Below are positions 1-64,000 of a DNA stretch of 64,000 bases, piece by piece. The stretch spans positions 310,001 to 374,000 of the forward strand of contig JAQOWU010000007.1 of assembly GCA_030867685.1 (NCBI GenBank), in the 5' to 3' direction. Positions within the stretch are counted from its first letter, which is position 1, and every line of letters starts with the position of its first letter. This stretch comes from Wickerhamiella versatilis (Eukaryota). The notes beneath the pieces were generated by a model, which had not been told where the DNA came from, ran no database searches, and worked only from the letters and a program-made list of their open reading frames with translations. Position numbers and translations under genes: made by a program.

Positions 1-463
1 CAGTAATATGGTCAGACCCCACATGCTTTATGTATCCACCGTGATTGATCGCAGCTATGAGAGACATCCCGCCTATCACGTACGAATCAGGATACGCCTT
101 CATTACGGACAATTCGTTGTAAACCCCATTTTGAATTACCACAATGGCACATTCCGGTGACACAAGAGGTCTTATCAGGTCCTCTGTCGTCTGCACCTCA
201 GGAATATTTTTCGTGCAGACCACGATGTAGTCGTATGGGCAATATTTAGCCGCATCCTGTACAGAGGATACAATCCGATATGGCTTCCAGGAGCTCACCT
301 GACCATAGTCGACAGAATCGAAATAAAACCCGTTCTTGGTCACCGAGTCATAAGTACTTCGAGCAACAAGCGTCACATCCAAATGTCCCGACATTTCCAT
401 GGCCAGGGCAACAACACTGCCTACTCCACCTGCTCCAATCAATACAGCCTGCTTCTTAGGCAT
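1..463 (-). CDS. Ketopantoate reductase family (ApbA/PanE) protein, 3' end runs off the window
   Basis: Manual translation from ATG at 463: MPKKQAVLIGAGGVGSVVALAME...VTLVARS...YDYIVVCTKNIP...IVVIQNG. Shows the Rossmann GxGxxG and the ApbA 'K' and 'QNG' motifs. Absent from the ORF track because it is truncated. Confidence 0.85.
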   Translation of the reverse strand, partial: MPKKQAVLIGAGGVGSVVALAMEMSGHLDVTLVARSTYDSVTKNGFYFDSVDYGQVSSWKPYRIVSSVQDAAKYCPYDYIVVCTKNIPEVQTTEDLIRPLVSPECAIVVIQNGVYNELSVMKAYPDSYVIGGMSLIAAINHGGYIKHVGSDHIT

Positions 464-767
464 TTTCTATGTACTGATCAGAATTAGTATTAGTAGTGGG
501 CAATAACATTAAATACGAAACGTGCGGCATACACATATGATGACAAAGTCATACAGTGATGGAAGGTAAATCCGAAAATGCCTCACCTGTAATGCGAATG
601 GGCAAAACCTAATAAATTCTCTCCACCCATGAGGTTCATGAGATAAAAAACAATTCATCGACTTACCAGTATAGCATATTCAAATAAATAAGGATTCTAT
701 AAATATCATACGAATTTCGCTGAGTACCACGTTTCGGACATCCGATATTGGTGCTGGTAAAATAACA

Positions 768-2795
768 CTAGTACAAGTACAACGTGATACCCAAATCTTC
801 TGCAACGTTCCACCAATCGCAAAGTTCGCCTCTGCGTCTCCGTGAGTGTACTTCATCCACAAGCTTTATCTCTTCATCACGATTGCATAGGGAACTCTCT
901 TGCATATACGAGAGCCATCGCTCGTACCTAGTCCTGAGCTTTTCATCATGACCTGAAACTTCGCATGCACCAACAAACCCAACAAAGAAAAAGGGTACGC
1001 TGGTGACAGATTCAAATGTCTTGTTAAGGTAGGTAATTGCGTCCAAATGCTGGATAATACTAAGTACAAATCTCTGGAGTAACTCAGGATTCACACCCTT
1101 GACCGCCCGGTAGTGATACAGAACCAGACAGTCAAAAAATGCAAGCGTATGGTGGTTTATTATGGCAAGTCGCCTGGCCTGTTTTCCCGCAGCAGAATTC
1201 TCAGCCGCTGAGGAGAGAATGCTAGGCGGCGTATAATGCTTGTGCCAGTTTTCAAAGGCTGCTTCTAGTGCGGTGCTCTTCTGAATATGCTTTTCATCCA
1301 AAAAAGTATTGGGTTGCTTTTTTCTCTCGGTTAAGGCTGCCTGGGAAATAAGAACTGTCTCCTTAAATAGGAAGATCAGTGAGTTTGGCAGGCCCCAAGT
1401 GAGCTCTAAAGACTGTGCGACTCGGTCTGTCAACGGGTCTACAGTGTACTGGGAGAAGTATTCATTCAGCTCTAAAGGATTCTTCATGTAGTCCAATTTA
1501 AGATGAGGCCATTCTTTCATCCCTAGTTTTTTAACATCTTCATGAACATCAGACTGAAATGGTGAAAGTTTCTCAAACGCTCTGTCTATCCAATCATCGC
1601 TGTCGAGAAAACCACCCCCGACTGGATTAAAAACTGAACCAGATACCTTCATCAGTAGGACGGATATCGCGAGACACTGATGTATCATTCGGTCCCTATC
1701 ACTCATATTTGGTTGATTGCTGAGTCGGAGGTTAACCAACCTCTGGGCAGATACCAACAATTTATCCGCATCAGGGCCGTTTGTGACTCGTTCCACTAAT
1801 ACCATTAATTGGATAGCTATCAATAGGTCCTGGTATTTTCCGACCCCTTCACCGCGAAAACACTCATTTAGCGATGACCTTGCAACCTTATGGCACTGTG
1901 ATGCAATATTATAATACTCATCTTTTGCATCTCTATCAGTGCAATATTTGCGCGCTAGGTGGTATGCCGCTATTGCTTCTGCACCATACAATATGCAATT
2001 TCGCGAATTACTGGTAGTTCCGGTTAGCGTGATATCGCCGATGGCATGAACTGCCCTCGGTGTGAACTCCGAGCGAAAAAAGTTGTCGCTGTGCTTTATT
2101 ATCGGCATCAATGTCATGAAGTGGTTGTGGAAATATGATAGAAGCAAATGACTGGCAGGATTAAGTCTCTTGAAAGATGAGCTCAAACCGAGGGTTGCCG
2201 GTAATGACATGGTTAGATGAGGAACGGGATTGGTGTCCTCAAAAAGCAACGAACGCGCATCAGGCCCCAGCGGATCCTGATTCACGTTCTCATTAATCTC
2301 AGATATAAACATTTCGAAGTTACCCTCATCTATGTCAAGGTTATCAAGATTTCCATAGGTCTCCAGGTCCCATAGATTGTCGATAGAAGAAGCAGCCTCG
2401 GTGTGTAATACATCTTTAGACGCCTCTTGTTCATTATCAGCTGGCAGTGAGGAAACCGTCGACCCTTCCAAAAGCTCATCACTGGAAAACACGCCAAATG
2501 GCCCATTCGATATGGTCCTTTCTGAATGCGAGATCGACTCCAGCTGCTCAATGTCATGTTCCAGATCATCATAAGATTCGTAGCTTTGATCCCTCGGATA
2601 ACAAACGAATTCAATATTAGAACGAAAGTCATTGTCTCGCTTATGCTCTCCTGCCCAGCGAAGACGGACTCCGTAACCCCCGCATTTGATCCTTTGCCGG
2701 GCACAGCGTTGGCAGGTAGGCTTGCCTAGATCACACTTGACTCTTCTCTCTCTACAGGTCCAGCAGCCATTGTATGACTTTTTGGCTACAACCAT
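768..2795 (-). CDS. Zn(II)2Cys6 transcription factor, Arg81-like, with fungal-specific C-terminal domain
   Basis: N-terminal GCWTCRERRVKCDLGKPTCQRC-x6-CGGYGVRLRW closely resembles the Arg81 zinc cluster; 675 aa. Confidence 0.85.
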   Translation of the reverse strand: MVVAKKSYNGCWTCRERRVKCDLGKPTCQRCARQRIKCGGYGVRLRWAGEHKRDNDFRSNIEFVCYPRDQSYESYDDLEHDIEQLESISHSERTISNGPFGVFSSDELLEGSTVSSLPADNEQEASKDVLHTEAASSIDNLWDLETYGNLDNLDIDEGNFEMFISEINENVNQDPLGPDARSLLFEDTNPVPHLTMSLPATLGLSSSFKRLNPASHLLLSYFHNHFMTLMPIIKHSDNFFRSEFTPRAVHAIGDITLTGTTSNSRNCILYGAEAIAAYHLARKYCTDRDAKDEYYNIASQCHKVARSSLNECFRGEGVGKYQDLLIAIQLMVLVERVTNGPDADKLLVSAQRLVNLRLSNQPNMSDRDRMIHQCLAISVLLMKVSGSVFNPVGGGFLDSDDWIDRAFEKLSPFQSDVHEDVKKLGMKEWPHLKLDYMKNPLELNEYFSQYTVDPLTDRVAQSLELTWGLPNSLIFLFKETVLISQAALTERKKQPNTFLDEKHIQKSTALEAAFENWHKHYTPPSILSSAAENSAAGKQARRLAIINHHTLAFFDCLVLYHYRAVKGVNPELLQRFVLSIIQHLDAITYLNKTFESVTSVPFFFVGFVGACEVSGHDEKLRTRYERWLSYMQESSLCNRDEEIKLVDEVHSRRRRGELCDWWNVAEDLGITLYLY

Positions 2796-3079
2796 GACAA
2801 GCCCAGCCCGACTACCTTATATCGAGTAGACCTTTTTTATCTCTGTTATGTAATATTCTGGGTAAATCATAATCCAATGGCTAGTGGATCAGTGATCAAC
2901 AGGAGTGCTATAACTACCTCTTTGCGTTACTCCAGGTGAAAACACCCCTCTAACTAGCATAATTCCCATGTTTCAGTATGACTCAGGTGTTGTGAAGTAG
3001 ATATGGCCAAGGACGCGATTAGCTAACTCGGTAAAGTAGTCCCCACACCAAGGGTATAAACAGAAGAAGATAATTGGCG

Positions 3080-4558
3080 ATGTATGAAGCTGAGCATGCT
3101 CCCTTGTTATCAGAGGAACAGGATAGGATCCTCTCACCAGGCTCTAGCTTCGTTGAGAATGCTCCAGACCCAGAAACTGCAGATATCGACGCGTTGCTGG
3201 AGGAAGATCCCACTCATCCAAAGCACCGCCCCATAAGTCCGGTTCCCAATAGCATTATTATTCTTTATCTTTTATTCATTGTCCCTGTGACGTTTTGCGC
3301 GTCCACGATAAGTATTGACGTGGATCAGGATGTGGTTTACGAAGTTATCTGCAGGCAGCTGGACGTGCCATCTGATAAGTGTCTTAGCGATACGCGTGCC
3401 GGACGAACTGTAACAAACTTTTTTTCCGCTCAAAGTATCATATGTGGAATAATTACCCTTATCACCACCACATATTTTGTTTCGTTATCCGATGTTGTGG
3501 GTCGGAAACCCGTGCTGATTTTCTCTATGGTTTTTGGAGCATTAGCCGCCCTGGCACTGTGGTATGTCGGCTTCTACTGGAAGAACCCTCCAACTTACTG
3601 GGTGCTGTTGATTCCAAGTGTCATTGACTCGCTTGGAGGTGAGCTCAGCCTTGTGCTGAAGATGAGCACTGTGTTTACGGCGGATGTTTTTAGTTGTGCA
3701 CCCCAGAGAGCATTCTGGATGTCAATTAACGAGGGTTTGGCGCTTTTATCTGAAATGTTTGGCCCTGCTTGGGGTAACTGGATTGGGGACCGCACAGATG
3801 GTGAAAAGGTATTGATATCGGTAACGGTAATTTTAGTGATACTGCCCATTATTGCCATCGTTGCACTAACTGAGACGCTACCCCGGAACCATCGGCGTCA
3901 TAATAGGACACCCAAGCTGGAAATGCTGTGGTTCAAGGGGGTCAAGAACCCCGACTATCGTTGGAATGCACGGCTCCTTTTGCTGAATGTTTTCTTGGGT
4001 ACCGAGTGCCGTACAGCATTCATTCCAATTTTGCTTATGTATCCAAAGCGTACTTTTGGCTGGGGTGGTCGTGAAGGGGCTAACTTGGCCATCTACCTTT
4101 CGGGAACTCGCACATTCTGGGAGTTATTCGGTTTCCCGTACGTATACACACACCTGGGGCGTATTTGGCAGCTGCATTCCCATCGTGTTGACCACATAGA
4201 TGTAACATTATTGGCTACTAGCTCGCTGTTTGCTGCACTAGGGTATCTTACAATGGGCACCACGTCAACCTCACGTAGCTATTATATGGGCGCTGTTATT
4301 GATGCCTGTTCAGCTATTGGTACGCCCATATACAATTCTGCTGTACTCAAGCATGTTCCAAAGTCCAACGTAGGTTCATTTGTGTCTTCTCTTGCACTTC
4401 TGGAGCAGATTGGTCGCATTATAGTCCAGGCGGGGTTTCTGCGTATTTATAGCCTTACCTACGAATGGTGTCCAAATTTTACTTTTCTATGTATTAGCTC
4501 GGCATTTATTGCCCTATTTGCCACGGCATTTATTTATCGTCCAGAGGTAACTTACTGA
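3080..4558 (+). CDS. MFS transporter
   Basis: Multiple hydrophobic helices; MFS motif A 'SLSDVVGRKPVL'; N-terminal 'EHAPLL' dileucine-like sorting signal; ATG at 3080. Confidence 0.85.
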   Translation: MYEAEHAPLLSEEQDRILSPGSSFVENAPDPETADIDALLEEDPTHPKHRPISPVPNSIIILYLLFIVPVTFCASTISIDVDQDVVYEVICRQLDVPSDKCLSDTRAGRTVTNFFSAQSIICGIITLITTTYFVSLSDVVGRKPVLIFSMVFGALAALALWYVGFYWKNPPTYWVLLIPSVIDSLGGELSLVLKMSTVFTADVFSCAPQRAFWMSINEGLALLSEMFGPAWGNWIGDRTDGEKVLISVTVILVILPIIAIVALTETLPRNHRRHNRTPKLEMLWFKGVKNPDYRWNARLLLLNVFLGTECRTAFIPILLMYPKRTFGWGGREGANLAIYLSGTRTFWELFGFPYVYTHLGRIWQLHSHRVDHIDVTLLATSSLFAALGYLTMGTTSTSRSYYMGAVIDACSAIGTPIYNSAVLKHVPKSNVGSFVSSLALLEQIGRIIVQAGFLRIYSLTYEWCPNFTFLCISSAFIALFATAFIYRPEVTY

Positions 4559-4882
4559 ACCAGTGCCTATCTCTAGCTTATGTCTAGGTCCTCCTGAGAA
4601 ATAACCTAAGTACCTCATAAGTAATAAGGCAGGTATAATTATCCCCTCTATTCTATTTTTTTTTCTTTTCCTCTATGATTCCCTACTGTCAGAAAACATG
4701 CTGCTGCTACTGTATTTCAAATGTATGCATATACATACACTGCTCGCTGCTGATTACATATGAATTGAGATTCGAATTACCCTGACAGGTGACGACACAC
4801 ACCACAGTTTGACGTCACAAGGATTCTATTTAATTGATAGCTCTCTCTGTCCCAGCTCTTTTCTGTAGACGTTACATCTACA

Positions 4883-5653
4883 ATGAGGGTCCGTATATAC
4901 GATAATAACATACGGTGCATCCCCGTCTGGCGCTCAAAAGGGGAGATGCCATGGAAGCACCGGAGTAAAGGATGCATTAAGAGCATTTTGAGGTACTGTA
5001 ATGAGGGTTCTGCAATCGTATGCCTACAGGAGGTGGTGCATAAACAACTCAATGATATCCTCTCAGGCCTGGGTGAAGACTGGGCCCATGTCGGTCGAGG
5101 TAGAGGCAAAAAGCCTAAAAACGGGGAGTACTCACCAATTATCTATCGAAAAAGTATATGGGAAGTGGTATCATGGACAACGAAGTGGCTGAGTCCCACA
5201 CCTGATATTCCTAGTAAAGGTTGGGGAGCGAACCTGCCACGCATAGTTACCATAGCTGAATTTCGGCATAGAGAAACTCAAGTCACTATCAATGTCCTTT
5301 GCACGCATTTTGACCACCAGAAAGAAAATACACGGGCCCACTCGGGGGAGTTCCTGGAACAACTGGTGTGCAGCATCACCGGGCCAGTATTTGTTGCTGG
5401 TGACTTCAACGGCACGGAAGATGAGATCTGGTATAATAAACTCTCGTCCAGGTTGCAAGATGCGGCAAAAGTGGCACCAAGTCGAACAGGCCCGTCGGCC
5501 ACGTATGTCGGATTTTCTGGCCACGACGCGAAAGTAATTGACTATATCTGGACAAACATGAATGTGGAATCGCTCAGCATAGGTCTGAACGAAATTGACA
5601 ATGTGGTCTTCAGCGACCACCGGCCGCTTGTTTGTGATGTGCTACTCGCTTAG
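4883..5653 (+). CDS. Endonuclease/exonuclease/phosphatase (EEP) family protein
   Basis: Motifs NNIR, CLQEV, THFDH, GDFN, IDYI, SDHRP. Confidence 0.9.
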   Translation: MRVRIYDNNIRCIPVWRSKGEMPWKHRSKGCIKSILRYCNEGSAIVCLQEVVHKQLNDILSGLGEDWAHVGRGRGKKPKNGEYSPIIYRKSIWEVVSWTTKWLSPTPDIPSKGWGANLPRIVTIAEFRHRETQVTINVLCTHFDHQKENTRAHSGEFLEQLVCSITGPVFVAGDFNGTEDEIWYNKLSSRLQDAAKVAPSRTGPSATYVGFSGHDAKVIDYIWTNMNVESLSIGLNEIDNVVFSDHRPLVCDVLLA

Positions 5654-5749
5654 CCCAAAATAGGTATGTTTTCAGATTAAGTTAAGGTAAAATACATAAG
5701 GTTACCTGGTACATTCAGAGCGATTCTCATGACCGTGTTAGTGTTATAT

Positions 5750-7135
5750 CTACTTCAAGGGATCGAACCAGTCCCGAATGCGGGTGTGCCTGAATACCCG
5801 CATCCCCATCGTAGAACCTCGGGCAAAATCATGGGTCCTTCGGGCTTCAAGGAAGTCATCAACAACAGATTGAAGCCCGTACCGGTTGGAGAAAAGGAAT
5901 AATGTATATGTCAATAGTGCGTAAAACATTCCAATGAGTAGATCAATGCGCCAGTGGTGGTCCAGGTACATGGTCGACCACCACTGGTACGCAACGAAAG
6001 TCAATGCAAGTAGTTTTGTGGCCGTCCAATTAGAGAAATAACCCACAAAATAGAATATCATGACAGCCATAGATGAGTGGACCGATGGAATGGCCCCAAA
6101 CACTATAGGGCTTTTGTGAAACCCGTTCGTGTGAAGATGTGTGCCCATTTGCATGTCGACCCGCGTTAGTCCCGCTGCATACCCTTCCAGGTCATAATTT
6201 GCGGGGTGGTCTTCACCATACATGTGAATGAACCAGGGTGGTGCAGTAGGAAACAACAAATGGGTTAGCACTGCCATAATGTTTTGCAAACCCATCATGA
6301 ATGAGAAAACTCTTACTGCACCTGGAGGGTGGAACACATAGAGCCATACTGCGGTGATAATGGCGGTAAATGCGTGCCCAGGCACATAGGACGCCCAAGA
6401 GGCAATATCCTTCAGTGGGGTCTGATGGTGTACAAAAAGCATATCAAAATTCAAAATTGGCCAACAGAGAGCCAATAGTAGCAGCGGAGACAGCCACCAG
6501 CAATTTGGAAGGCCACGGTCGGGTGCAGCGACCGCAGACGAGAACCCGGACTCGGACTCGGACTCGGATCCAGACGCGGACGCGGACTCTGAGCGTACCA
6601 ATACTAAGGGAACATCCTTTTGTGGTTCCTCTTTCGGTGCCAGCGACATATCTGTGGAAGAATTACCTGACATGATGATGTTTGACCTACTGGTGCTCGC
6701 CCGCCAAAGCTCTATCGAGTCGGACATGTTTTCTCCTGCCAGCTTTTCGCAGTCATCTGCAGGAGGCAAAGCAATTTGGGGTCCATGATACTGATATAAT
6801 CCTCGGTAAAGCACATACGCAAGTATTAAAAGCAGCAAAAAGCACATAGGGGCCATAAATGGATGCTTGTGTACATCGAACGTTATCTCATTCATACGGA
6901 CTGCCACCTTCACAAAAATCGGGGGCCGCCAGTCCTTAGGAATTAGACCGGCATTCTTGAATATCATGAGCCACAAAAACATGGGGGAGAAATTCATTGC
7001 AAAATTGAGGACCAAGCCTAATAAGGTGCGTCCGTTGAGGCCACACCAGTATACACGGTTAATAAACCATGCCAGCCATAGTATAGGATTAAACTGTATC
7101 AGCCGTTTAAGCCATATAAAGATATCCACCTCCAT
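5750..7135 (-). CDS. IPT1: Inositolphosphotransferase (Ipt1/Aur1 PAP2 family)
   Basis: Motifs 'THLLFPTAPPWF', 'GYAAGLTRVD', 'FGAIPSVHS', 'WWSTMYLDHHWRIDL', C-terminal 'GSTMGMRVF' typical of Ipt1. Confidence 0.85.
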   Translation of the reverse strand: MEVDIFIWLKRLIQFNPILWLAWFINRVYWCGLNGRTLLGLVLNFAMNFSPMFLWLMIFKNAGLIPKDWRPPIFVKVAVRMNEITFDVHKHPFMAPMCFLLLLILAYVLYRGLYQYHGPQIALPPADDCEKLAGENMSDSIELWRASTSRSNIIMSGNSSTDMSLAPKEEPQKDVPLVLVRSESASASGSESESESGFSSAVAAPDRGLPNCWWLSPLLLLALCWPILNFDMLFVHHQTPLKDIASWASYVPGHAFTAIITAVWLYVFHPPGAVRVFSFMMGLQNIMAVLTHLLFPTAPPWFIHMYGEDHPANYDLEGYAAGLTRVDMQMGTHLHTNGFHKSPIVFGAIPSVHSSMAVMIFYFVGYFSNWTATKLLALTFVAYQWWSTMYLDHHWRIDLLIGMFYALLTYTLFLFSNRYGLQSVVDDFLEARRTHDFARGSTMGMRVFRHTRIRDWFDPLK

Positions 7136-7911
7136 ATTTTTTTCGCTAAAATTGACTTTGATTTATCAGGGAAAAAACCCCCACATATCGAAAGAAAAGC
7201 TATGCCTGACATATGCATGAGTAATCAGAAGTGCATTATTTGGATCACGGGAAATCAAAGTCCGATGCCATTTATTGAGTCAGTGATGGACTGCCGGCTT
7301 TTTCCTCCGCTTGATTTGATTTTGTAGAGGCAGTTGCTAATTTAAGCGAGGTAACAGCAACCCGCTCGGTCTACCAATTGGCATCGGAATGTTACCTGAT
7401 TAGTCATTGCGCTTCACAGGCCGCGCTTTACGAAGAGGATGTCACGAGACTAACCTAGCTTGTTCCTGGTTCAGAATGGTTACGATTTTCAGGGTCTCAA
7501 TTTTTTATTTTCCATGCAAACGCTGGGACTTATAGGCAGTTTGTAGTAAAAGAGGCTTAATTTGAGGGCCTGGTGCCTGGTGCTGTGTTGATCTATTTTT
7601 AGGATACCATGGGCACGGCTCCGGCTCCGGCTCCATGACAATTACATGTACCACCAATAAGACCAAGGAATGCAGGGAGACAGGGGAGCAATAATGTAAA
7701 GAGCTCATGAAATCAGGGTAAGAGTACATTTCTGTGTGCCATAGTATTTTCTGCATTTTTTTTTCGTGTGCACTGATAATAATGCTAGTCTACAGTATAA
7801 TATGGCTTGTGTCAAGAAACTATTTACCTTACAGAAAGAACTAGCACAGTAGTATAATGTATCTGCTAGGTGGTATCTTAGCCACAAGGCTGGTTCCTCA
7901 TGGGTTATCAA

Positions 7912-10356
7912 TTACAGAGTAAGTGTCTGGTTCAGTCTCAAGTCACGCGAGTGGGCTGCGGCAGACACAATGAATGTGCCATGGGGTATCACCCATTCCT
8001 GGGCTGCCACATCCCACACTGAAAAGCTCTTGCGGTTCAGATTGATATTAGCCGTCTTCGTTTGGCCAGGAGCAATGTCTCTGATTTTTTCAAACCCACG
8101 AAGAACCTTGGGCGGCTCTCCTGCCGAGTCAGGGTATTGAACGTATATTTGGACAACCTCACTGCCGGTAACATTTCCTGTGTTCTTTACTCCCACCTTT
8201 GCCGTGGCTGCGGTGGCATAAAGGCTAGGCGTGGTGGAGTTTCTCCAGCCAACCGTCAAGTTCGAGTTTGTGAGGTTGGTGTTAAAATCGAATGACGCAT
8301 AGTCGAATGTTGTGTAACTAAGGCCAAATCCAAATGGGAATTGTGGCTCGATTCCCTCTTCATCGAACCGACGGTAGTCTAGAAGGAGTTCCTCGTCGAA
8401 CACATCCTTAGGATCGATCTCGGGCTCCTTCATGGGTTGAATATAATCCGATTCGTTCTTGGCAATGGTGTAAGGCAGCTTGCCTGAAGGCGAGACGTCC
8501 CCGAACAGAATGGGTACCAGAGAGTTACCGCTCTGGTCACCAGGAATGTAGGCATTAAGCACACCAGTCACGTTGGGATGGTCGATCCAGTCGGAAACTA
8601 TGGGTGGATTGGTTGAGTGAATGACTACAATTGTGTTGTTGCAGAGCGAGGCGACCTGCTTGATCAGCTCGTCACCATTGTTTGCTAAATGAAGAGACTC
8701 CAGATCCTGTCCCTCAAAGGATTTGATCGAAACGAACACGATGGCGGTATCAGAGTATCCAATCGTCCTGTTGTAAGCATTGATGGCACCAGAACCATTG
8801 CTAGGCTGTTGGTTGTAGCCGTCATCGGTAAGGTCATAGACAACCGTACCGCCATTAGCGAGGACACGGCTATTGATGGCTTCCAGTGGAGTGACGACGC
8901 GAGAGGATGACGACGCACCGGATCCTCCACCAGTCCAGGTGGTACCGTTATTCTTTGAGTCGATTGGACAGTACTCAAATACACTGGGGCATCCTGTGCC
9001 GTAAGGAGAAGGACCAGCATCGCTACCAAACAGACCAAGTGCCGAATCGTTCTTCAGGGGCAAGCCGCCAGAGTTCTTAAGCAATGTGATGGCGGCTGTG
9101 CCAACCTCACGAATAACCTCGCTGTGGTTCCTTGTGACGTCAATCAGTGGGTTCACCAGAGTGCCATTGTAGTATTTTTCAGTGGTGGTGCTGTTGAACT
9201 TCGTCTCTGGGTCCCAGGAGTCTTGTCCTAAGGAATAGTATGGTGTAAAGACTCGCAAAATCGCATCATTAAGCCTGCTCTCAGGGACTGTGCCATTCTT
9301 TACCATCTTTAGCAGTGTAGGGCCCCATATGTCGCCGTTCACCGTGCTCACCTCCTGACCACCCATGTCAAGATCGCATCCAGCCAGAATGGACTCTTTG
9401 GTGGACTGCAGCGCACCCCAGTCAGATACAACATATCCCTGGAAATCCATCTCGGTCTTGAGAATCTTTGAAAGGGTGTGGGAGTTCTCGCAACTCTGAG
9501 TTCCGTTGACCCGGTTGTACGAGCACATCACTGACGATGCACCAGCACGCACTGCCTCGGCAAACGCCCAGGTATAAACCTCATGAATTGCCCTATCTCC
9601 AATGACAGAATCAATTTGCATTTGCTTGCCTGGAGGGAACGGTGTGTACTCCCAGGTGAATGTACCGCGGGCTGGGGCGTACGTCTGGGCGAACCTGAAT
9701 GTCTCCTGTTCATAGCCAAGGAAGTGCTTAGCACTCACTTGTACACCCTGTGACTGGATTCCTTGCACTGCGACATAGCTGAGCTCAGCTGTAAGTACTG
9801 GATCATTGCCAAAATTCTCAAACACCCGGCCACTGAATGGCGACCGGCCCTGTGGACCACCAGTGACAGGTCCAAGTGCTACGTGAATTCCTTTATCGCG
9901 GTTTTCAGCACCCATTGCCTCGGAATGCTGCTGCACCAGATTGCGATCCCACGTAGCCGCCAATGTAAGCTCTGGAGCAAACCCGCTTGTTCCCAGCACT
10001 GCACGAGGGCCTGCTGGACCATCTTGGTATCGAATTGTGCTAAGATTAAGCCTTTCGAGAGGTGGAATATTACCCGAGGCTCCGAGATATAGCCTTCCCG
10101 TCACCAGATCCACTTTTTCTTCGGTTGTGAGTTGGTTTAACAGATCCACGGCCTTGGGATGCGGGTTCCTAATGGCTGGGGCATCATATTTTTTGGGCTC
10201 ATAAGGGTGGTTATTTGCGTCCAACCCAACGTATCGCAAACTGTGGAGATAATCCAGCTCGGCCTGGGTATTATTGCTCACGTCTGGCCAAGTGACATTA
10301 CTAGCCACCTGGGCTGCTACTGCTGCCACTAGTGCAGAATATGCCAATGGAATCAT
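7912..10356 (-). CDS. Secreted GH3 beta-glucosidase
   Basis: Signal peptide; 'QDGPAG', 'KHF', 'MCSYN', catalytic 'VSDWG'; 'PSGKLPYT', 'FGFGLSYTTF'; C-terminal Fn3-like domain. Confidence 0.95.
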   Translation of the reverse strand: MIPLAYSALVAAVAAQVASNVTWPDVSNNTQAELDYLHSLRYVGLDANNHPYEPKKYDAPAIRNPHPKAVDLLNQLTTEEKVDLVTGRLYLGASGNIPPLERLNLSTIRYQDGPAGPRAVLGTSGFAPELTLAATWDRNLVQQHSEAMGAENRDKGIHVALGPVTGGPQGRSPFSGRVFENFGNDPVLTAELSYVAVQGIQSQGVQVSAKHFLGYEQETFRFAQTYAPARGTFTWEYTPFPPGKQMQIDSVIGDRAIHEVYTWAFAEAVRAGASSVMCSYNRVNGTQSCENSHTLSKILKTEMDFQGYVVSDWGALQSTKESILAGCDLDMGGQEVSTVNGDIWGPTLLKMVKNGTVPESRLNDAILRVFTPYYSLGQDSWDPETKFNSTTTEKYYNGTLVNPLIDVTRNHSEVIREVGTAAITLLKNSGGLPLKNDSALGLFGSDAGPSPYGTGCPSVFEYCPIDSKNNGTTWTGGGSGASSSSRVVTPLEAINSRVLANGGTVVYDLTDDGYNQQPSNGSGAINAYNRTIGYSDTAIVFVSIKSFEGQDLESLHLANNGDELIKQVASLCNNTIVVIHSTNPPIVSDWIDHPNVTGVLNAYIPGDQSGNSLVPILFGDVSPSGKLPYTIAKNESDYIQPMKEPEIDPKDVFDEELLLDYRRFDEEGIEPQFPFGFGLSYTTFDYASFDFNTNLTNSNLTVGWRNSTTPSLYATAATAKVGVKNTGNVTGSEVVQIYVQYPDSAGEPPKVLRGFEKIRDIAPGQTKTANINLNRKSFSVWDVAAQEWVIPHGTFIVSAAAHSRDLRLNQTLTL

Positions 10357-12813
10357 TGGAGGAATAGAATAATTGTGTGGGGAAACTCCACTTTGAAGAT
10401 TTATATGTAAGCTTCTCGAGAATATTTCCTTTTCGGGTGAGACCCGAGTTTATGCAACCTCAAATATTTATGTTGCACCCAGATGTTAAGGTTTTCTTTG
10501 ATACCATATGCTTCAAAATAATATTTAAAGAGATTTTTTGATTTAGAGAGCTAAAAGGCTTCCTGGCGACTCATGTTTCACAATGTTGCCGCGTATTCAA
10601 TAGCTCATCCTAGCCCTGCCCTACCGTGTACGACGCGAATGTTTGAGCTCATTACATCAGTTTTCTGTGGAATATAAATAATTGATCTTTTGCTGCCTGG
10701 AAGTATGGCTGGAGGGTTTTTGTGCATGTATCTATAGTGTGCGATCTACATAGTCGTAGTAACACTGGTAGAAATAAGAATATTCCCCACACATGCTGCA
10801 GCTCACCTAAGCGGTGATCACGCAGGGTATGGATGATGAGTTGTTTGTTGGCCAAGCAAAGTCCGTAGTCTGGGGAGATATAGGCCAGTTGGCATGTGTC
10901 TGGAGCTGCACTCTGACTTGAGTCGAGCAAAGTAGTCACTGGAGTGCACTTGGAGGCAAATGTTGGCCGCTTGCGGAAGCCACCGCACAGGGCCGCGTGG
11001 TCGCGGAATGCAGCTAGTCAGACTTAGAATCTATAGTTGCGGTGTATCATAATGAGCGCGAGACGTCGAGGTGCTAGCGCTATGGGATTGTGACGCGAAA
11101 CGATCTCGAACTACTCACCGGAGGCCCGAGTCCTATTGTCTTGACGCACGGATGTAAGGGTTTTTCTATTGTAGGGCTTCTTCCACGGAAGTACCAGCCT
11201 GGTAAATAAATCCGGGAAGGAAGTAGCAGAAACTGCATAGGTGATATGCAATATCATATTACAGCCTGGTAGTCTTCACTCGGCTATGTGTGGTGGATGT
11301 CGGCTTACAATTCGCATCCATCTGAAAAGAGCCGAAAAAATCTCTTCGAACGTGAAAGTACTTCCCGAAATATATTCACCTTGATACACAGTGCTATTTA
11401 ACCGTGGTGCCTGTTGGTGACCTGCTAGGCGTACTATAAACCCTTACCTGCTGATGAAAGCGATTATTAGCATTTAGGGTTGAAACAATATAAAATGTAT
11501 AATATTCCTTGGCTTGGGCTTTCTTTTATCTTTAAACTTGCTGTAGAAGCTTCATTTAGTAATAGGACTGCCCTCTGTGATCGTATCGTAGCTGACACGG
11601 ACTACTGCTCAATTACTAGTTGCTCACGGTAGAATACAGCAATAGCCTTCCTATGGATCACTTAAATCATCAGCATCCCTGTGGTAGTATGGGACGTATC
11701 ACCCCTTCTTTGCGTGGTCGAATCTGGTAGAACTGGTCTGCCATGGAATACCTCGGGATACTTCGACCATGCTCCCACAGGGGCAAGTCGAGCCCGAGAC
11801 TGAATTCCAGATGGAGGCTCAAAATGTCCCTTTTGATCCATCCGGCCGCAGGAAAAGCCTCAAAGCATCATCTACCCCTGATGTTAAAATCACAATTTCG
11901 CAACAAGATGCATTCGATGCGAGCTTTACATGGTATCAAAGCATCAGACATAATTCGAGTCACAAAATTGACCATATTTGGGCACAAAAGTAATCTTCTT
12001 GATCTGAATGGTGTGTTGATGTTAGAGATATGTGAGACTATTGCGATAGCAGGGGCACATTGTTCGGTCATCCCAGGGCCAGGCCAGTTCCCGCCTTGGC
12101 TGAGTACCAGCCCTAAAATCGCAATCCAGACCCGGTGATCTGCAAAAAATACCCTAAGTAGCCACCTGAAATGAAAATATAGCCTAATAGTACTAAACAC
12201 CCCAACCGTGCAATTGGGAACAATGATGCATCTCAGAAAAATTCATGAGGCCCTAGACCCCTCCAAATACTTTTTGCGTTGGTCCCACTCGAAATCTGTT
12301 TCAACTTAGGCTGATCTTCGTACCCCTGTAGCTTACGGACCACATAATTGTCGTCGCCTTGCCCATGTTAGTGGGCCCCGATCCAGATCGGCAAATTTCA
12401 TCCTATCTCTAACGTATCTAACCAGTTTAGCAGCCTAAGTGTTACTTCTCACCTTTTTTCTTGCGCTATTGAATCTCTGTTAGGAAAAATGTAAATTTTC
12501 CGTGCAGAAATAACAAGGTTATCATGATTACCAACAAAGTGTATCCTTTACGAGATGTCTCAAAAGCTAGCTTGGGGGTGTATTTTTAGGTCTAAATAAT
12601 GTCAGTAATTTGCTGTTAGTGGCTCACTGGGCTATTTCATCGACTTAAAGTTCTCTTTTAACGTTACAATGTGGGTCTTCCTAGCACAACTACGGAAAAA
12701 TTTAATACGAGTGATTACTTAGTCATAGATGACATTCCGTATTCCAGGACTATATTATGATCGGTCTTGTTATAACTGAGCTATTATAAAATTATCATAA
12801 GAACTAATTTTCA

Positions 12814-13977
12814 ATGCTGCCTTGGAGAGAGAGGGTCTTGCACTTTACATGGGCCCAATTTGCATTCACTATTGCCGGTGGTGGTGTCGCTACCATGCTA
12901 GGGACAATCCCTTTTCGGGCTCGGTGGCTAGACATAATTGGCGACATTATGTTTTTGTTTAATCTGGCTATCCTGTGCATCTTTTGTACACTTATGGCTG
13001 CCCGGTGCTTTTTTTTCCCCAGGGCATTTGTGCGGTCCCTCGTACATCCTGTCGAGGCACCCTTCGTCCCAGCATTTTTTCTGAGCTGGGCTAATGTGCT
13101 TTTATCTACAAGTATCTATGGAGCCAGTCATACGGGTCCATGGCTTGTGGTGACCCTTCGGGTTCTATTTTGGGTGTACGTTGCATTGACCACACTCCAG
13201 GGGGTCCTTCAGTACGTATGGCTTTACTGGTATAAGTACACAAGTACCAAGGATCCTAACCCCTCCTGGCTGCTTATTATCTTTCCTGCAATGCTTTCGG
13301 GCTCAATTGCTGCTCAAATTGCTAGGTTGCAACCCCAGAACGCGGCAATCGAGATCATATTTGCCGGAATTACCTTCCAGGCACTGGGACTTTATGTGTC
13401 ATTGCTCATTTACGCACTGCTTGTCCTAAAATTCAGTATCCACGGGCTGCCAGAGCCGTCAGTGCGTCCTGGTATGTTTATCATGGTGGGACCCATGGCA
13501 TTCACTGGTCTGGCGCTTCTCGGCATTGGCGAGGCGGCAGAGACCAAATTCCCAGTGGGGTTCATCACATCAAATGTTGATGCTGGGGCTATTTTTAGGG
13601 TGCTTGGCGTGTGGACAGCAGCCCTATGCTGGGCAACCTGTTTCTGGTTCTTCAGCGTGGCCCTGGTGTCAGTGCTCATAGGTGTTCGTTCCGGTATGGG
13701 CTTCAGGCTGGGGTGGTGCGCAATGGTCTTCCCTAATGCTGGATTTACCATCCTCACAATCAGGATAGGCAGTGCTTTGGGGTGTCGCGCTATTCAATGG
13801 GTAGGAACCATAATGGCCCCGTGCGTAGCTGCGGTCTACTTGGGGTGTCTTGTCCTGTACATAAGGTCTCTGGTTGGTGAAAAGATTATGGCTCCTAATC
13901 GGGACGAGGACCGAATGCTTTGTGCGTTCGATAGTGCGGATTCAAACGTGTCGTGTTCTGTCGAAGGCAAGAAGTAG
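12814..13977 (+). CDS. MAE1: Malate/C4-dicarboxylate permease (Mae1, SLAC1/TDT family)
   Basis: 'RERVLHFTWAQF', 'PSWLLIIFPAML', 'RPGMFIMVGP', 'WCAMVFPNAGF' match Mae1-type transporters. Confidence 0.85.
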   Translation: MLPWRERVLHFTWAQFAFTIAGGGVATMLGTIPFRARWLDIIGDIMFLFNLAILCIFCTLMAARCFFFPRAFVRSLVHPVEAPFVPAFFLSWANVLLSTSIYGASHTGPWLVVTLRVLFWVYVALTTLQGVLQYVWLYWYKYTSTKDPNPSWLLIIFPAMLSGSIAAQIARLQPQNAAIEIIFAGITFQALGLYVSLLIYALLVLKFSIHGLPEPSVRPGMFIMVGPMAFTGLALLGIGEAAETKFPVGFITSNVDAGAIFRVLGVWTAALCWATCFWFFSVALVSVLIGVRSGMGFRLGWCAMVFPNAGFTILTIRIGSALGCRAIQWVGTIMAPCVAAVYLGCLVLYIRSLVGEKIMAPNRDEDRMLCAFDSADSNVSCSVEGKK

Positions 13978-14542
13978 AGCATCTAGCAGCAATTCAATTT
14001 TGCTTTGCTTTGTTTTGCTTTTTTTTCTTCTTCTAAACTTTGTTTTCTTTCGTCTTTCTATTTATTTATCTCGAAATGGATAAGCTCTAAATTAGTAAAT
14101 TATCGGTGGCATAATTAGTACACGCTACCTACCATATTATATATTTCAACATAGGTTGGTCTTTAGACATAGATATGTTTTTTTTCTCTCATCTTGCATA
14201 GAGATGGCTACACAACGTAAGTGTTAAGGGGGATGAGCCTTCTGGATCATCCGAAAATCGGATCTTACAAAATTTCGGTTAATGAACGGCAGATCGTCGG
14301 GAAGTGAAAATAAATTACGCCAGGTAGACACCGGGATAATATTAATATTAATCATAAACATAATACTCGAGGTTTTTCTAGACGAATTAATTTTCTTTGA
14401 GTTCACACGACAACAGCTTTTTTTTTCGTAGTCGTCTAACAGAGGTGACAATCACTGTGGCTCATTCTGTGCTCAGCGTTGGTGATTATGTCATCTCCCA
14501 ATGAGGCTCTCTCACTCAGCACCGCGTGAGACCTATGGAGGT

Positions 14543-14572
14543 GGGGGAGGGAAAAGGGGAAGGGGGTGAGGG
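14543..14572 (+). other. G-rich tract matching the G-quadruplex consensus
   Basis: GGGGG-A-GGG-AAAA-GGGG-AA-GGGGG-TGA-GGG (five G3+ runs, loops 1-4 nt). Confidence 0.5.
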
Positions 14573-14829
14573 TAACAGTACCGCCCCATAATTACCGTTA
14601 CAATATGCGTAGAATTTGTAAATATCTTTAATCATTCCCAGAACTCGCATTTTTTATCTTCATGACATAAATCCGTGTTACCCTCCCAATTGATTTTTCC
14701 AGAACGCATAGCAATTAGGAACTAGCAACCAGCATCCGTAACCCTTGCCCTCGTACCCGCAGGCATTTAGGCTGCGAAAGCACCCTCATTATTGGTAGTA
14801 GTCACCTCCATCTCATAGAAGTAAATTTG

Positions 14830-16317
14830 ATGCCGCACGAATTGAACGCAAAGACGCTGTCGAATCTCCCCTCGACTGTCCAGGGATTGAAATATGACCG
14901 AAGTAAGGTGACGGCAGGTATCGTCCATATTGGTGTTGGCAACTTCCACCGGATGCACCAGGAAGTTATAGTGAACAGGGTACTGGCCCTTCCTAACCAA
15001 GAGCACTGGGGTGTAATTGGTGCAGGTCTTGGTAATAGCAACTCCTCCAAGCAAAAGGCTAAGGATTTGAAGGACCAGGATGGTCTGTACACGGCTACCG
15101 AGTTCTCGTCGGACGGATCGCAAACTACAGAAGTAATTGGGTCGTTGCTTGATTATTTGCTTGTTCCTGATGAGCCTGAAAAATTTTTAGATGTTTTGGC
15201 TTCTCCCAATATCCGTATAGTTGGGCTCACCATCACTGAAGGTGGGTACAATATTGACGAGGACTCTGGCGAATTTAAGCTGGATACTCCAGATGTGGCG
15301 GAGGAACTTAAGACCAACAAGCCTCGGACTGTATTCGGGTACATTGTAGAAGCTCTCGACCGCCGTCGCAAGGCTGGAGTAGCCCCGTTCACGGTGGCGT
15401 CCTGCGACAATCTGCGTGGCAATGGTGATACTGCTCGTACAGCCTTTGTGGGATTCGCGAAGGCTAAGGATGCTTCGCTAGCGGAGTGGATCGATAAGAA
15501 TGTCACTTTCCCCAACAGTATGGTGGACAGGATCGTACCCTCGGTTGGCAGCAAGCAGCTTGAGCACCTTAACAGCCTTAGCGGGATTAATGACAAGCAG
15601 CCAGTTTATGGTGAGACCTTCCTTCAGTGGGTCGTTGAGGACAAATTCTGTAATGGCCGTCCAGAGCTTGGCGAAGTTGGCGTGCAGCTGCGCAATGACG
15701 TCCCGCTATTCGAAACAATGAAGGGGAGAGTGCTGAATGCGACGCATTCAGTTCTCGCGTACCCAGCTATCTTGAGTGGCATTGAGCTGGTATACGAGGC
15801 TATGGATAACAAGCCAATCTACGACTTCGTAACCCGGTTCGTGAACGAGGATACACTGCCAATCCTCGAGGGTCCGCCTGGAGTCGACAAGAAAGAATAT
15901 ACGCAAGCAGTCTTGGATAGGTTCTCCAACCGTGCTGTTGCGGACCAGATGCTCCGTATCGGTCACTACGGGTCGGCAAAGATCCCGGTGTTCCACCGTA
16001 AGACCATTGAAACCCTGCTAAAGGACAACGGTCATATCGACCGGGAGGCATTCTTCCTAGCATGCTTTGCACGATACCTAGAAGGTGTTGATGATAATGG
16101 AAAGAAGTTCGAGGTGGTTGAACCAGCCCTGTCGAAGAAGGATTGGGAGGAACTCAAGTCGGACGACTCTCTGGGCGTGCTGCGCACGTCTCCACTCGCA
16201 CCGCTAAAGCTTGACAAGAACGAGAGATTCGTCGAAGCCTTCACTTTGGCAAGTAAGACTATAGCCGAGGTAGGCGTCCAGCGAGCTCTCAAAGAGAAAA
16301 ACGATGGTAGGTGGTAA
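14830..16317 (+). CDS. Long-chain mannitol/sorbitol dehydrogenase (mannitol 2-dehydrogenase family), bacterial type
   Basis: 'GIVHIGVGNFHR', 'TITEGGY', 'SCDNL', 'FPNSMVDRI', 'QWVVED', 'K.R.LNATH', 'RFSN'. Confidence 0.92.
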   Translation: MPHELNAKTLSNLPSTVQGLKYDRSKVTAGIVHIGVGNFHRMHQEVIVNRVLALPNQEHWGVIGAGLGNSNSSKQKAKDLKDQDGLYTATEFSSDGSQTTEVIGSLLDYLLVPDEPEKFLDVLASPNIRIVGLTITEGGYNIDEDSGEFKLDTPDVAEELKTNKPRTVFGYIVEALDRRRKAGVAPFTVASCDNLRGNGDTARTAFVGFAKAKDASLAEWIDKNVTFPNSMVDRIVPSVGSKQLEHLNSLSGINDKQPVYGETFLQWVVEDKFCNGRPELGEVGVQLRNDVPLFETMKGRVLNATHSVLAYPAILSGIELVYEAMDNKPIYDFVTRFVNEDTLPILEGPPGVDKKEYTQAVLDRFSNRAVADQMLRIGHYGSAKIPVFHRKTIETLLKDNGHIDREAFFLACFARYLEGVDDNGKKFEVVEPALSKKDWEELKSDDSLGVLRTSPLAPLKLDKNERFVEAFTLASKTIAEVGVQRALKEKNDGRW

Positions 16318-16729
16318 TTCATTTATTTCCGTGCATATTCTATGATTTGTCTTTGAGCAGCTGGGATGCACAGCTGTTCGAGCATCGTCCCAATGCGATG
16401 ATGTGGGGCTAATTCTTTTCAAAGCATTTATAGAAGTAGAAATATATAAACCAATATATATTCAAAAAAAAATATAAATTTATTTCGGCAACGATACTTG
16501 CCAGTTCAGTTTAGTGTAGTTTAGTCATGAAGAAGACATAGAAATAATTATTCTGCTCTGAATTTTCGAGAATTATTTGGTATTTATCACTGGTCCTGTC
16601 ACACGCCTGTATTCCAAGCCTATGCTTCACGAGGGGCGATCAAAACCGACAACCACATGATTAGTTATCGAAATACGATATACGCGGTATACACGCGTTA
16701 TTCATGATTGTCAAACAATTGGTTTTGAC

Positions 16730-18241
16730 ATGACTTCTGGTGCGGCAACTTTACTCTCTCAGAAACCTCCAGTGATTGTGGTTGGTTCTGGTCTTGCCGG
16801 TTTAGCGGCTGCGATGCAGCTTTTGACATACAACATCCCTGTTCGTGTGATTGAGCGGTTTGCAAAGCCGGGGGGAAATTCAATGAAAGCATCATCAGGT
16901 ATTAATGGTGCACCAACCAGGTTTCAGCCAATCTCTAGCGGTGTGGACAACAAGTTCCTCTCAGACACTCTCAAATCTGCAGGTACTGCGTTTGGGACTT
17001 CCAGCGTCGAGGAGAAGCAATTACGCGAACGCCTGATCTCTACTTTCACAAACTCCTCCGCAGATGCCGTCTATTGGTTGACGGATGAAAATAAGATTGA
17101 CCTAAGCAAGGTAGCGCAGCTCGGTGGTCACAGCTTTCCGCGGACCCACCGAGGTGGGCCGGGTCAAAAGCCGCCTGGTGCATCAATTGTTTTAACCCTT
17201 TTGGGGGAGCTGAAGAAAAATCCAAATTTCGAACTCCAAACCAATTCGAGAGTGGTACGGCTGCTTAAAGAAAGTGGTAAGATTGTCGGAGTGGAATATG
17301 AACAGTCTAATGAAGGTGGTGAGGCCGTAAAGAAATCCCTCAACGGTCCTGTAGTATTTGCATCCGGAGGATTCGCGGGTGATGCTCATGGGCTAATGGC
17401 TCGGTACCGTCCCGACTTAAATGGTTTCCCGAGTACAAATGATGCCAGGGAAGGCACTCAGCCATTGCTCACAGCCGTTGGGGCCGGGCTTGTTGATATG
17501 GACCGTGTCCAGGTCCACCCAACAGGTTTCATTGACCCGAAAAATCCCTGGGCTCCTGTCAAGATTCTCGCTGCTGAGATGTTAAGAGGAGAGGGTGGCA
17601 TTCTTGTTGACAACCAGGGCAGGCGGTTTGTAAATGAACTTGACATGCGTGACAAAGTAACGGGAGCCATTTACAAGTCAACAGAAGCCTTATCAAAGCC
17701 TGAGGGTGAGGATAGTACGGAAGGTGCGACCCAACAGTGGGGTGTCAAAATTGTTCTTGACGAGGCAACGGCTGAAGCCACATCATCCCATCTTGGTTTC
17801 TACCAGTGGAAAGGCCTCATTCGTAAGACCACTGCTGGTGAGCTGGGCTCTTCGATGATTGATACCCTTCGAGGGTATGGCAACATTGTTTCGGGCAAGG
17901 AGCGCGATCCCTTCAACCGACCTGTATTCGGAAGCTGGAATTTGGGGACTGGCTTGACAGCCGAAAGCAAAGAGATCACAGAAGATACCGTTCTCTACGT
18001 TGGCGACGTAACACCGGTTGTCCATTTCACCATGGGTGGTGTGACCATTGATGAAGAGAGTAAGGTTCTTGACACAGAGGGAGCACCTATCCCAGGTCTC
18101 TGGGCTGCAGGAGAAATAACTGGAGGTGTTCATGGGGACAATCGCCTCGGAGGATCTTCGTTACTTGAGTGCGTTGTGTTCGGGCGCATCGCTGGCGATG
18201 GTGCGGCTAAGTACTATGAGTCGGCCTATGCCAAGATTTAA
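16730..18241 (+). CDS. OSM1: Soluble FAD-dependent fumarate reductase (Osm1/Frd1 family)
   Basis: 'VVGSGLAGL', 'GGNSMKASSGING', 'QLGGHS..RTHR', 'QVHPTGF', 'E.LRGEGG', 'HFTMGG', 'GGVHGDNRLGGSSLLECVVFG'. Confidence 0.92.
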   Translation: MTSGAATLLSQKPPVIVVGSGLAGLAAAMQLLTYNIPVRVIERFAKPGGNSMKASSGINGAPTRFQPISSGVDNKFLSDTLKSAGTAFGTSSVEEKQLRERLISTFTNSSADAVYWLTDENKIDLSKVAQLGGHSFPRTHRGGPGQKPPGASIVLTLLGELKKNPNFELQTNSRVVRLLKESGKIVGVEYEQSNEGGEAVKKSLNGPVVFASGGFAGDAHGLMARYRPDLNGFPSTNDAREGTQPLLTAVGAGLVDMDRVQVHPTGFIDPKNPWAPVKILAAEMLRGEGGILVDNQGRRFVNELDMRDKVTGAIYKSTEALSKPEGEDSTEGATQQWGVKIVLDEATAEATSSHLGFYQWKGLIRKTTAGELGSSMIDTLRGYGNIVSGKERDPFNRPVFGSWNLGTGLTAESKEITEDTVLYVGDVTPVVHFTMGGVTIDEESKVLDTEGAPIPGLWAAGEITGGVHGDNRLGGSSLLECVVFGRIAGDGAAKYYESAYAKI

Positions 18242-18386
18242 GAGCGTGATATATTGTATTACGCGATCTAAAATGCATATATATTCGATAATTTTAACTC
18301 CTTAGAAACTACTCACACCTATATGCATACGACCATCAGGCGCTGATGTAACCGTAGCAAGAACCAGAACCAATCGTCCTTTGGCC

Positions 18387-19019
18387 ATGACAGCTGATGG
18401 ACCTGGAAATGTGGACTATTGGCAAGAGCGCTGGGATGAGGGAAAGATTGATTTTCATCGTAAAGATGTGAATCCAATATTGACTCATAACCTTGCGCGT
18501 CTAGGACTGATGCCTGGGGCGCGAATCTTTGTTCCGTTGTGTGGGAAAACCTTGGATATTCACTGGTTTCTTGCCCAAGGATTTGAGGTATGCGGCATAG
18601 AATATGCCCCGCTGGCCGTTGACGAGTTATTCAGTGAGTTGAAGCTCCAGCCAAAGAAGGAGACAGTTGGTGATTTGGTGCAGGTAACTGCACCACACCT
18701 AACTATATGGGTAGGCGACTATTTCAAATTGAGCCGAGACGTCATTGGCAAAGTTGATGCAGTGTATGACCGTGGCTCTTTGATTGCATTGCCACATTCC
18801 GTTCGGGTGGAATATGCCAAACACATGTTAACACTCCTGAAGCCGAATATTCCACCCCAGCTCCTAGTGACTCTCGATGTTGATAAGCCCAATGATGCAG
18901 GCCCTCCACACTTTGTCAGTGAACAAGAGATTGTATCCCACTACCAAGATGCTTATAGTACAATCCAGCAGGTTGAAAAGATAGATACTGGCGCTGTGGG
19001 ATGGATATTGATACCATGA
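18387..19019 (+). CDS. Thiopurine S-methyltransferase family protein
   Basis: 'YWQERW..G.I.FH', 'RIFVPLCGKTLD', 'YDRGSLIALP..R..Y', 'GPP' TPMT motifs. Confidence 0.9.
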   Translation: MTADGPGNVDYWQERWDEGKIDFHRKDVNPILTHNLARLGLMPGARIFVPLCGKTLDIHWFLAQGFEVCGIEYAPLAVDELFSELKLQPKKETVGDLVQVTAPHLTIWVGDYFKLSRDVIGKVDAVYDRGSLIALPHSVRVEYAKHMLTLLKPNIPPQLLVTLDVDKPNDAGPPHFVSEQEIVSHYQDAYSTIQQVEKIDTGAVGWILIP

Positions 19020-19181
19020 AAAGTATTCTAAGCCCAAAAAAAACCTGATGTGAATAGAATCAAAACTAGCAAATAAGAAATTTATACTTGCTGTTTAATA
19101 TACATAAGTTAACTGAATTAATTATATTAGATCGACCTTAATCTTCAATTGCTCGATTGGGTGGTGTTACCGGTAATTATC

Positions 19182-20924
19182 TCAAGACGAGTGTTTCTGG
19201 ATGAATCTCTTTGATAGCACATCGCTATATGCAGCGAAAGCTAGATCGCCAACAGCTGATAGCAATTTAGGAATGCTGTTTAGGACATCTTTCGGTGATT
19301 TGGATTCAATCACGGCTAGAAGGGCCTTGAAAACACCCGATAGAGGGAGAGGCGGTTCTTCATAAGTACCCTTTTGATAGGTTCCCGACGAGAAAGGCGA
19401 CTTATCAACAGAGTCAAATGTCAAAGTACTATTTGTAGCCATAGCATGACGTTCGTATTCCCCCTCGGGCAAGGAGGCCTGAACCCAGGTGTCACTGAAG
19501 CCAAATATAGGTCGGTCAAGATCGGCAAGAGCACGCTGGGACAGCTTAATACTCAATCCTTGGCTTGTATCGACAATATATTTGCGATCAATCGCGGTGG
19601 GACCTGAACTGAATTCTATTACCATTGGGTATTGAGAATAGCGATGGTGTGTTTCTCCCCAAGGGCCTCCCCAATTGTATATAGAGTACTGTGATCCATC
19701 TTGAGCTAGAGAAACAGAAGTTTCTGTGCTCGATTGGAAATTAGCAAGTTCGACTTCTTGATTCCAGCTAACAAGGCCACTACCCATATTGCCACCCTCA
19801 AAGTCCAACCAGGCTGTTGTCGTCAACGAATGAGTATACCCTGCTATCCAAGTTGCATCAGTTAAAGTACGCGCAAGGGACGTATTCAGCCAGGCACCAG
19901 GCTTTTGACTCCCGCTTCCTTTGACACCAGATTGCTGCCAGGTAAGGCAGGACGCACTCACAAGCCATCCATCATCAACTGGATTATTATCATAGCCATT
20001 AGTTACAGTAACCTCGACCACAGTGTCAGAGTCCCATAATGTTGGCAAGAAAGGTGAAATGTCAATAATGTATGAGGGGACATCCATGACCTTAAGTCCA
20101 AGAATCTCTCTCCACGTGAGAACACTCATTCCACCGGTATATATCACTGGGAATGGATTGGCAAGACCCGCTAGCTGACCATTAACCCAGACCTGAACCA
20201 AACGCGTTGGGCCAAGGTTGTTACCAGTATCATTAGCCATCAGATCATGTGTGTACCAAAACTCCTCATTACCATTGCCAGAGGCAAATATTGACAGAGC
20301 TGCTCGAGTGGTATTACGGGGAAGCTGATTGAGCATGCCCTGCGCCGTGGGTGGAACGTCCTGGTCGCCAGTGATCACAGGATACACAGCATTGGGCTGA
20401 TCATTATAGAACCACGTCTCCTCTTGTGTCTGCTCAGGCTCCTGATTATAGAATTTGGCTACCAGTGTTGTGTTGAAAACACCGTTGTACGTATTATCAT
20501 AAGTATTCCCCAGTTCTAGCTCGACAACCCCGCTTTTCTTAAACAGCGGCATAAAAGTAGATACATCCTTGGTCCACTTTGCACCATAAAGGGTTGTTGA
20601 GTTGACCTCTGCGTTAGGTTCTAACGTTGATGGTCGCCACACTTCAACCCCATTTATGCGAACGTGCGAGAGGCGGTCAAACTGGCGTCCTCCCACAATA
20701 TATTCAATTCCTAGAGTTACATGTGTGAAGTCTTGCTCTGGAGGCGTGTAGTTTACGGACAAGGGTGGGCCGTCTAGGGTATTCACGAAAAGATGGTGGT
20801 CAACTAGTGTTTGAGTGGCAACTGGTTCCCCGAAGTCTGCAACAGGAATATCTAGCTCATATTTTTCATGATAAGCAAGGCTGCATGTGACAAAAAGCAG
20901 CAAGATATATACGCGCTGAAGCAT
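19182..20924 (-). CDS. Secreted peptide-N-glycosidase A (PNGase A) family protein
   Basis: Signal peptide; 'GRQFDRL', 'VWRPSTLEP', 'SGNGNEEFWY', 'PFPVIYTGG' motifs. Confidence 0.88.
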   Translation of the reverse strand: MLQRVYILLLFVTCSLAYHEKYELDIPVADFGEPVATQTLVDHHLFVNTLDGPPLSVNYTPPEQDFTHVTLGIEYIVGGRQFDRLSHVRINGVEVWRPSTLEPNAEVNSTTLYGAKWTKDVSTFMPLFKKSGVVELELGNTYDNTYNGVFNTTLVAKFYNQEPEQTQEETWFYNDQPNAVYPVITGDQDVPPTAQGMLNQLPRNTTRAALSIFASGNGNEEFWYTHDLMANDTGNNLGPTRLVQVWVNGQLAGLANPFPVIYTGGMSVLTWREILGLKVMDVPSYIIDISPFLPTLWDSDTVVEVTVTNGYDNNPVDDGWLVSASCLTWQQSGVKGSGSQKPGAWLNTSLARTLTDATWIAGYTHSLTTTAWLDFEGGNMGSGLVSWNQEVELANFQSSTETSVSLAQDGSQYSIYNWGGPWGETHHRYSQYPMVIEFSSGPTAIDRKYIVDTSQGLSIKLSQRALADLDRPIFGFSDTWVQASLPEGEYERHAMATNSTLTFDSVDKSPFSSGTYQKGTYEEPPLPLSGVFKALLAVIESKSPKDVLNSIPKLLSAVGDLAFAAYSDVLSKRFIQKHSS

Positions 20925-22185
20925 TGAGAGCTAAAGACGCGTGTATTTTTTGTGTTATGTACTGATTCCCTATAAGATAAGGATGACACATATCAAGCAA
21001 TCAATGATTCATCACATTCCAGTTTCAGACTTGTGAAGATCTTTTGCTAATATTGCATAACATATTCAGGAATTTCGCCAAATGACAACTTTAGGACCAA
21101 CTGATTATGAGAATTGATTGTGGACTTTTGGTGACTAAGTGCATAGGCGTTACGGGAGCTCATGCACGATAGAGAAAAGCATTACAGAAGATGATAGCCA
21201 GATTGACTTGGGATTAGAGACGAGCAAGACGTTGCTACACATTTGTTTTGTGAAATCCCGCAAAGTACCAAGGCTATGGAGATCCTGATAAGCGCTTTCG
21301 CCAAAACAGAGTGGGCTGTCTTGCATTGTCCGGTTTTGAATCGGCTCTGACGAAAACTGAATACTCCCTTTATGCTCTTATATTGAATTGCACATCATCA
21401 AGCAATTCTAAAACTGAAGATGTCGCCATTAAGCGTGCAATTTGTGTGCCTTCTTTGTGGTCGGGATAGGGGCATGGAACTGGTAACAATCTCCGTCCAA
21501 TGCAACTGAGAAGTACGAGCTCTCAACCTAAAAATATCCGCAAATATTTTATGCTCCCCATGGACTTTTCGCAGAGATATCCGTATTCCTTGATCACGGA
21601 ATTGTGCATATTGTAATGCGCACGGACGCATAATACATAGCAAGTCATTGATTCGACCCACGCTTCGCATGCTCTCCAACAATAACTCAACTATTTTCGT
21701 GCGTTTCCATGATTCACAAAGCAACAACGTTTGATCTAATCTTGGTCGGCAATAAGTGGACCTAGCCTCATGTATTTTATTTTACACAAGTCAGGAAATG
21801 TTGTATACAAAAACCAGTCGGCAAGAAGATCATGACCTTTCGCATCTTAGAATCGTTCAGCTAACCCCATCACAACTAAGTAGGGGTTTTTTTCGTGAAC
21901 CAGACCGCTCTAAGAAACGTAATTGGCTCAGGGGTCGAATAGAAGACCCCTCGACGAGAAGCACTAAATTTGCCACCTCGTTCTCGTTACATAATTGAGC
22001 GAACGAAGGTAACTGGTAGTTTACGGTACCAATTCCAGCTTATACTACGCACTTATGCTACAAATCAGCATGAATTGCTCAGTTCTGGGAAAATTTATAT
22101 AGTTTCATCTTGCTGCCTGTGCCGAATCCGAAATTTAACTACATTTGTGAGGAGGGCTTTTATATGTCATATTTTTTGTAAGACA

Positions 22186-23049
22186 ATGTCAAAGGCGACC
22201 ATGCAAGCTGTGAGGCTGATAGAACCTTTTCTTCCCCACTTTTCTTTAGCCACAAACGCTTGGAGCATATTTCCTTATGCCTGGTTAGCCAATGCGCCAG
22301 GATATAACACCGATTTTCTCCCAGTTTCCGGAGTATCAGCTAACTCGGTAAAGTGGTTCATTGAGGCAACCGATAGACAACCCAATGATCCTGTCATTAT
22401 TTATCTACATGGAGGGGCCTATTCGCTGGGTATCTTTCCCACCATGGCAGCAATGCTCATGGATATTTGGAGGAAGGTCGGAAACCGCAGGCTTTCAATC
22501 TTATGGCTAGATTACACCCTAACGGATAAAGCAAAATTTCCGCAGCAGCTCAAAGAAACAGTTCTTGTTTACGATAAGCTACAGCAATCTTGTGACAATA
22601 TAATCTTGCTTGGAGATTCTGCTGGAGGACATCTGATACTTAATTTGGTGAGGCATAGCAAACATGAGACCGTTGATAATGTCCCCATTCTCGAAGGCAC
22701 TGAAAAGCTGAAAACTGTAATTTTAATAAGTCCTGGAGTTAATATTGAAAGTTGGGGCCAAGGACTTGTACCTGACTCGCAGGTGCGAGGTAGCCCTAGT
22801 CTTAATCCTAATAAGGATAATATTGATTGGGCGTCTATATTACCGCCTAATGTATTTATTTCTTACGGAGAACAAGAATCAAGTAAGGAGACTATCGAGA
22901 ACTGGGTTAAGAAGACTGGTATTCAAGCAGAGATATTCATGGAGCCCAAAGGTAACCACGACAGTCTTGCGATAAGCGCAAGTCGGAGTCAAGTTATGAA
23001 ACCTGTTGTGGGATTCTTAAAAAGGATAATAGGTTCAGATAAGCGTTGA
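22186..23049 (+). CDS. Alpha/beta hydrolase (HSL-like, Say1/steryl acetyl hydrolase family)
   Basis: 'IIYLHGGAY', 'FPQQL', 'LLGDSAGGHL', C-terminal His 'NHD'; ATG at 22186 is the likely start. Confidence 0.85.
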   Translation: MSKATMQAVRLIEPFLPHFSLATNAWSIFPYAWLANAPGYNTDFLPVSGVSANSVKWFIEATDRQPNDPVIIYLHGGAYSLGIFPTMAAMLMDIWRKVGNRRLSILWLDYTLTDKAKFPQQLKETVLVYDKLQQSCDNIILLGDSAGGHLILNLVRHSKHETVDNVPILEGTEKLKTVILISPGVNIESWGQGLVPDSQVRGSPSLNPNKDNIDWASILPPNVFISYGEQESSKETIENWVKKTGIQAEIFMEPKGNHDSLAISASRSQVMKPVVGFLKRIIGSDKR

Positions 23050-23224
23050 ATTAAATCTGTCTTACTGAGTTTTTTTTTCCGTTTTGTGGGATGTTTCCCT
23101 GTTCACGTGACTGTAGAGGAGACCACATGAAGCTCCATCACGCTAAATACGGAATGCATGAAAACTTTACTTAACTTATAACTTTAATTACAATTAACAC
23201 GTCGCATGTAATGCTCCCAACTAT

Positions 23225-24118
23225 ATGCAAAGGGTGATAAATGTATTGGTTTTGATATTATACTTCGGGCAGGTTGCTTCTCACGCAGGATGGCCTCCCA
23301 TCTTCGGCTGGTTACCTTTCAATGAATCTGTTTTTACTAAGACGGCGGGTTCATCAGCACAAGCATATTGCCCTTCATACAATGGACTGGTTATTGGTGA
23401 TCAAGTGATTCTGGCAACCATAGATGATGGGAAGTATGCACAAAGGGTTAATATATACTATTCAGATGAATGCGGAGTGGTTGTTGCTTGGGAAGGGACT
23501 GATTCTTCGAGCCTAGGTTCTCTTCTTCACGACATTGAAGCTGTTCCCGTGCCAGCGAATTCGATCTTTGGTCTTCCCCAAGGTGCAGTTCTCTATGGGG
23601 GATGGCAGGATCAATTCCTAAGGAATTGGCAGAGTGTACAATCGGCACTCCAAGAAGTACTAAGAATAACTAAACAGAACACTGTGATCGTAACTGGCCA
23701 TAGCCAAGGGGGGGCGCTCTGCCAGTTAGCGGCGCTGGCCATCTACCACGCATTTGGTGACATAGTCGATAAAGTGATTGCGTATGCAAGCCCACGGGTA
23801 GGTAATCAGGTCTATGCAAACTACATGTCTTCAGTTTTCTCGTATCGCTACGTAGGAGTCACAAATGGTCAGGACTGGGTTTACGACGTACCGTCGACAG
23901 CGGCCGGTTACGTTCATCCTCCAGGTATGATTTGGATTGAAACCCCGAATTCTGAAGATTACAAGTATTTCCTTGATGCAGAAAGTTTAAAGGACGCAGG
24001 GTATTCTCCACGATACCTTACTTCCAATAACAAGCTTTATTGGGGAGACCACAGTGGAATTTATATGCATACAAAAATATCTGGGTCCAACTGCCCTGTA
24101 GTTATCGGAAATTACTAA
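23225..24118 (+). CDS. Secreted class 3 lipase, SMG1-type mono/diacylglycerol lipase-like
   Basis: Signal peptide; 'VTGHSQGG', 'PRVGN', 'NGQDWV..VP....GYVHP', 'DHSGIY' (Ser-Asp-His triad). Confidence 0.88.
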   Translation: MQRVINVLVLILYFGQVASHAGWPPIFGWLPFNESVFTKTAGSSAQAYCPSYNGLVIGDQVILATIDDGKYAQRVNIYYSDECGVVVAWEGTDSSSLGSLLHDIEAVPVPANSIFGLPQGAVLYGGWQDQFLRNWQSVQSALQEVLRITKQNTVIVTGHSQGGALCQLAALAIYHAFGDIVDKVIAYASPRVGNQVYANYMSSVFSYRYVGVTNGQDWVYDVPSTAAGYVHPPGMIWIETPNSEDYKYFLDAESLKDAGYSPRYLTSNNKLYWGDHSGIYMHTKISGSNCPVVIGNY

Positions 24119-24779
24119 GTTTTGCTTGCCCACCGTTTAGGTTTGGGCATAGTCATAGCTCGACAACGGTTTAGGGTCGCCGATACTGCATCACCGACGT
24201 CGAGATAGTAAGAAGAAAGTAATAAAAGTTTTCGTGAAATGAATATTAAAGAGAGTTAAACTCAAACTGCAAATAATGGCATACATGCTAAATTTTTACT
24301 TGTTGTCACCAAATTCTTGTCCTCGTTTTTTCTTGCCAAACGATTGAGGCCGTTAGATGCATGAACATGCCAGGGTGCATAATTTCAAGCTCCTGTCCGA
24401 TTAATTGACGCTGCCTCTTTTCCGCCTTTGGAAAGCTGCGTATAGACGAGATGGACTTCTGAAACTCAAACCAACGTTTTTTCTTCGTAAATGCGATGAC
24501 TCATCACATCGTTCTTCTAAACGCAACCGTATCCAGATAGAAGGCAATACACTGCACCAGAACTTCAGCTGGCAGTTTCACAAGGGCTCTGGCCAACTAT
24601 ACTAAAATATTTATAACAGGTGGATATTTCTGATAAGAGAAAACATGGTAACCCGTATCGAGATCTTTTTAGTCGGTTCGGTCTGCATCGGAAGGTTAGT
24701 AATTGATCTCCGACCCCAGAAAATAATATATCTAGACGTAAGCCATTTTAGATTGTCATTGTAATTTTTTCCATTTACT

Positions 24780-26600
24780 ATGGGACCAGACAGTATATCC
24801 CCGACATCATCGTCTGGCAACGAGAAAATTGTCAGACAGCTTGAATCTAATAATCGCAACGATATTGCTGATGCTGGTGTTGATGCTGATGCTGATGACG
24901 ATTCTCTTCCCAGTGAAAAGGAAGAGCCCGTCGAGCCGCTCAACAACTATACGGTTGTGCCTGGTAAGCCAGCTCCCCCAATTCCAGGCCCTCAGGAAGA
25001 TTACCTTGTCACTTTCGCAGAGGATGACCCTGAAAGGCCCATTAACTGGCCTACGTGGAAGCGGGTCCTTGCAAAAGCTGTAGCTACCATAAATATCGCC
25101 ATTATCGCCTGGGGCTCTTCAGCTATTTCTCCAGGCCTTGAGTCGGATAATGGTGTAGAGCATCACTTCCATCTTGGTGGAGTACCCGCAACGTTGACGA
25201 TCTCGTTGTACGTATTGGGTTTTGCTTTGGGTCCAATTGTATGGGGTCCAGCCTCAGAGATGTTTGGACGTCAGCCGCCATTGATTATTGGCATGTTTGG
25301 ATATGCTGTATTCGCATTTGCATGCGCAACTGCAAAGGATACCCAAACTCTCATGATTTGCCGATTTTTCATGGGCGCCTTTGGTACCACCGCCCTTGTC
25401 GTCGGTCCAGCAATTAGTGCAGATGTTTTTAATACGGCGGAAAGAGGTAAGGCTATTAGTTTTGTCATTCTTGTGCTGAATTGCGGGCCTATGGTTGCTC
25501 CGGCAATTAATGGCTACATTGCCTTTGACCTGGGCTGGCGATGGACGATGTACATTTCTGCATTCATGGGCTGTGTAGGTCTTATCTTACAAGTATTCGT
25601 CGGAGTGGAGACTTACCCACAAGCCCATCTAAAGTTCAGGGCCGTAAAGTTGCGCCATGAGACCGGAAACTGGGCTATTAGTGCTCCTCTGGAGAACATG
25701 GAATTGGATACAATGAACATTATTGAGCGTACTATTTTGAAGCCGATGAGACTTCTTGCAGTTGAGCCTATCCTATTTCTAATGAGCTTGTACATGGGAT
25801 TTGTTTATTCCATTTTGTACATGCTGTTCGTATCTCTTCCCATTATTTTCGGGGAGCACTATGGTTGGATGGAATTTGAAGGTAATGCGAGAGGTAATAC
25901 ATATTTGCCATTTCTTGCCATGTTCGTCGGGTGCTTTATCATGGTTTGTACTCAACTTTTCGTCCTTGAGAAAATACAGGCCAAAATGCTCGAGCGCACC
26001 GGACTGGAAATATGCCCAGAAACCCGACTTCTCCCCATGATGATAAATGGCTTCTTCCTGCCAATTGGTCTCTTTTTGACGTGTTGGTCTGCAGAGTATA
26101 GAGTACATTGGATTGTTCCCTGTGTCGGTCTTGCCTTTGTTGGCTCTGGCATTATCGGTATTTTCCAAGCCGGTCTAATTTATGTTATTGACACTTATTT
26201 GCTTTTGGCTGCTTCTGCTGTCTCCGCAAATACCTTTTTGCGTTCAGGCATGGCCGCAGCTTTCCCACTCTTTACAGCCGCAATGTTCCACAATCTTGGA
26301 ATTCAATGGGCTGGTACATTGCTAGGTTGCTTGGCTGCCTTGTTGGCACCAGTTCCATTTGTTTTCTATATTTGGGGTGATCGTATTCGCGCGATGTCCA
26401 AGTTTGCTGCAGGCCCTGGTCTTGATCGGGAGGATCTAATGGTTGAGATGACTGCTGATCCCGCATCTCGCATTCCGACAAGTCTTGAAGATGGTGTTGG
26501 AATTGGGGAAATGGCCTCTAGAACCATGTCAAGACCAATGAGTAGAACTATGTCAAGGCCAATGAGCAGAACTATGTCAAGGACTTCAGGTGCTATGTGA
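24780..26600 (+). CDS. MFS drug:H+ antiporter (DHA1, Tpo1-like)
   Basis: 'DDPERPINWP', 'SLYVLGFALGP', 'SEMFGR', 'GWRW', 'ASAVSANTFLRS', 'AAFPLF'. Confidence 0.9.
   Translation: MGPDSISPTSSSGNEKIVRQLESNNRNDIADAGVDADADDDSLPSEKEEPVEPLNNYTVVPGKPAPPIPGPQEDYLVTFAEDDPERPINWPTWKRVLAKAVATINIAIIAWGSSAISPGLESDNGVEHHFHLGGVPATLTISLYVLGFALGPIVWGPASEMFGRQPPLIIGMFGYAVFAFACATAKDTQTLMICRFFMGAFGTTALVVGPAISADVFNTAERGKAISFVILVLNCGPMVAPAINGYIAFDLGWRWTMYISAFMGCVGLILQVFVGVETYPQAHLKFRAVKLRHETGNWAISAPLENMELDTMNIIERTILKPMRLLAVEPILFLMSLYMGFVYSILYMLFVSLPIIFGEHYGWMEFEGNARGNTYLPFLAMFVGCFIMVCTQLFVLEKIQAKMLERTGLEICPETRLLPMMINGFFLPIGLFLTCWSAEYRVHWIVPCVGLAFVGSGIIGIFQAGLIYVIDTYLLLAASAVSANTFLRSGMAAAFPLFTAAMFHNLGIQWAGTLLGCLAALLAPVPFVFYIWGDRIRAMSKFAAGPGLDREDLMVEMTADPASRIPTSLEDGVGIGEMASRTMSRPMSRTMSRPMSRTMSRTSGAM
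26519..26584 (+). repeat. 12-nt-period coding repeat encoding SRTM-SRPM-SRTM-SRPM-SRTM-SRT
   Basis: agaaccatgtca agaccaatgagt agaactatgtca aggccaatgagc agaactatgtca. Confidence 0.8.
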
Positions 26601-26947
26601 TTGAATGACGTTATGAAGATATAAATTTTGTTTACTTAGAGTGCCATAATGACACTCTGGATCTCATCGAGCCTAATATATTCCATTTTTAAATCTTCCT
26701 TGAAGTACCTTTATTGCATACCTAGTTTATTCTAGCTAATACCCGAAACACAAAAATCAGTGATATGATTGAAAAATTTAGTATATACAAGCATCGCGCC
26801 TGGAGGTATGCAATGTAACTACTCAGGAACCATTCAGGGACTACTCAGGAACAAATTGAAACGGCGAGTGTTAGTAATGATACTATTAATCTGGTACCTA
26901 CACCGAGGCTATATATCTAGTTATATCTAGGAAGGAATCTCAGGCGT

Positions 26948-27643
26948 TTATACCAGAGGATGGATTTCGAGAGTGATCTTATTCGTTTTCGGGTCGTATC
27001 CCTTGACAATTACACTCTCAAGACTTTTTATAATAAAATCAGCACCGTGCGCCTTAAGGGTCTCTGGTGTGTTCGTAGTGGTCAGAGCGACAACACGAGC
27101 ACCAGCACCCTTACCAGAGTCAGTACCAGCGGTTGCATCCTCAAATACGAGGAAATCATCCTCGAGGTGGAGTCTCTTCTTGCCCTCAATGTAAGGCTCA
27201 GGATCGGGCTTACCCTTAGACACGTCCTCCGCAGTTATGAACAATTCAGGCTGCGGGAGATGAAGGAAGTTCTTGAACCAGCCTGTGGCAAGTCTCCGAG
27301 TGCCTGAGGTCGCGACACCCCAGTTGTGTGGAGCGTATGTAGCAAGATCGGTAAGCAGTTTGTGAACACCGGGAACTGGCTTAGCGAAGTGGCTCCATTT
27401 CTCAGGGATCAGCCCCTCCAACTCGGAGCACTTCTCCTTGGTAGCATCCTTAGGATTGTACTTCGCGATAATGTCAATTGTTCGGCGACCATGCATGTCG
27501 CTAATGAGATCGTCGGCGTTCAGACCCTCTTGGTCGGCATACCACCGCCAGAAGCTCTTGATTGCCTCTGGTGATGTCAAAAGGGTACCATCAAGGTCAA
27601 AAAGTATACCGCTGGTCGTTACAGTCACTGGTGCTGGAGACAT
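26948..27643 (-). CDS. HAD-family sugar/glycerol phosphatase (Gpp1/Dog1-like)
   Basis: 'LFDLDGTL', 'HGRRT', 'VATSG', 'GKPDPEPY', 'VFEDA..G'; ATG at 27643. Confidence 0.9.
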   Translation of the reverse strand: MSPAPVTVTTSGILFDLDGTLLTSPEAIKSFWRWYADQEGLNADDLISDMHGRRTIDIIAKYNPKDATKEKCSELEGLIPEKWSHFAKPVPGVHKLLTDLATYAPHNWGVATSGTRRLATGWFKNFLHLPQPELFITAEDVSKGKPDPEPYIEGKKRLHLEDDFLVFEDATAGTDSGKGAGARVVALTTTNTPETLKAHGADFIIKSLESVIVKGYDPKTNKITLEIHPLV

Positions 27644-28613
27644 ATTCACAATCTTTTCGGAAAGCAAGTGCTGGTGGTTCCGTTTATATATGCGTTGACA
27701 AATCAATATTTCGCGCGTGCTCGTTACGTCTCGTTAATGACGTAACTAGAATACGTCATATTACACATCCTTTTGGAATTTTAGCACTCATCCTAGTTTT
27801 GCACTATATTTATATTGTCATTCGACTACTTCTTCGAGATCATTATCCCATGACTCATAAGGTTATCTTTGAGCCCGTTTTGAGAGTATTACTAGGAGCC
27901 AGCTGTCAGTTCGCTTAATAATGCATCGGAAGCAAAAAATTATCCTTGAAACATGCTCCCAAGATCGGACGATCTGTGAATAGAGGTACAACGCGACAAG
28001 ATGTGTTTTACAAATTTTATCCGACAGCTTTCCTAAACCATGTGGTGCCCCTAATGAGCGTGGGAACATATGCGACTATTATTATATAATGCGACCCTTA
28101 CAAGACAATGATGTGTGGGTATTCAATCTGTCTCATAAACATTAGGTCCAAACTATTCAATCCTCGAGTTTTTTGTATGAAGTAACGAGGCCGCGAGGTA
28201 TCACCAGGGCGGCCCTGGTAAGTCTTATATTATATATCAGATATTTCTTATCGTGAAAAATAGCGCATGCTTGCTTCCCTTATTGTCACATAAGATCGAT
28301 GGTTACAAGATATGTCATCTCAGGAAATGAAAGGCCCTTTTAAGACTCCGAGTTCTCATTTCATGTTTATTTCGCTTCATTAAGGAAAGGGCGAGCCATA
28401 TTGAACTCTGATACCTAGTCGGTAGATTGAACACCGTGTCCTCTCACAATTAGTAACTTACCGAGAGATTAGACAAGAGAGTTGGTGGCTGCAGGGATAC
28501 TTGCTCTCGCCAAGCTCCCTTGAGGGATAGGAGGTGAATATTAGACGTTGCCGGATAAAGCAGGTTGTGCGTAATCAGCCACTGTAACATTGGGTTTTTT
28601 GTTTTTGCTCGAT

Positions 28614-29042
28614 TTAGGCATTAGGGGCCCATCCAGCCGGTGCCATCTCAAATGTGTCGAACGTGAAGCCAGGGATAACAGTACAAGCTATAAGGACATA
28701 CTCTGACTCGGTTTCGGCAGCTTGCCACTCATGAGGCTGTATCACGGCCTGTGGGACATTTCCATTAGCATAATCCGAGCCCAGAGTCTGTGTAACCACT
28801 GGCCCATCACCGTTCCATTTGTGAAGGTCTAACTTCCCCCCTCCCTGGTGTATCCATATCTCGGTAGCGTCAATCCGATGCCAATGTGACTTCTGACCTT
28901 TGGCTAGAAGGTAAAGAATCATAGATCCCAAACCCCTCGACTTATCATTTGATTCTTCGCGCCATGTCTCTCGATACCATCCACCCTCAGGGTGTTCTGT
29001 CAACTTGAGCTGCTCAATAATTTCCTTTGCCGAGGGGGTCAT
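28614..29042 (-). CDS. Cupin_5/DUF985 family protein
   Basis: 'L.L..HPEGGWYRETWR', 'SHWHRID..E.W', 'WQAA', 'CTV.PGF.F..FEMAP'. Confidence 0.9.
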   Translation of the reverse strand: MTPSAKEIIEQLKLTEHPEGGWYRETWREESNDKSRGLGSMILYLLAKGQKSHWHRIDATEIWIHQGGGKLDLHKWNGDGPVVTQTLGSDYANGNVPQAVIQPHEWQAAETESEYVLIACTVIPGFTFDTFEMAPAGWAPNA

Positions 29043-29521
29043 GTGCTATGATAGTGGCTCGGCTGACAATAATGTTATGTAATGCATTAAATGGCGATCA
29101 ACGGCCGAAGGAAGCCCGGCTACGGTAAAACTATCATATTTATTGCTCCAGCATGCTTTCTAGCTTTTGTGACGGTCAGAAACCAGGAGGTTTTATTTCG
29201 CTGGAGAACACATCTTGACAGATATCCAGAGGTCTTGGCATGAAGCTCCTATCCTAGAGCCGATTATTTCCGTTAGAGGCTCATGGCACTTCCTTGGTTG
29301 GAACATCAATATCAACAATATCAGAGTCCTACGATGACAGGTCCATTGATGTTAGTTCCGACTCAAGATTCGATACGCTCTTCAAATTTTATGACTTTCA
29401 AAGACAAAGCTTTCCAACCACCTATGAATCCATCCCGAATAGCTATGGCAAAAAGTTTAAACATATATCTCTTATTGCCATTACTGTCGTTGTATATAAC
29501 TATATTTAAGTCGTATTTAAT

Positions 29522-30274
29522 TCAGTCTGAATGATGTTTACTAGGAGGTTTCTCAGCTGTTGGCATGAATAGAGGGGGGACGTCAAAGTAACAGTTTTCG
29601 TAATTTGCTATACCAGCCATTGTATTGTAAAACCCAAGTATTCCCGCCACAATTCCAATCCAGCCTCCCGCTAAGGTTAGGTTGTCATTCCCTACTGTGT
29701 ATGAACATGCCAGCATCAAAAAAGTCAAGAATACAGAGAATATCAACGAGAAAAAGGGCCATGTCGATCTGATCGTTGCAAGCGTCAATAAAAATGAAAA
29801 TATACACCAGCACCATAATAGCATAGCTATAGCCTGGTTCAAATCCTCTGCGCTATAACCTTTTGTCACGCCGAATGCTCCTGTGTTTATTATTGCATAC
29901 GAAAACCAGAAGGCACCATAAGACCCAAGCGCCTGGGCAGCAAAGGTATTTTCTAAAGCAAGCCCCCACATCCCAGCAAGAAACTGGATAAGACCACCAA
30001 AATAGCAAACAGGGAATACTATTGCAGGGTTCGTTACGCTACGCACCCTTACATTCATCATCGACAGCAGAAGAACGCTTATGCTGAAACCCGCAAGTCC
30101 CATCGGTACTGGATTTCCCAGCTTTCTTGTAGGTGCCAGGGCTATCCCTGTACGAAACTCACCACCAAAAGCTCCTAAAAGTTCCGAACGTAGATATTTG
30201 TTGTTCCCAATATGTACGTATTCATCATTGTCACCAGACGTCGTAATGCGTTGTAATTCTGCTGTTGAGGACAT
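29522..30274 (-). CDS. Acetate/ammonia transporter, Gpr1/Fun34/YaaH (Ato/Ady2) family
   Basis: 'AFGG', 'LGNPVPMGLAGF', 'GGLIQFLAG.W', 'ENTF', 'SYGAFW'. Confidence 0.92.
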   Translation of the reverse strand: MSSTAELQRITTSGDNDEYVHIGNNKYLRSELLGAFGGEFRTGIALAPTRKLGNPVPMGLAGFSISVLLLSMMNVRVRSVTNPAIVFPVCYFGGLIQFLAGMWGLALENTFAAQALGSYGAFWFSYAIINTGAFGVTKGYSAEDLNQAIAMLLWCWCIFSFLLTLATIRSTWPFFSLIFSVFLTFLMLACSYTVGNDNLTLAGGWIGIVAGILGFYNTMAGIANYENCYFDVPPLFMPTAEKPPSKHHSD

Positions 30275-30675
30275 TTCACCTTGCAGAAAATTTTTATAAA
30301 TACGTTAAGAACTTTTCTATTCCTTATGTCTCTGTTACGATTATACGGTCGACCGGGGGTTGCTGACTCATGCGCAGATCGACTACCCCGCAGAGCTATA
30401 TTCAGATCGCTTAGCTGTAGCTAGAGGAAATTACAGTATCGGCCTAACACAGCAATCCACAGGGTATTTTTTTTCTCTCTGCTTTCGCTGTATTTTATAC
30501 CTCTTATTGTCGGCAAAAGAAATAAATTCTGTTGCGGGGTCCTATGATCCTTTGATAACGAACAGATTATTATTCAATTTCTCCAACTAGTAACAAAAAG
30601 TGATACGCTTTAATCTAAGTCTAAAAGTGATTTTTCAGTCCAGAAGAGGACAAATTATCTGCGCAGTGGAGCAAG

Positions 30676-31413
30676 TTATACACGAGTGAGCTCGCGAAAC
30701 GCAAACATATCCTTAAATTCACAAAAATATGCTGCGGGAAACACCACCTCACCGACTTTTGCTAAGATGTTATGTGCCCATCTGTTACGAGCCTCATCCA
30801 TTTCTGCAACTTCGTCCTCGCTCATGCTCTGCCAAAAGTAAGCCAATGTCATATGGAATATATTTGAATTGTTTCCTGTTTTTTCCATGCCAAATAGGCT
30901 TCCCAGCTCTTCTCTAAGCTGGCTACAGCACTTACGAGTGTTTTCATCAGCCGGAACCAATAATAGCTTAACAGTGTGGTCATATGCACAGCTTTGGTCC
31001 TCTTTAGGTATAAAAACCAGGTTTTCTAAGGGCAAGGATTTCCTTTGGTGTATCAGCTCCAGGAATCGTGAAGTGACTTTCTCAAACGCAGCATCGCGAG
31101 GAATCCCGGCGGGCCAACACTTTTCCTTGTTCCGGTCCTGGTCATTTGCCCCTTGGAGAAGAGTTATATGGTAGCCAGAGGTAGGTATGTAAGTTAACTT
31201 CTTGGCCCATGGGTAACGAGCCATGTCGCGGTAACAGTCTAGAAATGCATCAAATGTATCAAATGCTTTGCCGTTCTGAGGCAAAGGGGCTATAACCGTA
31301 TTGCCCAGAAAAGGACGTACCACGCCTTTATTATCAAATTTCTTGGCAGGTACGCCATTATTACTGGAGGGGTTCGCAGATGATTGTGCTTTCAGCTCAC
31401 TTTCTGCTGTCAT
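30676..31413 (-). CDS. DUF1868 family 2H-phosphoesterase-like protein
   Basis: 'KFD..G....F.GNTVI', two HxT motifs ('YHITL', 'FHMTLAY'), C-terminal 'F.DM..F'. Confidence 0.8.
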   Translation of the reverse strand: MTAESELKAQSSANPSSNNGVPAKKFDNKGVVRPFLGNTVIAPLPQNGKAFDTFDAFLDCYRDMARYPWAKKLTYIPTSGYHITLLQGANDQDRNKEKCWPAGIPRDAAFEKVTSRFLELIHQRKSLPLENLVFIPKEDQSCAYDHTVKLLLVPADENTRKCCSQLREELGSLFGMEKTGNNSNIFHMTLAYFWQSMSEDEVAEMDEARNRWAHNILAKVGEVVFPAAYFCEFKDMFAFRELTRV

Positions 31414-31809
31414 GATAGCGAAATATTATGTAATTTCGCCAGAGACTAACTGAGAGCTCGCAATGCTAGCAATAAAGCCAAATATTCGCGTTATTCTCTC
31501 ACAAAAATTTCATGCAGCGAGGTGCTCGAACTAGCATTGCGATTACGATCTGGTTTCAAGATACTTTAATGTTAATCTACAACCCTCTGCAGTGCATCAT
31601 CGTATAGAATGCCCCCCAGGTTTTAGAATACTTTTGCAACACGATATTGTGAAAATTTACGGAAAACTTAAATTAGATGTATATATTTCATCACAAAAGT
31701 AAGCTGCTACATAGCACGCGAGCATGGCATTACACAAGTGAATACACGAAATCAAGAATAAATTCCTACCTGGAAACCTATTTCACATCCGTCTAAAACA
31801 TCTTCTGAG

Positions 31810-32160
31810 TTCACTTGGCCTCTCTGTTGCATCTCTTGTCGGTAGAATCAACCATAGAAGTTAGTTTTCCCAATATAAAGGAATATCAGAGTTCGCCAAT
31901 TCTCCATTATAGCACTATTTAATGGAATCGAAACCGATAGTATCAGCCTTAAAGTTTTAGGATGATTTTGTGAACTATTTACAACGCCATATTAAGTTGA
32001 GCACGTAAGGACTATGGACAATTCTCTATTTGGATTCGGGTTTCTACCATGCACTGCTCGTGACCATTCCGATAACGTACAGTGATATGCTTGAAATGGA
32101 AAGCCTACTTCAGCGCATATAACTCACTTGATTAGACTATTAAGGGTTGTTTTTTCTGGG
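31810..32160 (+). mobile_element. Highly degenerate pogo/Fot1-like DDE transposase relic
   Basis: Broken frames read 'DDFVNYLQRHIKLST*GLWTILYLDSGFYH' then 'SAHITHLIRLLRVVFS', resembling the DDE_1 motifs 'WL.HF...RLLILDGH.SH' and 'PAHTSHLLQPLDV.VF' in the right order. Confidence 0.4.
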
Positions 32161-32441
32161 AATCGGGATAAATACCGAGACATACATATGGGTAAGTGAA
32201 TAATAAACTTAATGAATTAGTGGCTATCAGGTAAAAAGGCCGGGGTAGTGATAAATTTATCACCTCTTCTCCACCTGCAACACATATTGTTAGCAGACGG
32301 AGTGAAGCTTATGCTCGTCATGCTTCATTAACTCTCCCATTTACGAAGATATCGAACCTAGTGCCCATAAAGCTCCAGTGACATCTTTTTTTAATCCCTC
32401 CTTGCCCATTTTCATCACCATAGCGTTGATTAGGGTGCAAG

Positions 32442-34043
32442 TTATTGGGTAGACTTCGGCTGGTTCTCTAGAGCCTTTTTCACCCAATTGTACGCGATGT
32501 CCCATCTTTCCTCAAGTGATCTTGCCAGAGAGGGCAGTGCAAATTTACGAAACCTTGGTGTATTTTTACTTATCTCTTCAAGAAGTGACCAATTTTGGGG
32601 GTCATGTGGATATAAACACATATAAAAGCAAAGGACTGTATGTGCGAAGTCAACCAGCATAGATTGAAATGCAGCATATCTTTTCGTTTTACCAGTGCGA
32701 GTCAACGCCACATCCAAAATACCCTTTGCTGCTTTTATGCACGTTCTTGCCGCTGTTTCATCCATGTAAGTGAATGCCAGTTCCCAAGATGCCACACACT
32801 TCAATACATAGTATTCCTGGATAGTAGAGCATGTCCATGAAATGAAAATGTTAGCACTGTCTTGATTTTCCTTGAGTGAGGCAGGTAACTCCTCATACCA
32901 CTTCTCCAGCTCCACATTGAGGGTGGTAGCACCCAATGCAGCATTATCTCTAGATTTTGGCGATGATCTGATATCGATAAAATATCTTTGGACTCGATCA
33001 CTAATTTGTTCAAGACCGAATAAATAAGTGAGCCCACATAAATCACTACTTTCAGGCCAAACGGGTATCGGAGTTGAGGCTTCGGAGGCTGTAAGAAACG
33101 GAAACTTACCTGTGAGTAGATGATTAGCTCTTGCTGTTGCATAAAGCAACCAAAATACTGTTTCAACGCGTCGTGCCAAACTAGATCTCATCCCAGCGTA
33201 TGTTTCTTTCTGATTGAGTTTCAAGCGGACAGCTATAGTTTTCGCTATCCAGAAAAGAAAGCTAAACTGCTGCGTTAGGCCAAATCTACCGTTGACATAC
33301 AGGAAGAACATAATCGCGTGGAAATGGACTACTTTAGGGGGTTCAAGCCCGAGTAAAGCAACAGCCCGCATCGCCTGACCAAAAGCGATGCCAAAGTTAT
33401 TTGCATTGGGTAAGATCCCCTCAGAAATAGCGAGCATTATGATTCCAGATTTAAAAATATTAGCGACAAGGCACGACGTGTCTGAGCCAATGTAATCGTG
33501 TTCCCGTACTAAAACCGACAGGCAATCACTATGTTTCTCTTGCATCACAAACTCACTCCACTTTGAAAGATATAACTCTGTTGTTTTCTCATCGATGGTC
33601 TCTTCATGTCTGTTCACGTGCAACGCAAGCTCCTGCATATAATCGCCTAATAGAGCGGTATAAGTCTCCTCCTGCTTTTGCATTCTCACGAAAAAATCAT
33701 CATCTTGAGCCCAAAACTTAAGTTTGTCGAGCTGAGACACGGAAAGAATAACTATCAACGGTTTCTCTCCCATCTTCGTCCTGTAGTCGTATTGCATGGC
33801 CGGGAAAATGTCAGCTCGTGAAGTATCTCCATCAAGAATGAAGCTCTTTGAAACCTTAAGCAACGAGTCCTCCATCCACCTAAGCTTGTCTTTCACATGG
33901 GTTTTCCCTCTAAACGGCTCCGAGCGAAACTTCTCATCTTCATGAGAATGCTTACGTTTTAGACACACATTACAGGCTTTAATGTCCTTTCCTAGTTTTG
34001 GGCCACATGCATCACAGCTGTGGGGGTCATTGGTTCCATCCAT
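32442..34043 (-). CDS. Fungal transcription-factor-like protein (degenerate N-terminal Cys cluster plus middle homology region)
   Basis: N-terminal 'SCDAC...ACNVC'; 'A..IAVRLKLNQ', 'RRVETVFWLLY', 'ELEKWYEELP' resemble the fungal TF middle homology region. Confidence 0.6.
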   Translation of the reverse strand: MDGTNDPHSCDACGPKLGKDIKACNVCLKRKHSHEDEKFRSEPFRGKTHVKDKLRWMEDSLLKVSKSFILDGDTSRADIFPAMQYDYRTKMGEKPLIVILSVSQLDKLKFWAQDDDFFVRMQKQEETYTALLGDYMQELALHVNRHEETIDEKTTELYLSKWSEFVMQEKHSDCLSVLVREHDYIGSDTSCLVANIFKSGIIMLAISEGILPNANNFGIAFGQAMRAVALLGLEPPKVVHFHAIMFFLYVNGRFGLTQQFSFLFWIAKTIAVRLKLNQKETYAGMRSSLARRVETVFWLLYATARANHLLTGKFPFLTASEASTPIPVWPESSDLCGLTYLFGLEQISDRVQRYFIDIRSSPKSRDNAALGATTLNVELEKWYEELPASLKENQDSANIFISWTCSTIQEYYVLKCVASWELAFTYMDETAARTCIKAAKGILDVALTRTGKTKRYAAFQSMLVDFAHTVLCFYMCLYPHDPQNWSLLEEISKNTPRFRKFALPSLARSLEERWDIAYNWVKKALENQPKSTQ

Positions 34044-34349
34044 TCATGAATATGGCATTTAGGACTTGCCGTTTCGTAATACAGAAAAAGCTTACTCCGT
34101 ATTACGTAAATGGCAATCGATTCGACGGGCAACTAACAAGGGAGCATGGCCAGCTTGCTGGCAGGCACCATTATACATTCGCTAGCAATTTTCTTTGAGA
34201 TAGTCCACTTTTTATCTAGAGATTTCGAAGCATATTTCTATCCGAAGTGCTGTGAGGTTGATACCTAATTTGGACACGGCAACCCGCTAACATTGTATCT
34301 TGACAAGAAACTGGGTTGGACTAGATACCTGTGTGATGGATAGCCAAGA

Positions 34350-35390
34350 TTAAACAGCGGTCTTGGTTTTCCCCAGGATTCCAAAAGAGGAAATGCCGCG
34401 TGACTTGTCAGGTAAACTGATTTCTCCGTTTTCTCTCTTTTGAACAAGATACCGTAACACCTGCATCGCCTGTGACCACATGTGATCACCAATTTTGATC
34501 TCTTCATATGAGGAATCAGCCTTCCCGTCATCAAATTGGGGCAGGGGCTTCAATACCGTATGATAGTCGAGGGCATAAAATAGCGGGAAGGAATATCTAT
34601 CTTCCTTCACACTTCGCACTCGATGGGATGTCGCAATGAATTTACCCGCTGTAAGGACTTCGAGCATATCCCCAATGTTGACAACAAACGTTTCAGGGAT
34701 AGGTGGTGCATCAATCCATTCCCCTTTGCCGTTCATCACTTCAAGACCGGGTACATCGGTCAAAAGCATAGTGAAGCACTCATAGTCAGTATGAGCTCCA
34801 ATTCCTGGAGCATCATGCGCATCCCCATCGAAAGGATAGTGAATCATGCGAAGTTTGGATGGTGGAAATTGTGCCATGTTGTCGAAGTACGTTTCTTCGA
34901 GGCCTAATGCTAACGCAAACCCACGCATCATCTGCTTTCCCATAGAAAATACTGCATCATAGTAAGCTTTAGCACGTTCATGGAACTGTGGTACATCAGG
35001 CCACTCGTTGGGGCCTAAGAGCGGTGTTTTAGCCAAGACTAAAGGGTTGTCCGCGGGAACCTCATAGCCAACGTCATAGGCCTCTTTATGATCTGGTCTT
35101 TCAGCCGCACCATACATTTCCTCGCCTTCAGGTACATAGCCCTTATTGGAGCCGGAAAGGCCAATGTAATGCTTCATTTTATATTCCTGTGACTGAGAAA
35201 AAAAGTCCTTAGCAGCCTGCTTGAGGCCGCCAATTAAGTCTTGGCTTATTCCATGGCCCGAAACATAAAGAAATCCGACGTCGCGAGCGGCTGCACCAAG
35301 CTCTTCGGCCACGAGCTTTCGATCATTTATATCTTCAGAATAGAGCTTGCTTATATCCACAATGGGGATGGAAGTAAAGTCACGAGCCAT
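34350..35390 (-). CDS. 2-oxoglutarate/Fe(II) oxygenase, isopenicillin-N-synthase-like fold
   Basis: 'IPIVDIS', '[10 protein letters not shown]', 'HTDY', 'NIGD', 'ATSHRV', 'RYSFPLF' (HxD...H triad and RxS). Confidence 0.92.
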
Positions 35391-35788
35391 AATTTGACAA
35401 TATCACGCTTGAATCTTATTCGGCAGCTGGTCTCGACAATTCAGGATATCTCACTGTCAGATGATGTGGAAATACATCAAGGGTCATTTCTTTGTTTAGG
35501 GCTAGGGTGTTTGGGAAATCACCTTCCATTTTCAATACTGCTCAACGGCTAGGCTGGAAAGTTACTCCGATCTGCAAACAGTGCGTACTCCAACCTATTG
35601 GTAGAACTGGTAGGTAGGAAATCAACTATTTTACAGCTTCTTTCAGTGTTTGAAGTGTCCTAGGTTAGTTACACATCCGCTCTGGATCTATGGCCTTTAT
35701 CTTATCGCGCTGGTGCGTATTAACGAATGAGTCATTGTATTTCGATGGTGAACCAGGCCGCGGCCAGGCACTATTAGATTTGCTTATC

Positions 35789-37441
35789 ATGTCTATAGAT
35801 CCCGAGTACATTCCTGGTACCGAGAAAATAGTTACGGGAGACAATAAAGGGGGCATCAGTCTTCTCAAGGATGATGATGTGGTCCTGCTGCCCGCGCCTA
35901 CGCTTTCTCCGAACGACCCGTTAAACTGGTCCCGATGGCGAAAATATTGGAATGCTTTTATTCTTTTAGCCTTTCGAGGACTAGGTTCGGCCTGCAGTAA
36001 TGCAGGTTTCGCGCCCGCACCTGTGCTGGTAGAGAAGCTTGGCTTCACTTATGCAGTATTCGACAATATGGCTGCTGTGGTCTTTGCATGCATGGGGGCT
36101 TGGTTATTTCTATCAGCCCCAAGTATATTTCTTTATGGAGGACGACTTCAGTATTTATTTGGCGCTGTCTGTGGTATAATCGGAATGGCTTGGTTCGCAA
36201 ACGTGTCTCATGCCAGAGATATTTACGGGTCACAATTTTTCTTAGGGATCTCTGTATCCTGCACTGAAGCGCCTGTTATTTTGGCATTTTCTCAGGTTTT
36301 CTTTCAGCACCAAATCGATTCCTTGATCGCGATATACGTACTAGCGAGTCTTGTGGGCATGTTCTGCGGACCGTTGATTGCAGGCTATGACGTTTCCGAG
36401 CGTGGCTGGGAATGGGATGGATATGCTGGTTTGATATCTTACGCTATAATTCTCATTCTAGTGGCTTTCGGACTTGAGGAGACTTATTTCGACCGCAACT
36501 ATTTCTCCTCAAGATCCTTAATGGATATCCAACCTGGGGATGATGGCAAGAACGACAGCACAAGTACAAATTTCAACTCTGAAATGAAGCTTTCCAAGAG
36601 CACTAACCAATATAATACCCCTGACGAGGACAAAAGGGATGCTCTACTAGAGTCTGACAACATCAAGTCGTACTGGCAGCGAATTGCCCTGATAACTCCG
36701 GCTTCAAATCTGAGGGGGACTGGATTTAGGCAATATGTAGACCGGCTGTGGCTCCTTCTGCGTGTATTCACTTTCCCACCCGTCATCTTCGCAGGCATAC
36801 AATGGGCGATGCAAATGTCCTGGGTTACATATTATATGACACTTGAGTCTAATTACTGGACTGAATCCCCTTGGAATTATTCTACTTCTAGTGTGGGGAT
36901 TATGTTCGTACCTACCCTTATAGGGGCCTTGGTAGGCTTTATTTATTCATTCTGGGCAGTGAAATGGTTTGTGAAGCGCATGGCTCACCGCAATGGCGGC
37001 GTAATGGAGGCGGAGGTAAGGCTCTGGTGCCTCATTCCTGGGATTATGTCCAGTACAGTCGGACTTATAGTCCTTGGTGTAGGCACGGAGCAAATGTGGG
37101 CATGGCCGGTTCCATACGTGATGTTGGGATTCATTGGCTTTGGCTTCGGATCCTTGGGAGACATCTCGATGGCATATTGTGTTGACTGTTATCCAGATTT
37201 AGTACTTGAGACGATGGTTGCTGTCGCATTCATCTTCGATATCATCTGCGCAGTACTTTCTGTTGTTTGCAGCTATTGGCTTTCAATCGGGCCACAAAAC
37301 ACTTTCATCTCTGTTGGCATGGTAAACTTATTTTTCTGCCTGTGGGCTGTGCCTATGATTTATTTTGGGAAGCGGTGTCGAAAATGGACCCGAGAGACTT
37401 ACTTTGAGTTGGTTAAAAAGCGTGATAGTTACAATGGCTAA
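35789..37441 (+). CDS. MFS transporter, Hol1-like
   Basis: 'YIPGT', 'L.P.P...PNDPLNWS', 'LEETYFDR', 'GVMEAEVRL', 'D.YP...LE.M' typical of Hol1; ATG at 35789. Confidence 0.85.
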   Translation: MSIDPEYIPGTEKIVTGDNKGGISLLKDDDVVLLPAPTLSPNDPLNWSRWRKYWNAFILLAFRGLGSACSNAGFAPAPVLVEKLGFTYAVFDNMAAVVFACMGAWLFLSAPSIFLYGGRLQYLFGAVCGIIGMAWFANVSHARDIYGSQFFLGISVSCTEAPVILAFSQVFFQHQIDSLIAIYVLASLVGMFCGPLIAGYDVSERGWEWDGYAGLISYAIILILVAFGLEETYFDRNYFSSRSLMDIQPGDDGKNDSTSTNFNSEMKLSKSTNQYNTPDEDKRDALLESDNIKSYWQRIALITPASNLRGTGFRQYVDRLWLLLRVFTFPPVIFAGIQWAMQMSWVTYYMTLESNYWTESPWNYSTSSVGIMFVPTLIGALVGFIYSFWAVKWFVKRMAHRNGGVMEAEVRLWCLIPGIMSSTVGLIVLGVGTEQMWAWPVPYVMLGFIGFGFGSLGDISMAYCVDCYPDLVLETMVAVAFIFDIICAVLSVVCSYWLSIGPQNTFISVGMVNLFFCLWAVPMIYFGKRCRKWTRETYFELVKKRDSYNG

Positions 37442-37443
37442 GC

Positions 37444-38094
37444 TCACCCCTGTTGAGCACTAGATTGCTGGACCACCCAGCTACCAGTTAGGATAGTCAT
37501 AGGAGGATGCACCATAATATTAAAGAGTTGTTCATTAAAAAGTCCATTACTAGCCAGGATTGTGGCCGTTTCATGCCCATCCTCATAGCATCCGCGAAAG
37601 AATTTGAAATTTGAACCATCTTTTTCGACTCCTTGGATCCACGTTCCCACGCGGACAATCTTGCCCACGAGATCTTGACCCCTCTTCTTCTCCAGTACCT
37701 GGAATACTATATTCGATAATACTTTATTGCCCCTTGGCATCAATTCACTGCTTTCGGGGTCCATTCTGCGCCATATCTCAATATAGGGTTCAACTCTTTG
37801 AGTAGCTGAGTTAAACATGGAGCCTGTTTCCTTAAGATCTCCGCTTGAGAGTTGTTCGAAATGGCCACTGTCTTCACAGGATTGGCCGTTTGAATCGATC
37901 TCATGAGTGTACACTGTAGTTTGGCCGCTCATTTTCGTCTGCCCACAGAATGCCCACTCTATTTCTTGAGTGCTGTTTTTACGCAGTCTGATATCCACAT
38001 AATGTTTCCCGGGTGATGTCAACACCAAGGTATCAGTATTTTCGGAAGGTTTCTGATCAGACCATTGGATAGAAACCCGTTTTGTGAGGCTCAT
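37444..38094 (-). CDS. HRI1: Hri1-family protein
   Basis: 'RVSIQW....SENTDTLVLT', 'YVDIR', 'WAF.G', 'ETG.M.N......PY.E.W'. Confidence 0.8.
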   Translation of the reverse strand: MSLTKRVSIQWSDQKPSENTDTLVLTSPGKHYVDIRLRKNSTQEIEWAFCGQTKMSGQTTVYTHEIDSNGQSCEDSGHFEQLSSGDLKETGSMFNSATQRVEPYIEIWRRMDPESSELMPRGNKVLSNIVFQVLEKKRGQDLVGKIVRVGTWIQGVEKDGSNFKFFRGCYEDGHETATILASNGLFNEQLFNIMVHPPMTILTGSWVVQQSSAQQG

Positions 38095-38445
38095 TCAACA
38101 AGCCTCCTGTACCCGGGTGGGTTTCAGATGTTCAGTTAGTCATATGTATGGCGACCAGCTGAAGTAGCAGTTTATTCGATCCAATTCATCCACAATAAAT
38201 TAGCATATATCTGGCAGCTCGAAATGCTGCTCCTTGAAAGCTCGGCTCGGCTTGACTGGGACTACCAGAGCGCAGAATCTCTCCCTGGTACAAGCTCGAC
38301 TATGTATAACTTTTTCGCTTTTTTAAACACGCTGCTAGGCTTTTGAAGCACTCAAGACAATTCTCTTTCATTTCAGGGAAAGGAACGAATCCCATCCGAT
38401 AAAGCCCGGTGTGTCATCATTTTTCAGCGGTACGTACCGTCGCTT

Positions 38446-39819
38446 ATGCGGCCCCTTTTGGCCCGCGATTCTATCCAGGATACGCCTCCAATCGCACCAC
38501 GTGAACGTAGACTACTAGTTAAGATTGATGGACTCGTACTTTCGTATGTGTGTCTTATTTATTGGGTCAACTACCTTGACCGTACAAATTTTCAGAATGC
38601 CTACCTCACGGGCCTGAAGGAGACGCTGCAGATGAAGGGCTATGAATACAACATAGTTAATACGTGTTTTACCGTGGGCTATACCGTTGGAATGGTTCCA
38701 AACAACCTGGTGTTGTTGACAGTTTCACCAAGATATTGGTTGTCGTTTTGTGCTCTTGCTTGGGGAGTACTCGTGCTATCCATGTACAAAGCAACCGATT
38801 ACCGCCAGCTCTGTGTGATCAGATTTTTTCAAGCATTATTTGAAAGCTCTACTTTCAGTGGAACGCATTTCATTCTTGGTAACTGGTACCGGGATGACGA
38901 GCTCACCAAACGCTCAGCTATTTTTACGTCGTCTGGTCTTATTGGTTCTATATTTTCTGGCTTCATGCAGTCAAGCATCCACAGCTCGTTGGATGGTCGC
39001 AATGGTCTAGCAGGCTGGCAGTGGCTATTCATAATTGACTTTGTCATTACGGTGCCGATCGCCGTTTACGGATTCTTGTTTTTCCCTGATGTACCTGAAA
39101 GAGCGTCTTGGGTGCTCAGTGTATCAGAGAAGCAGCTCGCGCGCAAGCGGCTTCCTCCCAGAAACCCAACGCACTTAGACTGGACTGTGTTCCGTCGTGT
39201 TCTAGGGCGGTGGCACTGGTGGCTCTTTTCGCTCCTATGGGCGATTGCGGGAGAAAATGAATCTTTCGGTACCAATACTATATTTGGATTATGGCTAAAA
39301 TGGGCTGGCTATTCTTCAGCAGATCGTAACAATTACCCACTTGGAATGTACTCTGTTGGAGTATTAGCCACGCTTCTTTCCGCGCTATATGTGGACTTCT
39401 TTGGCGCTCGATATCATTGGCATGTTGCTATAGTGATATTTGTGTTTATGCTAGCCGCAACGATTATTATCTTGGCCCGGCCCCTGACTGCGTCGGCCGT
39501 GTTTGCCGCTCACTACATGACCGGGGTATCTTATGCGGGCCAAGCTGCGTTTTTTGCGTGGGCAAATGTAGTTTGCTACCGCGATCTCGAGGAGCGCACG
39601 ATTACACTTGCGTCAATGAATATGTTCAGCAGTGCGGTCAATGCATGGTGGTCTATCCTTTTTTACAAGGCCAGTGATGCACCATATTGGCGATCTGGCT
39701 GCTGGGCAATGATCGCTACCTGTATTGCTACGCTGGTCGTGGCAACCACGATACGACTACTCCAGCTTCGCGAGCATGAGTCGGTTGATGACATTAAACG
39801 CCTCGCGAGTGAGCTTTAG
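38446..39819 (+). CDS. FEN2: Pantothenate transporter (MFS, anion:cation symporter family)
   Basis: 'KID..VLSYVCL.YWVNYLDR.N..NAY', 'ESSTFSGTH.ILG.WY...EL.KRSA.FTSSG', 'RWHWWLFS', 'GENE.F'. Confidence 0.88.
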   Translation: MRPLLARDSIQDTPPIAPRERRLLVKIDGLVLSYVCLIYWVNYLDRTNFQNAYLTGLKETLQMKGYEYNIVNTCFTVGYTVGMVPNNLVLLTVSPRYWLSFCALAWGVLVLSMYKATDYRQLCVIRFFQALFESSTFSGTHFILGNWYRDDELTKRSAIFTSSGLIGSIFSGFMQSSIHSSLDGRNGLAGWQWLFIIDFVITVPIAVYGFLFFPDVPERASWVLSVSEKQLARKRLPPRNPTHLDWTVFRRVLGRWHWWLFSLLWAIAGENESFGTNTIFGLWLKWAGYSSADRNNYPLGMYSVGVLATLLSALYVDFFGARYHWHVAIVIFVFMLAATIIILARPLTASAVFAAHYMTGVSYAGQAAFFAWANVVCYRDLEERTITLASMNMFSSAVNAWWSILFYKASDAPYWRSGCWAMIATCIATLVVATTIRLLQLREHESVDDIKRLASEL

Positions 39820-40093
39820 GTCAGGAACCTAATCTGTCAGTATCATATCTATTATTTATGACCACTCTGCTATTTGTAAATAAATAATAATTTGCTCACG
39901 GTACCTTTTAACTTGGGCTTGAATCCTCTCTAGACGGGAAAGTCAGGGGCAGAAGCCGCCGGGGCAATACTCTTTACTTTTAGTGTAACGCTTTTTACGC
40001 CAATCAGGTATTCTACTTCCCGAAATGAGAGCATTGCCCAGGTATCACAAAATTGGCCTTCAGAGACATTCGATGGTCTGTTTGACTCCTGTA

Positions 40094-41260
40094 TCACGAG
40101 ATGCCTGCATTTAGGCCTTCTTTGGCTGGATTGCACCAACAATGCTTACTCTTAGGCTCCCTTGGATATAGAACAAAGTTGCAACGGGGGCAGTAGGCGC
40201 TGTGCTTGCGGTATCGACTTCCACAGGCACCACAAAGCCTTCTATCAGGCTGCCAACTGATAACCCACTGCGAGGATGATGTTCTGTGGCATGAAAGACA
40301 CACGGTTTCTTTTTCGGACGGCTCTTGATCTGGCGGATCGCATTTACGGCACTTAAAAGTCTTGTTTCCCTCCTGATCAACTGTACCTTTTTTGAAATCT
40401 GCCGAGTATGGCACAAACATGCATTTTTTACAATAGTCGTGAAAGGTTTCATAGCGCGCATTGCATGCAACGCACAGTTTTCCCACATCGTTATTCCAAC
40501 TACGCCTCCATCCTCGATGCTCGGTACCGTGACACGAGAGACATTTCATCTCCGGGGCAGCCGGCCTTGGCGTAAAATTCGGCAAATGGACTGTCACTCC
40601 TTTTTCGCATTTGCTACATTTGATAGTCTGATTACCCTGTTCGTCAGGCGGGGCTTTATTCAACTGCGACTTAAATGGAACGTAATTACAGTCGCAGTGC
40701 ACACCCGTTTTCTTCCAGCAAAGACCACAGGGATTGCACAGCTTCTGGCCCGGCACCCAGCTCTGGTGCCAGTCAGAGGTATTACTTTCCCCACATGATA
40801 GGCATATGCGCGGACTATCTTTTTCAGGAGGCGCTGCCCAAACAACAGTGTGTTCATCACCACCTGCTTGACGACTACAAGTAGGGCACGGAAAGAGTTG
40901 CTCCCCCTGCTCTCCATCTTTTACCTTATATTTCATTTTCTCCCACTCTTGGTTGTTCGGAATGAAGCCGCATAATGTGCAGTGCACGGGATGCTTCATG
41001 TGGCGATTGCCGCAGGCATTGCAAAGCACACCTTGTTTGCTATCCCAGCTTGGGCGCCATCTTATAGTCTCGGTAATGCCACAGGCGATGCAGGGTCCCG
41101 AATTTCCAGCTTTTCTACCTTCTGAGCCTGCCTGAAGTCGACCAGCATTTGAGGAGTCGGGGGTTGGACCTGCAACGCTTTGTGGGTCTTGGGCCACATC
41201 ATTATCATCTTCACTCAATACTGGGTTCGAAATTTCCTTTTTCTCATCCTTTTCCCGCAT
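40094..41260 (-). CDS. Zinc-finger repeat ORF with four Ash1/HO-type (GATA-like) modules; either a separate gene or the frameshifted continuation of the HO-like gene
   Basis: Four modules CxxC-x5/6-W..SW-x4/6-LCxxC..R.....HC..C.F.P...CxxC. First ATG at 41260 overlaps the upstream ORF by 46 nt. Confidence 0.75.
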   Translation of the reverse strand: MREKDEKKEISNPVLSEDDNDVAQDPQSVAGPTPDSSNAGRLQAGSEGRKAGNSGPCIACGITETIRWRPSWDSKQGVLCNACGNRHMKHPVHCTLCGFIPNNQEWEKMKYKVKDGEQGEQLFPCPTCSRQAGGDEHTVVWAAPPEKDSPRICLSCGESNTSDWHQSWVPGQKLCNPCGLCWKKTGVHCDCNYVPFKSQLNKAPPDEQGNQTIKCSKCEKGVTVHLPNFTPRPAAPEMKCLSCHGTEHRGWRRSWNNDVGKLCVACNARYETFHDYCKKCMFVPYSADFKKGTVDQEGNKTFKCRKCDPPDQEPSEKETVCLSCHRTSSSQWVISWQPDRRLCGACGSRYRKHSAYCPRCNFVLYPREPKSKHCWCNPAKEGLNAGIS

Positions 41261-44200
41261 TGAAGACAATTAAATAGCCCCTTTTTTCCTGCCTTTTTAA
41301 TCTGGTACTGAAACGGAACGAAATGGCAATATGGCACATCACAGTACATCTCAATATGCTTATAACGGTCTCCACACTGCGGGCATAGTTGACCTGACTC
41401 GTTATCCCAACTAGGCGTCCAGCCCAAGGATACCTGGTGGCAGGACATGCATTTCTTTGTGGTCTTGCTGGGTGAACGCTTCTGTATAGACCCAGTACAC
41501 TCATATCGTGGACAATCACTAGTTACTTCTTCAGACAGCGGGATATACCCACAATCTTGACAGAAACTTCCATGTTCCTCGTACCGGAGATGACACCAAT
41601 TACACTCTTTGCCCTTGCCAATCGGGCTTTGGTGCCAACTGATGGACCGAATCGTACTGCAAGAAATACAAGGGAATGTAGCAGAGGAGCAAGAAGGACA
41701 CGATACGATTTCCCCGTTTAGCTTCCTATATTCTTTTTTGGTCAGCTCTTTTTTACCTGTTGGCGGGATGAAACCACATCCCGTGCAGTGCGATTTGTGG
41801 ACACAAAATCGTGCAGCACATATGCCGCATAGCTTTCCCTCAGTACTGCTCCAGCTTTCCCAGTCTGCTGAACAAGACCTCATGCATGAAATGCATGCTG
41901 CCGGATTTGCACATTTGCATTGCGTCTGTCTGCAGTATGGGACAAACCGGCATTCGCTGCAATAACTCTTACGTTTCTCGTATCGTGTGCCACAAGCCTG
42001 GCATAGCTTCTGGTCAGGATCCCAGCTGGGGAGCCACTGTGCCGATTCTGTGGCTTCGCAGGAAATGCACGCGGTCTTCGGTGTGCACTTTGTGCAAGCC
42101 AATCCTTTCCTAATCTCTGCATCGTATGGCACGAAGTTGCAATTCTTGCAGTAAACTTTATGGCTTTCATACCGCTTGCTACAGGTAACGCACAGTTTAC
42201 CCTCCTCTCCATTCCAACTCCGGCACCATGCGTTGGTCACTAATTTCTGGCAAGAAATACACATGTTTCCCTCGTCAGTGACGATGATCGGATTCTGGCA
42301 CTTACTGCAGTCAAAACTCTTGCGACCTTGTTCGTCAGCCTGTGCCTTGTTTACTTCGGCTTTGAACGGAACGTTTCCACAGTCGCAGTGAATGCCGATT
42401 CTCTTCCACCGCACTCCACATGTATCACATAGCTTCTTCTCCGGGTCCCAGCTCGAAAGAAACCTCGCTACATTTTGCTCTTCGCAGCAAATGCATTTCT
42501 TCCCTGTTTCGCTCTCACTTCTCTTCTGGACTAGTGTGTAACGGCTCGGCTGTGAGCAATTAGGGCATGCAAATACCGGTTCTCCCTGGTTGCTAACTCT
42601 CTCATTCTTCTTGATAAGTTCCCATTGCTCATCGCTAGGGACAAATCCGCACTCAGTGCAATGTACACGATGCTTTCTGTAACGCTTAGAGCACGAGTAG
42701 CATAATTTAGCTTTTTCATTATCCCAACTCGGATACCAATTGTCTGAGTGAGTGCTACATCCAGCGCATTTCCTCCTTTGTAGATTCGTGAATCTCGGTA
42801 CATTTGCCCGGTCAGACCATCCTTCAGCCTTGCGCTCGGCACCCTCCGCCATCATTAGCATGCCACAGGCTAGCACATACTCGAAACTATTTCGCAGCCT
42901 CAGCTTGATCACACGGCCTTTCTTGTGTAGCGGTGTGGCTGCAAACCGAAATTGTTCGGGGCTGCGCTGCCAGTTTTCATCGGACGCCCTCGAGCGCTCA
43001 TCGGGCTTTTTACGGGGTGTCGCAACCCGCGACATGACCCTAAAAAGTGCCTCATCACCACCAAATCTAATAAAGTATGCTTTCTGAAGATCATTCGTTT
43101 CGTCTGCCCATCGGTATACCTTTGCCTCTCTGATGTGCACCCAAGCACTGATCCCGAGCGAACGCGCAATTGCCACAACTCTCATGCACAGCTCTTCGTA
43201 TACTGTTGCGATGCCGTACTCCTTTGACCACTTACTTTTGTAGCCCTTGCTTTCCGTAAGTCCAGCCAGAAACGATTCCCGCCAAGACACGGGGGCCGTT
43301 ATCAACCATTCCGGCGCAGTCTTGGTATGCACTTTTTTCTCATCTTTAATCATCTCTCCACGAATTCCAGAAGCAAGAAAAAGTCTCCACAGCCAGTTTT
43401 TTGTTGTCATGTTACGTCCATAACCTATATAACCATCGTGAATCGCAATCTGTGCGGCATAGTGCCGATGGGGATTCTCTTTCGCAGGAAGTTCTGGCTC
43501 ACCACGTTCTTTAGCAACCTTTCTTGCGGAATTTTGGTTTTTTTCCCATTCCTCTGCCAATCTAGCAGTTTTCTTCGTATGTTCCAGTAATACGGAAAGC
43601 TTTTTACGATCGTCGTCATCCTGATGGGTTAATTGTATTGTGACCCGCTTCTTATTCTGAGGTCCCCAGTATTTCTCTAAGATATCCTGAGGTAGATGGC
43701 CATAGTCAATATCGCAATCAAGGCCCAACTTCTCTGCATACACCGCGAATCTTTTCATGGACTCACTATCTTTGGAGTCGACTGCAATAAACGGAAATTG
43801 CATAAATCCATCGCCAACCCAAGTCCCAGCAAGGTACCAGAACTCATCCAAATTGCTTTCAGGGATATAATGAGATGCCATCTCTTCAAAGGTTTTTCTC
43901 TGTGGACACTTGCACTCCAGCTGGCCGGGACGTGTCTCAAATATACTGGCAGCGATTTTGTTATGCCTCCTCAAGTTGGATTTTGGATTAATTGAATCTA
44001 TATTTGCAGAGATTCGCCTTCTCTCAGCCTCATCCAGCTTATCAGCATTTCTTGGGAGCTGGTATAAAACTAGATCCCTCAGCTCAGAGGACCAGCGGAT
44101 TTCACTGTACGCCTCACCATCAGACTTTCTAGGTATTTTTGCATCAACCTTATCCCGCAATTCTGCCTTGGCCTGTTCTGCATTTGCTGCCAACTGACTC

Positions 44201-45150
44201 GTTCTCGCCTTTGCAGATCCGGCGTAGTATGTTTTCATCGTTGAGGTTTCGCGAGCCTTTGGAAAACTTCTCGTCTCACCATTTCTACCGATTAACGATT
44301 CATGAACGAGCTCGCGGTAAGTTACCTGATACCCTGGGTTCTCACCACCAAGACGGGGGCATGGATTGAGATTTCGTTGCTTCACGGTCACTTTGAATGG
44401 CTGCGATCCTCCTACCACAGCCTTTTGATGACCAAAAATATCATACGTCAGTGCTGTACTATTCCTCGAGACCTCGTAGAGCTCGCTCCATCCAGCCTGT
44501 ACACCTTCCACCTGTTGAGAGACACCATAGCGGTCAAGCACAAAGTCGCCAGCAACGATGTCTTTGGCCATTTTACTACTTCCATCGGCCATTCGTATCC
44601 ATTCGTGTTCCTCCACACCACTAGACAGATCCTCAGGCTCGAAATAATCGTGAAGCAGATTGTTCTCGTGATCCTCCTTGGATCGCTTGGCCCTAATTTC
44701 CTCCTCTTCGAAGATAGACTCAAATATTTCCTCAATTGAGTCCTCCAAAATGACCGTGTCCTCCAAATCCCCCTGCTCATCTTCTGGCTCATCAGAGTCA
44801 ATTACGAAGTCATCAAACAGAGAATACATCACGTTATCGTGTTTTCCACCAAGTTTACCGCTCTGGTTCAAAATTTCAAGATTTCCGCCGGCTCCATCAT
44901 CATTTGCCTCGCCGGAGTCGTTGTTATCGGCAAAGCTGTCGGCAAAGTTCGCGAATGCAACATCCATAGCGTTATTATAATTGCGCTCTTTATACACTAT
45001 GTTTGACCTTGAATTCTCGAGGTGTGGACGTGTGGCCCTGGCCTCCCCTTCGGGTGCGACCTGCGAGCCTGCTGAGCGCTCGGCTCTTTTAGTACCCGCC
45101 GAATTGGAGGGGCACTGCAGAGAGCTACTCGATTCGTTATCTCCCCCCAT
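41215..45150 (-). CDS. HO/WHO-family intein-derived LAGLIDADG protein with seven C-terminal zinc-finger modules
   Basis: Hint-N 'WIRMADGSSKMAKDIVAGDFVL'; LAGLIDADG-1 'WYLAGTWVGDG..PFIAVDSKD'; LAGLIDADG-2 'RESFLAGLTESKGY'; 'IATVY...VAIARSLGISA'; Hint-C 'FEYVLACG'; then HO-like fingers. ATG options at 45150 or 44967. Confidence 0.9.
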   Translation of the reverse strand: MGGDNESSSSLQCPSNSAGTKRAERSAGSQVAPEGEARATRPHLENSRSNIVYKERNYNNAMDVAFANFADSFADNNDSGEANDDGAGGNLEILNQSGKLGGKHDNVMYSLFDDFVIDSDEPEDEQGDLEDTVILEDSIEEIFESIFEEEEIRAKRSKEDHENNLLHDYFEPEDLSSGVEEHEWIRMADGSSKMAKDIVAGDFVLDRYGVSQQVEGVQAGWSELYEVSRNSTALTYDIFGHQKAVVGGSQPFKVTVKQRNLNPCPRLGGENPGYQVTYRELVHESLIGRNGETRSFPKARETSTMKTYYAGSAKARTSQLAANAEQAKAELRDKVDAKIPRKSDGEAYSEIRWSSELRDLVLYQLPRNADKLDEAERRRISANIDSINPKSNLRRHNKIAASIFETRPGQLECKCPQRKTFEEMASHYIPESNLDEFWYLAGTWVGDGFMQFPFIAVDSKDSESMKRFAVYAEKLGLDCDIDYGHLPQDILEKYWGPQNKKRVTIQLTHQDDDDRKKLSVLLEHTKKTARLAEEWEKNQNSARKVAKERGEPELPAKENPHRHYAAQIAIHDGYIGYGRNMTTKNWLWRLFLASGIRGEMIKDEKKVHTKTAPEWLITAPVSWRESFLAGLTESKGYKSKWSKEYGIATVYEELCMRVVAIARSLGISAWVHIREAKVYRWADETNDLQKAYFIRFGGDEALFRVMSRVATPRKKPDERSRASDENWQRSPEQFRFAATPLHKKGRVIKLRLRNSFEYVLACGMLMMAEGAERKAEGWSDRANVPRFTNLQRRKCAGCSTHSDNWYPSWDNEKAKLCYSCSKRYRKHRVHCTECGFVPSDEQWELIKKNERVSNQGEPVFACPNCSQPSRYTLVQKRSESETGKKCICCEEQNVARFLSSWDPEKKLCDTCGVRWKRIGIHCDCGNVPFKAEVNKAQADEQGRKSFDCSKCQNPIIVTDEGNMCISCQKLVTNAWCRSWNGEEGKLCVTCSKRYESHKVYCKNCNFVPYDAEIRKGLACTKCTPKTACISCEATESAQWLPSWDPDQKLCQACGTRYEKRKSYCSECRFVPYCRQTQCKCANPAACISCMRSCSADWESWSSTEGKLCGICAARFCVHKSHCTGCGFIPPTGKKELTKKEYRKLNGEIVSCPSCSSATFPCISCSTIRSISWHQSPIGKGKECNWCHLRYEEHGSFCQDCGYIPLSEEVTSDCPRYECTGSIQKRSPSKTTKKCMSCHQVSLGWTPSWDNESGQLCPQCGDRYKHIEMYCDVPYCHFVPFQYQIKKAGKKGLFNCLQCGKRMRKRKFRTQY

Positions 45151-45566
45151 ATAAATAGCGAAGACTACCGCCAATGTCCCAGGAACGGTGGATTAATATA
45201 GGCTGGTGGGGCCCACAGATTAGGGTTAGGTTATGGATTAGGACTGGGTCTCTTGACGCATGGTCCCTGAATAGGAGAATCACGCGATTTAATCAAGGAA
45301 TTATTGCATAGCATGGATATTCACGTCGTTTAAATATTTTTCCCCCGCTTCTTTGGAAGTGAGGACCACGTGCCCCACGCCTGCGACCCGACTGGCATCA
45401 CACTTATCCTTAAAATAGCACTACGTAATCCACATGCGTTATCAAATTACCTGAGAATTGTTGGATAATGCAAGATAACCCACAATGGTCTCTAGTTAGT
45501 CCTTAGTACCATAAAACTTGCAACCGATATACATCCTAGAGGCTTAATTATTGACTAGCCTAGACT

Positions 45567-47171
45567 TCACATAGCATACCTAAACTCCGGATTCTCGAAA
45601 TCGGTGAGATCCGCAAACTCGGGGTTCTCAATCTCGGGGGGGAGCTTCTCATCCTTCTTGTCGCGGCGCCAGTTGCGCCAAATGTTTAACATTACCAATA
45701 AAACGTTCATTCCTAATGATGCCGCCATGGTGGCGGCCATGCTCTTCTTCCCTGTAGGGTAATTAGGCTCTTCCGACCCCTTAAAAGTCTGGGGACCCAC
45801 GATATTTCCGGCGCTGTACAGAGCCAAAAACAATCCGTTCGTCACAAGTTTTTTGGTGAACCCCCCGGAATTTGACCCAATGTTAGACAAGAAGGCGATC
45901 ATCCCAACCGGGGCTGCCCAGTTCGATGCATAATTTCCGAAGAGCTGCGAGCCAGGGTTGGGCCCCCAGGCAAGCAGGCAATAACAGAGGACTGCTATGG
46001 CATTACACAACACGCAATACACTTGCCGAGTATTCTTGAACACAAACATGGACAAAATCCCGGTGAGCCAACATCCGACGAATTCGGCACCGCCTCCCAC
46101 TAGCGTCATTTTCAGCGAGTCAGGAATCTTTGTGAATCCCAACCCTTCCAAAATAATCGTATTGAAGTTTGTTGAAGCGCCGTTCGGAACATCGGAAAGG
46201 AAGATGTAAAACCCGGCTAGCCAGGTCGCGGGATCATACAATGCCTCCCACACCTGGTACATCTTGATCGTACGAGTACCATAGCCAGCGCTTCCATTGT
46301 GCTCTCGGATGACCTGCACCTGCCACGCACGCTCCTCCTCGCTAAGGAACCATGCCTGCACGGGAGTATCCGGAACGTGAAAATAGAACACAACACTAGT
46401 GACTAGCGTTATTAGGCCCATGGTGAGCATGAGCGCCCGCCAAGAATCCATACTCATAGTTGTGCTTACGCTGAGATTGTAGAACCCCAAGGCAAGTGCT
46501 GTGGCCAGAACTGTACCGAGGCCGTTGAAGCCAAACCAGAGGCAGATCCGGCTGAAATGGGACCGCCGGGGAAACCACTGGGTAGTGATGATGGTAAATG
46601 CCGGTGTGACTACTGACTCGAGAATACCAAGGATCACGCGCGTAGCCACTAATCCAGCGTAGTTCTGGCTTGCGGAGGATACTGTGAGAACAACTGCCCA
46701 TGAGAAGTAGCATATAGATATCACCTTGCTCACGGGGTACCGTTGCAAGATAAATACCATGGGCATGACGCCCACAAGGTATCCAAGGTAGAAACTGCTA
46801 CCAACCCAGGAGTACATTGCACCTTTCATATCGAGATCATCTCTGATTCCCAATACACTGGTACCATTGATGACGGTCTTATCGGCGAACTGGAGGCAGT
46901 AGCACCACCCCATGAAGGTGAATAGATATGCGTCGGCCTTGAAGGCGAGCCGCCGCCGCACATCCGGCGGGACCTCCTGCCCTTCGTGAGAATTATGGGC
47001 ATATTTCAGGGCGATATCGCCCTGTTCGTGCTCTTTCTGGTGGTGGGCGAACCGGTACGAGATCTGCGTCGCGTTGGGATGCAGCTCCGTGGTACGGCCC
47101 TCATCAAAACTGGTCCGCACGACGGTATTGTCGTCGCCTTTTTCCACACTGTCCAGTTTCTCGGAAGACAT
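45567..47171 (-). CDS. Allantoate/dipeptide permease (Dal5 family MFS)
   Basis: 'CYCLQFADK', 'YSWVGSSFYLGY', 'AWFLS.EER', 'N.GG.TKK', 'GNIVGPQTF', C-terminal 'EFADLTDFENPEFRY'. Confidence 0.92.
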   Translation of the reverse strand: MSSEKLDSVEKGDDNTVVRTSFDEGRTTELHPNATQISYRFAHHQKEHEQGDIALKYAHNSHEGQEVPPDVRRRLAFKADAYLFTFMGWCYCLQFADKTVINGTSVLGIRDDLDMKGAMYSWVGSSFYLGYLVGVMPMVFILQRYPVSKVISICYFSWAVVLTVSSASQNYAGLVATRVILGILESVVTPAFTIITTQWFPRRSHFSRICLWFGFNGLGTVLATALALGFYNLSVSTTMSMDSWRALMLTMGLITLVTSVVFYFHVPDTPVQAWFLSEEERAWQVQVIREHNGSAGYGTRTIKMYQVWEALYDPATWLAGFYIFLSDVPNGASTNFNTIILEGLGFTKIPDSLKMTLVGGGAEFVGCWLTGILSMFVFKNTRQVYCVLCNAIAVLCYCLLAWGPNPGSQLFGNYASNWAAPVGMIAFLSNIGSNSGGFTKKLVTNGLFLALYSAGNIVGPQTFKGSEEPNYPTGKKSMAATMAASLGMNVLLVMLNIWRNWRRDKKDEKLPPEIENPEFADLTDFENPEFRYAM

Positions 47172-47787
47172 AGACTGAGGAATGGTTGGCGGGGAGCCTT
47201 ATCGGGAACTAATTGGTGAAATTTATTATGTAATTGGCGTTGATAAGGGTGATTCAATTAACCGCGGCGCCCCGCGTAATAAATTGGTAACGTGTGAACT
47301 AGTTTGTATATTGGTCCCAGGAAAACCCTTTCATGTCTAATATTCGCTTGCGAATTATTTTACATCGATACTGCTACTGGAAAACTCTCACGTCGAGTTG
47401 CGACTAGCCGCCCGTACTGCAGGCCTATCCGAGAGGTTAGGGTACTTGTCTCAACGAGGCAACTAGTCGGCACAGTGGCTATTCTAGCTCCAGTTCTCTG
47501 GTCTGTTATCAGGCTTATGGTCTATGAGCTTTCCAAAACTTGGACAAAGTAAACTATGGCCATGCTATCCTGAGTAATAATCAAACCGACCCATGACCTA
47601 ATATATAGTGGCTGGATAATGGCCACACGTCGCGACCATCATTTTCTATATCTCATAAGTTAGGACCAATGCAAAATAGCCACTAGCCATAACCAGGTTC
47701 ATCAGATGGCTCGGATAATGTGCTGGTTAGATCATTTGCGATGTATGCCTTCGCGACTACCACTTGCAGGGCCGATGGTCTAGGTGC

Positions 47788-48747
47788 TCACGGCCTAGGC
47801 AGGAACTGCTCATACCTCAAAACAACATCCTTCCAGTGCTCTGGCTTGCGCCCCGTGAGCTTCTCAACATCGTTAGTCGGGTGAATCATGAATTGCTTCG
47901 CGAGCATCTCCCCACAGCATGTCAAGTCATTCATGCATAGCTTCATGGGCAGCTTCGAGAAGTCGCCGGTCGCGGCATCCCATGGTAATCCCTTGGAGTC
48001 CCACCATCTGATCAGCCACTCGTCAGGGACGTCGACAAATTCGCCCCGGTACCCGGTGTGGTCACAGATGAACTCGAATACCTCCTGATCGGTAACCGCC
48101 TCGGGGCCCGTTAGATGGTAGACCGTGTTCGGCTTCCCCTTGCCAAGCATCAATGCCCCAAACACCCTGCCACAGTCGTCCCGGGACACATATGCACCGG
48201 GCTGGCCGTGCGTGATATTGAACCACTTGTTGCCGCAGAATTTCCAGCTCGGGGCAAATAGGGTGGGCAGGTTATCGGCATACAGGTAATCCCGCTGGAA
48301 GTTCCATTGCAGGCCGGAATTACGGACGATTTTTTCGATGGATGCATGGTCGCGGGGTAAAAACGGGACCTCGTACTCCGACTTGACCACCTCGCCAAGA
48401 CCTGCGCCAATGAACGACGTGTAGCACACCCGCTTGACCCCTGCCGCCTTGGCGGCCTCAACAATGTTTGCAGCCTGCTGGGCGCGGCTTCCAAATGCCC
48501 AGGTTGAAATGAATCCCACCGCCTTGGCCCCGGCGAACACCTTTTTCATTCCCTCGATGTCCCCGTAGTCCACCCGCTCGAGGTTGATTCCGCTAGAGTT
48601 CCACAATTGTTGCGTTGCAGCGTCAATTGACTCTGGCTTATAGCTTCCAAACACAATCTCCTGGTGGGACTGCCGATTCTCCAGCATCCATTGCGCAGCA
48701 ACTCCGCCCAGATGGCCGTCAACCCCAGTGAGAACTAATTTTGTCAT
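47788..48747 (-). CDS. NmrA-like/atypical SDR NAD(P)H-binding oxidoreductase
   Basis: 'VLTGVDGHLG', 'AAKAAGVKR..YTS', 'DH...E', 'VSRDD', 'LTGPE', 'VEKLTGR.P'. Confidence 0.85.
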   Translation of the reverse strand: MTKLVLTGVDGHLGGVAAQWMLENRQSHQEIVFGSYKPESIDAATQQLWNSSGINLERVDYGDIEGMKKVFAGAKAVGFISTWAFGSRAQQAANIVEAAKAAGVKRVCYTSFIGAGLGEVVKSEYEVPFLPRDHASIEKIVRNSGLQWNFQRDYLYADNLPTLFAPSWKFCGNKWFNITHGQPGAYVSRDDCGRVFGALMLGKGKPNTVYHLTGPEAVTDQEVFEFICDHTGYRGEFVDVPDEWLIRWWDSKGLPWDAATGDFSKLPMKLCMNDLTCCGEMLAKQFMIHPTNDVEKLTGRKPEHWKDVVLRYEQFLPRP

Positions 48748-48853
48748 GTGGTGGGATTATTATGGGCTAACATTAATTTTATATTTTAAAATTAGGTCGT
48801 GTTTCTCGTACCCCACACCGCTGGCCGAGGAAGCCTGCCGAGGGAGAATTGCG

Positions 48854-49327
48854 ATGTCAGCGCCTGCGCCAGGGTGGTCTGCGAAGAAGTACAGAGAGCT
48901 GTCCCTAGACGAGCTGTATGCCCTTCTAAAACTACGTTCGGACGTGTTTGTGGTTGAGCAGGCCTGTGCGTACCCTGATATAGATGGGGCAGATCGTACA
49001 GAGGAAGTGGTTCACCTGATGGACTACGACGATAGCACGGCCACTATGCGGCGCTACGCCCGCCTCGATGTGGACGGGAATGATGGAGCCGTCCACATAG
49101 GCCGGGTGGTGGTGTCACCAGCAGTGAGAGGTAAGGGCCAGGGACGCGAACTTGTGGCCCGCGCGGTGCAGGAGGCGGAGAGCAGGTGGCCGGGCCGCGA
49201 GCTGAGGCTAGCCGCCCAGACATATGCGCAGAAGCTCTACTCTGGTCAGGGATTTGTTGTGTCAGGCCCTGTATTCTTGGAGGATGGCATCGAGCATGTC
49301 CACATGGCCCGCGCGGCCTCGAAATAG
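48854..49327 (+). CDS. ElaA-family GNAT acetyltransferase
   Basis: 'ELYALLKLRSDVFVVEQACAYPDIDG', 'IGRVVVS...RGKG.G', 'L.AQ', 'FLEDGIEH..M' match bacterial ElaA; ATG at 48854. Confidence 0.92.
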   Translation: MSAPAPGWSAKKYRELSLDELYALLKLRSDVFVVEQACAYPDIDGADRTEEVVHLMDYDDSTATMRRYARLDVDGNDGAVHIGRVVVSPAVRGKGQGRELVARAVQEAESRWPGRELRLAAQTYAQKLYSGQGFVVSGPVFLEDGIEHVHMARAASK

Positions 49328-49332
49328 AAGGT

Positions 49333-50547
49333 CTATTTCTGGCATTGGTGAGCAAACTTACGATGGCTGAATGGCTGGGGGAACATCTCATATTTAATTA
49401 GCCGGCGAAGATCCCATTCAATTGTGCTCTCCGTTTTGTACGACCAGAAAATCCAGCCGTGTCCCGTCTGCTCGAACTTGTCGAGCTGAGCCTCCACGTA
49501 CCTGCGCATGTCGTCCCGTCGTTGGTCAGACCACTCGGATATATCGTCGACTCCTCGACAATACTCCAGCTGGTTGAAAAGCTCGCGGAGAACAGGCGTG
49601 CTGTTGATGGTGTCGCACTGGCTTCGACTCGCCGACCACTCGCCCACGAAGTGCGGCCGCGTATCGTTGGTAAACACCATTTGATCGGAGCACACGCCCT
49701 CAACTGCCTGGGAAATCGGCCCTGGCTCACTGTTCAGAGACGTCTGGTAGTAATGGTAATCGATAGCCACCCGGCTGTCATTCGCAAACCAGGAGTACTT
49801 AGGAGTCAGAAAGAAGTCATTGATGACGGGCGTAATCGATTCTGGCAAGTTCGACACAAGGTATGCGTAGAATTCATAGAGCCGCTTGTCATATTCAGCC
49901 TCGGTTATTCGGTACGCCTGGGAGAACGGCAGGTTTGTCGCGAAGTAGTCGGGGCTTATGGGCTCATTTAACAGCTCCACGGCTGCCACAACGCCATTCC
50001 ACTCTGGCCCTTCGTACCTCTCCGCGATTTGCAGCAAAATCTCCGCAGTCTCGTCCACCGTGGTGCTATTCTCTATCCACGGGGTGCCCGGAATGTCCAA
50101 ATCGTTCCAATTGGCAACCCCTCCGGGTGGGATATGTAAGTCTATCATGGCGTGGATGTTGTATTTCCCGGCCCACTTCAGGGCGCGGTCAAGATACGGC
50201 AGCTGGCCCTGGACAAATGGGTCCCCGGGTTTCTCGAGGAATGCCCAGTACCCCACGGGTATCCGCACAACATTAATGCCCCAGTCATGCATCTTCTTGA
50301 AGTCGTCCTCCTGAATCCAGGTATCCCAATGGTGCTCAAGCAGTTCTTGCGACCTGCTCTTCCCCAAACTCTTGGTGAGGGAGTACTCCGTCTGTCCACT
50401 GGTATTGGCAAATAACGAGGGAACCATATAGCGTTCGAGAACGAACCAGGAGCCGAGGTTCGCACCACGTATCTCGGAGAGACTGAAATTGAACGCAATT
50501 GTTTTGGCTAGTAAGGCTGCCATTGCCATGGCCGAAGCGGATTTCAT
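49333..50547 (-). CDS. Secreted GH5 exo-1,3-beta-glucanase (Exg1-like)
   Basis: 'RGANLGSWFVLE', 'VRIPVGYW', 'IDLH', acid/base 'LNEP', 'DYHYY', nucleophile 'VGEWS', 'GWIFWSYKTE'. Confidence 0.92.
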   Translation of the reverse strand: MKSASAMAMAALLAKTIAFNFSLSEIRGANLGSWFVLERYMVPSLFANTSGQTEYSLTKSLGKSRSQELLEHHWDTWIQEDDFKKMHDWGINVVRIPVGYWAFLEKPGDPFVQGQLPYLDRALKWAGKYNIHAMIDLHIPPGGVANWNDLDIPGTPWIENSTTVDETAEILLQIAERYEGPEWNGVVAAVELLNEPISPDYFATNLPFSQAYRITEAEYDKRLYEFYAYLVSNLPESITPVINDFFLTPKYSWFANDSRVAIDYHYYQTSLNSEPGPISQAVEGVCSDQMVFTNDTRPHFVGEWSASRSQCDTINSTPVLRELFNQLEYCRGVDDISEWSDQRRDDMRRYVEAQLDKFEQTGHGWIFWSYKTESTIEWDLRRLIKYEMFPQPFSHRKFAHQCQK

Positions 50548-50676
50548 TCTATGCCTGTAACAAAAGAAAGCCACCCCCCTTTTACCGGGTCTGTTACCTA
50601 ACTAGGTTCAAAATGGCTGCATCGTGCGACGGTTAATATCAAAATCTATACAGCTATGTGACACAAAACACAATAC

Positions 50677-51504
50677 CTAACTGGAGAAATCTAGAACTTG
50701 GAATTGTACGAGCTCACTTTGCGGGCTAACTGGCTGGTCGTACAGGTTGTAGAAGTCCCCAGACTGCGACCTGTAAAAATCGGTCTGATTGCCGAGTGCC
50801 AGCAGGCCGTTGTAAATAGACCACCCAGCCGCGTAGATCGTGCCCTCTTGGGGTGGTGGGCCGTCGAATTGGAATTGCCTGTTAGCCACAATGGCACCGA
50901 TGCGTCCCTGAGAATCGGTGAGTATCGAATCGTGAAGGGTCATGGCCAAGCTGTTATCATTCTTGCCGGATTTGGGCAATAATTCAGATCCGAGCGCCGT
51001 CGCACCAGCAAGTGTAGTGTGGTGCTGCACCTGCCCATCGCTGATTTGGGCCGCGGCTGGTATCGTGGTCTGATGCTGCACCTGCCCGTCACTGATCTGG
51101 GCTGCTGGTGGAGGTGGTGGCGGGGCAGTTGTCTGGTGCTGGACCTGTCCGTCACTGATTTGGGCCGCTGGTGGAGGTGGTGGTGAGGCGGTTGTCTGGT
51201 GCTGGACCTGTCCGTCACTGATCTGGGCTGCTGGTGGAGGTGGCGGAGTGGCAGTTGTCTGGTGCTGGATCTGTCCGTCACTAATCTGCTCTAGGGGAGC
51301 AGCCGAAGTAGCATGCTCGACCGGTCCTGGTGCCCCTGTCGGAAGTATATGGATTGAAATTCCAAATTGACCGGGGAAGTTCGTGGTAGCATCTGCTGGA
51401 ATAGCTGCCTTAGGAGTCAACGTCTTCCAGGGCTCGGCCGAGGCTGCTGTTGAGGATCCCACGAGGAGGAAAGCCGCAGAAAGAAATGTGTTTGTGTATT
51501 TCAT
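50677..51504 (-). CDS. Pir-family cell wall protein with five internal repeats
   Basis: Signal peptide, 'W.TLTP', 'FGI', 5x QISDGQ(I/V)Q, C-domain '[28 protein letters not shown]'. Confidence 0.95.
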
Positions 51505-51620
51505 GGCCCGGTTAACACGGGAGACTACTGAAGTATTTCTCACATATATAAATGCCTTAGAGTAGATTTGTAATCTCCTAGTACTTGACTTTTCGAGTCT
51601 TAATTTCTTTCAATTACTTC

Positions 51621-53188
51621 TGTGGCTTCGGTTACCAGAATCAGGTTTATTATGTAATGGAATTCGATCCAGCACCAGACGACTGCCTCAACGCCTCGTG
51701 CCGCGTAAGATCAGTGGGTCATCTGCACAGGAATAGGCAGAGGCAGAGGCAGCTACGATTGATTTACCAGTCTCAGGGCGTAAATAATTGGTTCATGACA
51801 AATTGCTAATCTAAGTACTGTTATATAAGCGGGTGATCAGGTTACGGATGCCGAGCCTCTAAAAGCTCGCATTCGCATACAGCAGTAATAACATAACTAT
51901 GTAGGCGGCTTCACCGGGTATGACTAAACCTAAATTGGCAACATCGTACCAGCGGATAAACCGCAATGTGTTTGTGGGTCAATATTACTGTTCTGAGCTT
52001 TCAATGACCCGTTAAATTATTCTCGTCGAGTAAAACCCTCTAGGCCTCGCTATGGCTTTTTAGACTACCGAAATATGTAATGATGTCAGCCGGCAGAGGA
52101 TGGGTAAAAAGTCTAGCCTTTAAAAAGGCTTCAAAGTAATTTACTGTTGTTTCTGAGGATTTCGATGCTGTTTTATGGCAAATCTCCAAAAGAAGGCGGG
52201 CTTAGCCGGTGATCATCCGTTTAGGTAACGATAATATTAGAAATACCACGAATGTCATGAGATCACAAAATAATGGAGGATGAGTATTAGTTGAAACATC
52301 TACAGCAAGAATTACAGCCTCTAGTAAGAATTACAGCCTCTTGTTATTTCCATTTGCCAGTCTCAGCATACACTTCGCATCTTCACTCGAAAATATCATG
52401 TGGCTTCGGTTACCAGAATCAGGCTTATTATGTAATGGAATTCGATCCAGCACCAGACGACTGCCTCAACGCCTCGTGCCACGAATGACCAGTGGGTCAT
52501 CTGCACAAGCATAGGCCTACGATTTGTTTGAGGTACAAAGACACTCAGGGCATAAATACTTGTTTGTCGTGACAAATTGCCAAAATAAGACTTGTTATAT
52601 AATCAGCGATCAGGTGATGAGCACCGAGCCTCGAAACGCTCGCATTCGCATAATAATCTAACTAAGGCCATACCGAAAATGTATCTGGCTTCACCGGCTG
52701 TGACTAAACTAAAATTAGCAACATCCCACTAGCGAATAAACCGCAATGGGTTTATGGGGCCAATATGACTCCTATGAGCTTTCAATACATCTGCTCAATT
52801 ATTTTCCTCGAGGAATACTCTTCTATGCTTCGCTATGGCTTTTGCGAGCCCCCTCCCCCCTCAGATATACCGAGGTCAGCCGACAGCAGAGGCCGTTACA
52901 GATGATCGGCTAAAAGTCAATCCTTCTTAAAAGGCATCAAATTGTTGATCCTTTCGATGCCGTTTCACGACAAAGCCCCAAGAAAAGGCGGGCTTAGCAA
53001 GGTGATCGTCCGTTTAGGTAACGATAATATTAGAAATACCGCGACCGTTAGGAAATCACAAAATAGAGGCAAGTCTGAAGGACGACTATATAGTTAAAAA
53101 AAAATTCTTAGCGAGAATTAAAGTCTCTTGCTACTTCGATTTGCCAGTTTTATCGGCAGATACTTCACATCGTCAGTAGAAAATATCA
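51621..53188. repeat. Diverged non-coding tandem duplication, two units of ~780-790 bp (51621-52398, 52399-53188)
   Basis: Both units start TGTGGCTTCGGTTACCAGAATCAGG...CCTCAACGCCTCGTGCC. They share colinear blocks CTCGCATTCGCATA, GGCTTCACCGG, ATAAACCGCAATG and AAGGCGGGCTTAGC..GGTGATC.TCCGTTTAGGTAACGATAATATTAGAAATACC, and both end GAAAATATCA. Confidence 0.9.
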
Positions 53189-53310
53189 TCTGGCGGCGAT
53201 CGACCCCACTTCGCTTATGACATCATGTGAAATGCATATTTATGATGCCGTGCATAAGTCCGGAAGTCCATATATAGCGTAGATTATCCGAAATACCTCC
53301 TCCATAGGAA

Positions 53311-54918
53311 ATGTACCAAGTAATCTCCCTCATTGCTGCCGCCTCAGCCCTCACGGTTGTGCCCCAGTTGTTCCAACTCGAAGGAGAATCTGACGTTTCC
53401 AACGTAAGATTATGGTGGACGCAAGTGAACGGTGCGAGTCACTATGTCGTCACGGAAAACAATGGAGGCTCTGTTGCTAATGTGACCGGTGACACAACTG
53501 ACATTTATGGACTTAACGGAGATACTAAATTCTCGGTGGCTGCATACTCTGGGTCGTCAAAAATTGACTCCTCCAGTGATGTGGATGTCTCACCATATAC
53601 TCCAAGTGGACAATGGTCAGAGTACTCCAACTTCAAGCCCTCTACGCTCAACACCAAGTCCCAGTTCCAACAAAATGGAGTCTACTATACATATGCCCAA
53701 GAGCAGGACGAGGCCGGTAAGCCTTACATTGTATCCCAAACGTCCACAGACGGTTACAACTTCGGCAACAAGACCACTGTTCTAGATTCGGACTCGCTAT
53801 GCCAATCCACGGGTGGTAAATGCAATGTGGAGCGCGCACTATTTTTATGGAATCCCGTCACGGAACGTGTGGTGTTCTGGGGCCACTACGAAAATGCAGA
53901 AAGTTATACTCTGGCCGAGGTTGTTTCCGCTGACGGTAAATTGGGCGAAAACTTGACATATCATGAAGCGTCGCGTCCCTTGGGTCATGATTCACGAGAC
54001 TTCTCTGTATTTGCCGATGGGGACTCCGCCTATATGATGTCGGCTACTGATACCAACACAAACATGAACATATATAGTCTAACCTCGAACTGGACGGCAG
54101 TGGACTCGCTGGTAACCACTGTGTACAAGAAGGAATATCGCGAAGCACCATCCATGATCAAGCATAACGGAACATACTTCTTATTCACATCCCGAGCATC
54201 GGGATGGTATCCTTCTGTGCCGAAATACATCACCGCGACGTCCATTCAGGGGCCGTGGTCGGAGTCCAAGGTTATAGGCAACACGGCAACATTCTGTTCG
54301 CAATCGGGCACTGTTCGTAAAGTCGGAAACGAATATGTGATGCTTCCCGACCGGTACAGCGCCAATTGGCAGCCAGCACAGCCGCCTAACCGGGAGCTCG
54401 CATTGCCAATCTCCTTCTCGGGCGATAGCGCTACTTTCAATTTCTATCCCACGGTTAAATATCAGGACGGTCAGGGTGTTTACGGGGTCAAGAGTGGTAA
54501 ATTGCTGTCCCAGGACAAGAATATCACTGGATCTGAGGGAAGCGACATTCAGCAGGCAGTCGCTGGTACGCAGGATAATTCATCCCTTTTCTATCAGCCC
54601 AACAGCGTGCCATTCTGGCTCGAAGTAGATCTGGGGCAACCTCATAAGCTCTCGCAGATTGACCTGGCCACAATAATGACTCAAGGTTCCGAGACGTACT
54701 ACCAGTACAACATTACGGGCAGTAGTGACGGCTCAACATATCAGCTTGTTGCAGATAGGTCGCAAAATGAAGATGTGGGCTTTACATCTACCCCGATCAA
54801 CTCCACCGACTCATACCGCTATGTCCGTCTTAACGTAGACACTGTTGTTAACACCCACAACCAGCATCCTGTCAACTTCGGTCTCGGGGTTGAACTTATC
54901 GAAATTTATGGGTCATGA
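53311..54918 (+). CDS. Secreted GH43 (exo-beta-1,3-galactanase-like) glycoside hydrolase with C-terminal F5/8 (discoidin/CBM32-like) domain
   Basis: Signal peptide; 'VER', 'W.H.EN...Y', 'RPLGHDSRD', 'REAP', 'SGW.P', 'SQ'; C-terminal 'WLEVDLG', 'YRYVRL'. Confidence 0.8.
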   Translation: MYQVISLIAAASALTVVPQLFQLEGESDVSNVRLWWTQVNGASHYVVTENNGGSVANVTGDTTDIYGLNGDTKFSVAAYSGSSKIDSSSDVDVSPYTPSGQWSEYSNFKPSTLNTKSQFQQNGVYYTYAQEQDEAGKPYIVSQTSTDGYNFGNKTTVLDSDSLCQSTGGKCNVERALFLWNPVTERVVFWGHYENAESYTLAEVVSADGKLGENLTYHEASRPLGHDSRDFSVFADGDSAYMMSATDTNTNMNIYSLTSNWTAVDSLVTTVYKKEYREAPSMIKHNGTYFLFTSRASGWYPSVPKYITATSIQGPWSESKVIGNTATFCSQSGTVRKVGNEYVMLPDRYSANWQPAQPPNRELALPISFSGDSATFNFYPTVKYQDGQGVYGVKSGKLLSQDKNITGSEGSDIQQAVAGTQDNSSLFYQPNSVPFWLEVDLGQPHKLSQIDLATIMTQGSETYYQYNITGSSDGSTYQLVADRSQNEDVGFTSTPINSTDSYRYVRLNVDTVVNTHNQHPVNFGLGVELIEIYGS

Positions 54919-55035
54919 ATTCATTAGAACTAGCAAATGTATTTAAAATGATGTTTTGCGATATCATACTTCATGATGTCTTAAATTCATAGTGTCTTGC
55001 TTGCACTTGCTGTTACTGGATCATTCAGGCCTCTA

Positions 55036-56682
55036 TCAAACGGAATCACCGAATTTCTCATCTTTGTGCATCAGGATCTTATTTGTTAACACTTGAAAGT
55101 CACTCTTTGTATTGTCCGAACGATCATAGGCATTGCACTCCAGCGCTCGCTGTCGGGCAGCTCTGGCTTGCATCTCGACCTTCCCGCTCTTTACCTCGTG
55201 GTGATGCACCAGCCACAGGATGATAGCACATACAATTCCGATACCGAAGAACATAATTGCTATGTAGTACCCATACTCGTATTGCGGCGCCTGCTTCCCA
55301 TTGGCGTATTTTCCGCTTGGGTATAGTAAGAGGGGCACCCATGCCTTAAAAGCAAACCCTAGAGCATTCATCACGCCTATAACAAACATCTTCTGTTCAG
55401 GTGAATTTCGAAATATGTCCATGGCATATACTTGCCACATGCCATTTTCAGGCGGTGCGGCTGAAAGCAAGAACCATCCAGCAAATCCTATGGGTCTCTC
55501 GTGGAAACCTCTAGCATTGGCCACGGCGAGAAGTATTTCTGCGATAACGGCAATTGACAGACCGCCCACAATAACCGGAGGTCTGCACTTCAGATAATCT
55601 GAGATCCACCCGTATGCCAGAGCAAACACGATCTCTAGCGCGTTACCCCCCGTGGGAATGTCATTAGCGTCATCCGAGGATGTCTTGAGAATGTTTTTGA
55701 GCCACAGGCTAAAGTAACTAAACATAGCCACGCCCAGTATTTGGCACATGAATGCAACCGTGAACACATATATCTTGACATCCTTAAACAGCTCGAAGAG
55801 GGCCTTCAGGCTGAACTTGGTTTCCGGGATAATGTCATCCTCCTTTAACCGTCTGACGGCAAGCTCCTTTTCCTCATCCGTCAAGAACCATGCTTTGGGG
55901 CTTGTGGGAGTGTTGGGAATCACAAGGATACCCAGAATAAGGGGCGCGAGCGTCAAGACGAAATCAAATATAAATAACCAGCGCCATGGGGCAAGCCCCT
56001 GTCCAACACTACCCCTCATACCGTGAGACAGTCCTGTCTGTAGGTATCCAGAAAACATTGACGCGATGTAAATGGAGCACTCAAAAATCGTGGCCCGCTT
56101 GGCCAGCTCATCCCGTTTATACCATTGACCCATCATTGAAAGCACCCCATTATATGCTGTAGTCTCAAACACCCCAATCAAAAATCTCATTGCCCAGATT
56201 AATTTCGGACTTTTAGCACCTGCCATTGCACACACCCATACTCCCCACATAAGGTCACAGAAAGGAAGAAACCAGCGACGATTAACTCGAGGCATGATCA
56301 TTTGAGAGGGTATCATGAAAACACAGTATCCAATGTTGAAAAACGTATTAAGTGCCAAGTTGTAATCGTTCCCTTTGAAGTTTAGATCCTCCTTCATTCC
56401 GCTAACGTAGGCATTGGACAAGTTAGTGGTATCCAGTGTGCGCATGAAGTATGCTAGACAGCTATAAGATAGAATACACGCATCGATTTTGAAAAGCAGC
56501 TTTTTCTCTGCTGGCGGCTTATCCAATGTATCCCAGATGATTGGGCGTATTCGCTGCCACAGGGTCTTTGGCTGTTGAGGTACTGGAGCCTCGTCAGATT
56601 TAATGCCATCGCTTAAATCTTCACGAGATTCTGAAGTTCTCACATGAACGTTCTTCTCCGATTCCTTCTCTTCTAACGACAT
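55036..56682 (-). CDS. MFS anion:cation symporter (Fen2/Seo1/Liz1-like)
   Basis: 'KID..ILSY.CL.YF...LD..N..NAYVSGMKEDL', 'WY...ELAKR', 'WRWLF'; ATG at 56682. Confidence 0.9.
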   Translation of the reverse strand: MSLEEKESEKNVHVRTSESREDLSDGIKSDEAPVPQQPKTLWQRIRPIIWDTLDKPPAEKKLLFKIDACILSYSCLAYFMRTLDTTNLSNAYVSGMKEDLNFKGNDYNLALNTFFNIGYCVFMIPSQMIMPRVNRRWFLPFCDLMWGVWVCAMAGAKSPKLIWAMRFLIGVFETTAYNGVLSMMGQWYKRDELAKRATIFECSIYIASMFSGYLQTGLSHGMRGSVGQGLAPWRWLFIFDFVLTLAPLILGILVIPNTPTSPKAWFLTDEEKELAVRRLKEDDIIPETKFSLKALFELFKDVKIYVFTVAFMCQILGVAMFSYFSLWLKNILKTSSDDANDIPTGGNALEIVFALAYGWISDYLKCRPPVIVGGLSIAVIAEILLAVANARGFHERPIGFAGWFLLSAAPPENGMWQVYAMDIFRNSPEQKMFVIGVMNALGFAFKAWVPLLLYPSGKYANGKQAPQYEYGYYIAIMFFGIGIVCAIILWLVHHHEVKSGKVEMQARAARQRALECNAYDRSDNTKSDFQVLTNKILMHKDEKFGDSV

Positions 56683-57161
56683 ACGTTTTGCCTCACCGTC
56701 GTCGTAATAAAAGAAAGGTCTTGTTTCACAGCATTGGTGATTAATAATGGCTTCGGGGGAAGCGGTTTTTGTCACATGCGTTATCTGGGGCCGCGATTCC
56801 GCGATTCGGCTCTGAGTAATTATTGACAGACTCAGAGTGAGAAGAAATGGACAATTACATGTAATGAATTGGCCCACCTTGTTTTATAATGGTCGGTCAG
56901 CGTTGCCCTTTCCAAAATACACCCGTTAGCTTTGGGGGGTTCGATTTAAGTTATCATGCACATGCGCACTGCAACCCCTGAAAAAAATCGGGTTCCTTTG
57001 ACCGTTTGGGTATCTGAAAAGAGGGTGCCCATAATCCGAATCTTTCGTAATTTGCGAAGTCGCATTTTCTCCGTATTGTATTTATTACCTGGTGACTAAC
57101 ATTCTCAAGGAACCCCGCATTACGTTGCATTACGATACCTGAAAAGAACTTGGCAAAAGCT

Positions 57162-58115
57162 ATGAGCATTATCCCCGGCGGAATATATGCACCTGTCCTC
57201 TCATTCTTTCATGACTCTGTTGATGAGGCAATAGATGTGTCTACTGCGGCACAACATGTCATTCGCCTAGCGAATGCTGGTCTAGCAGGCGTAGTTTTGC
57301 ACGGGTCAACTGGTGAACCAGTGCATCTGACCCCTACCGAGCGCTCGTCTTTTATTAGAGCCTGTAGAGTGGCCCTTGATTCTCAAAATTTCGGTGACTT
57401 TAAAATTATTGCAGGATGTGGTTGCCAGAGCTATAACGAAACGCTTTCTTTGATTCGCGATTCTGCAGCCGCGGGCGCTGATGCTGCAATAGTATTACCA
57501 CCTGGATACTATGCAGACCAAATGTCGAATGACGATGTTGTCATACCATATTTCCGTCGGCTTGCGACGGAGTCGCCGGTGCCAATACTACTCTACAATT
57601 TCCCCGGCGTCACGAATGGGGTTGACTTGTCTGCTCAGACTTTAGTGAAGCTAAGCAGCCATCCTAATATTGTTGGCTGTAAGCTTGCCTGTGGTGATGT
57701 TGGTAAAATGACTTTTCTCTCCGAGTATGCAGGTAACCTTCGCCCTGCGACGGGTGACTTCAAGGTTTTCGCTGGAAGCACTGACTTTGCTGTTGCAGCA
57801 TATGCGGCTGGTGCAGCTGGTGCCATAACCACGATCGCTAACTTGTTTCCTTATACGATAGTAGCCCTTTGGAAGGCTCTGGGGGCTGGTAACCTCTCCA
57901 GAGCTAGAAGATTACAAGCAATTGTAACCCGTGCAGAAATTTCTATCAATGCTGGGTTCATACCTGCTACTCGGGCCGTCTTGAGATATACTTCAGGCTA
58001 TGGTGGGAAGTCTCGTTCTCCCCTCTTCGAGATACCTGATGACTCCTTGGCGAGCGACACCTCAGAAATTCTGAATCTGGAGAAAACCCTTGCTAGCGGG
58101 CGTTCAGCTCTATGA
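57162..58115 (+). CDS. Dihydrodipicolinate synthase-family class I aldolase
   Basis: 'GSTGE', 'LYNFPGV', Schiff-base Lys in 'HPNIVGCKL'; ATG at 57162. Confidence 0.9.
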   Translation: MSIIPGGIYAPVLSFFHDSVDEAIDVSTAAQHVIRLANAGLAGVVLHGSTGEPVHLTPTERSSFIRACRVALDSQNFGDFKIIAGCGCQSYNETLSLIRDSAAAGADAAIVLPPGYYADQMSNDDVVIPYFRRLATESPVPILLYNFPGVTNGVDLSAQTLVKLSSHPNIVGCKLACGDVGKMTFLSEYAGNLRPATGDFKVFAGSTDFAVAAYAAGAAGAITTIANLFPYTIVALWKALGAGNLSRARRLQAIVTRAEISINAGFIPATRAVLRYTSGYGGKSRSPLFEIPDDSLASDTSEILNLEKTLASGRSAL

Positions 58116-58894
58116 ATTCCCTTCTTAGTTTGCATTCAACTTATTGCTAGGATAGCTAGTTTGTATTTCGTACCTCTAATGCTGGTAAACGCCCTTCATA
58201 TGATTTATTGTTTATCCTTCTTCCCACTGGAGGGTTCTCACGTGAGTGTATGTGAAGCCATCTCGTAGAGTGTGTATCTGACGTCAAAATAGGTAGTGTA
58301 CATGGAATGGGTCTAGTCGATCGGCCTATTCAATATTTGGCCTCGTCACGTGGATGCAAGATGGATGGAGTTACAAAATTATGCAGTCTAATTTGACATT
58401 ATAGTAATGGAAGTACAATCCAGAAATCCTCCCTAAAAAAGACATTTCAAAGGGTAGCCTAAACAGATAATAACTACTAGTATACACACATATAACACAA
58501 TCTGGTTGCTTTAATGGCATATGTAGTCACAGCGCATAGGATACACTCGGACAAAGGTGAGAACAATAGCATACTAACTAATAATCAATAAATCAATAAA
58601 TCAATAACTAAATACACGATTCAAACAAAGGAGAGCTCACGAGAGAGACTGCCCACCCAACTCATTTGAATTTGAAAATCGTACCAGGATTAACCCTAAA
58701 CACCATACAATGCGAAATACGAATTACGAGACACGTGAGCCAAGGGTACAACAAACATTTTATAATGATACAAAAAAAACTTTACAGTACAGATTAATTA
58801 GGATATTTCTGACCGATTAAGATGCTAATAATGTTCTATTAACAATTAAGAAAAAAGAAAAAACTGCCACTCATCTCTTGATACCAAAAGGCAC

Positions 58895-59218
58895 TTAGAT
58901 CAAGTAAGCAACAGCGGCGGCGACACCAGCGGCGGCGGCAGCGCCCTTGGCGGCGGCACCGTTGGCCTCAGCAGGAGCGGAGGTTGGGACGGTGCTGTTG
59001 GCAGCAGAGGCAGCAGCGCTGGTTGGGGCGCTGGACTTGGTGCAGTCGCAGTCCTCAATGCTCAAGGTGGTGGCCTCAGTGACAGTGTAGGTACCAGTGC
59101 CGTGAGTGAAGGTGGTTGGGGATGGGCAGTAAGTGGTGAAGTAGGTCTTCTCAGCGGTGACGGTAGAGTTAGACCAGGCGTAAGCACCAGTAAGAACAGC
59201 AAGAGCGAGGGCGTACAT
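58895..59218 (-). CDS. Small GPI-anchored cell wall protein (Ccw12/Sed1/CCG-6-like)
   Basis: Signal peptide; 'FTTYCPSPTTFTHG..TYTVTEATTL.I.DC.CT'; hydrophobic GPI tail after 'ANGAA'; strongly biased codons. Confidence 0.88.
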   Translation of the reverse strand: MYALALAVLTGAYAWSNSTVTAEKTYFTTYCPSPTTFTHGTGTYTVTEATTLSIEDCDCTKSSAPTSAAASAANSTVPTSAPAEANGAAAKGAAAAAGVAAAVAYLI

Positions 59219-60049
59219 TAGAATTCGAGTTAGTAGAGAGTGATCTGGGTGGTGGCCTAGGTATATATAGGCAATCATGCATGCAAGCTTCCATTCCGCA
59301 CATGCGGAATGTACATCGTACATAAAAACATGCGCCGTTAACCTAACCCACCAGGCATTTCTTTGCCGTCTATAATTTCAAGTTTCTATGATGGTGGTAA
59401 GTGATCTGAGAGTCAATCGAACGCAGTAACAAATTCACACCACTTTCTACCTTTTTTCCGCTTTCACCGCCGAAAATACGGGATAGAAAAAATACGACAT
59501 GACTCATCGTGATACCCGGGCAACCGGGGTGAATTCGGTCATAGTTCTAGAGTGAACCTCTGTCAGAGATAATTGGCATATCAGCTAGAAAGTTAATTAT
59601 ACGAGTTAAACTAATCCATAAAATAATAACTGGAAATTTTGAATAGACCTCTGCGTGGATTGCTAGGACAAAAAATCAAGACATTGACGCATTAATAATA
59701 CTGCACTGAGTCGTAAAGAATGTGCTTTCTTTATGCTTCTTTGAGTGTCCTAGTGTCAGCTACACTGCTTATTCTAGGTAGGAAGTGAATAAGAAGTGGC
59801 CGGTCATGAATATAGACTAGAGTATACCCAAATAATGAATACGAATGACCGAAATGCCACATTTACAGACCAAACATGTCATTGTTTACTGTGGGTATGG
59901 GTATACCAGGTGTTCCTATAATCCCTATGTGGATGTACCCTTGCATAAAGCTATCTATTTTTGAGCACAAAAAGTAGGACAGATGCGAAAAACCTGCATC
60001 CATCTGCGAAAAAAAAGCATATGTGTCAGCTTTGTATCCTAAAGAGGTA

Positions 60050-60900
60050 CTATAGGTGGGAAGGGGTTTGTGAGGGGCTTCTAAATTTAGACGACGAAGG
60101 ATGTGACCCATTGTTAGACCTGCTGAGAGACCACTCTTTTTAGCCTTCACCAGGACATCATTATGGGACTGTGCAACTATTAGCTACAAATTCCTATTAT
60201 AAGGTACTAAGCGGGACATATTGCAGAGTATCAATTATCTGGAATATGGACACACTACCAAGACCGGACGCACGACGTAAGCAACAATGCAATCTTTTTT
60301 CTTTCCTAACCTTGATCCAGGATGTGCATCCTTGAAGGCATGTAGACACGGATGGTATGTACATAGGATGAAAAGTGTAGTTCTAGTGTGGCCCAGTCAA
60401 TCAAATATCACCCTCAGCTACATTCGATGAGATGAGATTGGTGTCAGTAGCCGCTCGGCAACCCGAACTCTATACGCGATGACTACGCATGACCGCGTCT
60501 TGCTGCATTACATATTTAGAAATGTCTGCCCTTGTATTGGCCAAGGGATCAAACTCCCCGACAGATAGTATGATGGTAGGTTAGATTAGTGAAAAAATCC
60601 CTCAAATTAGATATACTTTCTGTATAGTGAATAGATTGTATTTTGGGTTTTTAGAAGCAGGAAAAAATATGAATCAGACAAGAAACCTCATTGCGGGTGA
60701 ACATTATATATAGAGTAGGCGGCAGTTACTGGGTGGCGATAAACAACATGGAGTTCAACGTAAAATGTTTGCCGAATGGGACGATCGACCGATAGTTGCT
60801 TCACACATATAATATATTTTAATCAGACAGCTTCTTAAATCATCATCAGTTAACAGAAGCATGTTTTACAGCGTTCAAATTGGCTTTAGGCAGCTGTTAT
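60050..60900 (+). mobile_element. Degenerate Ty3/gypsy integrase relic
   Basis: Colinear broken motifs: 'LLRDH..*PSPGH...TVQLLATNSYY' / 'KRDI' / 'TKTGR' (zinc-binding region), 'HP*RHVDTD' (PW..I..D), 'PRQIV', 'QT...LRVN', 'EWDD' / 'TYN', 'TAFKLALG'. Confidence 0.5.
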
Positions 60901-61085
60901 TTTGCCACTGTCAGAGACACAAGTAGGCATGCGCAGGTCTAATTGACAATTGCCAACACATATTAAACCAGGATTCAGTGCAGAACTAGTGATATAAACT
61001 TTCCCATGGGAAAGATATTTAGCCATACTGGTAGATATACCCATGTGCTATTGCTGGAAAATGTGATATAGCCCAATGCAATACC

Positions 61086-61136
61086 AGTCAGTAGTGTAGC
61101 ATAGTCGGTAGTGTAGCATAGTCAGTAGTGTAGCAT
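61086..61136. repeat. 17-bp minisatellite x3
   Basis: AGTCAGTAGTGTAGCAT AGTCGGTAGTGTAGCAT AGTCAGTAGTGTAGCAT. Confidence 0.9.
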
Positions 61137-61875
61137 AGCCAGCACCCTCAGCAGGCAAACCCTATGTACAATCATACCTATAACGTTCGATGAACCGTCA
61201 AAGTTGCAGAGACAATTGCCTGATATGAGATAGAGTATGAATTTGATCAGACCAAATTTTTAAATTAAAATGTAACAAATTCTCATATAATAGCCTTTCT
61301 ATCACCTCGCAAACTACCAATTAAGATATATTCCTGAGGGCGCTTTAACAAGCAGCCGTTGCCGGCATACATAATTTAATAATACAATGAAAAAGATTAT
61401 TTCAGAAGATAGGTCAGGAATGACATTTCCACTCGTAACAGGGGGCGAAATTTAATTGCAAACAATTCTTGTTGTGGCATGACGAGAGTTCGTGTCTGTA
61501 TACTGGTCGTCAATAGTAGGTATTTATATCAACTTCAGTACATTGAATTAGAGACAAAGTCTTATAGTGTAATCGATTACCTTATAATTCATCTCCTTGA
61601 CAATATGTGTTAACACCAAGATTGCCGTCGACGGTAAGCCCTCTGCAGATCAATATCACAGAGTATCAATGCGAGAATCTCCAGCTCACCTGTTCATGGT
61701 ACTGGTAAACAACATAAACCACAGATCAGAACAATGAGGAGGGATTGCTCATGCTTATGATACCTTTCTGCAATATTGGTAATGTTAGATAATATTGGTA
61801 AGATTAGATAATTTTTGCGGTTGTAAGGTAATCAGGAGCGTTAATAGATTGTGTCTTATCCAAAACATTTTCTCC

Positions 61876-63627
61876 ATGAGCATTGCTTATAGCATAAGTT
61901 CGCTATTTCGTGACAGCAGTGTAGGGATATTTATTTATCAAATCTCAGGACGACGCTTTTGCAAACCGGAGTTTGAACTAGATGGCTATACAGTACCCAA
62001 AAAATACTTAATGGGTACAGTTGACCAAGACTCAGCCTCAATTGCATCCTGGAACTCCCAGAAAATATCTACCGCAAATGAAATTGATGCGGCCATAGCC
62101 GGTGATAGGTACGCATCGGCAGCAGACTACAGAAGGAAAAAGGGCCGTGATGACCCCGATGCCACCAACCATATTATCGTTGACTGGGATGGACCAGATG
62201 ATGTTGCAAATCCCCGTAACTGGCCGTTTCCAAAAAAGGCTATTGTCGCTCTTGTTATGGCTTTGATTACAGCTTCCTTATACATGGGCTCAGCATTGTT
62301 CACCCCGGCAGAACAGCAGCTTATTGGGCACTTCCAAACTAGTGAAGTCAAGGTAACCCTTGGGTTATCTCTTTATGTGTGGGGGTATGGAATTGCGTCA
62401 TTGTGGTTTAGCCCAATGAGTGACAATCCCCTTTTTGGTGGAAGATTATGGATCTATCTCTTCTGCCAGATTGTGTTTTGTGCTTTGCAAATTCCAACTG
62501 CTCTATGTAATCATATAGCCCCTTTCGCTGTACTCCGCTTCTTGGCTGGGTGTATGGCCAGCCCACCTTTGGCAACTGGCGGAGCTACTTACGATGACGT
62601 ATTTGGTTTCCCAGTTGTGACATATGCGCTTATTGCTTGGTCTGCTGGGGGTGTTCTTGGACCTTGCATTGGGCCATTGATTGGTGGTGCGCTTGTCCAA
62701 CACAACTCATGGCGCTGGGCTTTCTGGTATCTGCTAATTCAAGCTGGGGCAGTTCTAGTGGCTCTACTGTTCCTTTTCCCTGAAACAAGTCACCAGGCTA
62801 TCCTGATGAAAAAAGCAAGGAGTCTTCGCCGTCGATTGAAGAATCCTAACATTGTTGCCCCAGGGGATATACAGCTCAGGAACCAGAGCACGCGACAAGT
62901 TCTCAAGGAAATATTTTGGAAACCAATAGAAATCACTATACGTGAACCAGTCCTTGCACTTATCGATCTACACTTAGGACTGATGTATGCTATCATGTAC
63001 CTGTTTTTCGAAGCCGTTCCTATATCATATGGCAGCGTATACAATTTTAATGCGGTACAGCAGGGTCTCATGTACCTTGGTCTTATATCAGGAATTGTCA
63101 TAATGGGCTTCCTTTATACGCCTTATTTGCAATATTTCCTGATATCACCATTGAAAAGGGAAGGAACCGATAATCCGCGTGAATCAAACGCAGTAGATCC
63201 GTATGCTATTTTTGGCAATCCTGCAATCGTTTCTGCAGTAATGTACCCATTGGGACTCTTAATATATGGCTGGTCTTCACATCCAGGAGTCCATTGGTTC
63301 CCTTCGGTGCTAGGTCTGGCCATTTTTGGCGGATCACTTTGGCTTGCTTTTCAATCTTACCTGTCGTTCCTGGCTAATCTGTATCCTTCACACTTGATAG
63401 CCTCTGCATTCGCTTCAAATTCCGTTGCACGGGCTTTGCTTGCTGCTGCATTTCCATTGTTTGCTCGGTACATGTACAACAACACCGCTATTGATGGTTA
63501 TCCGGTAGGATGGGGTTGCACAATTCTCACATTTATATCATTCATGCTTATACCTCTGCCTGTTTACATGAGACTAAGAGGGGAGGAGATTCATGATAAG
63601 GCAGTGGCTAAATATGGATCAGGCTAA
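61876..63627 (+). CDS. MFS multidrug transporter (DHA1, Flr1/Mdr1-like)
   Basis: 'FRDS..G', 'IIVDWDGPDD..NPRNWP', 'LSLYVWGYG', 'SP.LATGGA', 'WRW', 'ASAFASN', 'AFPLF'; ATG at 61876. Confidence 0.92.
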   Translation: MSIAYSISSLFRDSSVGIFIYQISGRRFCKPEFELDGYTVPKKYLMGTVDQDSASIASWNSQKISTANEIDAAIAGDRYASAADYRRKKGRDDPDATNHIIVDWDGPDDVANPRNWPFPKKAIVALVMALITASLYMGSALFTPAEQQLIGHFQTSEVKVTLGLSLYVWGYGIASLWFSPMSDNPLFGGRLWIYLFCQIVFCALQIPTALCNHIAPFAVLRFLAGCMASPPLATGGATYDDVFGFPVVTYALIAWSAGGVLGPCIGPLIGGALVQHNSWRWAFWYLLIQAGAVLVALLFLFPETSHQAILMKKARSLRRRLKNPNIVAPGDIQLRNQSTRQVLKEIFWKPIEITIREPVLALIDLHLGLMYAIMYLFFEAVPISYGSVYNFNAVQQGLMYLGLISGIVIMGFLYTPYLQYFLISPLKREGTDNPRESNAVDPYAIFGNPAIVSAVMYPLGLLIYGWSSHPGVHWFPSVLGLAIFGGSLWLAFQSYLSFLANLYPSHLIASAFASNSVARALLAAAFPLFARYMYNNTAIDGYPVGWGCTILTFISFMLIPLPVYMRLRGEEIHDKAVAKYGSG

Positions 63628-64000
63628 ATGGTGCTTGCTTCGCATATCTGAGACATTCAATTATTAATTATTTAGTCCTCCATTAAATTGATTCTATAAC
63701 ACGAATTGTCATAAAATAGACTTACAGGGTTAGCTTTCACCGCCATTATGTTGATGTTAAACTAATATAATCGGAGGGCACGATAACATAACTGGTACAA
63801 TTGACCATGGATAGGTGATTTTGGAAGAAATATTCAGATTTCTATTCTCAGGTTTCTCATACTCAGAAATTTTGAGCTAAATAGCTGTGGTCAGGCTCTG
63901 AGCATTTTGCACCTCAAAGTTTTCCTCTAGATAATGATATCTCTGTTATTAATCAGTAAACTGAGCGATGACTGACTTCCTGGTTATCGGAGCGGGGTTG

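Follow-up and report, generated by a model that had tools for sequence, protein, structure and literature searches.

A family of intein-derived LAGLIDADG genes with tandem HO-type zinc-finger modules, distinct from the sampled HO and WHO-like sequences

The window (the whole stretch of 64,000 nucleotides analyzed here) contains, on its minus strand, a free-standing gene in which an intein-type Hint and LAGLIDADG core is followed by eleven Cys-rich zinc-finger modules. Genes of this kind are known from the HO/WHO superfamily, and sequence comparison places the present one in a deep-branching family without a name, distinct from the sampled HO and WHO-like sequences. On balance, we favor a reading in which the family is a third branch of the HO/WHO superfamily, made up of selfish homing genes like WHO, and in which the window copy would bind DNA without cutting both strands. 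The gene and its parts are as follows.

40094..45150, minus strand: whole gene, present as two ORFs in the window and as one 1685-aa ORF in other data (P0003)
41215-45150, minus strand: ORF A, 1311 aa
40094-41260, minus strand: ORF B, 388 aa
45151..45483, minus strand: upstream region also found in a diverged copy or copies (P0004 read-through, depth, loose end)
44647..45150, minus strand: acidic N-terminal extension, residues 1-168 (family alignment consensus)
43837..44646, minus strand: Hint-N with an inserted DNA-recognition-like region, residues 169-438 (weak Pfam Hom_end_hint, family profile, AF2 model)
44581-44619, minus strand: Hint-N motif 'GVEEHEWIRMADG' (translation)
43807..43836, minus strand: LAGLIDADG motif 1, 'YLAGTWVGDG', catalytic Asp kept (aligned to PI-SceI D218)
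43243..43281, minus strand: LAGLIDADG motif 2, 'RESFLAGLTESKG', with Lys at the second catalytic Asp
42769..42990, minus strand: Hint-C, residues 721-794 (alignment with VMA1 inteins)
41245..42774, minus strand: zinc-finger modules 1-7 (Pfam GATA, module alignment, module HMM against the HO finger)
41238..41242, minus strand: A5 homopolymer in the linker after module 7, the site of the frame break (window sequence)
41099..41237, minus strand: linker joining the two finger arrays, acidic and of low complexity (ORF B frame)
40103..41098, minus strand: zinc-finger modules 8-11 (Pfam GATA, module alignment)

The original prediction described a single gene at 40094-45150 with an acidic N-terminus, Hint-N, LAGLIDADG-1, LAGLIDADG-2, Hint-C and Cys-rich modules in that order. 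We found every one of these features where it had been placed, on the minus strand, and together they span the interval; in the window sequence, however, they are divided between two overlapping ORFs in different frames, joined at 41238-41242, where the A-run is one base short. The extra base was seen at full depth in two independent data sets (runs X12/X13 and X7). It is also implied by P0003, from one other assembly, in which a single 1685-aa ORF runs through residues 1-1304 of ORF A, with E301K as its one substitution there, and on through the last 382 residues of ORF B. The likeliest cause of the frameshift in the window is an error of assembly or a mutation private to this sequence. Because the extra base recurs in X12/X13, X7 and P0003 and the Cys ligands of all 11 modules are kept, we take the window copy, as far as its sequence tells, to be a whole 1685-codon gene. 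Its N-terminal extension includes the family-wide conserved motifs 'RSxGSQVxPEGE' and, immediately ahead of the Hint domain, 'E.N..H.YFEP'.

The predicted endonuclease domain was borne out by Pfam Hom_end, which matched above its cut-off (1.1e-18). The Hint assignment stood on structure rather than on its profile: Hom_end_hint reached 21.6 bits, under the cut-off of 32.1, whereas an AF2 model of the core (pLDDT 82.2, pTM 0.81) had PI-SceI chains as its best PDB matches over both domains (Foldseek E 1.8e-29, target-normalised TM 0.84), with 1gpp, PI-SceI domain I, also among the fold matches. The family profile matches Hint-N of VMA1 inteins, and PI-SceI matches the core by sequence (E 4e-15); VDE/PI-SceI is the best match to both domains by sequence and by fold.

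Like PI-SceI, the window protein keeps the equivalents of D218, in LAGLIDADG motif 1, and of K301, which lies upstream of motif 2 in 'TKTAPEWL'. In the alignment, codon 43246-43248 encodes Lys where PI-SceI has the catalytic D326, so that the acidic residue ending each LAGLIDADG motif is present in motif 1 and absent from motif 2. P0003 has the same Lys, and Asp is kept at this position in P0004, P0005, P0007, P0009 and P0183. Across the eight lineages with readable motifs, both Asp residues are kept in five, one is lost in the window lineage, and both are lost in two. Our expectation that a Lys variant would lack double-strand cleavage draws on the role of D326 in PI-SceI. Because Lys replaces the second metal-binding Asp, double-strand cleavage is predicted to be lost: the window copy probably still binds DNA, makes no double-strand breaks, and nicks at most.

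Seven Cys-rich modules had been predicted downstream of the core. These are present at 41245-42774, but the count was too low: four further modules at 40103-41098 bring the total to 11. Each module opens with a GATA-like CxxC-x16-18-CxxC and continues with another pair of Cys knuckles, for a total of eight Cys, and these eight columns are invariant in all 11 modules (88/88 ligand positions kept). Modules 8-10 are similar to modules 1-3. Residues 840-1125 of P0004 align with 40124-41092 at 41% identity, and P0010, from another lineage and 36% identical, has two similar arrays and a linker. A check with the GATA profile was positive, with Pfam GATA at 5.7e-18 on ORF B and 62.2 bits over five stretches of the modules. 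The likeness to GATA-type fingers lies in the CxxC-x17-CxxC of the first half of each module, while ordinary GATA fingers lack the second Cys-knuckle pair, 'hCxxCxFVP ... CxxC', of the family modules.

The modules also match the HO finger. An HMM built from 37 family modules matched the finger of the HO-type protein of T. blattae over positions 1-72 of 80 (39.4 bits, iE 4.8e-12), so that the HO finger, a single domain with four Cys pairs, is matched by a family module end to end. This protein, TBLA_0B00330 (Tetrapisispora/Henningerozyma blattae, 583 aa), carries the source label hypothetical protein and is taken here to be HO. The same HMM matched unnamed WHO-like proteins (P0030, P0033, P0179) at 30.3 bits. 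With a threshold of E 0.01, Pfam GATA gave no hit to the HO finger. An AF2 model of module 1 (pLDDT 73.2) had no PDB match by Foldseek at E <= 0.001 (best 0.21) and no clear fold match by VIA-align (Z 2.1 only), and an Atlas search with modules 1-2 gave weak GATA-type leads only. The nearest relative of the HO and WHO fingers described by Coughlan et al. is the atypical Ash1-type GATA finger (PMC7282813).

An exhaustive phmmer search of 1.84 billion representative proteins returned 36 matches, 12 of which were clusters of the family; after these came a gap in the scores, with VMA1 inteins next (about 1e-13) and the HO-type protein much weaker (3.6e-5). Such a small number of clusters (about 12) among so many representatives suggests a patchy distribution. 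The records of 13 family proteins that were checked gave neither name nor accession, and a metagenome scan with the family alignment gave 158 pattern matches, none of which was confirmed. Some relatives are truncated: P0008 lacks fingers, while P0011, P0012 and P0016 each consist of just an N-terminal piece.

Only one copy is present in the 64-kb window, and data from an isolate point to others. Among that isolate's 45 contigs over the locus, 25 are just 85-95% alike. Positions 37000-40302 are covered by one contig with no differences, and only at bin 40303 and beyond, mostly over the element, does summed depth, which is not equivalent to copy number, exceed that of the lone contig of the flank. 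On the upstream side, summed depth is raised at 45074-45440, a loose end lies at 45483, and the N-terminal read-through of P0004 matches 45170-45283 with 79% identity. P0004 is 78% identical to the window protein, keeps both Asp residues and is likely a paralogue. Two other family proteins, P0046 and P0183, are both recorded with a longest contig of 61,287 bases. One diverged contig, which is not tied to P0004, differs at 146 of 1012 bases where the proteins P0003 and P0004 are 77% identical. The divergent extra contigs, short assembled pieces rather than a finished genome, indicate paralogous copies. In X20, a sister strain or species, the locus seems to be present at 2-4% divergence, which fits stable inheritance.

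The gene lies between two transporter genes.

45567..47171, minus strand: MFS permease gene directly upstream, same orientation (Pfam)
38446..39819, plus strand: MFS permease gene downstream, convergent (Pfam)

Permease neighbors had been anticipated, and both flanking genes are indeed MFS permeases, with 25% identity to each other. The predicted absence of VMA1 sequence also held: VMA1 queries matched only the intein part of the gene, and their extein parts matched nothing in the window. A Pfam family scan of the 34 other window ORFs found no aldolase or MAT-type gene, placing the gene away from FBA1 and MAT as proposed; for FBA1 the statement refers to the Pfam aldolase families. WHO genes are described as lying downstream of FBA1 together with FBA1 3' fragments (Coughlan et al. 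2020, PMC7282813; Osborne et al. 2026 preprint, 10.64898/2026.08.13.744650). Like them, the window gene follows a gene that runs in the same direction, but the place that FBA1 takes at WHO loci is here occupied by an MFS permease, and the window shows no duplicated fragment. Searches for adjacent target-gene fragments by tblastn of the flank proteins and by a repeat search found none in the window. With no flank-gene fragment and a single copy in 64 kb, the hallmark layout of WHO genes is absent from this locus.

By analogy with WHO genes, the family is most likely selfish, that is, composed of nuclear homing-endonuclease genes. The window protein joins a PI-SceI/VDE-type core to eleven tandem copies of the finger domain that is single in HO. 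In the mechanism that we propose, a long DNA site would be bound by the fingers and the insert of the Hint domain and cut by the LAGLIDADG domain, and repair would copy the gene; copies would then multiply and subsequently diverge and decay. The data examined show neither cleavage nor homing, and neither a target site nor an empty site.

The long intact ORF, the invariant Cys residues and the two-array layout of the 36%-identical P0010 would fit a host function as well as a selfish element. The gene could therefore be a domesticated host gene like HO, with copies that keep both Asp residues making a programmed break or rearrangement and the window copy having a sequence-specific DNA-binding or regulatory role through its 11 modules. 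Such a role would also suit the absence of stop codons from the 1685-codon ORF in other data, the family-wide conservation of the N-terminal motifs, the apparent presence of the same locus in X20 and the fact that only one Asp is changed while the first Asp and the K301 equivalent are kept. Against domestication stand the diverged extra copies in the data of the same isolate, the loss of both catalytic Asp residues in two of eight lineages, the truncated forms and the suggested patchy distribution, as well as a setting among accessory permease and glycosidase genes with no MAT-type gene among the scanned window ORFs. We therefore consider domestication unlikely, although it is the alternative that we take most seriously.

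A selfish origin could also have left a dead relic, a drifting pseudogene of a once active element. The A-run frameshift in the window, the Lys at the second catalytic Asp and the relatives that are truncated or lack both Asp residues would all be expected of such a relic. X12/X13, X7 and P0003 do not have the frameshift, however, and a drifting gene would hardly retain 1685 codons without a stop, every Cys ligand position of its fingers, and preservation downstream of the frameshift equal to that upstream. These features make a relic very unlikely.

To place the family relative to HO and WHO, we turned to the intein part of the proteins. In the tree, the family formed a clade with 100/100 support on a stem of 1.93 and was nested within neither the HO/WHO-like nor the VMA1-intein sequences sampled, in agreement with the proposal of a separate family. 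It fell outside a group uniting the HO/WHO-like sequences and the VMA1 inteins (85/78). The sample held one HO-type and two WHO-like sequences, with the named WHO1-13 left out, and given these few rows and the long family branch, the position of the family is weakly placed (deciding branch 44/6). An AU test on the same three HO/WHO-like rows did not reject a single clade of the family, HO and WHO-like sequences (p-AU 0.355), and in a BLASTP alignment (E 5e-19) the HO-type protein and P0005 stay colinear from LAGLIDADG-1 onward, as far as the first finger.

These data bear on whether the likeness to HO could be convergent, arising from an independent fusion of an intein-like gene with a GATA-type finger gene. 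The branching of the family outside HO/WHO-like sequences and VMA1 inteins, and the N-terminal extension and finger arrays that HO lacks, are what such a fusion would predict. The module, however, matches the full 72-residue, two-knuckle HO finger beyond its GATA part, Pfam GATA does not report the HO finger, the junction is colinear, and the branch that would decide the matter is the poorly supported one. We thus regard a separate fusion as improbable, and the "independent domestication" offered by the original prediction did not hold up against the whole-finger match, the colinear HO alignment and the AU result. Given the end-to-end finger match, the colinearity and the AU test, sequence evidence makes one fusion event shared with HO and WHO at least as likely as an independent one.

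Outside VMA1, the gene has also lost the residues with which VDE splices. The Cys1 column of inteins is Gly in all family rows (Gly178 in the window protein). At the end of Hint-C the window protein reads 'LMMAE' in place of the 'LVHNC' of VMA1 inteins, so that the His-Asn and the +1 Cys are absent; across the family the 'HNC' column reads 'MAE', 'LDV', 'LDA' or 'PDA'. With Gly instead of Cys1 and 'MAE' instead of 'HNC', the protein is predicted to be free-standing and non-splicing. It differs from VDE further in its Lys at the D326 position and in its added zinc fingers and N-terminal extension. We rate as extremely unlikely a true splicing intein whose host is a zinc-finger protein and whose exteins are the N-terminal 170 residues and the finger array: N- and C-terminal regions do flank the core, and one subclade has a Cys two residues ahead of the Cys1 column, but neither the Cys1 nor the His-Asn and +1 Cys/Ser/Thr positions carry the required residues in any family row. 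The HO/WHO-like architecture put forward in the original prediction was upheld: a VDE-like intein, free-standing and predicted not to splice, precedes zinc fingers of the HO type.

HO is about 586 aa long. The window gene resembles it in being free-standing, with a VDE-like Hint, two LAGLIDADG motifs and neither Cys1 nor a terminal His-Asn. Whereas HO is a single-copy gene that cuts MAT, the gene described here encodes 1685 aa, has diverged copies and a separate clade, and lies in a window with no MAT-type gene. HO has one finger domain compared to two arrays with a total of 11 modules; P0023, the HO-type protein, begins directly at Hint, whereas the window protein carries an extension of about 170 residues; the core is about 170 residues longer than that of HO; and HO keeps the second catalytic Asp that the window copy has lost. 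WHO genes are likewise intein-zinc-finger fusions without exteins, multi-copy and diverse, with intact and degenerate members, and their distribution is described as very limited (PMC7282813; 10.64898/2026.08.13.744650). Whereas WHO proteins of Torulaspora and Lachancea have 3-5 CxxC motifs in these accounts (PMC7282813; 10.64898/2026.08.13.744650), the window protein has 44 Cys pairs, and the family lies outside the two WHO-like sequences sampled.

Landing of an intein in a zinc-finger gene is a step that Coughlan et al. proposed, in the account given there without an example (PMC7282813). A further reading, quite unlikely in our estimate, is that the family represents the ancestral HO/WHO form, in which a VDE-like intein sat near the 5' end of a multi-zinc-finger gene and the N-terminal 170 residues and the array are former exteins. 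The family would then predate the Saccharomycetaceae or lie outside them, members with both Asp residues would be active in homing to a new host gene, possibly the upstream permease, and copies with a dead nuclease might shield the target site.

A literature search found no report of intein-zinc-finger genes of the HO/WHO type beyond the known ones. A third family would widen the range of nuclear selfish or domesticated endonucleases of this class and would provide an outgroup for rooting the HO/WHO tree and for testing the origin of HO. It would also tie the odd HO finger to GATA fingers, since Pfam GATA recognizes the modules but not the HO finger, and would supply natural LAGLIDADG nucleases with up to 11 DNA-binding modules for studies of target-site recognition and for engineering. 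Should copies with an intact active site cleave one particular gene, food-fermentation yeasts would contain a new homing system.

The host has the features of a budding yeast: the window is intron-poor, contains PIR and HRI1 domains, and reads CTG as Leu, as in the standard genetic code. The original prediction put the host far from the Saccharomycetaceae; what the window shows goes as far as a budding yeast. A search with HRI1 gave two hits, both unnamed, and the ESM Atlas pointed no further than Ascomycota. No tRNA or Rfam families were detected in the window. Accessory permease and glycosidase genes are among the neighbors. The best named matches of a neighboring flavoprotein are from Eurotiomycetes (Monascus, 70%), which is informative about that gene rather than about the host.

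The window gene, on the reverse strand at 40094-45150, is a real, full-length member of a nameless family, which we read as the third branch within the HO/WHO superfamily. New in this family are an extension at the N-terminus and finger arrays that run to as many as 11 HO-type modules. According to two papers, only HO and WHO are known to combine LAGLIDADG motifs with zinc fingers (Coughlan et al. 2020, PMC7282813; Osborne et al. 2026, 10.64898/2026.08.13.744650). Our literature search, whose scope excluded supplementary files, found no report of LAGLIDADG-zinc-finger genes beyond HO and WHO. The Hint-N, LAGLIDADG and Hint-C positions of the original prediction were confirmed in the sequence, and the gene is divided between two open reading frames (ORFs) as follows:

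41215-45150, minus strand, ORF A, 1311 aa
44581-44619, minus strand, Hint-N motif
43807-43836, minus strand, LAGLIDADG-1, 'YLAGTWVGDG'
43243-43281, minus strand, LAGLIDADG-2, 'RESFLAGLTESKG'
within 42769-42990, minus strand, Hint-C motif
40094-41260, minus strand, ORF B, 388 aa

The two ORFs lie in different frames, overlap by a few codons and meet at a run of five A residues (41238-41242). A protein search found P0003, an uninterrupted 1685-aa form of the gene from a separate public assembly, which comprises residues 1-1304 of ORF A (with one substitution) and the final 382 residues of ORF B, as expected from one added A in this run. We also aligned public contigs over positions 37000-48000 of the window, counting the isolate runs X12 and X13 as one data set because their figures were identical. 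The added base was present at full depth both in X12/X13, from the named organism, and in the food metagenome run X7; the sister organism run X20 has the A run without the added base, on a contig that contains one unlisted gap. Since the X12 contigs are identical to the window across the flanks, the A run apart, the frameshift in the window is in our reading either a mutation private to it or an error of the assembly; we treated the gene as a single ORF of 1685 codons. At 41238-41242 the window assembly is one base shorter than otherwise identical isolate data, and it may contain further homopolymer errors.

Pfam searches bore out the predicted domains in part. Hom_end matched residues 613-717 of ORF A at 1.1e-18 and GATA matched ORF B at 5.7e-18, whereas Hom_end_hint reached 21.6 bits on ORF A, below its cut-off of 32.1; GATA on ORF A was also under its cut-off (23.3 bits). 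Core residues 150-830 matched PI-SceI (the VMA1 intein, VDE) chains in sequence at 4e-15. An AlphaFold2 model of the core, built from a 21-row alignment (mean pLDDT 82.2, pTM 0.81), had 17 PDB matches at E <= 0.001, the best of which were ten PI-SceI/VDE chains (top E 1.8e-29, target-normalised TM 0.84). PI-SceI domain I by itself also matched the model.

The Cys-rich array is present, but the count of seven modules given in the original prediction was too low: we found 11, seven upstream of the frameshift and four downstream. Each opens with a GATA-like finger (CxxC-x16-18-CxxC), after which comes a second Cys-knuckle pair with a conserved 'CxxCxFVP', and all eight Cys columns are invariant in the 11. 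Structure searches with an AlphaFold2 model of one module gave no clear fold match. A DNA difference of 24-40% among the modules argues for an old array, and P0010, a family protein with 36% identity, has two arrays and a linker in the same layout as the window gene. An HMM based on eight family proteins, with 37 modules in all, was searched against a set of about 190 proteins that included neither ordinary GATA factors nor Ash1. Within this set it matched the C-terminal finger domain of TBLA_0B00330, the HO-type protein of Tetrapisispora/Henningerozyma blattae, over positions 1-72 of 80 (39.4 bits, iE 4.8e-12), as well as WHO-like proteins (30.3 bits), and nothing else. Pfam GATA detects the family modules but not the HO-type finger, as the HO-type protein was not reported at E <= 0.01. 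In BLASTP (E 5e-19), the HO-type protein and the family protein P0005 aligned colinearly, from LAGLIDADG-1 through to within the first finger.

Searched exhaustively with phmmer against 1.84 billion representative proteins, the core returned 36 matches at E <= 0.001, nine of them at <= 1e-30. By our assignment, 12 of the 36 belong to the family (P0004-P0013, P0016 and P0031, a piece with fingers only); they are followed in the ranking by a gap, below which come VMA1 inteins at about 1e-13, the HO-type protein at 3.6e-5 and, for the remainder, other inteins. None of 13 family proteins carries a name; among 30 proteins looked up, three do, namely the T. blattae protein and the VMA1 proteins of Mortierella and Coemansia. 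In a maximum-likelihood tree that covered 26 intein cores and 485 columns, the seven full-length family rows formed a clade (support 100/100, stem length 1.93) with two subclades (window/P0003, P0004, P0006 and P0008; P0005, P0007 and P0009). The HO-type row and two WHO-like rows without names, which together make up the HO/WHO sampling, grouped at 90/91 and were joined with five VMA1 inteins at 85/78. The separate family anticipated earlier was thus recovered as a clade, but with these three HO/WHO rows its placement relative to HO and the VMA1 inteins had a support of 44/6, and constraining family, HO and WHO-like rows into one group cost 1.2 log-likelihood units (p-AU 0.355). Among non-family proteins, P0017, an ENA record of 972 aa, scored best against the family profile, at 106.7 bits; it is a VDE-like intein with 'VVHNC' intact, lies within a Cys-rich non-VMA1 protein and groups with the Mortierella VMA1 intein in the tree.

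When aligned with VMA1 inteins, all family rows have Gly in the Cys1 column; in the 'HNC' columns the window protein carries 'MAE', whereas its relatives carry 'LDV', 'LDA' or 'PDA'. Given these replacements, protein splicing is not expected of the window protein or its family, nor is it expected of the HO-type row. In PI-SceI numbering, the window protein has Asp at D218, Lys at K301 and Lys at D326 (codon 43246-43248), the last shared with P0003. D218 and D326 are the metal-binding catalytic residues of PI-SceI. With Lys in place of D326, the window copy would be incapable of making double-strand breaks and is probably a DNA-binding protein without cleavage activity.

Both catalytic Asp residues are kept in five of eight readable lineages (P0004, P0005, P0007, P0009 and P0183), one is kept in the window lineage, and both are lost in P0006 and P0008. 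P0008 and P0183 stop after Hint-C, without fingers, and P0011, P0012 and P0016 are N-terminal pieces. In tblastn, P0004, which terminates after module 5, matched the window gene with 78% identity, and the match took in about 110 bases that precede the start codon; five contigs carry it and four carry P0003, and we take it to be a putative paralogue in the same species. Of 45 aligned isolate contigs, 25 were just 85-95% alike. Bins 37000-40302 were covered by one isolate contig with zero differences; summed depth rose only from 40303, chiefly across the element and the stretch upstream of it, with a further rise at 46542-46908; loose ends lay at 40654, 40934 and 45483-45748. The Asp variation, truncated forms and diverged contigs suggest a gene family undergoing change. 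We lean towards a selfish, WHO-like life style as the best-supported reading, its main rival being that the gene has been domesticated by the host.

At 45440-45750 and 46542-46908, several short pieces from X12/X13 and X7 align with the spacer and with the 3' end of the permease gene upstream of the element, then run into unlike sequence, with loose ends at 45483, 45576, 45625 and 45748 and a joint from 45443 to 45693. These could be paralogous permease genes, or segments travelling with other copies of the element. Two distinct family members from JGI/Logan records, P0046 (1080 aa, with fingers) and P0183 (569 aa, without them), each list 61,287 bases as the length of their longest contig and may lie on one contig, like clustered WHO genes.

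In line with the original prediction, searches of the 64-kb window, including a Pfam scan of 34 other ORFs, turned up neither a MAT-type gene nor an aldolase nor VMA1, and no duplicated piece of a flanking gene. The element is flanked by two MFS permease genes, 25% identical to each other, around which lie accessory-metabolism genes. The window genes are uninterrupted ORFs, and the presence of PIR-repeat and HRI1 domains indicates a budding yeast as the host. CTG codons are common, three of four in one conserved gene falling at invariant Leu columns. Public data sets with this DNA are mostly food or food-fermentation metagenomes, together with one named organism. Two genes bracket the element:

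37444-38094, minus strand, HRI1 gene
49333-50547, minus strand, EXG1-like GH5 glucanase gene

They share an orientation and are separated by 11 kb, in which the element and four other genes lie. EXG1 and HRI1 are presumably direct neighbours in S. cerevisiae, and if this adjacency is right, the intervening block may be an insertion. Immediately upstream, at 45567-50547, three genes (the MFS permease, an NmrA-like gene and the GH5 glucanase) have a third-position GC of 0.64-0.70, against 0.39-0.57 in the other genes measured; the element borders this GC-richer block. A 533-aa ORF at 32442-34043 (minus strand) had no Pfam match at E <= 0.001. At 16730-18241 (plus strand), a gene encodes a 503-aa, fumarate-reductase-like FAD flavoprotein whose closest named relatives among the 120 matches listed are from filamentous Eurotiomycetes (Monascus purpureus, 70%; many Aspergillus, about 57-60%), named yeast proteins being absent from these matches; the gene may have been transferred or specially retained.

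Follow-up and report, generated by a model that had tools for sequence, protein, structure and literature searches.

Intein-like LAGLIDADG endonucleases fused to zinc fingers are stated to be known only in the HO endonuclease and in the WHO elements (Coughlan et al., 2020, PMC7282813; Osborne et al., 2026 preprint). HO, which cuts the MAT locus in mating-type switching of Saccharomyces and close genera and belongs to species with silent cassettes, is made up of an intein-derived region devoid of splicing residues, with two LAGLIDADG motifs that both retain their Asp, and a C-terminal zinc finger of one unit, and it has no N-terminal extension. WHO elements, described in Torulaspora and Lachancea, are intein-zinc-finger fusions that diverge rapidly and occur as several diverged copies per genome; their proteins have 3-5 Cys-X-X-Cys motifs and the genes lie downstream of FBA1, together with FBA1 3' fragments (Coughlan et al., 2020, PMC7282813). 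The same authors predicted that the ancestor arose through mis-homing of an intein close to the 5' end of a gene for a zinc-finger protein (PMC7282813). In PI-SceI (VDE), Asp-218 and Asp-326 are reported to be critical, and most VMA1 endonucleases that are inactive lack them (PMC1508164). The LAGLIDADG fold was also retained, with loss of the acidic ligands, in WhiA/DUF199 proteins and LAGLIDADG maturases; in Thermotoga maritima WhiA, a protein that does not cut DNA, the two acidic positions are taken by Arg and Gly, and the fold is linked to a DNA-binding domain of its own (PMC3384342).

The window, i.e., the whole stretch of 64,000 nucleotides that was analysed, encodes on its minus strand an HO-like protein, whose ORF extends here over 41215..45150 (1311 codons plus stop, ATG at 45150). 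From the N- to the C-terminus, we distinguished an acidic N-terminal extension of ~180 aa (44611..45150), unmatched to intein or HO and with 67% identity to a sister copy described below, the Hint N-part plus DNA-recognition region (43861..44610), from which the splicing Cys1 is absent, a two-motif LAGLIDADG endonuclease domain (42991..43860; Pfam Hom_end, PF05204, E 7.5e-19), the Hint C-part (42781..42990) and zinc-finger units 1-7 (41215..42768), all on the minus strand. An uninterrupted ORF of ~1300 codons had been noted in the original prediction and it does exist, but it is the frameshift-truncated form of an ORF of 1685 codons. The reading frame contains zero stops across 1304 codons, and 1303 of its first 1304 residues are identical to those of protein P0002, in which the gene was assembled independently, the one difference being E301K. 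The truncation is due to a T5 run at 41238..41242 (A5 on the coding strand), one base shorter than the T6 form present in three of four sequencing runs (contigs of X13, X7 and X17) and in P0002; one extra T behind 41237 joins this ORF to the downstream one (40094..41260, minus strand, 388 aa from its ATG), which is composed of a ~50 aa linker and zinc-finger units 8-11. In other strains this downstream ORF forms the continuation of the gene, and the final 382 aa of P0002 are identical to it; in the window allele, units 8-11 are lost because of the T5 frameshift. The stretch is present in 20 of the 24 listed sequencing runs, from 12 studies (none of the 24 is on record as RNA), and a lineage that is ~98% alike was seen in run X20.

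The protein was predicted by AlphaFold with a mean pLDDT of 88.1 and a pTM of 0.88, and the top PDB matches of the model are all PI-SceI structures (e.g., 1jva_B, E 1.6e-29, TMt 0.82). The Hom_end match, the model helices and these PI-SceI matches agree in placing two LAGLIDADG helices in a PI-SceI endonuclease fold. A Hint fold is present as well, since PI-SceI aligns to the model over its entire chain, domain I included (1gpp domain I, E 9.3e-10); the match to Pfam Hom_end_hint is weak (21.6 bits, under its cut-off of 32.1). All ESM Atlas matches were generic LAGLIDADG/intein clusters, with a best score of 0.79 that serves as a lead only. The residues needed for splicing (an N-terminal Cys/Ser and a C-terminal His-Asn followed by Cys/Ser/Thr) are absent from the corresponding alignment columns in the window family, which reads …EEHEW… and …AEGA… at the two ends where inteins have …C/FAKGT… and …VHNC. 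In the window protein itself, the Hint block starts with EEHEW-IRMADGS, versus C/FAKGT-VLMADGS in VMA1 inteins, and the Hint C-part contains …MMAEGAERK in place of the terminal His-Asn and Cys. Judging from sequence and model, the protein appears to be a non-splicing derivative of a VMA1-type intein with the fold of PI-SceI, comprising Hint, DNA-recognition region and two-motif nuclease. It shares with PI-SceI the active-site layout, but lies outside VMA1, lacks Cys1 and the His-Asn/Cys end, and carries zinc fingers.

The combination of a non-splicing intein-like region with HO-type C-terminal zinc fingers is the layout of HO and WHO. Nevertheless, the window protein differs from HO in its 7 + 4 finger units, its 180 aa extension, the presence of a Lys at the second Asp and an identity of only ~19-25% in the intein part, and from WHO proteins in having 11 units versus 3-5 Cys-X-X-Cys motifs. 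HO and WHO proteins have no exteins and start at the intein-like region, whereas every full-length member of the window family has, ahead of the Hint block, an N-terminal extension of conserved length (~115-370 aa); the HO-like protein P0035, which we label so for its 583 aa, its Hint and Hom_end domains and its one finger and not from a tool's annotation, begins directly at the Hint block. As for the genomic surroundings, no MAT context was seen in the window, an FBA1 neighbour of the WHO type was not found (no aldolase domain in the 27 window ORFs of ≥250 aa), and host-gene fragment duplicates and inverted repeats were not found in 36000-50000, where the only repeats are the finger units.

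Each unit of the zinc-finger array consists of a GATA-like C-x2-C…C-x2-C finger, followed by [HY]C-x2-C-x-[FY][VI]P … C-x2-C, and the complete array is formed by seven units, the linker and four units, with units 8-11 being a duplicate of units 1-4. Units 8-11 match Pfam GATA (E 6e-18), and a profile built from 21 units matches the single finger of P0035 from end to end with 36.2 bits, and the two units of P0031 and P0046 with 16-17 bits; the P0035 finger is not reported by the Pfam GATA model at E≤0.001. These profile matches indicate that the units of the window array are homologous to the single finger of HO. A clear intein-less gene with a full array was not found; the array search of shorter proteins returned six matches, all of them array fragments.

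Motif 2 of the nuclease domain reads LAGLTESKG (43243..43269, minus strand), and its Lys codon, AAG, is codon 635 and occupies 43246-43248. In a phmmer search against PDB sequences, 'flaglteskgy' is placed opposite PI-SceI 'flaglidsdgy' (best chain E 8.7e-14), so that the Lys aligns with Asp-326, with PI-SceI residues numbered by counting along chain 1dfa/1vde from its printed start (275). Motif 1, YLAGTWVGDG (43807..43836, minus strand), retains its Asp (codon 43810-43812), aligned with Asp-218. In the AlphaFold model the two central helices (260-276 and 450-464, model numbering) carry the Asp and the Lys at their C-terminal ends, i.e., an acidic residue ends the first LAGLIDADG helix and not the second. 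Translation, phmmer, alignment and structure prediction thus agree with what the original prediction had read at both motifs. The residues aligned with PI-SceI Asp-218, Asp-229, Lys-301, Thr-341 and Lys-403 are all retained in the window copy; the roles given to Asp-229, Lys-301, Thr-341 and Lys-403 reportedly come from the 1999 work of Christ et al. In an alignment of 30 rows, of which 27 cover motif 2, the motif-2 column holds Asp in 21 rows and Lys in the window copy only, and we conclude that, within this alignment, the change to Lys is private to the window copy. This does not support a conservation of the Lys among relatives, as Asp occupies the column in six of the nine family rows.

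A sequencing or assembly artefact at the Lys codon is conceivable, as the same assembly contains the homopolymer-length difference at 41238-41242, but we regard it as extremely improbable: the same Lys is found in P0002, whose sequence departs from that of the window at E301K and the T run, and AAG is two base changes away from either Asp codon (GAT, GAC), which together indicate that the Lys is not a read error. We also considered that the protein might still be a double-strand endonuclease, with another acidic residue binding the metal, the obvious candidate being the Glu of 'TES', two residues before the Lys; a Glu does act as ligand in some LAGLIDADG enzymes, e.g., E117 of I-DmoI (PMC3384342). 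In the phmmer alignment, however, this Glu falls opposite PI-SceI Asp-324, a non-catalytic position, and not opposite Asp-326, and from helix geometry a residue two positions along the helix would face the other way. Moreover, it is present in all eight full family members that carry motif 2, the Asp-bearing ones included, and in the VMA1 intein P0023, which argues that it is not compensatory for the Lys. Retained double-strand cutting by such a route therefore seems to us very unlikely.

The genome contains at least two diverged copies, the window gene being one of them. The second copy, which has ~80% identity and occurs in the same runs, retains Asp at motif 2 (P0003 type). A tblastn search with P0003, P0004 and P0035 found no further copy in the window; the similarity to P0003 extends upstream to 45283, in another frame. 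The approximate dN/dS between the window and sister copies, from six contig pieces of the diverged copy (dS 0.34-0.90), is 0.10-0.36, and 0.21-0.23 over the nuclease domain, values that were obtained from contig difference counts and protein differences rather than from a codon alignment and that average over both copies, pooling inseparably the selection before and after the Asp-to-Lys change. A ratio near 1, the mark of mere decay, was not seen. On the other hand, in the tree the terminal branch of the window copy is 1.6x that of its sister (0.14 vs 0.089), and seven radical replacements (E>K, G>E, W>S, G>S, L>I, S>C and E>K) set the window copy apart at positions where sister and outgroups have the same residue, versus six mild ones in the sister copy. 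The finger array of the latter is broken by frameshifts, at ~41740 and beyond; P0050 and P0053 are array fragments on the contig of the sister copy, and P0048 is a deletion variant. Erosion is thus visible in both copies of this genome. Altogether, these comparisons suggest that the window gene is not evolving neutrally or simply decaying, and that purifying selection on it looks relaxed.

The same observations bear on the possibility that the gene is a decaying relic of a selfish WHO-like homing element, which the change to Lys would have disabled recently and left without function, its frame being open only for lack of time. In fact, WHO clusters likewise mix intact and broken copies (PMC7282813), as do the sister copy, its fragments and the deletion variant here, and the window allele is itself frameshifted, on a longer branch and with radical replacements. 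Moreover, VMA1 endonucleases that are inactive have usually lost the Asp (PMC1508164), even if these have Asn, Ser or Ala where the window protein has Lys. According to the genetic code, a route Asp>Glu>Lys would include only one disabling step, so the Lys could be young. Against a relic stand the low dN/dS values, the intact remaining active-site and fold residues in a confident model, the lack of stops over 1304 codons, the occurrence of the stretch in most of the listed runs, and the absence of a duplicated neighbour-gene fragment in 36000-50000, as well as the fact that relatives without either Asp keep their ORFs at 33% identity. We consider this explanation unlikely on balance, although it is the strongest of the rivals.

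The relatives in question, the sister pair P0013 and P0015, have Gly at the motif-1 Asp, and Tyr and Thr at motif 2; they are 33% identical to each other, with ORFs of 706 and 896 aa, and the Gly that they have in common could be convergent. The VMA1-type protein P0029 has Asn at both Asp positions in the alignment.

We tentatively favour, at a level somewhat short of an even chance, the explanation that the window gene is an intein-derived HO-like copy with a zinc-finger array, which no longer makes double-strand cuts, still binds DNA and is under relaxed purifying selection. It would belong to a small family that has both domain types in common with HO and WHO, as a third branch of that kind. 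The replacement of Asp by Lys would remove one of the two acidic metal ligands and put a positive charge at the metal-ion site, and a double-strand break is most likely no longer made by the window protein. A long specific DNA site would probably still be bound via the nuclease saddle, the DNA-recognition region and the fingers, and the persisting frame fits a DNA-binding role independent of cutting, as it may be in P0013 and P0015, where both Asp seem to have been lost long ago. Such a role might be that of a regulator, or of a blocker of the site cut by an Asp-bearing copy. The earlier proposal that the frame is maintained for a function other than cutting is in line with the dN/dS values and with the long ORFs of P0013 and P0015, whereas the truncation of the ORF and the erosion of both copies speak against it. 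The case differs from WhiA and the maturases, which are old conserved families that lost both ligands and the peripheral basic residues, in that only one ligand was changed, in one copy only, and the peripheral residues are intact.

Alternatively, the protein could be a natural nickase, the first site cutting one strand and the Lys site none, with recombination starting from the nick. In monomeric LAGLIDADG enzymes each strand is served by a site of its own, and variants of I-AniI (K227M) and I-SceI (K122I/K223I) in which one of the two sites is disabled do nick DNA (PMC3017599); the window copy retains all first-site residues and the Lys and Thr partners of the second site. These nickases are, however, man-made and were obtained by altering peripheral Lys/Gln residues, not the metal-binding acid, and the two sites often share a central metal (PMC3017599), so that one lost Asp commonly stops both. 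For these two reasons, we regard complete loss of cutting as the more likely outcome than nicking. As the Lys is found in no relative, it is no family trait either, and a natural nickase seems to us improbable.

In the tree of the intein part, the window family is a separate clade with a long stem, and holding the family together with the HO-like and WHO-like rows costs 3.75 lnL (p-AU 0.41), which neither rejects nor shows such a clade. A joint reading, which we consider possible but rather doubtful, is that the family represents an undescribed third branch next to HO and WHO, in which the catalytic Asp was lost at least twice independently with the frames kept, homing-type nucleases turning into long-array DNA binders or into a cutter/blocker pair. 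In this third branch the nuclease lies between an N-terminal segment and the finger array, which is the layout that Coughlan et al. predicted for the ancestor (PMC7282813). We did not find another description of such a branch in the literature searched, and relatives could be among the WHO families and loci listed in the supplements to Coughlan et al. The window family extends the HO/WHO set, in that the finger units number up to 11, an N-terminal extension is present and a genome can have several copies, and it bears on the origin of HO. The natural loss of catalytic residues with the frame kept could shed light on how selfish nucleases turn into DNA-binding proteins of the host; the Lys, being a single-copy event, is of modest interest alone.

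The tRNA scan found no tRNA genes in the window. The CTG codon is common in the 25 neighbouring ORFs (17.9 per 1000 codons), which indicates that the host is not a yeast reading CUG as Ser.

The minus strand translates as LAGLTESKG at 43243-43269, AAG at 43246-43248 being the Lys codon of motif 2, and motif 1 reads YLAGTWVGDG, with its Asp codon at 43810-43812; both motifs lie inside one ORF, 41215-45150 (minus strand), of 1311 codons counted from the first ATG. The Hom_end domain of homing endonucleases was matched by Pfam (E 7.5e-19), and Pfam matches to the Hint domain associated with Hom_end and to GATA fingers were weak and sub-threshold. In a phmmer search of PDB sequences, the VMA1 intein endonuclease PI-SceI was matched at E 8.7e-14, with 'flaglteskgy' aligned to 'flaglidsdgy'. 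Counted from the printed chain coordinates, the motif-2 Lys is opposite PI-SceI Asp-326, the Glu of 'TES' opposite Asp-324 and the motif-1 Asp opposite Asp-218, which agrees with the original prediction that Lys replaces the second catalytic Asp while motif 1 keeps its own. The objection that the Glu of 'TES' might occupy the catalytic position fails, since it is Asp-326, faced by Lys, that is named together with Asp-218 as metal-binding and critical for activity (PMC1508164). This Glu is present in all eight full family members having motif 2, the Asp-keeping ones included. The window residues opposite PI-SceI Asp-229, Lys-301, Thr-341 and Lys-403, the roles of which were reportedly treated by Christ et al. 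in 1999, are unchanged in the phmmer alignment.

Residues 180-800 were modelled with a 30-row alignment (mean pLDDT 88.1, pTM 0.88). PI-SceI chains make up all ten top PDB matches of the model (E 1.6e-29 to 4.5e-25, TMt 0.79-0.83), and the comparison points to a PI-SceI fold in which the motif-1 Asp (model residue 276) and the Lys (model residue 464) are predicted to end the two central helices. Intein splicing residues are absent in the alignment, the Hint region neither starting with Cys nor ending in His-Asn/Cys.

Judging from the sequence, double-strand cutting has very likely been lost, because a metal ligand is gone, the two LAGLIDADG sites, according to one source (PMC3017599), frequently have a metal in common, and loss of the Asp is a mark of inactive VMA1 endonucleases (PMC1508164). 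Since the first active site is intact, nicking could persist; we regard a natural nickase as quite improbable and rank it next after a decaying gene.

When the intein part was searched with HMMER against the complete set of 1.84 billion representatives, no more than 36 matches reached E<=1e-3, of which 12 passed 1e-10 and 6 passed 1e-30. The family proper is formed by P0003 (the sister copy, which keeps the Asp), P0004/P0014, P0015, P0016, P0013 and P0017, plus the fragments P0018-P0021, and beyond it come inteins, those of VMA1 and others. A tree built from 25 rows and 450 columns groups the family as a clade (100/100) with a long stem and does not fix its place among the rows of VMA1 and of HO-like and WHO-like proteins. 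An AU test with every protein that has fingers placed in one clade (p 0.41) neither rejects nor shows that clade. The window and P0003 together form the sister group of P0015 plus P0013 within the family. The motif 2 column holds Asp in 21 of 27 covering rows (6 of 9 family rows), the exceptions being Lys in the window, Thr in P0015, Tyr in P0013, Asn in P0029, Ser in P0030 and Ala in P0042. Relatives therefore do not conserve the Lys, which is found in the window row only and is one event within the family. At motif 1, Asp is present in 21 of 26 rows, and P0015 and P0013 both have Gly; these two proteins, lacking Asp at either motif, share 33% identity across some 700 aa and have kept ORFs of 896 and 706 aa, respectively, so that family members without catalytic residues can evidently persist long. 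Other eukaryote-like proteins of PI-SceI type were also met: P0024 is an intein within a Cys-rich protein of 972 aa, not VMA1, and P0036, P0045 and P0047 form a separate clade (100/99) with no VMA1 flanks.

For dN/dS, the minimal nonsynonymous changes explaining the protein differences to P0003 were subtracted from the total differences in six contig pieces (dS 0.34-0.90 overall). The approximate ratio is 0.32-0.36 in the N-terminal half (43840-44851), 0.21-0.23 in the nuclease domain and 0.10 at 42605-42892, as a rough pairwise average over the window copy and P0003 and not a branch estimate; it is not near 1, the value that had been taken as the sign of mere decay. The end branch is 0.14 for the window vs 0.089 for P0003. 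Derived replacements, scored at sites with at least four outgroups agreeing (all but at most one), number seven in the window copy, mostly radical, and six in P0003, mild. We tentatively prefer to see the product as a DNA-binding protein, unable to make double-strand breaks and under relaxed selection, because the frame has been constrained through most of its past and catalysis, as the relatives show, can be dispensed with in the family. The main rival, a recently disabled copy heading for decay as in WHO clusters, seems to us unlikely.

P0002, the same gene in an independent assembly, has 1685 aa; 1303 of its first 1304 residues match the window ORF, and it then follows the reading frame of ORF 40094-41260, located downstream, to which its last 382 residues are identical. 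The sole cause of the split is the T5 run at 41238-41242, one base longer in P0002, which divides the 1685-codon ORF into 1311 and 388 codons. When contigs of four public sequencing runs were compared with the region, the extra T was present in X13 (12.2 of 12.2 depth), X7 (38.3 of 74.3) and X17 (3.9 of 3.9, low depth) and absent from X20 (0 of 13.6). The array fragments P0049 and P0050 also have the in-frame junction and, because of this and of the extra T in P0002, X13, X7 and X17, the fused form is the older state; T5 in the window is either a derived frameshift of the strain or an error of homopolymer length in the assembly. The uninterrupted ORF of about 1300 codons noted originally does exist in the window, as 1311 codons, but its length falls short of the 1685 codons of the fused form (P0002 and three of the four runs). 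At position 42208 the window has T vs C in all contigs there of all four runs, a letter private to the window assembly.

The sister copy is in the same genome as the window copy: in all four runs the gene is covered both by contigs at least 99% alike and by contigs less than 90% alike. Contig counts at 99% and over, 95-99%, 90-95% and under 90% are 15/2/9/15 in X13 (labelled as single organism), 15/0/3/7 in X7, 17/1/2/13 in X17 and 1/6/2/10 in X20. The last run ('organism B') holds a copy about 98% alike (e.g. 17 differences in 1076 bases), without the extra T at 41237, plus the diverged copy; organism B may represent a sister lineage that could help to date the Lys. The 35 differences listed for a diverged contig, put onto window codons, give 15 synonymous and 17 nonsynonymous codons, and 15 of these 17 reproduce the P0003 residue; the other two may reflect unlisted differences or strain differences. 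A 73.6 kb contig of X7 bears a copy of 40600-41808, about 85% alike, 60.6 kb from the near-identical copy, and since both are on this contig they probably share one chromosome, the second being outside the window, some 60 kb to the left. This zinc-finger copy is probably part of the sister gene that keeps Asp (P0003). Gaps of 1 base occur in the diverged copy from 41740 onward, agreeing with the end of P0003, and the array pieces downstream in that copy are P0050, P0052 and P0053; because of these gaps and separate pieces, the array of the Asp-bearing copy is a broken one, and that of the Lys-bearing copy is full. Upstream non-coding DNA of the window (45170-45283) matches residues 1-38 of the P0003 model in another frame (79%); the duplicated segment therefore reaches beyond the ATG, and the P0003 gene model probably starts too early.

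The C-terminal part comprises seven zinc-finger units, a linker of about 50 aa and four units repeating units 1-4, each with a GATA-like finger of four Cys and, after it, a further pair of Cys-x2-Cys motifs; units 8-11 match Pfam GATA at E 6e-18. A profile made from 21 units of five family members matched, over its full length, the single C-terminal finger of P0035 (583 aa; Hint, Hom_end and one finger) with 36.2 bits and, more weakly (16-17 bits), the two fingers each of P0031 and P0046; Pfam GATA matched none of these fingers at E<=0.001, and P0035 is called HO-like and P0031 and P0046 WHO-like by architecture only. In P0048 the linker follows straight on the start of unit 5, with units 5-7 lost in frame, and P0049 resembles the window copy at its beginning and the sister copy at its end; these structures suggest that units or copies have recombined, or that the assemblies are chimeric. 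P0051 (584 aa, from a 2.7 kb contig) starts with 95 unrelated aa, is colinear with units 2-7 and ends just past unit 7; it may come from a gene broken by a frameshift, or be an array gene that has no intein.

Two sources give HO and WHO as the only known cases of the intein-zinc-finger layout, with 3-5 Cys-X-X-Cys motifs (Coughlan et al., 2020, PMC7282813; 2026 preprint). No further description was found in the literature searched, and the family would, by its sequences, be a hitherto undescribed variant of the HO/WHO-type layout. The window (1-64000) is gene-dense, with 46% G+C, seven MFS transporters, GH3, GH5 and GH43 glycosidases, PNGase A, mannitol dehydrogenase, a PIR wall protein and a GPR1/FUN34 protein; it has no tRNA genes, none of its 27 ORFs of at least 250 aa is an aldolase, and its gene content looks like that of a chromosome-end region. 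The stretch was found in 20 of 24 listed runs from 12 studies, for the most part metagenomes of food fermentations.
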